A model generated the notes under the pieces. That model saw nothing but the letters and a program-made list of their open reading frames with translations. It was not told where the DNA came from and searched no databases. From NCBI GenBank assembly GCA_043740145.1, contig JAYUCX010000183.1, forward strand, positions 1 to 30,578: DNA of 30,578 bases, read 5' to 3'. Position numbers and translations under genes: made by a program. The stretch is from Gammaproteobacteria bacterium. GTDB lineage: Bacteria > Pseudomonadota > Gammaproteobacteria > SURF-13. The number at the start of each line of letters is the position of its first letter. The first letter of the stretch is position 1. Positions 1-30,578 of the stretch are shown in pieces.

Positions 1-1110
1 ATTCGGGATGAGATCGAACGGCAGGGTGGTCGAATCACCTTTGCTCGTTATATGGAGTTGGCGCTGTATGCGCCCGGACTGGGCTATTACAGCGCCGGGC
101 TGAACAAATTCGGCGCAGCCGGAGATTTTGTCACCGCGCCGGAGATTTCACCGCTGTTTGCACGTAGTGTGGCGCGGCAGTGCCGGCAAGTTCTGCAAGC
201 CTTGGGGGGTGGCGATATCCTGGAATTTGGCGCAGGCTCGGGCGTCATGGCTGCGGATTTGCTGGCTGAATTAGAAGTATTGAACAGCCTACCCCAGCAT
301 TATTTCATTCTCGAGATCAGCGCCGAACTGCGCGAGCGGCAACGGGCGACGTTACTACAGCGTATACCGCACTTGTTGGGGCGCGTCAGTTGGCTCGATG
401 AACTTCCAAAGCAAAAACTGCGTGGCGTTGTATTCGCCAATGAAGTTCTGGACGCGATGCCGGTACACCGCTTTCAGCTCGATGCGGAAGGGGCATCGGA
501 GCTTTACGTTGCTTGCGAGGAAGATACGTTTGCATGGCGGGCAGGGCCGGTAAGCGATCCGGCCTTGGCTGAGCGCATTGCGGAAATTTGCGCTGCGTCG
601 CCTGATCTTAATCCGGGATATAGTTCCGAAATCAATCTGGCCGCGCCAGCCTGGGTGCAGACGGTGGCCGCTGCCATCGAGAGCGGCATGTTACTATTGA
701 TTGATTATGGCCATCCGCATCATGAACTTTATCATCCGCAACGCGCCTGCGGGACCCTGCTCGGTCATTATCGCCACCATGCCCATGACGACCCCTTTTT
801 ATACCCTGGATTGCAGGATATCACCGCGCATGTGGATTTCACCGCGCTCGCCGAGGCGGGCTACAGATCGGGATTGCAAGTCGCGGGCTACACCACCCAG
901 GCGAATTTTTTGCTTGGCTGTGGATTAACCGAACTGGCCTCTGTAGCATCTGCCGATGGAGTCCGCCAGCGTGTCCAACTTGCTGAACAGATCAAGCGGC
1001 TCACCCTGCCGGGTGAAATGGGTGAAACATTCAAGGTGTTAGCGCTGACTCGCGATTTCGACGATCCGTTGCTGGGATTCAGGTTGCGAGATTTGCGCCA
1101 CCGCTTGTAA
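1..1110 (+). CDS. SAM-dependent methyltransferase, MidA/NDUFAF7 family (5' truncated by window edge)
   Basis: Frame is open from base 1 (IRDEIERQGGRITFARYMELALY...). Family motifs GYY...GDFVTAPEIS, LEFGAGSG (SAM motif I), ANEVLDAMP, IDYG, QDITAHVDF. Confidence 0.9.
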   Translation: MRDEIERQGGRITFARYMELALYAPGLGYYSAGLNKFGAAGDFVTAPEISPLFARSVARQCRQVLQALGGGDILEFGAGSGVMAADLLAELEVLNSLPQHYFILEISAELRERQRATLLQRIPHLLGRVSWLDELPKQKLRGVVFANEVLDAMPVHRFQLDAEGASELYVACEEDTFAWRAGPVSDPALAERIAEICAASPDLNPGYSSEINLAAPAWVQTVAAAIESGMLLLIDYGHPHHELYHPQRACGTLLGHYRHHAHDDPFLYPGLQDITAHVDFTALAEAGYRSGLQVAGYTTQANFLLGCGLTELASVASADGVRQRVQLAEQIKRLTLPGEMGETFKVLALTRDFDDPLLGFRLRDLRHRL

Positions 1111-1179
1111 GGAAATTCTTGTATTATCATAGGATCGTCCCCATTTTGGTGTCGTTCGTTATTTTTCAAGGAGATCATC

Positions 1180-1794
1180 ATGCGCAAAACTTTATTAGTC
1201 TTCTGGCTACTATCATCTGTCCTCTGGTTAAGCGGCTGCGGTTACAACACCCTCCAGTCCACCGACGAACAGATCAAGGCGAGCTGGGCGGAGGTATTGA
1301 ACCAATATCAACGTCGCGCCGACCTGGTGCCCAATCTGGTTAAGACGGTGCAGGGTTTTGCCGCGCAGGAAAAAGAGGTGCTGCTCGGCGTGACCAACGC
1401 GCGCGCCAAAGTGGGCACCATACAGGCGACGCCCGAACTCATCAACGACGAACAGGCCTTCCAGAAATTTCTCACCGCGCAGGGCGAGATGACCAGCGCA
1501 TTGCAACGTCTGTTGGTGGTTGCTGAGAATTATCCGCAACTGAAATCAGATGCCTCGTTCCGCGATTTGCAGGCGCAACTCGAAGGCACCGAAAATCGCA
1601 TCGCCGTGGCGCGCAATCGTTATATCAAAGCGGTGCAGGATTATAACGTCACGGTGCGCAGCTTCCCGAGCAACCTCACCGCGAAGCTGTTTGGCTACAA
1701 AACCAAGCCGAGCTTCGAGGTAAAGGACGAGGAGATCATTTCCAAGCCACCAGAGGTAGACTTTGGCCCGCGTCCAGGAGCCCCTGTGCGCTAA
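1180..1794 (+). CDS. lemA: LemA family lipoprotein
   Basis: Lipobox LSGC followed by GYN; YQRRADLVPNLV, ENYPQLK, QLEGTENRIAVAR motifs; AAGGAG RBS at about 1168-1173. Confidence 0.93.
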   Translation: MRKTLLVFWLLSSVLWLSGCGYNTLQSTDEQIKASWAEVLNQYQRRADLVPNLVKTVQGFAAQEKEVLLGVTNARAKVGTIQATPELINDEQAFQKFLTAQGEMTSALQRLLVVAENYPQLKSDASFRDLQAQLEGTENRIAVARNRYIKAVQDYNVTVRSFPSNLTAKLFGYKTKPSFEVKDEEIISKPPEVDFGPRPGAPVR

Positions 1795-2652
1795 ATGCTT
1801 AAAACTCTGTTTCAGGCCCTGCTGTGGTTTTGCCTGGCCACAGCAGTGGCTTATGCCGAGGTAGCGGTACCACCGCTCACCGCGCGGGTGACCGACTTGA
1901 CCGGTACGCTCACGGCTGAGCAGAAGTCGAATCTCAAACAAACTCTACAGGCCTTTGAGGCTAAAAAAGGCAGCCAGATCGCCGTGCTCATCGTGCCGAC
2001 GACTGAGCCCGAGGCCGTCGAGCAGTATTCCATACGTGTGGCGGAGCAATGGAAGCTGGGCCGCAAGGGTGTGGACGACGGTGCGCTATTGCTGATTGCC
2101 AAAAATGACCGCGCCATGCGTATCGAGGTGGGTTATGGTTTGGAGGGCGCACTGCCCGATGCGATCGCCAAACGCATCATCGCCGAGGTCATCACGCCTT
2201 ATTTAAAAAGCGGCGATTTTTACGGTGGGATACAGGCCGGGGTGCAAGTAATGATAAAGGTCATGGAGGGTGAACCTCTACCGCCTCCTCCCCCAGCTTC
2301 AGCGGAAACCACAGCCAGCTCTGTTGAACAATTATTTCCGTTAGCCCTTCTCTTGGCCTTTTTTGTTAGTCCGCTGTTACGTGCGATGGTAGGCCGCCTC
2401 CCTGCTGCACTGACCTCTGGTGCGATTGCGGGAGTGATAGTCTGGTTTGTAATAGGTTCGTTCTTGATAGCGAGCTTTTTGGGTATCCTCATGACGTTGT
2501 TTGCATTATTCGGTGGCTTAGCTACTGGACGCGGCGGATGGGGTGGCGGCTACTCTGGCGGTGGTTTTGGCGGGGGTGGCGGCTCCGGTGGGGGAGGATT
2601 CGGTGGGGGCGGCGGCGGTTTTGGCGGTGGTGGCGCGTCGGGCAGGTGGTAA
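1795..2652 (+). CDS. TPM domain protein (YgcG-like) with C-terminal membrane helices and Gly-rich tail
   Basis: RVTDLTGTL, GSQIAVLIV, WKLGRKGVDDGALLLIA, RIEVGYGLEGALPD; ends in GGGFGGGGASGRW; starts immediately after the lemA stop. Confidence 0.92.
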   Translation: MLKTLFQALLWFCLATAVAYAEVAVPPLTARVTDLTGTLTAEQKSNLKQTLQAFEAKKGSQIAVLIVPTTEPEAVEQYSIRVAEQWKLGRKGVDDGALLLIAKNDRAMRIEVGYGLEGALPDAIAKRIIAEVITPYLKSGDFYGGIQAGVQVMIKVMEGEPLPPPPPASAETTASSVEQLFPLALLLAFFVSPLLRAMVGRLPAALTSGAIAGVIVWFVIGSFLIASFLGILMTLFALFGGLATGRGGWGGGYSGGGFGGGGGSGGGGFGGGGGGFGGGGASGRW

Positions 2653-3149
2653 TGAAGATCTCACGTTGGCTTAGACATCTATGTAGCGGTCACTGGCAAG
2701 TGCAGCGCGCCTTTCCGGTATCCACCATGCACGCGATAGAGGCTGCGATTCGTGAGGCGGAGCGCACTCATCAGGGTGAGATTCGTTTTGCCGTGGAAGC
2801 GGGTTTTGACATCGGCCCATTATTCAAAAATCAGAGCGCGCGTGAGCGCGCCTTGGAGGTTTTTTCTGATCTGCGAGTGTGGGATACCCAACACAACAAC
2901 GGCGTGTTGATTTATCTGCTGCTCGCCGACCGTGATGTCGAGATCGTCGCCGACCGTGGCATCCATGCTCATGTCGGCGCCGAAGGCTGGGAAAAAATCT
3001 GCCGAGTTATGGAGGTGGACTTCCGCTCCGGCCTATTTGAGCAAGGGGTGACTCGCGGCATTAAAGCCGCCGGTGCGCATCTGGATAAGCATTACCCGAA
3101 GCGCGGCGCCGACATCAACGAATTACCGGATAGTCCCACGGTGTTGTAG
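2652..3149 (+). CDS. TPM domain protein (second, shorter gene of the lemA-TPM-TPM triad)
   Basis: Start reassigned to ATG 2652 (TAATG overlap with upstream stop). The W/R-rich extension from 2538 is a shadow of the upstream Gly tail. Motifs AERTHQGEIRFAVE, LRVWDTQHNNGVLIYLLLADRDVEIVADRGI, INELPD. Confidence 0.88.
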   Translation: MKISRWLRHLCSGHWQVQRAFPVSTMHAIEAAIREAERTHQGEIRFAVEAGFDIGPLFKNQSARERALEVFSDLRVWDTQHNNGVLIYLLLADRDVEIVADRGIHAHVGAEGWEKICRVMEVDFRSGLFEQGVTRGIKAAGAHLDKHYPKRGADINELPDSPTVL

Positions 3150-3181
3150 ACCATAACGCCTGTATTGGTCGCCGAGTCAGG

Positions 3182-3262
3182 GTAGGGGGTAGGCACCGCT
3201 TCTGTGCCCACCACTGGTATTCGTTAATTTCCGCGTGGGTACATAAGGCGTGCTCACCCTCC
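3182..3262. repeat. Degenerate GTAG-type REP doublet (REPIN-like) between convergent genes
   Basis: GTAGggggtaggcac...gtgcccacc...gcgtgggtac...gtgctcaccct. Nested imperfect inverted repeats (gtgcccac/gtgggtac; ggtaggcac/gtgctcacc) with a GTAG foot. Confidence 0.55.
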
Positions 3263-3286
3263 GTCTAATGATTGGTATCCGGCGGT

Positions 3287-4516
3287 TCAGTCCTGCTCAT
3301 GTTGATTGCGGCATGCATGGACAATCGCCGTCAGCCTTAGGTTGCGCAGTTCCCGCGCCATCGCTTCTCCGTTAAACCCGGCGGTGGCGAGGGGCTGTGG
3401 ATCCACACTGCTATAGGCGCGTAAGGCAGTGCGGAAGATATCGGCTTGCGGGTAAGGATCGTCTTCATAACCCGGACGCCCGCGGATGTCGGCCTGGCAG
3501 GCGAGTAAAAACTGCTCGAAGCGTTCCGGGCGGCGCGCGGCGTCGAGCGCTTCCAATTTTTCCAGCAGCGTAGCGGGGCGTAATTCATCGGCGCGGTGAC
3601 AGTCGCCGTGATATCTGGCGACGAGCACGGCGAGGTCGCGGTACTCGTTGGGCATGCGAAAGCGCGTGCAAATCGTCTTTACCAAGTCCACGCTGCGTTC
3701 TTCATGGCCGATGTGGCGCGGCCACTCCGCGGGCGGCGTCGTACCCTTGCCCAGATCATGCAGCAGTGCGGCGAAGCGCACCCGTGCATCGCTGGATAGG
3801 CGGGTCGCCTGATCGAGCACCATCATCACGTGTACGCCGGTGTCTATCTCCGGGTGGTATTGTGCGGGTTGAGGCACGCCGTAGAGGCGTTCGAGTTCAG
3901 GGAATAATTTTTCCAGTGCGCTACAGTCATGCAGCACTTCAAAAAAACGCGAGGGTCGGATTTCTCCCAGAGCGCGTTCCAACTCCGCCCACACGCGTTC
4001 CGGCACGAGCGCATCCACCTCGCCGTTTTTCACCATCTGTCGCATGAGGGCGTTGGTCTCATCGGCGATGTGAAACTCCATAAAGCGCGCTGCGAAGCGC
4101 GCCACTCTCAAGATGCGCACCGGGTCTTCGGCAAAGGCGGGCGAGACGTGGCGCAGGAGTTTATTTTTCAGATCTTGCGCGCCATTGAAGGGATCAATAA
4201 GGCTGCCGTCTTCGCGCATCGCCATGGCGTTGATGGTAAGATCACGGCGCTTGAGATCTTCTTCCAGGGTGACATCGGGCGCGGCATGCACGGTGAAGCC
4301 TTTGTAGCCGGGCGCAGTCTTGCGCTCGGTGCGCGCGAGCGCATATTCCTCGTGGGTGTCGGGATGCAGAAACACGGGGAAGTCCGCGCCGACCAGTTTG
4401 AAACCGCGCGCCTCCATCTCCGCCGGCGTGGCGCCGACCACCACCCAGTCGCGATCCGTAACCGGTAGACCGAGGAGCTTGTCGCGCACGGCGCCGCCGA
4501 CCTGGTAGATCTCCAT
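3287..4516 (-). CDS. cca: Multifunctional CCA tRNA nucleotidyltransferase with HD phosphatase domain
   Basis: Likely start [12 protein letters not shown] at 4516. [55 protein letters not shown] (HD domain). Confidence 0.95.
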
Positions 4517-4526
4517 CAGTGTCTCG

Positions 4527-5486
4527 TCACCGGTGGCCCGCGCTGCGCCGGTAGTCGGAGTAGCGCGCCTTGCTTCGCTGTTGTGCAAGGTAGATGGGTA
4601 CTACCGATTCCAGCGGCGTCGGGGTGAGATCAAACGGCAACGGTACGGCTCCATGACAGACACTGTCCTTTTGCAGAGAAAGATAATTATCTATGGAAAA
4701 GGGTTTGCCGGGCAGATACTCGAAGAGACGCGCCTGGAGGCGCGATAGAGTATCGCTTAGTTCGATGATGCGGCGCTTCACGCCGATGATATGGGCGGTG
4801 TACTCGACCAATTTCAGGAGTGTGTAAATGCGCGGGCCGCACAGTTCGTAGCGCTGGCCGTAACTGGCGGGTTCCGTCAGTGCACGGCAAAACACCTGTG
4901 CAACATCTTCCACATAGACCGGCGCAAAGCGCGCGTTGGGACAGGCAAGCGGAAAAAACACCGGCATCATCTTTAACAATTTTGTGAAGCGATTGAAAAA
5001 GCTGTCCTCGGGGCCGAAGACCACCGAGGGCCGGAAGCTGGTGACGTGGATGCCTTGTGCATTGTGAACCAAATCTTCGCCCCGGCCCTTGCTGCGCAGA
5101 TAATGGCTTGGCCCGTGCAGCGCATCGGCGTTGAGCGCACTCATGTGCAGCAGCCGCTTGATACCGGTAGCAGAACAAGCCTCGACCACCTTGCGGGGGA
5201 GTTCTACATGGGCGTAGTGAAAACCACTGCCATCATGGCCCTTCTCATTAAGAAGGCCGACCAGGTTGATGACGGCATCGCAACCTTTGAATAGTTCGGT
5301 CAATGTCTGTGGATCGTGGATATCGGCCTCGATCAATTCTAGGGTGGGTAGCACCAGCAAATCTTTGTGCCGTTCGCGGTGGCGGGTGGGCACACGTATC
5401 TCGTAATCCTGCTCGAGCAGGGTATGAGCGATGTGTCGCCCGACAAATCCGCTACCCCCCAGGATACAAATTTTGCGCAGCCGCAT
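4527..5486 (-). CDS. NAD(P)-binding atypical SDR, complex I NDUFA9 subunit family
   Basis: N-terminal GGSGFVG Rossmann motif; [41 protein letters not shown]. Confidence 0.88.
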
Positions 5487-5509
5487 GACGGGAGTCTCTG
5501 ACTAATAGG

Positions 5510-7513
5510 TTATTCGGGACCGATGTCCTGCATCCGTTTTTTCAAAGGAATGATTTCACGGCTGAGACGCTGATAGAAGATGGTAGTGTAGGCCATGACC
5601 TGCTGGATATAATTGCGCGTTTCCGTAAAGGGCACATTTTCCACCCAAATATCGGCGGGCATGCTGGCGGCCGGTAGCCACTGTTTGACGCGCTGCGGCC
5701 CTGCATTGTACGACGCAGTCGCGCGTATCACGTCGCTGCTGTTCTCATCCAGCACCTGGCGCAGATAGGCGCTTCCCAACTGGATGTTTTTATCCGCATC
5801 GAGCAGTTCGCTCGTGCCGCGCAACGGTGTGTTTAATAGTTGCGCGGTGTGTTTTCCGGTTGCGGGCATGAGTTGCATTAGCCCCAGTGCACCGGCGCTG
5901 GAACGGGCATCCACTGAGAACGCGCTTTCCTGACGCATTACGCCGTAGATCCAGGCGGGGTCGAGACCCTGTGTTTCGGCGCTCGCCAACACCTGGTCGC
6001 GGAACAGCACCGGAAAGCGCACCTCCAGATCATCGAAGTAATTCGCCTTGGCGCTGGCGATGATGGCGCGATCATGCCAGCCCCAGCGATGCGCGACAAC
6101 CGCCGCCAGTTGCCGCTGACGCGAATCGGCCGCCGCGACAAAGTAATCCCACTCGCGGCGTGCTTCGGTAATCATGCCAAGCTCGTAGAGTTCGCGGGCG
6201 CGCACCATGCCGGGCCGTGACATAAAGTCGCGCAATTCGGTTTCTGTCATGGGTGTTGGCTTGTGAGTAATTTCATAAGAGCGGCCTAAGCGGTCGGCGG
6301 CCAGGAAACCGTAATAGCTGCGTTGTGATGCAAGCTCGGAATAAATTTGTTCTGCGGAGATTTCAGGAGCGCCCGATCCTTGAGGGGCATCGTTTGGAGC
6401 CTTAGTCGCCGCGCCTTGCTCGAGCGCGCGTGCGCGCCAATAACGCCACTGCTCCTTGTCGCGCTCTTCGTTGGGCAGGGCCTCAATCCAATTCAGTGCG
6501 GTATTCCAATCCTGCTTGGCGAGCGCCGCCTTGATTCGCCATTGACGTACGGTGTCATCGAGTTGCGCCGGTTGCAGCGCCGCGAGCCATTCCAGAGCCT
6601 CAGGCTGACGTTGCAAGGCGGCCCTGAGTGCGATTTCACGCTGCGCCGCCGCTTGTTCCGCTTCGCTGAATGGGTAAGCATCCTTGAGCCGTTCCCACTG
6701 GCCGGCGGCGGCTTGCGCATCATCACGCGCCAGTCGCTTCATTCCATACAGCACAATCTCCCGCGCCTTGGGGCCATCGCCGGTTAAATCAGGGTGCTCG
6801 AGCATCTGCTCCGGGTCTTTGTGCATCCGCTGCCAGCGCGTAACCCAGGCACGATCCTGCTTATCAAGATCACTCGCCAGACTTTGTGCGAGACTGAGCT
6901 GGCGGTTATCCATCGCCAGGCGGATGCGTTGCCAGACCAGCTCGGAAGTCAAACGCCCGTTGCGCCGCAGAATCTTGAACAATGGATCGCATTGAGCCGG
7001 TAGGGATTTACCTACCAACCACAATCCCTGTACCTCATCCAGCCACTTGCTAGAAGGGGTTTCCGAGCCCGAGGTGCGCAGACTTGCCTCCAGGGCGTAG
7101 CACTGCAACACCGTATTTCCCGGCGGGTGCTTCGGATATTCTTGTAGATAGGCATCCCAGCGGCCTTCACCGGCCAGCATATTGAGCCGGGCCTCGTGCA
7201 GCCGGACGCCGATCGGCGAGTCACCATAGCGCGTAAGGAAATCCTGAATCTCGCTGTCGGGCGATTTGTCGAGACGGGTGCGCAGATACTCGTAGCGCAA
7301 ATAACCCAGCAGTGGATAATCTTGCAGTTGTTCGAGTAGTTGTTGGTAGACACGCAGGTTGCCATCCTCAAGCGCCTGCTTTGCCTCCCAAAATGCCAGA
7401 CGTTCGGCGTCGTAATTGACCGCATCAGGATCGGGCGGCTCGGCGCTGCTTGCGAGCGGCGAGAAGAGGCTCAACAAGACAATTAAACCACTATAACCAA
7501 AAAGCTTCATCAC
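5510..7513 (-). CDS. slt: Soluble lytic murein transglycosylase (Slt70 type)
   Basis: Signal peptide, helical N-terminal region (YPLLGYL, WRYWRAR, SYYGFLAA), C-terminal SLT domain MRQESAF, ALGLMQLMP, SYNAGP, ETRNY. Confidence 0.93.
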   Translation of the reverse strand: MMKLFGYSGLIVLLSLFSPLASSAEPPDPDAVNYDAERLAFWEAKQALEDGNLRVYQQLLEQLQDYPLLGYLRYEYLRTRLDKSPDSEIQDFLTRYGDSPIGVRLHEARLNMLAGEGRWDAYLQEYPKHPPGNTVLQCYALEASLRTSGSETPSSKWLDEVQGLWLVGKSLPAQCDPLFKILRRNGRLTSELVWQRIRLAMDNRQLSLAQSLASDLDKQDRAWVTRWQRMHKDPEQMLEHPDLTGDGPKAREIVLYGMKRLARDDAQAAAGQWERLKDAYPFSEAEQAAAQREIALRAALQRQPEALEWLAALQPAQLDDTVRQWRIKAALAKQDWNTALNWIEALPNEERDKEQWRYWRARALEQGAATKAPNDAPQGSGAPEISAEQIYSELASQRSYYGFLAADRLGRSYEITHKPTPMTETELRDFMSRPGMVRARELYELGMITEARREWDYFVAAADSRQRQLAAVVAHRWGWHDRAIIASAKANYFDDLEVRFPVLFRDQVLASAETQGLDPAWIYGVMRQESAFSVDARSSAGALGLMQLMPATGKHTAQLLNTPLRGTSELLDADKNIQLGSAYLRQVLDENSSDVIRATASYNAGPQRVKQWLPAASMPADIWVENVPFTETRNYIQQVMAYTTIFYQRLSREIIPLKKRMQDIGPE

Positions 7514-7581
7514 CGTATAATAACCCTGACTTTACCCGCCGACGGTTCGTCCATTCAAGAGTAGCTCAACAGGGGCATTAT

Positions 7582-8946
7582 ATGACATTCATGAGCATCA
7601 ATCCCGCCAGTGGCGAGACATTGCCATCGGTCGAGCCGTGGGGCGAGGCGCGGTTGGAGCAAGCGCTGGCCAAGGCGGCGCTGACCGCTCCGCTGTGGGC
7701 TGGACATAGTCCGGCGGAGCGTGCCGGCCTGCTAGGCAGACTGGCGCCCCTGCTGCGCGCTGAACAAGACCTTCTCGCCCGGCTCATTACCCAAGAGATG
7801 GGAAAACTGCTGCGTGAGTCACGCGCCGAGATAGAAAAGTGCGCCTGGGGCTGTGAGCACTATGCCGAACATGGTGCAGCGGCGCTGGCCGATGAGCAAG
7901 TCACGACCGATGCCTCCTGCAGCTACGTATGTTTTCAACCCCTGGGCACGGTATTGGCGATCATGCCGTGGAACTTCCCCTTTTGGCAGGTATTTCGCTG
8001 CGCACTGCCCGCCTTGCTGGCGGGTAATGCCGTGCTCCTCAAGCACGCCTCCACAGTGTTTAACTGCGCGTTGGCGATAGAAGCCTTGTTTACCAAGGCC
8101 GGACTCCCGGAGGGTGTGTTTCAGAGCCTGATGATTAGCAGCGACGAAGTTGAAAAGGTCATCGCCGATCCGCGCGTGCATGCGGTGAGCCTCACCGGCA
8201 GCGTCGCCGCCGGCCGTCAGGTCGCCGGTCTGGCGGGGATACACCTCAAAAAACTCGTTCTGGAATTAGGCGGATCGGACTCCTTCATCGTGCTGGATGA
8301 CGCCGATCTTGAGTTCACCGTGCAGCATGCGGTCACGGCGCGTTTCCAAAACGCCGGACAAAGCTGCATCGCCGCCAAGCGTTTCATCGTCACGCCTGCT
8401 ATCGCCGAGGCATTTATCGAACGCTTCCAGCACGCCGTCGAGCAACTGAGTCCCGGCGATCCCATGCTGGAGACTACCACGCTCGCGCCGCTCGCCCGCA
8501 TCAGCCAACGCGATGCGCTTCACCAGCAAGTGACCGACAGCATTGCTTACGGCGCAGTACCTGTGACCGGTTGTGTGCCCTTGCCCGGCCCGGGCGCCTA
8601 TTATGCACCCTCCATACTCGATCATGTGGGCCATCAAACGCGCGCTTATCATGAAGAACTGTTCGGCCCGGTGGCGTGCGTCATTCGCGCCAGCGATGAA
8701 GAAGACGCCGTGCGCATCGCCAATGACACGCGGTTTGGTCTAGGCGGCAGCGTGTGGACACGCGATACCGCGCGTGGGGAACGTTTAGCGCGCAGGCTGC
8801 AATGCGGACTTGCGTTCGTGAATGGCGTTGTGAAAAGTGATCCACGTTTGCCGTTCGGCGGCGTCAAGGACTCCGGCTATGGACGCGAGTTGTCTTATTT
8901 TGGAGTACGCGAATTTGTGAACATTAAAACGGTGTGGATTAAATAA
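7582..8946 (+). CDS. NAD(P)-dependent aldehyde dehydrogenase, succinate-semialdehyde dehydrogenase (Sad/GabD1)-like family
   Basis: Start at ATG 7582 after AGGGG. MPWNFP, LKHAS, LTGS, LELGGSD (catalytic Glu), QSCIA (catalytic Cys), EELFGPV, PFGGVKDSGYGRE. Confidence 0.9.
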   Translation: MTFMSINPASGETLPSVEPWGEARLEQALAKAALTAPLWAGHSPAERAGLLGRLAPLLRAEQDLLARLITQEMGKLLRESRAEIEKCAWGCEHYAEHGAAALADEQVTTDASCSYVCFQPLGTVLAIMPWNFPFWQVFRCALPALLAGNAVLLKHASTVFNCALAIEALFTKAGLPEGVFQSLMISSDEVEKVIADPRVHAVSLTGSVAAGRQVAGLAGIHLKKLVLELGGSDSFIVLDDADLEFTVQHAVTARFQNAGQSCIAAKRFIVTPAIAEAFIERFQHAVEQLSPGDPMLETTTLAPLARISQRDALHQQVTDSIAYGAVPVTGCVPLPGPGAYYAPSILDHVGHQTRAYHEELFGPVACVIRASDEEDAVRIANDTRFGLGGSVWTRDTARGERLARRLQCGLAFVNGVVKSDPRLPFGGVKDSGYGRELSYFGVREFVNIKTVWIK

Positions 8947-8947
8947 T

Positions 8948-9739
8948 TTGGAAACATTCCTGCTCTATCCGCTGGTTGGCGCCTTGGTCGGCGTCATCGC
9001 GGGTCTGTTCGGGGTGGGTGGCGGACTGATTGTAGTCCCGTTCCTGGTGTTCATCTTTCGCGGCCAGGGAATGCCGCCGGAAACGATCATGCATCTTGCC
9101 ATCGGTACCTCGCTCGCCACCATCATGGTCACCTCACTCTCATCGGTGCGCGCCCATCACCGGCATGGCGCGGTGTTATGGCCTGTGGTCCTTAAACTGA
9201 CCCCGGGCATCATCGCCGGAACCCTGCTCGGCGCCGCTATCGTGGACCAACTCCCCAACAACACCCTGCGTATCATCTTCGGCGTATTCGAACTACTGGT
9301 TGCCGCGCAGATCGGCTTCGGCATCAAGACCGCTCCGCATCGGCAACTGCCTGGTAGGGTAGGCATGAGTGCAACAGGCGGCGTGATTGGCGTAGTATCA
9401 GCCATTGTCGGCATCGGCGGCGGCACACTCACCGTACCGTTCCTGGTATGGTGCAATATCGGTATCCGCCAAGCGGTGGCGACCTCCGCCGCCTGCGGTT
9501 TGCCGATAGCAGCGGCCGGGACGATAGGATTTATCATCGCCGGCTGGAATGAGGCGCAACTTCCCCCGTTGACCACGGGCTATGTCTACTGGCCCGCATT
9601 CGCCGGCATCGCATTCGCCAGCGTCCTATTCGCCCCCCTCGGCGCCAAACTCGCGCACACTTTACCCGCCGATAAATTAAAACGCTTTTTCGCCATATTC
9701 CTGGCCGTGCTGGGTATACGCATGTTGTTACTGGGTTAA
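8948..9739 (+). CDS. TauE/SafE family sulfite/organosulfonate exporter
   Basis: TTG start 1 nt after upstream stop; about 8 hydrophobic helices; GLFGVGGG..VP and GIGGG..VP duplicated motifs; AIGTSLA. Confidence 0.88.
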   Translation: METFLLYPLVGALVGVIAGLFGVGGGLIVVPFLVFIFRGQGMPPETIMHLAIGTSLATIMVTSLSSVRAHHRHGAVLWPVVLKLTPGIIAGTLLGAAIVDQLPNNTLRIIFGVFELLVAAQIGFGIKTAPHRQLPGRVGMSATGGVIGVVSAIVGIGGGTLTVPFLVWCNIGIRQAVATSAACGLPIAAAGTIGFIIAGWNEAQLPPLTTGYVYWPAFAGIAFASVLFAPLGAKLAHTLPADKLKRFFAIFLAVLGIRMLLLG

Positions 9740-9843
9740 GCGTAGCGAGGTTAAAAATCAGAGATGCTACAGCCCGTTGTGATTTTGCGTGTCAGGTTGA
9801 CGTAATAAGTGACATCATATTAGGGTGTTTATTCCAAGTTAGA

Positions 9844-10374
9844 TTGCCAATCACCTTCATGACGAAGAACAGAATTCCGATTTCAGCGGATCAATCTGCC
9901 GAGGTGATGTTTGCATCGGACCGAACCTGTTGTATATGTAACGAACGCGGCAAGACCGTTCAGATACATCATATTGATGATGATCCAAGCAACAACGGTA
10001 GAGAGAATCTAGCCGTTCTATGTCTAGAATGTCATAACGATACCCAAATCAAAGGTGGTTTCGGGCGCAAGCTAAACAGTGACTTAGTCATCAAATACCG
10101 CGACAAATGGTTGTTAAGAGTAAAACGGCGTCGGGACGAGGCAGATAAACTAGCCGTAAGTAAGGCGTCAGGAGTTAGGACACGTGTACAGAAAATCGAG
10201 ACAATCCCCTATTCTGAAGAACGATCAGACGCGATCTTAGGGTATGTGAACTCTCTTCCGGCTCTACGAAAAGAGCTACGACAAAAGGCGCAATTGGAGT
10301 GGGGTAGTGGAGTGACGTCTCGAATGGTCGCTGCATCCTATGAATATGAGGAAGTAGGCGATGTGCATCTTTGA
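9844..10374 (+). CDS. HNH endonuclease-domain protein (start may be ATG 9859; possibly 3'-truncated)
   Basis: CCIC...VQIHHIDDDPSNN...NLAVLCLECHN zinc-binding HNH fold; visibly more AT-rich than neighbours. Confidence 0.7.
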   Translation: MPITFMTKNRIPISADQSAEVMFASDRTCCICNERGKTVQIHHIDDDPSNNGRENLAVLCLECHNDTQIKGGFGRKLNSDLVIKYRDKWLLRVKRRRDEADKLAVSKASGVRTRVQKIETIPYSEERSDAILGYVNSLPALRKELRQKAQLEWGSGVTSRMVAASYEYEEVGDVHL

Positions 10375-10410
10375 TAGACCTGCCCCTAATTGGTCAGCGG
10401 GGTAGACGAA

Positions 10411-11412
10411 CTAACCCCCGGTCATGGACATAAAGCGAATTACCTGCGAGGGTTTCTCGCGGAATTCGTGGCGCTCGGGTTTGCGGGCGATGGCGTGCAG
10501 CAGGGCGTTCTTTAATTCCTCGTCGTCAATACCCGCACGCAACAACGGACGCAGTTCCAGTTTGTCCTCCTGACCAAGACACAGGTACAGTGTTCCGTCT
10601 ACCGCAAGGCGTACTCGATTACAGGTCTCGCAGAAGTGTTGTGAAATCGGTGTGATAAAGCCAATGTGCAGAGAGGTGCCCGCCACTTGAACGTAACGCG
10701 CCGGGCCGCCACCGGGCATGACGCTAGGGATAAGCTCATAGCGTTGCGCCAGCCGCTCCTTCACCTTCTGTAAATCCAAATAGTGATCGGCCGCGTTGCG
10801 TCCCGTGTCGCCCATCGGCATGGTCTCGATCAGGCGCAGGGTGAAGTCATGCGCGATGCAGAACTCGACCATGTCTTCGATCTCATCATCGTTGACGTCT
10901 TTCATGGCGACCATATTGATCTTGATGGGCTTAAACCCGGCGGCCTTGGCGGCCATGAGGCCCTCGATGACGTGATCCAGCCGCCCACCGGTGATGGTGT
11001 GGAAACGCCCGGCATTGAGGCTGTCCAGGCTGACATTGATGCGTGTCACTCCGGCCTGACGTAGCGCCATCGCCTGCTTCTGCAATTGGGTGGCATTGGT
11101 GCTGAGCGATAAATCATCAATACCGGGCAGCGCAGACAAGCGCGTGGCGAGTTGCGGCAGATTCTTTCGCACCAGCGGTTCGCCGCCGGTGATACGCACG
11201 CGGCTCACACCCAATGCGCCGAACGCGCCGATGATACGCTCGATCTCGCCGAAGCTAAGCCAGTTGTCAGGTTCTTCGAAGCCCTTAAAGCCTTTGGGCA
11301 GGCAATAAAAACAGCGCAGGTCGCACTTGTCGGTGACCGACAGGCGGACGTATTCGATCTTGCGGCCGAAGGGATCTATGAGCTGGGGCTTCATGTGTAA
11401 GTCAGACATCAT
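10411..11412 (-). CDS. moaA: GTP 3',8-cyclase, molybdenum cofactor biosynthesis
   Basis: YVRLSVTDKCDLRCFYC radical-SAM motif, TGGEPL, FCETCNRVRL...LCL second cluster motif, C-terminal MSMTGG. Confidence 0.96.
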   Translation of the reverse strand: MMSDLHMKPQLIDPFGRKIEYVRLSVTDKCDLRCFYCLPKGFKGFEEPDNWLSFGEIERIIGAFGALGVSRVRITGGEPLVRKNLPQLATRLSALPGIDDLSLSTNATQLQKQAMALRQAGVTRINVSLDSLNAGRFHTITGGRLDHVIEGLMAAKAAGFKPIKINMVAMKDVNDDEIEDMVEFCIAHDFTLRLIETMPMGDTGRNAADHYLDLQKVKERLAQRYELIPSVMPGGGPARYVQVAGTSLHIGFITPISQHFCETCNRVRLAVDGTLYLCLGQEDKLELRPLLRAGIDDEELKNALLHAIARKPERHEFREKPSQVIRFMSMTGG

Positions 11413-11426
11413 CCAAGGTTGGCCAT

Positions 11427-12284
11427 TCAGCCCGGTTCGGAATCTTTTAGACGCAGAGCGTAGTCATACAGGGCGTTCTTTTTCAATCCGGTAATTTGCG
11501 CGGCCAGCGCCGCAGCTTGTTTGACAGGTAATTCCGCCATGAGAATCTGCACAATCCGCTGCGCTTCTGCTTCGCTCTCGCTGCTGTTTCCTAGCATACT
11601 CCCATGCACCAGAATCACAAACTCGCCTCTCTGCTGATTTTCATCGATGCGCAGCCAGTTGGCCAGTCCCGGCAAGGTATCCTCATGGATGGTCTCGAAG
11701 AGCTTGGTGAGTTCGCGCGCGATTACGGCGAGGCGTTCGGCTCCGAATGCCTGCGCCATGTCGTCAATGCAGTCGAGAATCCGGTGCGGCGATTCGTAAA
11801 AGATCAGCGTGCGCGGTTCGTCGCGCAATTCCGCCAGGCGCGTCCGGCGCGCGCCGGTGCGAGCAGGGAGGAAACCCTCGAACACAAAGCGGTCGGACGG
11901 CAATCCCGAGGCGGAGAGGGCGGCGATCAGGGCGGACGGGCCGGGGATAGGCACCACCCGTATGCCGTTGGCGCGCGCCGTGCGCACGAGATGATAGCCG
12001 GGATCGCTGACCAACGGCGTGCCGGCATCGGAGATGAGCGCCACGGAGTCGCCTTTAGCAAGCCGTTCCAGTATGGCCGGACTGGCCTCGCGCTCGTTGT
12101 GCTCATGCAGGGCGATACAGGGTGTTCTGACACCGAAGTGGCGCAACAAGGGGGCGCTATGGCGGGTGTCTTCGGCGGCAATCAGCGTCACGCCGGACAG
12201 CACCTCCACCGCGCGCGGGCTCATGTCGCCAAGGTTGCCGAGCGGCGTGGCGACGATGTACAGAACTCCGCGATCAATTGACAC
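11427..12284 (-). CDS. rsmI: 16S rRNA (cytidine-1402-2'-O)-methyltransferase
   Basis: LYIVATPLGNLGD, AAEDTRH, ALISDAGTPLVSDPG, FEGFLP, FYESPHR, RELTKLFE. Confidence 0.96.
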   Translation of the reverse strand: MSIDRGVLYIVATPLGNLGDMSPRAVEVLSGVTLIAAEDTRHSAPLLRHFGVRTPCIALHEHNEREASPAILERLAKGDSVALISDAGTPLVSDPGYHLVRTARANGIRVVPIPGPSALIAALSASGLPSDRFVFEGFLPARTGARRTRLAELRDEPRTLIFYESPHRILDCIDDMAQAFGAERLAVIARELTKLFETIHEDTLPGLANWLRIDENQQRGEFVILVHGSMLGNSSESEAEAQRIVQILMAELPVKQAAALAAQITGLKKNALYDYALRLKDSEPG

Positions 12285-12338
12285 TTAACCCTCTCAACGC
12301 TGATACTGCCCCTACCAGATAGTAAACCCCACATAACT

Positions 12339-14288
12339 ATGAACCTCCCGCACGCCGTATCTCGCTCAGGGTTACTCTTGCTGCTCGCGTTGACCGTGAG
12401 CGCTTGCGGGACGCTGAGCATACCTTCGTCTAGCACGGCAAGGCCAGCGCCGGCCCCGGTGCGCAGCGACACGGCGCAACAGGCGCAAGAACTCGAAAAT
12501 CAGGGCGATTTTCTGGGTGCGGCGCGCGCCTATCAGGAGCTGGCCGATCAGGCCGCAGAACCGCAGCGTCAAGACTACATCTTACACGCCGCCGCCGCTT
12601 ATGTGCAGGCTGGCGACATCAAGCAGGCGCGCCTGCTGGTTGATAGCGTCGCTGTGGAAGGTTTGCCGGCCGAGCGGCTCACCCGCAGGCAGGTACTGGA
12701 TGCGCAGGTGGCGCTATCCGAGGGCGATCCGCAGCACGCCCTGAAGGCGCTCAACAGCGAGCCCCGGCCAGGCGCTCTCCCATCTCTGCAGGCCGAGGCA
12801 CACCTGCTGCGCGCGGAGAGCTATTCTCTGCTCGGCAACCACATTGAAACCGCGCGCGCACGCATAACCCTGGAGCCGCTGTTCACTGACCCTATCGCCA
12901 TCCAGGATAATCAGCGCGGCATCATACAGGCCCTGGCGATGATGTCCGATGAGGCCCTGCGCCAATTGGCGGCCGGGCCGCCGGAGGTGTTGAGCGGCTG
13001 GATGGAGCTCGTGACCATCGCCCGCGCCACAGGCAAGGACCCGGTTCAGTATAAGACCCAGGTCGTGGATTGGCGGCATCGTTACCGCCAGCACCCTGCG
13101 TCGGAAGAGACACTGCGCTATCTCGCTACCACGGCGGCTTCGTCTGCGCCCGGTCTAACTCCCGTTGAGCCTGCTCCGGGAGTAACGTCTACAACGGTCC
13201 CGCTCACTACTACGGTAGGGAGCCCGGCCCGGATTGCCTTATTACTACCCATCAGCGGTAGCCTTGCCGGCGCAGGCAATGCCGTACGTGAGGGCGTGCT
13301 CGCCGCCGCGCGCGCGCAGGCAGGCGGAGACAATCCTGCCGTCACGGTCTATGATGTTGGCGCGGCCAATGCCCAGGAACGCGCCACGAAGGTATTGGAG
13401 ATGTATCAACAGGCGTTGCAGGAGGGCGCCACTGCGGTGCTCGGCCCGCTCGACAAGGAGGGCGTCAAGTCCCTTTATAGCTTGGGCACGCTGCCCGTGC
13501 CCACCCTCGCCTTGAACTACGGCGATGAGAACGACGCCGCGCCCGTAAATCTCTATCAATTCGGCCTTGCCCCCGAAGACGAGGCCCGCCAAGCGGCGGA
13601 GCGCGCCTGGCTGGAGGGCCATAGCCAGGCCTTGGTGCTCACTCCCAGTGGTGAATGGGGCGACAGGATCGCCAATGCCTTCAGGGCACAACTTGAGCAG
13701 CGCGGTGGCATCGTCGTGGATCAGGAGAGTTACCCGGCGGAGGGCGTGGATTTCTCGACCCCAGTACGCAGACTGCTTAAATACTCCGACGGGGGCGAAA
13801 AGCGTAATAAAAAAATTCGCCCGCAGCGCCGCCGGGATGCCGATTTCATCTTCCTCGCGGCGCAGCCAAGACAAGCGCGTACGATCCGCCCCTTGTTACA
13901 ATTTTTTTACGCCTCAGAACTGCCGGTGTACGCAACCTCGCATACCTACAGCGGCAACCCGTCGCGGGTCGCCGACCAGGATCTCGAAGGTCTCATGTTT
14001 GCGGACATGCCCTGGGTGTTGACGGACAATACCCCTCAGCAGGTCTTGCGGGGCACGCTGGCCGGCCAGTCGCCCGCCGCCTTCGCGCAATACAAACGGC
14101 TCCATGCACTGGGCGTGGATGCGTATCATCTTTTGGCGCAGCTCGACCGTCTGCGCGGCGCACCCGAAGAGCGCTTTGAAGGCGAGACCGGCGGCCTGAC
14201 GCTGGACACCGCCAACCGCATCCACCGGCATCTGGTATGGGCGCGTTTTGTCAACGGCGTGCCGCAACCGCTCGAGGACGCGCGTTGA
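12339..14288 (+). CDS. lpoA: Penicillin-binding protein activator LpoA (LppC family lipoprotein)
   Basis: Lipobox VSAC, TPR-like N-domain, Pro/Thr linker, IALLLP.SG, GPLDK, ALNY, FGLAPEDEA, ALGVDAY; divergent from rsmI as in the conserved yra locus. Confidence 0.9.
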   Translation: MNLPHAVSRSGLLLLLALTVSACGTLSIPSSSTARPAPAPVRSDTAQQAQELENQGDFLGAARAYQELADQAAEPQRQDYILHAAAAYVQAGDIKQARLLVDSVAVEGLPAERLTRRQVLDAQVALSEGDPQHALKALNSEPRPGALPSLQAEAHLLRAESYSLLGNHIETARARITLEPLFTDPIAIQDNQRGIIQALAMMSDEALRQLAAGPPEVLSGWMELVTIARATGKDPVQYKTQVVDWRHRYRQHPASEETLRYLATTAASSAPGLTPVEPAPGVTSTTVPLTTTVGSPARIALLLPISGSLAGAGNAVREGVLAAARAQAGGDNPAVTVYDVGAANAQERATKVLEMYQQALQEGATAVLGPLDKEGVKSLYSLGTLPVPTLALNYGDENDAAPVNLYQFGLAPEDEARQAAERAWLEGHSQALVLTPSGEWGDRIANAFRAQLEQRGGIVVDQESYPAEGVDFSTPVRRLLKYSDGGEKRNKKIRPQRRRDADFIFLAAQPRQARTIRPLLQFFYASELPVYATSHTYSGNPSRVADQDLEGLMFADMPWVLTDNTPQQVLRGTLAGQSPAAFAQYKRLHALGVDAYHLLAQLDRLRGAPEERFEGETGGLTLDTANRIHRHLVWARFVNGVPQPLEDAR

Positions 14289-14656
14289 GCGAGGCCACCG
14301 CCAAACAATTGCGCGGACAACAGGCCGAAGATCTGGCTTGTCGCTATTTACTGGCGCAAGGCCTGCAATTGCTGGAACGAAATTACCGCTGCAAGCGCGG
14401 CGAGCTGGATCTCATCATGAAACACAAGGACAGCATCGTGTTTGTCGAGGTGCGTTACCGCAACACCCTGCGCTTCGGCGGCGGCATGGAGAGCGTGGAC
14501 AGGCACAAACAGTCCAGACTGATCGCCTGCGCGCAACACTATCTGCAATACCACAAGCTGGGCGCAACCATCCCCTGCCGCTTTGACGTAGTCGCCGTGC
14601 TAACCGCTGCGGGTGAGGATAAAGCGGAGTGGATAAGAGACGCCTTTCAGGCTTAA
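14285..14656 (+). CDS. yraN: YraN family (UPF0102) nuclease-like protein
   Basis: TTG start overlapping lpoA stop (TTGA); GQQAEDLA, LERNYRCKRGELDLIM, VFVEVRYR, CRFDVVA. Confidence 0.92.
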   Translation: MSEATAKQLRGQQAEDLACRYLLAQGLQLLERNYRCKRGELDLIMKHKDSIVFVEVRYRNTLRFGGGMESVDRHKQSRLIACAQHYLQYHKLGATIPCRFDVVAVLTAAGEDKAEWIRDAFQA

Positions 14657-14662
14657 AGACAG

Positions 14663-14683
14663 GGGCTAGGGACTAGGGGCTAG
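14663..14683. repeat. Three tandem heptamers GG(G/A)CTAG
   Basis: GGGCTAG-GGACTAG-GGGCTAG read directly between yraN and gmhA. Confidence 0.6.
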
Positions 14684-15289
<606 letters not shown>

Positions 15290-15293
15290 ACTC

Positions 15294-15872
15294 ATGAACT
15301 CTAAATTTTCTTTACTAGTAGCAGTGGCGCTGTCGGCGGCCTTATTGCAGGGTTGCGCGGCAGTAGTGGTCGGCGCCGCCGCCACCGGCGTGGCGGTCGC
15401 GCATGACCGGCGCACCGCGGGCACCGTCGTGGATGATGAAACCATCGAAGTGAAGGCTGCCGGGGCGCTCAATGCGGACAAAGAGATCCGCGACCAGACC
15501 CATTTCAATGTCACCAGCTACAACAATGTCGTGCTGATGACCGGCGAGACGCCTACCCAGCCACTGGGTCAGCGCGCCTATCAAATCGTGAGCGGGCTCG
15601 ACAAGGTCAAAAAGGTGCATAACGAGACCGTCGTCGCGGCGCTCAGTTCGTTCGGCTCGCGCAGCAATGACGTCCTGCTGACCAGCAAGGTCAAGGCGCG
15701 CATGATCGCCACCAAGGGCTTTGATTCCACGCTGGTGAAGGTTGTGTCGGAGCGCGGGACTGTTTACCTGATGGGTCTGGTATACCGTCACGAGGGCGAC
15801 CTGGCGACGGCCATTACCCGCCAGACCGATGGCGTACAACGCGTCGTCAAGCTGTTTGAATATCTGGAGTAG
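15294..15872 (+). CDS. Dual BON domain lipoprotein (DolP/YraP family)
   Basis: Start at ATG 15294; lipobox LQGC; DRRTAGTVVDD, VTSYNNVVLMTGE, VSERGTVYLMGLV, GVQRVVKLFEY. Confidence 0.92.
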   Translation: MNSKFSLLVAVALSAALLQGCAAVVVGAAATGVAVAHDRRTAGTVVDDETIEVKAAGALNADKEIRDQTHFNVTSYNNVVLMTGETPTQPLGQRAYQIVSGLDKVKKVHNETVVAALSSFGSRSNDVLLTSKVKARMIATKGFDSTLVKVVSERGTVYLMGLVYRHEGDLATAITRQTDGVQRVVKLFEYLE

Positions 15873-15923
15873 AGCCGAATTTATTCGGCCGTTTTGCGAT
15901 ACTGCGAATAAATTCGCGCCTAC
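15869..15923. repeat. GTAG-type REP doublet in inverted orientation (REPIN); may act as bidirectional terminator
   Basis: GTAGagccgaatttattcggc (15869-15889) and, on the minus strand, GTAGgcgcgaatttattcgc (15923-15904). Each has an internal palindrome and the two share CGAATTTATTCG. Both GTAG feet contain the TAG stops of the convergent genes. Confidence 0.8.
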
Positions 15924-16321
15924 TTCACCAGTTTGAGCTTGGGCTTTCCGGGCTTGTCGGCGTTGGGTTTGGGAGGTGTGCCACCCTCCAGTTCATTAAA
16001 GACCATGCCCTGACCGTTTTCGCGGGCGTAGATCGCCAGCACGGCGGAGATCGGTATGCTGACGTGGGTGGCTGCACCGCCGAAGCGGGCGTTGAACTCG
16101 ATCAGATCATTGCCTATTTCCAGATTATGAGCGGCGGAAAGGCTGGTGTTGAGGATGATCTTGCCGTTCTGTACGTGTTTGGCAGGTACATTCACCTCCG
16201 GCCCGATCACGTTGACGAGCAGGTGAGGGGCAAGTCCATTGTCCACGATCCAAGTGTGGATCGCGCGGATCAGGTAGGGGCGGCTGGAGGTCATCTCCAT
16301 ATTGATAGGAGGGTTGTTCAT
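15920..16321 (-). CDS. sspB: ClpXP protease adaptor, stringent starvation protein B (start uncertain, 16333/16321/later)
   Basis: MTSSRPYLIRAIHTWIVDNG, FNARFGG, AIYARENGQGMVF, C-terminal KPKLKLVK ClpX-binding tail. Confidence 0.93.
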   Translation of the reverse strand: MNNPPINMEMTSSRPYLIRAIHTWIVDNGLAPHLLVNVIGPEVNVPAKHVQNGKIILNTSLSAAHNLEIGNDLIEFNARFGGAATHVSIPISAVLAIYARENGQGMVFNELEGGTPPKPNADKPGKPKLKLVK

Positions 16322-16372
16322 CGTCTTTACCAATAGCTAAACACTGTGGTGCTATTTTACACGACTTTCCGT

Positions 16373-16999
16373 TTAGGCTCGCATCTCCCGCTCGGCCTCC
16401 GTGAGGCTGGCCCGGAAGCCCTCGCGGGCGAACAGCCGCGCCGAATATTTGGCGATGTGCTTCGCCTGGGGCGGCAATTCGACCCCTAGATGCGGTAAGC
16501 GCCACAGGATCGGCCCGATAACGCAGTCCACCAGCGACAACTCATCGCTCATGAAGAAGGTCTTTTGCCCGAACAGCGGATCGCTGGCGGTCAGGCTGTC
16601 CCGCAGGGCCTTGCGGGCCTTACTGAGGCGGTGATTGTCCGGATTTTCCAGTTCCTCGACGGCGCTGTACCAATCCTGTTCGATACGGTACATCATGAGC
16701 CGCGTCCGCGCCCGTGACACCGGGTCCACCGGCATCAGCGGCGGATGCGGAAAGCGCTCATCCAGATATTCCATGATGATGAGCGAATTATAAAGCACCA
16801 GATCGCGGTCTACGAGGGTAGGCAAGGTATGGTAGGGGTTTAGATCTATCACGTCTTCAGGCAGGTGTTCGGGATCTACGTGGATAATGTCCACCGCGAT
16901 ATTCTTTTCGGCGAGCGCAAAGCGGGTGCGGTGGCTGAAGGGGCAAACCGGGCCGGAGTAGAGAGTCATGACCGATCTTCTATTGATAATTAGCGACAT
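16373..16999 (-). CDS. sspA: Stringent starvation protein A (GST-like RNAP-binding factor)
   Basis: LYS...CPFSHRTR, LNPYHTLPTLVDRDLVLY, YLDERFPHPPLMPVDP, PILWRL; AGGGAG RBS. Confidence 0.95.
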   Translation of the reverse strand: MSLIINRRSVMTLYSGPVCPFSHRTRFALAEKNIAVDIIHVDPEHLPEDVIDLNPYHTLPTLVDRDLVLYNSLIIMEYLDERFPHPPLMPVDPVSRARTRLMMYRIEQDWYSAVEELENPDNHRLSKARKALRDSLTASDPLFGQKTFFMSDELSLVDCVIGPILWRLPHLGVELPPQAKHIAKYSARLFAREGFRASLTEAEREMRA

Positions 17000-17098
17000 A
17001 AGATCTCCCTGGTATGTTTTGTGAAATAACTGTTTTACGGGCTTAAGTCATTGACTCTTTTGGGATAGCTGATGAATAGTTATGGCTACCCTGCCGCG

Positions 17099-17125
17099 AG
17101 TATACCTTAGATGACACGGTGTCAA
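17099..17125 (-). promoter_or_regulatory. Candidate sigma70 promoter for sspA-sspB
   Basis: Minus strand TTGACA (17125-17120), 15-nt spacer, TATACT (17104-17099). Boxes are near-consensus but the spacer is short. Confidence 0.45.
17112..17124. promoter_or_regulatory. Perfect palindrome TGACAC-G-GTGTCA, candidate transcription-factor operator
   Basis: 6-1-6 dyad read directly; overlaps the -35 and spacer of the candidate sspA promoter. Confidence 0.4.
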
Positions 17126-17165
17126 TGTAGTGAGAGCCATATTTTTGATGAGGCTTGTAATACTA

Positions 17166-17195
17166 TTGACATCACTCTTGGCGTTGATCTACGAT
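17166..17195 (+). promoter_or_regulatory. Candidate sigma70 promoter for the act operon
   Basis: TTGACA (17166-17171), 18-nt spacer, TACGAT (17190-17195); back-to-back with the sspA candidate promoter. Confidence 0.4.
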
Positions 17196-17561
17196 TTGAA
17201 ATTCGACAATGATCTACTCGTTTAAGGGAGCTTTGCTTTTGAGTATTGTGTAGGCTGAGTTGGGCGCCCACCCTGTCGCTCCCTAGTTGTGATGCGTGTT
17301 TTAAGGATGCGTTTTTTGCAAATGCCGACGCGGTAGCCGTAGTCGTCGAGGCATATTCTGCAAACAATTCCCCGGGTGAGTCACTTAAGCCGACATAATC
17401 GTTAAAGGTTAGGGCGTGCTATTGCCGCGCGCCTCGGGTTTTACGAGTTAGCAAGCCATCGTCGGCCTGTTTCCCGTGTGTTCGCTTGGTCCTAAGGGGC
17501 GTGAGAGGGTCAGCGGGCGTTTTGAAATGTAGCGTGTTTTCCAGACAGCGGAACTAACAAG

Positions 17562-18161
17562 ATGAATGACTTACTTCGGCGTTGGCTATTGACCTTCCTG
17601 TGTGTCGGCGGCTTCCTGATCGGGACGAGCACTGCCGCGTCGGAAGCCCCCAATATTAAATATCCTGTCCCCCCGCCGGGCGACTACAACGGTGACGTGG
17701 TCGAACAGCCCATCGAGTTCCCTCACGACATCCATACCAAGATCAACAAGATCAACTGCCTTTACTGCCACACCTACGGCCGCCGCAGCAAGGTGGCCGG
17801 CATCCCACCCACCAGTAAGTGCATGGGCTGCCACCGGGTGATCGCCACCGACAAGCCGCGCATCCAGAAACTCACCGAATATTGGGAAAAGCGCCAATCC
17901 ATCCCCTGGAAGAAGGTGCACGACGTGCCCGATTTCGTTCATTTCACCCACGAAAGGCACCTCAAGAAATTCATCTTCGATAACGAGGAGCTGGTGCAGA
18001 ATCTCTCCGTGGACACCGTGGCGCCGGTGTGTGCCGCTTGTCATGGCGACCTCAGGGAGATGACGGTGGCGCGCAAGGTAAAGCCGATGAGCATGGGCTG
18101 GTGTGTCGCGTGCCATGAAGCCAACGGCGGACCCGGCGACTGTTGGAAGTGTCATAAATAA
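17562..18161 (+). CDS. actA: Alternative complex III pentaheme cytochrome c subunit
   Basis: N-terminal hydrophobic anchor; five CxxCH motifs (CLYCH, CMGCH, CAACH, CVACH, CWKCH); QPIEFPH, IPWKKVHDVPDFVHFTH, MSMGWCVACH; first gene of the cluster. Confidence 0.9.
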   Translation: MNDLLRRWLLTFLCVGGFLIGTSTAASEAPNIKYPVPPPGDYNGDVVEQPIEFPHDIHTKINKINCLYCHTYGRRSKVAGIPPTSKCMGCHRVIATDKPRIQKLTEYWEKRQSIPWKKVHDVPDFVHFTHERHLKKFIFDNEELVQNLSVDTVAPVCAACHGDLREMTVARKVKPMSMGWCVACHEANGGPGDCWKCHK

Positions 18162-18199
18162 TCAGCCTGAAACCAGCAAACACGTACGGACGGTTACCT

Positions 18200-20398
18200 A
18201 TGAGTGGTAGTGAAATAAACCGCAGGGGATTTCTAAAATTAATGGGCTGGAGCGCAGCGGGTGCGGGGCTTGCTGGTTGCGATCTTCCCTCCACGGTGAC
18301 GCTGGAGCAGGGTAAGGAAACGGTGCTGTCCTACCTTTCCCCCGAGGAATACGTCATACCGGGCATAGGGGTGTGGTATGCCTCCACCTGCATGCAGTGC
18401 GCGGCCTTCTGTGGCATTCATGGCCGGGTGCGCGAGGGACACGCCCTGAAACTCGAAGGCAATCCCGATTCGCCGCTGAACCGCGGCAAGCTGTGCCAGA
18501 TGGGTCAGGCCGGTATACAGGGCCACTACAACCCGGACCGCATTACTCAGCCGCTGCTTCGTAAGGACGGCAAGCTCACCCCGATAGGCTGGGATGAAGC
18601 CTGGAACCTCATCGGTCAGAAAATCTCCAATGCGCCCGGCGAACGCTTCGCTTGGGTCACCGGCACGGTGAGCGGTCACCAAGCGGTGTTGCTTGCCGCC
18701 CATATCGAGGCCATGGGCTCTAAAAATCATTTTGCCGTCGAGGTGATCGGCCCGCACGTGGGCCGCGCCGTGAATCAGGACATGCTGGGCGAGGCGATGC
18801 CGCGCCTGGTTCTCGACAAGGCCAAGCTCATCCTCTCGTTGGGCGCCGATTTTCTGGGCACCTGGGTGTCGCCCACCCATTTCGCTACCGAGTACGCCAA
18901 GTTCCGTTCCGGCTCGCGCGGCATGCTCGTCCAGGTCGAACCGAAGATGACACTCACCGGCGGCAACGCCGATCTGTGGGTGCCCATCCGGCCGGGTACC
19001 GAAGGCGTGCTGGCACTCGCCATCGCTAACGTATTGATGAAGGGCGGTGCCAAGGTTCCCGAGGCCGCTATGGCCGCGGTATCGGCCTATGAGCCCGCCA
19101 AGGCGGCCGAGATCACCGGCATCTCCGCCGAGCGCATCGAAAAAATTGCCGCGCTGCTCAAAGAGCACAGCCCGAGTCTGGTGCTGGCCGGCGCGCCGGT
19201 GGAGGGCCATGCCCACGGCTATCAGGCCGCCGCCGCCGTGCAGTTGTTGAATATCATGCTGGGCAATGTCGGCCAAACCATCGTCTCGGCGGGTGGCTTC
19301 CCCTTCCCGCAACTGGCGGCGAAGAGCGGCAGCACGCGTGATCTCATCGCCTTTGCCGATGCCGCCAAGAATCAAAAGCTGGACGTTGCGTTTTTCTATG
19401 GCGCCAATCCCGTTTACAGCGCCCCGCAATTCCTGGCGCTCTCTGAGGCCCTGCAAAAGATTCCGTTCAAGGTCGCCTTCGCCCAGTTCCCCGACGAAAC
19501 CGCCGAGGCGGTCGATCTGGTCATCCCGCTGGCGTCGTATCTGGAAGATTGGGGCACGCACGTGGCGGCCTACCAGCCGGAGCAGGCCAGCATCACGGTG
19601 CAGCAACCGCTGATGGAGCGCATGTACAACGACACCATCGGCTTCGGCGATGCGCTGCTCAAACTCCTGAAGCTGCGCAAGTCCGAACAGTATGCCGCCT
19701 GGGAAGACTACTACGCCTACCTGCGCAACGCCGTGGCCACGCTGCCCGCCGAGTACAAGGCCGGGGCCGCGAACGACAACGTATTCTGGAATCAGACCCT
19801 GCAAAAGGGCCTGCTGAAGGTGGCCGCCGCCGCGCAAGAGCTGAAGCCGCAGGTATCCGAGATCAAACTGCCCGACGCGCAGCCCAATGAAGGCTATCCG
19901 CTATACCTGGTGCCCTCCGCCCAATTGGGACTGTGGGACGGCCGGCATGCCAACCTGCCTTGGCTGCAAGAGGCGCCCGATCAGATCAGTAAGGTAGTGT
20001 GGGATTCATGGGCGGAGATTCATCCCGCCACGGCGGCGAAGCTCGGCATCAAAGAAGACGATATCATTGAGATCGCCTCGGAGCACGGCGCGATCAAGGT
20101 CAAGGCCTATCTGTTCAAGGGCGTGCACCCGGACGTGGTCGCCGTGCCGATGGGCCAGGGCCACGAGGCCTACGGCCGCTATGCCAAGAACCGGGGTGTG
20201 AACGTGCTGAAGATCCTCGATCCTGTCACCGAAGCCAAGACCGGCGAGCTTGCGCTGTACGGCACGCGCGTTAAGCTGGCCAACACGGGCAAAAATGAAC
20301 CTCTGGTCATCGAGGGCCGCGGCAACACCAGTCAACGCGGCCGCAAGCTGGTGGCGACCGTTTCCGCAGATCAGTTCCGCAAGACGGAAGGAGCTTAA
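18200..20398 (+). CDS. actB1: Alternative complex III subunit B1 (molybdopterin-oxidoreductase catalytic-subunit homologue), Tat lipoprotein
   Basis: NRRGFLK twin-arginine signal ending in lipobox LAGC27; CX2CX3CX27C motif; KLEGNP; ILSLGADFLGTW; LPWLQEAPD; C-terminal EIHP...DVVAVPMGQGH domain. Confidence 0.88.
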   Translation: MSGSEINRRGFLKLMGWSAAGAGLAGCDLPSTVTLEQGKETVLSYLSPEEYVIPGIGVWYASTCMQCAAFCGIHGRVREGHALKLEGNPDSPLNRGKLCQMGQAGIQGHYNPDRITQPLLRKDGKLTPIGWDEAWNLIGQKISNAPGERFAWVTGTVSGHQAVLLAAHIEAMGSKNHFAVEVIGPHVGRAVNQDMLGEAMPRLVLDKAKLILSLGADFLGTWVSPTHFATEYAKFRSGSRGMLVQVEPKMTLTGGNADLWVPIRPGTEGVLALAIANVLMKGGAKVPEAAMAAVSAYEPAKAAEITGISAERIEKIAALLKEHSPSLVLAGAPVEGHAHGYQAAAAVQLLNIMLGNVGQTIVSAGGFPFPQLAAKSGSTRDLIAFADAAKNQKLDVAFFYGANPVYSAPQFLALSEALQKIPFKVAFAQFPDETAEAVDLVIPLASYLEDWGTHVAAYQPEQASITVQQPLMERMYNDTIGFGDALLKLLKLRKSEQYAAWEDYYAYLRNAVATLPAEYKAGAANDNVFWNQTLQKGLLKVAAAAQELKPQVSEIKLPDAQPNEGYPLYLVPSAQLGLWDGRHANLPWLQEAPDQISKVVWDSWAEIHPATAAKLGIKEDDIIEIASEHGAIKVKAYLFKGVHPDVVAVPMGQGHEAYGRYAKNRGVNVLKILDPVTEAKTGELALYGTRVKLANTGKNEPLVIEGRGNTSQRGRKLVATVSADQFRKTEGA

Positions 20399-20401
20399 AC
20401 C

Positions 20402-21256
20402 ATGTCGCTACAGAATCTGATAGACAACTGGTCGCAATACCGCAAGGGCATCGAAGAGGGCGGCTTTCAGCACTACGAGCACCGCTGGGGCATGGCGATA
20501 GACCTCAACGCCTGCATCGGCTGCAACGCCTGTTCGACCGCCTGTTATGCGGAAAACAACCTGGCCGTGGTCGGGCCGGAGCGTTTTGCGCAGGGCCACT
20601 TCATGCACTGGTTGCGCGTCGAGCGTTACTGGGATCAGCCCGACAAGGAGTTTCCGGAGCAGGGTGCGAGCTTCCTGCCCATGATGTGTCAGCAATGCGG
20701 CGCCGCGCCGTGCGAGCCGGTATGTCCCGTGGTGGCCACTTATCACACGCCGGACGGGCTGAACGCGCAGGTCTATAACCGCTGCATCGGCTCGCGCTAC
20801 TGCAACAACAACTGTCCCTATCGCGTGCGCTATTTCAATTTCTGGTCGTACTACGAGACCTCCTGGCCGGAGCCGCTCAACATGCAACTCAACCCCGACC
20901 TCACGGTGCGCGACAAGGGCGTGATGGAAAAGTGCACCTTCTGCGTGCAGCGCATCCGTACCGTCAAGGACAAGGCCAAGATGGAGAACCGCAAGGTCAA
21001 GGACGGCGAGTTCACCACCGCCTGCGCACAGGCCTGTCCCACCAATGCCATCCACTTCGGCGATCTGATGGACCCTGAGAGTCAGGTGACGAAGCTGTGG
21101 GCCACACATCAGGTCTCGCGGGTGGACGAGCAGGGCCGTCCGCGCCACGAGCAGGACAAACAGAATCCCGATCTGCGCGGTTACCGCGTGCTGGAAGAAC
21201 TCAACACGGACCCGTCGGTGATGTATCTCGAACGGGTACGCGAGACCTTAGCGTAA
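20402..21256 (+). CDS. actB2: Alternative complex III subunit B2, four-cluster Fe-S protein (NrfC/PsrB-like)
   Basis: CIGCNACSTAC, CQQCGAAPCEPVCP, CIGSRYCNNNCP (one Cys replaced by Ser, as expected for the [3Fe-4S] site), CTFC...CAQACP; RDKGVMEKC. Confidence 0.9.
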   Translation: MSLQNLIDNWSQYRKGIEEGGFQHYEHRWGMAIDLNACIGCNACSTACYAENNLAVVGPERFAQGHFMHWLRVERYWDQPDKEFPEQGASFLPMMCQQCGAAPCEPVCPVVATYHTPDGLNAQVYNRCIGSRYCNNNCPYRVRYFNFWSYYETSWPEPLNMQLNPDLTVRDKGVMEKCTFCVQRIRTVKDKAKMENRKVKDGEFTTACAQACPTNAIHFGDLMDPESQVTKLWATHQVSRVDEQGRPRHEQDKQNPDLRGYRVLEELNTDPSVMYLERVRETLA

Positions 21257-21281
21257 CGCCATCGTGAAGGTAGAGGCTGGT

Positions 21282-22703
21282 ATGAAAGATATAGCGATAC
21301 ACTCCCAAGAAAGCGATATCCGCGAAGATCTGCCGTGGAAACAGATCAATACGGATATCCTGCGTTCCCTGGACAACCCGCGCCGGGGCTATTGGTATTC
21401 CATCATCGTCTGCCTGGTGCTGCTCGCCATCGGCTTCACCGCCGAGATGATTCAGTATCAGACCGGCATGGGCATGTCCAAGAACCACCCGCACATGTGG
21501 AATCTGTACATCGCCACCTTCATCTTCTGGATCGGCATGAGCCACTCCGGCACGCTGCTCTCGGCGATTCTGCACATCGTACACGCCGACTGGCGCAAAC
21601 CGATTTACCGCTTCGCCGAGGCGATGACCACCTTCTCGCTGATGACCGCGCTCTTGTTTCCGGTCATACACTTAGGAAGGCTTTGGAATTTCTACTGGGT
21701 TGTCCCTTATATTCCATCGCGCGGCACCTGGCCGAATTTCCGCTCCCCGCTGTCGTGGGACGGCTTTGCGATCATGACGTATCTCACCTCTTCAGCGCTG
21801 TTTTTGTACATCGGCATGTTGCCGGATTTGGCGATCGCGCGCGACAACACCACCGGCTGGCGCAAGCAGCTCTACAGCACACTGTCGCTCGGCTGGTGTG
21901 GCAACGACCGGCAGTGGCGCGTATTCCGCAAGGCCTACATGCTGATGGCGATTTTTTTGATTCCGCTGGCCGTCTCGGTGCACTCCATCGTGTCGTCCGA
22001 CTTCGCCATGTCCATCAATCCCGGCTGGCATGTGACCACCTTCCCGCCTTATTTCGTGGCCGGCGCGCTGTACTCCGGCTGCGCGGCGATCATCACGCTG
22101 TTCATCCTGCTGCGCTATTACTTCCGCTGGGAAGAGTACATGACGCTGCCTATCCTGGAGAAGATCTGCAAGCTCACTTTTGCCATCGCCATGATGTGGA
22201 CGTATTTGAATCTGGTCGAGTTCTCCTCGGTGTGGTACGGCCATGACGTGTATGGCAAAGAGGTGTTGTGGGGCAAGATGACGGGGGCTTATGCGCCGGC
22301 CTTCTGGAGCATGATGTTCTTCGGCTCGGTGCTGCCGTTCACGCTCGCCTTCCGCAAGCTGCGCCGCCACATCCCCACCATGATGGCGGTGTCCATCGTG
22401 CTCAACGTCGGCATGTGGCTGGAGCGTTGGATGATCATCTCGCCCACGTTGTCCCAGTCGTTCTATCCCTGGTCGTGGGATGTGATGTGGCCGACCCTCA
22501 CCTCCTGGGCTATCGTGCTGGGCAGCTTCGGCTGGTTCGGCCTGCTGTTCCTGGTGTTCGTGAAGATCTTCCCGTCGGTCTCCATGTATGAGGTCAAGGA
22601 AATGGTCTACCACCGCAAGCTCGCCACTGAAAAGGCGGCAGCGCCCGTCGGCGGTATGGCGCCCGCCTACGGCGCACACATGAAGAAGGAGGACGCGGTA
22701 TGA
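21282..22703 (+). CDS. actC: Alternative complex III subunit C, NrfD-family quinol-binding membrane protein
   Basis: ATG 21282 after GAGG (alternative GTG 21264); about 10 TM helices; FWIGMSHSGTLLSAIL, RFAEAMT, HLGR, NFRSPLSWD, VHSIVSSDFA, FPPYFVAGALYSG, GMWLERW. Confidence 0.92.
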   Translation: MKDIAIHSQESDIREDLPWKQINTDILRSLDNPRRGYWYSIIVCLVLLAIGFTAEMIQYQTGMGMSKNHPHMWNLYIATFIFWIGMSHSGTLLSAILHIVHADWRKPIYRFAEAMTTFSLMTALLFPVIHLGRLWNFYWVVPYIPSRGTWPNFRSPLSWDGFAIMTYLTSSALFLYIGMLPDLAIARDNTTGWRKQLYSTLSLGWCGNDRQWRVFRKAYMLMAIFLIPLAVSVHSIVSSDFAMSINPGWHVTTFPPYFVAGALYSGCAAIITLFILLRYYFRWEEYMTLPILEKICKLTFAIAMMWTYLNLVEFSSVWYGHDVYGKEVLWGKMTGAYAPAFWSMMFFGSVLPFTLAFRKLRRHIPTMMAVSIVLNVGMWLERWMIISPTLSQSFYPWSWDVMWPTLTSWAIVLGSFGWFGLLFLVFVKIFPSVSMYEVKEMVYHRKLATEKAAAPVGGMAPAYGAHMKKEDAV

Positions 22704-23230
22704 AAAAGACTCACCGCCTACTCGGTCTGTTCAGCAATTTTGATGAGGCCACCAAGGCCATTTATGACATCCGCGCCAACAAGGTGAGCGGCGTTTCCGT
22801 CAAAGACGTGACCCTGATCTCACCTATCGAGCACCCGGAGGTCGAAGAGGCGCTCGGCGATCGCGGCGTGCACGTGCAGTTCTTCACGCTGTTCGGGGGA
22901 TTGTTCGGCCTGATCGGCAGTTGGGTGTGGATTTCTGCGGCGCAGGCCACCTTTCTGGTTCAGCCGCAGGGCGGCAAGCCGGTGGTGACCCTGGTCACCA
23001 ACTTCGTGTTGAATTACGAGATGATGATTCTGGGCGGTGTGTTATTCACCCTGATAGGTCTTCTGGTCGGCGCGCGTTTGCCCTCGCGCCCCGGTTCGCT
23101 TTACAGCGAAAAAATCAGTTTGGACCAGATCGGCATCCTGCTGGAGGTTAATGAACCCAACCTGGCGCCACTGAAGTCGCTGTTCCACCAACACAATGTA
23201 GTCGAAATACGCGAAGAGATCATTCGATGA
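22700..23230 (+). CDS. actD: Alternative complex III subunit D (DUF3341-like)
   Basis: ATGA overlap with actC; two central TM helices, GGKP motif, YEMMILGG; position between actC and actE. Confidence 0.85.
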   Translation: MKKTHRLLGLFSNFDEATKAIYDIRANKVSGVSVKDVTLISPIEHPEVEEALGDRGVHVQFFTLFGGLFGLIGSWVWISAAQATFLVQPQGGKPVVTLVTNFVLNYEMMILGGVLFTLIGLLVGARLPSRPGSLYSEKISLDQIGILLEVNEPNLAPLKSLFHQHNVVEIREEIIR

Positions 23231-23784
23231 AAGCCCTGCGCCTATTCCTTGTCTTGCCGTTGCTCGCTCCGGTGCTTGTCTATGCCTGGCCGTGGTCGCA
23301 GGACATGATGAATCAACCCAGCATCAAGCCCCAAGAACCTGAACGTAATGGGCAGTTGTCGCCCTTCCCTCATCGCTCGGTTCCCGTGCAAGGCATCCCG
23401 ACCCAAACGGCCAGCCGTGAAGAGGCTAAGGATCTGACCAATCCATTCCCTCCGGACGAAGCTTCGATCAAAAAGGGGCGTGTGCTGTTTCGCATTATCT
23501 GCGCCGCCTGCCATGGGCAGACCGGCAAGGCCGATTCCCCTGTGACCGACAAGATCGGCGCGATTGACCTCACCTCGGATTATGCACAGAAGGATCTCAC
23601 CGAAGGCTGGATCTACGGCACCATAACGCATGGCGGCGCGGTGATGCCTCCTTATGGCGTCCCTGCGGGTGGTGTGGGTTCCAATGATTTGTCACCGGAA
23701 GAGCGTTGGCATGTCGTCAACTATGTGCGCCACGCCTTGACCAAAGAGCCGACCGCTGCCGCTCCACAAGCAGCGACTAAATAA
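23227..23784 (+). CDS. actE: Alternative complex III subunit E, monoheme cytochrome c
   Basis: Signal peptide; DMMNQPSIKPQE, SVP; single CAACH; distal VMPPY Met; ERWHVVNYVR. Confidence 0.87.
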   Translation: MKALRLFLVLPLLAPVLVYAWPWSQDMMNQPSIKPQEPERNGQLSPFPHRSVPVQGIPTQTASREEAKDLTNPFPPDEASIKKGRVLFRIICAACHGQTGKADSPVTDKIGAIDLTSDYAQKDLTEGWIYGTITHGGAVMPPYGVPAGGVGSNDLSPEERWHVVNYVRHALTKEPTAAAPQAATK

Positions 23785-23806
23785 CAGGTTAGAGGAGTAT
23801 GATTTA

Positions 23807-24874
23807 ATGGAAAACTTGGGCTTCGGCAGCTGGTCGGTGCTGACCACGAATTTTTTAATCATCCTCTACATGGCGCTGGGGACGATCACCCTGTCGGCGC
23901 TGCTGCACATGGCCAACGCCAAGTGGCGCTTCCAGATACGCAACCTGGTGGCAAGCCTCGCGGTGTTGTTCCCGGTGGCGTTCGTGCTGCTGCTGGTTCT
24001 GCTCGCCAACGGCGAGCATACCTTCCAATGGCTGGCCCATGCCAAAGAGGGCGAGCATCACCTGCCGGGTTGGCACAACTACACCTTCCTGGTGGCGCGC
24101 GAGATCATCGGATTTATCCTCGTGGTGACGCTCTACGGGCTGTTTATTAAATACCAGCACCGCAGCGAGGCGGACCCGTCGCCCGCGATCGCGCGCACCT
24201 TCCGCAATATTACCCTGTTGATCCCCTTTGCCTATGTTCCTTACGCGACCATGGTGGCTTGGGATTTCGAAATGACCCAGATGCCCGGCTGGCACAGCGC
24301 GAGTTATGGCGCCTACCATTTCGTCAGCAATTTCCACGCCTCGCTGGGGTTCTTGGCGGTATTGTTGTTTGTGCTGAGTCGCTCCGGGAAACTCGTCAAG
24401 CCGCTGCCGGAGTTCGTGTTCAATTACCTCGCGCAGTTTATGTTCGCCTTCACTATTTTGTGGACCTATCTGTTCTTTACGCAATTCCTCATCATGTGGT
24501 ACGGACGTTTCCCCGAAGAGACCATCCGTTTCTTCAATATGATGTACGGCGGGCCGATGCGGCCTAACATGGAGATCGGCGGTTACTCGCCGCTGTGGTG
24601 GACGTTCTTTACTCTCAAGTTCATCGTTCCGTTCACGACCTTCTTGTTCACCGCCAATCGGCATAATCCGGTGGTCATCATCACCGTTGGCCTCGGCATC
24701 TTAATAGGCACCTGGATCGAGCGCTATACCTGGATATCCGGTTCTGTGGACCCGAAGCTCTATCACTTCCCCATGACCTCGATCTTCGACATCGTGGTGA
24801 CGCTGGTGGTTGCGGCCGTGGCGTTTTTCGCGGTGCGCTGGTCCCTGACCCGTTCCGGCTTGGTAAAGCCGTAA
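23807..24874 (+). CDS. actF: Alternative complex III subunit F, second NrfD-like membrane subunit
   Basis: About 9-10 TM helices; WDFEM...PGWHSASYG, LWTYLFFTQFLIMWYG.FPEET; lacks the MSHSG quinol-site histidine of ActC; last gene of the cluster. Confidence 0.87.
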   Translation: MENLGFGSWSVLTTNFLIILYMALGTITLSALLHMANAKWRFQIRNLVASLAVLFPVAFVLLLVLLANGEHTFQWLAHAKEGEHHLPGWHNYTFLVAREIIGFILVVTLYGLFIKYQHRSEADPSPAIARTFRNITLLIPFAYVPYATMVAWDFEMTQMPGWHSASYGAYHFVSNFHASLGFLAVLLFVLSRSGKLVKPLPEFVFNYLAQFMFAFTILWTYLFFTQFLIMWYGRFPEETIRFFNMMYGGPMRPNMEIGGYSPLWWTFFTLKFIVPFTTFLFTANRHNPVVIITVGLGILIGTWIERYTWISGSVDPKLYHFPMTSIFDIVVTLVVAAVAFFAVRWSLTRSGLVKP

Positions 24875-24947
24875 GCTCCTCTAGTGCCCCGTCTTTACAT
24901 GGCGTGGTACCATCCTCACAGCCGATTATCAGGTTAGGGGATTCCTC

Positions 24948-26123
24948 ATGCGCATCCGTAATCTTCTATCGTTTCTGATCAAGTCCATCATCACCGGACT
25001 CGCCGCCGCGTTTATCATCGTGGCCTTATACCCCGGTCTGCTCAAGAAGGGTGATACGGTCGTGGAGGTTAAGGAAAATATCCGCCCGGCGGCTGCAAGC
25101 TCGACTTCGGGACAATCCGCATTCGCGCCCAGTTCCTACGCAAGGGGAGTGGGTCAGGCCGCGCCCTCGGTAGTCAATATCTTTACGACCAAGGTCGTCA
25201 CCCAGCGCCCGCATCCGTTTCTGGATGACCCCTCCATGCAACGCTTTTTCGGCGACAACCCCCAGTTCGCCCCGCGGCAACGGCTCGAGAGCAGCCTCGG
25301 ATCGGGAGTCATCATCAGTGACAAAGGCTACATCCTCACCAATAATCATGTGATTGAAGGCGCCGACGAAATCCAGATCGCCCTCAGCGACGGGCGCAGC
25401 GCCCAAGCGCAGGTAGTGGGTACCGATCTCGAGACCGATGTGGCGGTATTAAAGATAGAAATGGGCAAGCTGCCCAGCATCGTGATCGGCCAGTCGGATG
25501 CCCTGCAAGTAGGCGACGTGGTACTCGCCATCGGCAATCCCTTCGGCGTGGGACAGACCGTCACGCACGGCATCGTCAGCGCCACGGGGCGTAACCATCT
25601 CGGCATCAACACCTTTGAAAATTTCATCCAGACCGACGCCGCGATCAATCCGGGCAACTCGGGCGGCGCGCTCGTCAACACCGAAGGTGAGTTGATCGGC
25701 ATCAATACCGCGATCTTCTCGCGCACCGGCGGCTCGCAAGGGATAGGCTTCGCCATCCCCTTAAGCCTCGCCCGCGGCGTGATGGAACAGATCATCGAAC
25801 ACGGCCGCGCCATCCGCGGCTGGCTCGGGGTAGAGGTACAGGGCATTACGCCACAACTCGCGGAATCCTTCGGCCTCGGCGCCGACGCCAAGGGTGTCAT
25901 CATCGCAGGCGTATTGTCCGACAGCCCAGCCGATCAAGCCGGAATCAAACCTGGCGACATCGTCACCCAGATCAACGACAAACCCATCACCGAACCCGCG
26001 GAACTCCTAAATACCATCGCACAGGCTGCTCCCGGCGAGAGCGTCAAGATCGTCGGCCTGCGTAACGGCAGCGCCTTCGATCTCCAAGCTAAGGTGGCCG
26101 AGCGCCCGACGCGCAGCCCGTAG
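24948..26123 (+). CDS. HtrA-family serine protease with one PDZ domain (DegS/DegQ/AlgW-like)
   Basis: N-terminal TM anchor; triad TNNHV, TDVAV, GNSGG; VGDVVLAIGNPFG; single C-terminal PDZ (RGWLGV, SPADQAGIKPGD). Confidence 0.93.
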   Translation: MRIRNLLSFLIKSIITGLAAAFIIVALYPGLLKKGDTVVEVKENIRPAAASSTSGQSAFAPSSYARGVGQAAPSVVNIFTTKVVTQRPHPFLDDPSMQRFFGDNPQFAPRQRLESSLGSGVIISDKGYILTNNHVIEGADEIQIALSDGRSAQAQVVGTDLETDVAVLKIEMGKLPSIVIGQSDALQVGDVVLAIGNPFGVGQTVTHGIVSATGRNHLGINTFENFIQTDAAINPGNSGGALVNTEGELIGINTAIFSRTGGSQGIGFAIPLSLARGVMEQIIEHGRAIRGWLGVEVQGITPQLAESFGLGADAKGVIIAGVLSDSPADQAGIKPGDIVTQINDKPITEPAELLNTIAQAAPGESVKIVGLRNGSAFDLQAKVAERPTRSP

Positions 26124-26152
26124 CTCGTATAGTAAAAAGCAAAGCTGCCTGT

Positions 26153-26576
26153 TTTACTGCATGGTTATTGGACTATAGACCGTAACCCGCAGCATCGAGA
26201 CGGCGGAAGAAAAAACAAAATCAATCGAGTCTGACACTACCCTATTGATTTTGCTACTATTTCCTATATCGTTTGCGTAAAGCAAGGAGATGCAAAATGA
26301 GTAAACCGGAAAAGCCACTTGATCCAGAGAGAGTGGCATGTGAAGTATGCCTCAAGGAGATTCCGATATCCGAGGCAAAGAGCGCGGAAGCAGTCGACTA
26401 TGTGCAGTACTTTTGTGGTTTAGAGTGCTACGCCAAATGGAAGAAGCAAGGGGGGAAAACAGGTGAGAAAAAGGTATAAGCGCCGCGTCTAATCAGTCAA
26501 AATCAATCGAGTCTGACTCTGAGCTTTCCATCCTAATGCTTTACTATTATGGTTATTGGGCTATAGACGTAACCCG
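26153..26576. repeat. Nested direct repeats A-B-[gene]-B-A around the DUF3330-like gene
   Basis: A: tttactgcatggttattggactatagaccgtaacccg (26153-26189) vs tttactattatggttattgggctatagacgtaacccg (26540-26576). B: perfect 20-mer CAAAATCAATCGAGTCTGAC (26216-26235 and 26498-26517). Confidence 0.85.
26297..26479 (+). CDS. Small Cys-rich metal-binding protein, DUF3330/TRASH-like
   Basis: ATG 26297 after AAGGAG; CEVCLKEIP...DYVQYFCGLECY matches the pattern recalled for DUF3330 proteins. Confidence 0.7.
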   Translation: MSKPEKPLDPERVACEVCLKEIPISEAKSAEAVDYVQYFCGLECYAKWKKQGGKTGEKKV

Positions 26577-26700
26577 TTTGTGAGCTGAGCCGCCGCCGGG
26601 ATAAATAAGGAAACGCGAAATGTCAAAATACAAGACGCGACCCTTTCTTCGACCATTTCACCACGCGACCCGTTGCAAAATTTCATTGCCACCGCTCATC

Positions 26701-27375
26701 TCATTTCTGTAAGAGAACTTGCGCGATTTCAGGAGCGCGTTTTCTGTAATCCATTTCATTCACCCATTCAATAGAGTTTTGCTCCATGGACTGACAGACC
26801 TCTCGCTCTGAAATTTTTAAAGTCGATGCAGCATCCTTCATGTCTTGAGCGATCATCTTTTCGGTAGAGGGCGACACAAATTTGTAAAACTTGTCGAGGT
26901 CATATGGAATCCCATGCTCCTTGAAGTCTAGAATTTGGATTCTTTCGGCAGATATGAACAACTGATGGTGTTTTTGTTCATAGGCATTGACAAAGGATTT
27001 AATGGGGGTACCGAGCGAAGCGCAATAATCTGCGCGGGTTCGTGTGTTCAAAAAATATGCACCAAAGAAAAAATTTGATGCGGCAGTTAATTTCTGTTTT
27101 TCTGTGTTGGAGGTATTTAGTGTGGTGATTGCGTTTTTGTATGACTTTTCTACGAGAACCTCAGTTGTGCTTTTTTCTGTTGTAGCCTGGCTCTGAGCTG
27201 CTTTGATTTCCTGCTCAGTGTTCGCAGCACCACGCTCACTTGTCTCTTGCATTGATCTTGATTGGAACCACTGGCTCTTGAGTTCTTTGACTGCAAGAAA
27301 TGAAATAACAAAGACAACAACAAATATCAGTTTCCCGAAAGCAGTTTTTGATATTTCTTTTATCTTGTCGAGCAT
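26701..27375 (-). CDS. Hypothetical membrane-anchored protein, probable integron cassette gene
   Basis: 224 aa, one N-terminal TM helix, AT-rich; GGGGAG RBS; starts about 50 nt after the attC crossover G|TTAGCG. No family recognised. Confidence 0.75.
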   Translation of the reverse strand: MLDKIKEISKTAFGKLIFVVVFVISFLAVKELKSQWFQSRSMQETSERGAANTEQEIKAAQSQATTEKSTTEVLVEKSYKNAITTLNTSNTEKQKLTAASNFFFGAYFLNTRTRADYCASLGTPIKSFVNAYEQKHHQLFISAERIQILDFKEHGIPYDLDKFYKFVSPSTEKMIAQDMKDAASTLKISEREVCQSMEQNSIEWVNEMDYRKRAPEIAQVLLQK

Positions 27376-27419
27376 GTTAACTCCCCAAAAAGTCTCGGAT
27401 TGTCACGGCCTTTCAGGGC

Positions 27420-27488
27420 CGCTAACGGCCGATCTCACCTGCGAGTGGCGGGTCAGCGCCAGGAGTCAGGTGGAGCGAGTTGTTATGC
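27420..27488 (-). mobile_element. Integron attC recombination site
   Basis: Minus strand: R'' GCATAAC (contains the gene's TAA stop), 5-nt spacer, L'' GCTCCACCTG pairing with L' CAGGTGAG with one extra-helical base, central TGGCG/CGCCA stem, R' GTTAGCG; 69 bp. Confidence 0.88.
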
Positions 27489-27990
27489 ATACTTTGCATA
27501 GTGCCACCATCTTAATGAGATTTTTTCATCCACAACATCTCTCGCCAGAACGAAGAGACTAGGTTCGCCGTTGTGTTCTGCTACAAGTCTTTCTGCCTTC
27601 AGGAGATTTCTGTCGTATTCAGTCTTTAGATTGTAAGAGTCATTGCCCATCTTTGCCTGAGCTGCGTTGTCCAGACCGCGATTAATATCTTGGACTTGCT
27701 CGAAGAACCGCCCCAGTATCAGCACTTCTTCCTCGGCTACCGCTCCATCCGCTAGCAGTACAGGGTACGAAACCTGATAAGCAATGACCGGCAACCGATA
27801 GAGAGGCGACATGACATTGTCGTTAAGCAACGTCTCGGCCTTTTCTTTGCACAGCATCATTTCTGCACGAAGAGCGCACCAGTGTGTTTTTAGCCTCCGT
27901 TTCCGATTGAACCATGGAGGCAACAGCCCAAGCAGGAAGCCAAAAATAGCGAACGCCAATTCAGTCAACGCTCAATCCTCGTAGGCATAA
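27426..27990 (-). mobile_element. Complete integron gene cassette (565 bp)
   Basis: Begins G|TTATGC (27991-27985) just upstream of the RBS and start codon and ends at the G of the attC R' (27426). The leading GTTATGC is the exact complement of the R'' GCATAAC, as required for the circular cassette. Confidence 0.85.
27483..27968 (-). CDS. Hypothetical protein (cassette gene)
   Basis: 161 aa, TTG start after GAGGA; hydrophobic N-terminus followed by basic RKRRLK; stop codon lies inside the attC R'' box. Confidence 0.75.
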   Translation of the reverse strand: MTELAFAIFGFLLGLLPPWFNRKRRLKTHWCALRAEMMLCKEKAETLLNDNVMSPLYRLPVIAYQVSYPVLLADGAVAEEEVLILGRFFEQVQDINRGLDNAAQAKMGNDSYNLKTEYDRNLLKAERLVAEHNGEPSLFVLARDVVDEKISLRWWHYAKYA

Positions 27991-28013
27991 CTAGGATCGA
28001 AATCAGCGAAATC

Positions 28014-28087
28014 AGGGTCAAGTCTCCCATATTGCATGAATCATCTCAATGATCTATTTTGAGACCTCCTGGTCAGACTCGATTAAT
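28014..28087. repeat. Further copies of the island's short repeat family
   Basis: gggtcaagtct at about 28015-28025; gtcagactcgattaat (28072-28087) is an inverted copy of repeat B with one mismatch. Confidence 0.65.
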
Positions 28088-28159
28088 CGTTTACCAGCCG
28101 CTAATAAGTCGAGTATGATTCGATTATTCGTTCCGAAGAGGTAAATTATTTGTTAGAGG

Positions 28160-28576
28160 CTATTTAGTTTTCAGCAGGTCCTTGAGATTCGTAAAGGGAC
28201 TATAAGTGGGCGAGCCCTCTGTCGGCCTGACGTCGGTTGCCCCGGCAATATAGTCGCCATAACGCGAATGCTCGTTATCGTGGCAATAAATGCACAGGTT
28301 TTCCCAATTGCTGCCGTCTAGTGGGTTGTTGTCGTGGTTATGGTCTTTGTGGTGCACGGTAAGCAGGTGCAGGTTTTCGCGCGTGAACTCACGTCCACAC
28401 TTGCTACACACCCAAGGATGCATCTTTAAGGACAGCTCCCGATAACCCTTATTGCGCTCATCTTGTTCTTTACGCGCCTTGGCCACCAGGGCGTCGAGCC
28501 TGGCAGTGCCCGCCGGGGCGCTGCTATCTTGTTTTTGCTTGTTCACATCTATTGTCCGAGGGTTACCCTTAGCCAT
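28160..28576 (-). CDS. yajD: YajD family HNH nuclease
   Basis: GYRELSLKMHPWVCSKCGREF...LTVHHKDHNHDNNPLDGSNWENLCIYCHDNEHSR; GGAGG RBS. Confidence 0.85.
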   Translation of the reverse strand: MAKGNPRTIDVNKQKQDSSAPAGTARLDALVAKARKEQDERNKGYRELSLKMHPWVCSKCGREFTRENLHLLTVHHKDHNHDNNPLDGSNWENLCIYCHDNEHSRYGDYIAGATDVRPTEGSPTYSPFTNLKDLLKTK

Positions 28577-28655
28577 TATGTCCTCCCCGACCTCAAGGTC
28601 AGAGCTCTTTAATAGAGGTCTTTAATCACGCTGGAACGACGGGTTGTGGGCAGCA

Positions 28656-28886
28656 CTATAAAAGCTCTTTGAATTTTTCGGGTGTGATCCGCATATCGTC
28701 GATAATGCCATGCAGAGTCTTTGGCTTAATATCACAGCCTCCATGGACAGGGACAACAACGCGGGCCTTGTCAGAAGGGCGGTAAAATATGGCATGGCTG
28801 CCCTTTTGACGGTCCAGCTCAAAACCAAGTTGCTTTACTACACGAATCAGGTCTTTGGCTTTAATCTGTGGAAGAAACGGACTCAT
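28656..28886 (-). CDS. hicA: Type II toxin-antitoxin HicA family toxin
   Basis: 76 aa, LGFELDRQKGSHAIFY (catalytic GSH), VVVPVH, KPKTLHGII; overlaps the hicB stop by 4 nt. Confidence 0.88.
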   Translation of the reverse strand: MSPFLPQIKAKDLIRVVKQLGFELDRQKGSHAIFYRPSDKARVVVPVHGGCDIKPKTLHGIIDDMRITPEKFKELL

Positions 28887-29107
28887 GCCGCCACGTGGAT
28901 GGGCTTGATGATTACATCCTCGGAGGGAACAGGTTCCGAATGGGCTTTTAAGCTTTCGATATACAGTTGGACGGCTTCGGTAATATTCTGAACGGTTTCT
29001 TCATAAGAATCACCTTGCGAATGGCAACCTCGAAGCGCAGGACAGAAAGCATGATAACCACCGCTCTCTTCGCGCTCTATAATCACGGTGTAGTGATATT
29101 CGGTCAT
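28883..29107 (-). CDS. hicB: Type II toxin-antitoxin HicB family antitoxin (short form)
   Basis: YTVIIEREESGGYHAFCPALRGCHSQGDSYEETVQNITEAVQLYIESL; no C-terminal DNA-binding domain; AGGAG RBS. Confidence 0.88.
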   Translation of the reverse strand: MTEYHYTVIIEREESGGYHAFCPALRGCHSQGDSYEETVQNITEAVQLYIESLKAHSEPVPSEDVIIKPIHVAA

Positions 29108-29125
29108 AGGGTTCTCCTGCTTTCA

Positions 29126-29154
29126 TTTATAACCTGCCGCAAACTGCAATGCAA
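29126..29154 (-). promoter_or_regulatory. Candidate sigma70 promoter for hicB-hicA
   Basis: Minus strand TTGCAT (29154-29149), 17-nt spacer, TATAAA (29131-29126), just upstream of the AGGAG RBS. Confidence 0.35.
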
Positions 29155-29186
29155 TGTCTCTTACTGCCGAACTAGAAATACGGCTG

Positions 29187-30089
29187 TCAGGGGTCTTTCT
29201 TTTCCCCGGAGCCGCTGCTGAGCGGCGGTGGATAGATGCTGGGTGCGACGGGCTGGGTGCCGGCGGGCGGGTTAAAGCTGCGTGCGGCGGGAGAGTCATC
29301 TGTTTCGACGTCCTCGACCTCTTCGTTTTTACGCACGTAGAGGCGGGAGACCAGTACGCCGACTTCGAACAGTAGCCACAAAGGGATGGCGAGCAAGGTC
29401 TGGGAAATGATATCCGGCGGGGTGAGCAGCATGCCGATCACGAAGGCGCCGACGATCACATAACGGCGCTGAGCCGTCAGGGCCTCGGGGGTGACCACGC
29501 CCATCCATACCAGCAGGATCACGGCGATGGGGACTTCGAAGGCGGCCCCGAACGCGAAGAACATCCCGAGCACGAAGTCCAGATACTTGCTGATGTCGGT
29601 CATCACCGCCACGCCCTGTGGCGCGATCCCGGTCAGGAACTTGAACACCAGCGGGAACACCACAAAATAGGCAAAAGCGGCGCCGCCATAGAACAACAGC
29701 GTGCTGGACACCAGCAAGGGGTAGACCATCTTGCGCTCGTGTTTATACAAACCGGGGGCGACGAAGGCCCACAGGTGATAGAGGATAATGGGGACGGCAA
29801 TGAAAATCGACACCCATAGCGTGAGTTTAACCGGCGTTAAAAAGGGCGAGGCCACATCGATGGCAATCATGGTGCTGCCCTTGGGGAGATAGCGCAGCAG
29901 GGGTTCGGCGAGCAGGGTGTAAAGATCGTTGGCGTAGAAGAACAGCGCGAGAAACACGACCAAAACTGAAACCACAATCTTGAGCAGGCGGTCGCGCAAC
30001 TCCAGGAGGTGCGCGATTAGCGGTTGTTCCTGATCTCCTTGTTTAGGGGGCGGAGCATCAGGAGGCGGAAGTTTATCTTGGGCTGCCAT
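29187..30089 (-). CDS. tatC: Twin-arginine translocase subunit TatC
   Basis: [48 protein letters not shown]. Confidence 0.96.
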
Positions 30090-30477
30090 GGTTGGCTTCA
30101 GAGGCCTCGGCGACCCCTACCTGCGTGGCAGGTGGTTGAGAGCCCGCAAGGGAGGTGGAGCCGATTGGCAGAGCGGCTTGCTTGGCGGCTTCGGGGTCTG
30201 CCGTGGAGCGTTCTATGTCCTGCTCGATGGCGGTACGGCTGTCCTCTACGATCTGCCGCAGTTGCTGAACCTCGGCCTGCTGTTCTGTAAGCAACTTTCT
30301 CAGCTCATCGGTCTTGAACTCGCGGTCTATATCCGCCTTGACGCTCTCGATCATGCGCCGGGTTTTGCCTATCCATTTTCCCGCCGTACGTGCGAGTTCC
30401 GGCAATTTTTTCGGGCCTACCACCAACAGCGCCACAATGCCGACCAGGGCGATCTCACCAAAGCTGATATCAAACAT
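30073..30477 (-). CDS. tatB: Twin-arginine translocase subunit TatB
   Basis: [31 protein letters not shown], amphipathic helix, low-complexity tail. Confidence 0.94.
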
Positions 30478-30497
30478 GCCAGGTCTTTGCTACGGCG

Positions 30498-30578
30498 TTA
30501 GACTTTTTCCTTGTCCTTGACTACCGTCTCGGCTTCGATGATGCGGCCACCGCTGTTTTGATCCGCATGGGTGGTGGC
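30498..30578 (-). CDS. tatA: 3' end of twin-arginine translocase subunit TatA (5' part outside the window)
   Basis: Open frame ATTHADQNSGGRIIEAETVVKDKEKV* directly upstream of tatB; resembles TatA C-termini. Assigned mainly by position. Confidence 0.7.
   Translation of the reverse strand, partial: ATTHADQNSGGRIIEAETVVKDKEKV

Follow-up and report, generated by a model that had tools for sequence, protein, structure and literature searches.

An Alternative Complex III operon at the chromosomal address of the cytochrome bc1 genes in an order of uncultured Gammaproteobacteria

Introduction

How did an operon for Alternative Complex III (ACIII) come to occupy the site beside sspA where other Gammaproteobacteria carry petABC, the genes of the cytochrome bc1 complex? 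A preliminary description of the locus had proposed that ACIII displaced bc1 in situ. ACIII itself is ordinary; the interest lies in the history of the locus, and related families keep apparent intermediate stages of the replacement of bc1 by ACIII. The window, i.e. the whole stretch of DNA analysed (30,578 nucleotides), belongs to an order, probably 'SURF-13', that was sampled as one GTDB family (f1) with 20 species in 7 genera, all represented by MAGs.

Gene content of the locus

The window reads rsmI / lpoA-yraN-gmhA-BON / sspB-sspA, followed on the opposite strand by actA-B1-B2-C-D-E-F, a gene for a DegS-like protease, a low-GC island and tatC-tatB. Pfam scans bore out the gene list of the preliminary description, with two small corrections, for tatA and for the gene labelled degQ/S.

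The first gene of the operon, actA (17562..18161, + strand), encodes a pentahaem cytochrome c with a signal peptide, multihaem cytochrome Pfam matches and five CxxCH motifs (residues 66, 87, 157, 181 and 194). ActB is split in two. The molybdopterin-oxidoreductase-like half is encoded by actB1 (18200..20398, +; PF00384, PF01568, PF04879), carries the twin-arginine (Tat) motif RRGFLK, and matches the N-terminal halves of the ActB chains 8k9e_B, 6f0k_B, 6lod_B and 6btm_B with E values of 3e-34 to 2e-43. The iron-sulfur half, actB2 (20402..21256, +), matches 4Fe-4S dicluster Pfam families and is 81-99% identical within family f1. The NrfD-like membrane subunit encoded by actC (21264..22703, +; PF03916) aligns over its full length with the solved ActC chains 8k9e_C, 6f0k_C, 6lod_C and 6btm_C (E 1e-90 to 1e-101). 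It is followed by actD (22700..23230, +), a full-length match to PF11821 (ActD; E 1.4e-24), by actE (23227..23784, +), which encodes a monohaem cytochrome c with a signal peptide and one CxxCH motif (PF13442/PF00034), and by actF (23807..24874, +). The latter had no match in the Pfam scan, and was recognized as the second NrfD-like membrane subunit by its matches to the ActF chains 6f0k_F (3e-25), 6btm_F, 6lod_F and 8k9e_F; it is 22-25% identical to ActC.

Because of the Pfam matches, the haem, Tat and iron-sulfur motifs and the matches of ActC (full-length), ActF and ActB1 to solved chains, the seven genes are identified as those of an intact, canonical ACIII with a split ActB. The subunit set comprises a pentahaem ActA, an ActB with a Tat motif and iron-sulfur clusters, two NrfD-like subunits, ActD and a monohaem ActE. 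Qrc (QrcABCD) was considered as another identity and rejected; the QrcA model, whose cut-off is 180 bits, gave 74.5, and ActD, ActE and ActF are present.

Absence of bc1 and electron transfer

No pet gene or relic was found in the window, and no match to PetA, PetB or PetC turned up in the whole MAG when seven classic Pet protein sets served as tblastn queries (E <= 1e-3). Cytochrome b (PF00033), cytochrome c1 (PF02167) and a Rieske homologue likewise had no match in this MAG. An intact petABC might have been missed in fragmented assemblies, in which case bc1 would not truly be lost: the MAG of the window is 81% complete in 190 contigs, and every member of the order is a MAG. However, none of the 20 genomes of the order, all MAGs, yielded a cytochrome b; nine of them reach a completeness of 90% or more and several 98-100%, and the same search recovers it in 314 of 400 genomes across the class and in 20 of the 21 other families of the relatives set. 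A missed bc1 is therefore exceedingly improbable, and the proposal that petABC merely moved elsewhere, which the preliminary description had set against displacement, fails. ActD was detected in 16 of the 20 genomes, including the MAG of the window; the four that lack it are 56-88% complete. No quinol:cytochrome c oxidoreductase other than ACIII was found in the order.

A single full-length haem-copper oxidase, of the ccoN-ccoO-ccoP-like type, is present in each of five near-complete members, only one of which has a bd oxidase. ACIII probably feeds this single cbb3-type oxidase. In solved ACIII, ActC is the quinol-binding subunit. By homology, quinol would be oxidised at the NrfD-like ActC, and its electrons would reach the monohaem ActE by way of the ActB2 iron-sulfur clusters and then the five ActA haems; ActE may in turn reduce a c-type carrier or the terminal oxidase directly. 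Alternatively, the complex could work mainly in reverse, from periplasmic donors to the quinone pool, as proposed for ACIII-bearing electroautotrophs and iron oxidisers, and would then be no simple stand-in for bc1. Tenderiales and iron oxidisers have both ACIII and a bc1, with separate forward and reverse roles proposed (bioRxiv 10.1101/2022.05.06.490989), and most of the related ACIII families also retain a second, divergent bc1. The order, however, has no bc1, no quinol oxidase was found in four of the five near-complete genomes, and there is one cbb3-type oxidase, so that without a forward ACIII no path would lead from quinone to oxygen. Mainly reverse operation is thus considered very unlikely, and a quinol:cytochrome c reductase activity is the predicted function, given the homology and the lack of any other quinol route found to the sole oxidase.

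Position of the locus

The left flank begins at its conserved outer end with rsmI (16S rRNA 2'-O-methyltransferase; 11427..12284, - strand; PF00590, PF23016 (RsmI_C)), whose position is common to the f1 loci and pet-bearing outgroups. It continues with lpoA (12339-14288, +; PF04348), yraN (14237-14656, +; PF02021), a gene for a gmhA-like SIS protein (14696-15289, +; PF13580) and one for a BON-domain protein (15273-15872, +; PF04972), and ends with sspB (15920..16333, -; PF04386, E 1.9e-32) and sspA (stringent starvation protein A, GST-like; 16373..16999, -; GST_N/GST_C Pfam matches). The lpoA-yraN-gmhA-BON block is kept beside sspB in the f1 loci, and the same block adjoins sspB-sspA-petCBA in five outgroups (L043, L045, L052, L056, L057). 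On the right, 73 bp downstream of actF and on the same strand, lies the protease gene (24948..26123, +), whose product has a Trypsin_2 and a single PDZ domain and scores 418 bits with TIGR02037 and 328 bits with the DegS model. The earlier label 'degQ/S' is corrected accordingly: with its one PDZ domain the product is a DegS/AlgW-like HtrA protease.

The order of genes is identical in all family loci recovered, from all 7 genera: sspA and actA are adjacent in 11 of 11 other f1 loci that hold both, and actF is followed by degS in 14 of 14. The sspA-actA junction is also crossed by contigs from independent public runs, one of them spanning 16746-19173. For these reasons the arrangement is not an accident of assembly. 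Among 20 other families of the class, 16 have sspA immediately after petABC, as the preliminary description had held, and in six of those families the protease gene is the divergent neighbour of petA; the order rsmI/lpoA-yraN-gmhA-BON/sspB-sspA-petCBA/degS is seen in outgroups including L043, L052 and L057. Since petABC lies exactly there in other families and the order is identical in the family loci, ACIII holds the bc1 address in this order, between sspA and the DegS-like gene and inverted relative to pet, both as had been claimed.

The divergent sspA-actA intergenic region (17000..17561) has a GC content of about 47%. At 17166-17195 a promoter scan gave a candidate sigma-70-like promoter for the act strand (TTGACA-18-TACGAT, 10/12). 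When 12 f1 intergenic regions were aligned, the TTGACA block and an AGTATA(G/C)C block, which reads TATACT on the sspA strand, were conserved and the remainder had diverged. The TATACT box is kept in 9 of the 12 genomes and in four of five genera, and with the separate upstream region of 450-740 bp it bears out, as far as sequence can tell, the suggestion that sspA has a promoter of its own. No Pet relic was detected in this region (tblastn, E <= 10).

Beyond degS a low-GC island (26124..29186; GC 41-53% against 58% for the genome) splits the degS-tatC junction. It holds orf224 (26701-27375), orf161 (27483-27968) and a gene for an HNH endonuclease (28160-28576; PF01844); of these only the HNH gene recurs, in a congener (G002). 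The island is unrelated to the ACIII story. It is followed by tatC (29187-30089, -; PF00902) and tatB (30073-30477, -; PF02416); of the tatCBA cluster described earlier, tatA was not seen and would lie past the end of the window. The tatB-tatC pair adjoins degS in all 14 f1 loci that extend to this point, and likewise in nine further ACIII families.

Composition and phylogeny

The act genes have a GC3 of 0.65-0.84, against 0.67-0.75 in the flanks. This is native to the genome and speaks against a recently acquired foreign operon, for which GC3 and codon usage had been named as a check. The Act sequences of family f1 form one supported clade (100), whose inner branching agrees with RpoB. The pairs f35+f193, f85+f140 and f49+f169 group in both the Act and the marker trees, f49/f169 only within one clade. 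In a tree of four markers all ACIII families except f73 join the order in one supported group (98/99), and the nearest neighbour of the order, at weak support (89/99), is f158, which has bc1 only, with a classic pet beside sspB. A quick RpoB tree placed the order with the ACIII families (98); in a careful RpoB tree this clade collapsed. A constraint that joins the order with only the kin suggested by RpoB was rejected (AU p 1e-5), and one that joins it with all of Act group 2 was not (AU p 0.50). The species tree is a radiation whose branching is too weakly supported to decide between a one-step and a stepwise history.

Another 29 genomes, from 15 families, carry ACIII of this type (ActC 58-77% identical); outside the order, the highest ActC identity is 76-77%. 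In all 15 of these sampled families the operon lies beside degS/tatBC or pet/sspAB. It adjoins tatBC-degS in nine, three have a tandem act-petABC-sspAB (L129, L137, L138), and one has act-sspAB in the orientation of pet (L133, L142). The protease gene adjoins petA in pet-only families and actA in the nine ACIII families. Seven ACIII families carry a divergent petABC away from sspA. Alphaproteobacterial MAGs nest inside the gammaproteobacterial Act group 2, which indicates that this type of ACIII crossed class boundaries at least once.

History of the locus

The ACIII state of the order is ancient and native, since it is common to all 7 genera, has a native GC3 and corresponds to one Act clade; it is no recent swap, and not clearly the outcome of one step. 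The preferred reading, held with moderate confidence, is that ACIII was inserted next to pet, and that pet was then deleted and act inverted in the stem of the order, leaving ACIII as the sole complex III. The operon would have settled between degS and petA in the ancestor of the radiation of related families, giving tatBC / degS / act -> petABC -> sspAB. In the stem of the order petABC would then have been deleted and the act operon alone inverted, with sspA retaining its own promoter region and degS ending up downstream of actF. The tandem act-petABC-sspAB, the act-sspAB form and the shared neighbours in 15 families fit addition followed by loss better than a one-step swap, and from them we infer both this order of events and a vertical descent of act into the order. 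The full postulated ancestor was found on no single contig and is pieced together from its halves, and neither inverted repeats nor pet relics were found at the junctions.

Given the weakly branched species tree, an early transfer straight into the slot also has to be weighed, by which a stem with degS/petABC-sspAB and without ACIII would have had petABC replaced at once by a transferred act operon in the opposite orientation. This would need one event, where the stepwise route costs two (deletion and inversion). In its favour, the flanks on either side are exactly those of pet-only families, the bc1-only f158 is closest to the order in the four-marker tree, the Act clade of the order is nested in the diversity of no related family and branches outside both groups of other families, and the crossing between classes is a precedent for transfer. 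It would, however, make mere coincidence of 15 related families with the same ACIII type at degS/tatBC or pet/sspAB; tandem and act-sspAB forms exist, the composition of act bears no foreign trace, and no donor lineage is identifiable. Direct replacement is accordingly judged unlikely. Of the original claim of displacement in situ, the shared address, the inversion and the loss of bc1 stand, and a direct displacement event is not supported as proposed, in view of the tandem forms and the ancient native state. The counter-proposal of vertical inheritance is borne out in part by the same ACIII type beside the same neighbours in the 15 families.

The site was seen occupied by bc1 alone, by a tandem of ACIII and bc1, and by ACIII alone in both orientations, a range that invites a broader proposal. 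Selection could maintain the degS-sspA interval next to tatABC as a 'complex III slot', in which a lineage keeps the quinol:cytochrome c oxidoreductase that it employs, a speculative idea to which we give little credence. The Rieske protein is Tat-dependent and ActB1 has a Tat motif, so a shared dependence on Tat is a possible reason; another may lie in quality control of the envelope or in co-regulation with adjacent genes. If true, it would be a rule, and not the accident of a single insertion, that two unrelated respiratory complexes succeeded one another at the same address, with intermediates still extant.

Comparison with known systems

Solved ACIII complexes have caa3/aa3 oxidases as partners. 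The subunit set predicted here is the same as in the ACIII of Rhodothermus marinus (PDB 6F0K), Flavobacterium johnsoniae (6BTM) and Roseiflexus castenholzii (6LOD). In contrast to these, ActB is split into the genes B1 and B2, the operon has no adjacent oxidase genes, ActE has a plain signal peptide, and a divergent cbb3-type oxidase is the probable partner. A second close case is the pairing of ACIII with bc1 in Tenderiales and in iron oxidisers of the neutrophilic kind (bioRxiv 10.1101/2022.05.06.490989; PMC5566968). Related uncultured Gammaproteobacteria have an act cluster of the same sort, and the bc1 with an unusual cytochrome c1 described for those organisms resembles the divergent petABC of the seven ACIII families. 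Those organisms retain both complexes, whereas the present order has ACIII alone, at the classic pet address. Compared with the classic petABC-sspA-sspB locus (with BON-gmhA-yraN-lpoA/rsmI), the flanks are identical on both sides, including the divergent DegS-like gene, but the three pet genes give way to seven unrelated act genes, which run on the other strand.

Non-orthologous gene displacement in situ is a concept of the operon-evolution literature. As in such cases, an unrelated and functionally equivalent gene set is predicted at an ancestral, conserved position: the flanks on both sides are ancestral, as judged from family f1 and pet-bearing families, and the displaced genes are absent from the genomes of the order, all MAGs. 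Here, however, the exchange concerns an entire multi-subunit respiratory complex, and the extant tandem forms suggest addition and then loss, not a single replacement.

Genes of the locus and identity of the complex

Pfam scans of the window bear out the gene list of the preliminary description, with two corrections. The left flank consists of rsmI (minus strand), lpoA-yraN-gmhA-BON (plus strand) and sspB-sspA (minus strand). A spacer of 562 bp (17000-17561) separates sspA from actA, the first of seven plus-strand act genes. The protease gene follows 73 bp past actF, and a low-GC island (26124-29186) lies beyond it, before the tatC-tatB pair of the right flank (minus strand). The protease, described as DegQ or DegS, is not DegQ but is DegS/AlgW-like, with one PDZ domain; of the tatCBA genes described, tatC and tatB are present and the place of tatA would be past the window's end. 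Judged from their products, the seven plus-strand genes bear the hallmarks of Alternative Complex III (ACIII): five CxxCH motifs occur in ActA, ActB1 resembles molybdopterin oxidoreductases and carries the twin-arginine motif RRGFLK, ActB2 has 4Fe-4S domains and ActC is NrfD-like (both Pfam), ActD matches PF11821, and ActE has one CxxCH motif. Over its full length ActC matches the corresponding chain in four solved ACIII structures (E 1e-90 to 1e-101), and ActF and ActB1 match their respective chains. These sequence matches are decisive for the predicted identity of the complex, which itself is an ordinary ACIII. An identity as Qrc was rejected, the QrcA model scoring far under its cut-off. 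Adjoining rsmI is a moaA gene for molybdenum cofactor synthesis (10411-11412), a few kb away from actB1. The product of actB1 is a member of the molybdopterin oxidoreductase family; in solved ACIII, ActB is not known to bind a Mo cofactor, and the proximity of moaA to actB1 is probably coincidental.

Absence of bc1 and the respiratory chain

Contig C183, which makes up the window, belongs to a 1.33-Mb MAG with a completeness of 81%. The preliminary description had found no petA, petB or petC in the window, and the same is true of the whole MAG: profile searches gave no match to cytochrome b or cytochrome c1, and tblastn with seven sets of PetA/B/C gave none at E ≤ 1e-3. The GTDB order of this genome comprises a single family with 7 genera and 20 species, and cytochrome b is found in 0 of the 20, nine of which are at least 90% complete. 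It is present in 20 of the 21 other families of the relatives set and in 314 of the 400 class genomes sampled, a tally that takes in one unpublished genome (G063) on which no specific claim depends; families f182 and f193 likewise have no cytochrome b. ActD was found in 16 of the 20 genomes of the order, that of the window included, and the remaining four are 56-88% complete. The order is likely SURF-13, a link by name, since one member MAG is called 'SURF_13' and the GTDB lineage Gammaproteobacteria; SURF-13; SURF-13 is given in PMC12613898.

A single haem-copper oxidase gene is present in the window's MAG; it is distantly of ccoN type and lies next to a ccoO-like gene. Each of five near-complete relatives contains exactly one full-length haem-copper subunit I, followed in the congener G002 by FixO-like and FixP-like genes, and a bd oxidase occurs in only one of the five. 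From gene content and solved homologues, the sole visible path from quinol to oxygen therefore runs through ACIII. Electrons would pass from quinol to ACIII, then to a c-type carrier or ActE, and finally to a cbb3-type oxidase. Going by its genes, this uncultured, small-genome order of soil and sediment appears to respire by means of ACIII and just one cbb3-type oxidase. The oxidase locus of G002 (L310, G002:C17:322000-341000) holds the order's sole haem-copper oxidase, a divergent ccoN that reaches 258 bits where the cut-off is 583; FixO-like and FixP_N-like genes come next. Two short ORFs (~175 aa), whose similarity to COX1 is confined to its last third, lie within 11 kb, as do a cytochrome c gene and a thioredoxin-like gene.

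Occupation of the bc1 address

Among family loci that reach far enough, sspA and actA adjoin in 11 of 11, and actF is followed by degS, with tatC past it, in 14 of 14. The sspA-actA junction is spanned by contigs of independent public runs; these were all in contig form, none of the listed holders is registered as RNA, and run X3, labelled RNA-Seq, is probably DNA. Of 20 families examined elsewhere in the class, 16 have classic petABC leading directly to sspA; the same protease gene stands divergent beside petA in six of the 20, and the complete left flank out to rsmI accompanies pet in several outgroup loci (for example L043, L052 and L057). With flanks conserved in the order and in pet-bearing families, the act operon thus occupies the degS-sspA interval held elsewhere by pet. 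That ACIII lies at the bc1 address was correctly seen in the preliminary description, and comparison of the interval makes the observation valid for the entire order. The operon lies on the strand opposite to that of pet; the orientation of degS is unchanged, and the inversion is limited to the act operon. Searches of the window for pet relics (tblastn, seven PetA/B/C sets, E ≤ 10) returned noise only, with nothing in the two junction regions. No inverted repeats that might mark an inversion were found at the operon borders, all 18 pairs detected lying inside genes. Literature searches on ACIII with sspA or petABC, within the paper library used, turned up no description of act at this address.

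The sspA-actA spacer measures 450-740 bp across the family and diverges fast. One element kept on the act strand is a TTGACA box, which in the window is included in a 10-of-12 promoter match at 17166-17195. On the sspA strand a TATACT box is kept in 9 of 12 genomes and four of five genera. The separate promoter proposed earlier for sspA is consistent with this box and is predicted from the consensus match. FNR-type boxes are absent from the spacer in 12 genomes. Between actF and the degS gene downstream of it lie 73-876 bp, depending on the family member, and transcriptional read-through from actF is possible.

Composition and age of the arrangement

A recent swap is contradicted by both composition and trees. 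The act genes (GC 56-62%, GC3 0.65-0.84) are in line with their flanks and the genome (58.3%), and the arrangement is common to all seven genera. The concatenated Act proteins of the family form one clade (100*), whose inner branching agrees with RpoB; the window MAG's own rpoB is absent from the assembly and that of G002 was used in its place. Within the family the Act proteins are more conserved than the flanks (ActC 79-98% versus LpoA 49-57% identity). The act operon is not a recent foreign insert. The low-GC island between degS and tatC (GC 41-53% versus 58% for the genome) contains two ORFs (224 and 161 aa) with no Pfam match and an HNH endonuclease gene, which alone is present in G002 (96% identical). 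In other family members this junction is empty or holds different inserts (3.9 kb in genome G007).

ACIII in related families

Among 400 genomes of the class that were searched, 29 more, belonging to 15 families, carry the ACIII type of the order (ActC 58-77% identical). In nine families act is the divergent neighbour of degS, and tatBC lies on the far side of the protease gene. Three (loci L129, L137 and L138) have act followed by classic petABC on the same strand and then by sspAB; in one (L133 and L142, and L074, L076, L079 and L080 from MAGs) act leads directly to sspAB; and one (L144 and L211) has act at another site and retains an intact degS, petABC-sspAB locus of the classic form. These forms are most simply derived from a common ancestor reading tatBC, degS, act, then petABC, then sspAB. 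Compared with this postulated ancestor, the order has kept both outer neighbours, lost pet and flipped act.

Families f32, f35, f112, f182 and f193 have no pet, act or degS upstream of sspA-sspB (L212-L216), where a TerB/DnaJ-domain gene or metabolic genes are found; the old locus was therefore broken between act and sspA. In all of these but f32, sspA shares a contig with secA, at a distance of 19-31 kb. One other family of the class (L040 in G025:C102, and L058) has a distant type of ACIII (ActC 45-46% identical, ActD 134 bits) together with classic petBC-sspAB, and ACIII therefore entered the class more than once. In alphaproteobacterial MAGs labelled Rhodospirillaceae/Thalassospiraceae (L075, L077 and L085), actA-F lies directly upstream of petA-petB, act being once more beside pet. 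Their Act proteins nest inside group 2, one of two Act-tree groups formed by the gammaproteobacterial ACIII families outside the order; act was therefore transferred between classes.

Descent of the act operon

The Act tree and the marker trees agree in making sisters of f35 and f193 and of f85 and f140; f49 and f169 group in the marker trees and, in the Act tree, fall together only within one weakly supported clade. From this recurrence of family pairs, act appears to have descended mostly vertically within the ACIII families. In a four-marker tree (RpoB, RpoC, SecA, LepA; 4,276 columns) the order, all ACIII families but one, and ten bc1-only families form one supported group (98/99*), inside which lies a short-branched radiation. 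The order's nearest neighbour there is a bc1-only family (89/99, no star) with classic pet beside sspB. The order lies outside both groups of other families in the Act tree; the AU test does not reject a clade uniting it with group 2 (p 0.50) and rejects one with only the kin suggested by RpoB (p 1e-5). On these trees, act may already have been present in the direct ancestor of the order. A one-step replacement, in which act took the place of pet directly, is considered unlikely. A tandem of act and pet, followed by loss of pet and inversion of act, is on balance the probable course. Two further trees were set aside: a clade of the order with the five ACIII families f32, f35, f112, f182 and f193 in a quick RpoB tree (98%) was absent from the corrected, careful run, and a tree of the flank genes (rsmI to sspA) was unresolved owing to missing data and fast evolution.

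Significance and comparison with known systems

ACIII is a known stand-in for bc1; to our knowledge, the takeover of one complex by the other within a lineage is seldom visible. Here an unrelated complex has replaced a core respiratory complex at a conserved address, with apparent intermediates still extant. The sampled genomes contain a series at one locus, from degS beside petABC-sspAB, through act-petABC-sspAB and act-sspAB, to act inverted between sspA and degS in an order without any bc1. This series offers a concrete and testable route for replacing such a complex, by adding adjacent and then deleting, and the interest rests in the history of the locus.

In seven ACIII families cytochrome b is part of a second, divergent petABC away from sspA (L203-L210, in genomes G412, G058, G135, G314, G072, G163, G092 and G354), and most of these families have lost the classic copy next to sspA. 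Divergent and classic proteins are 50-55% (PetB), 33-40% (PetA) and 26-32% (PetC) identical, and the divergent PetB forms a separate clade (99*). Many related families in the same survey have thus swapped classic bc1 for ACIII and a second bc1, a pattern that bears on research into Tenderiales-like electroautotrophs. A bc1 with an unusual cytochrome c1 was reported for Tenderiales (bioRxiv 10.1101/2022.05.06.490989); the divergent petABC of the seven families fits this report and probably represents the same complex.
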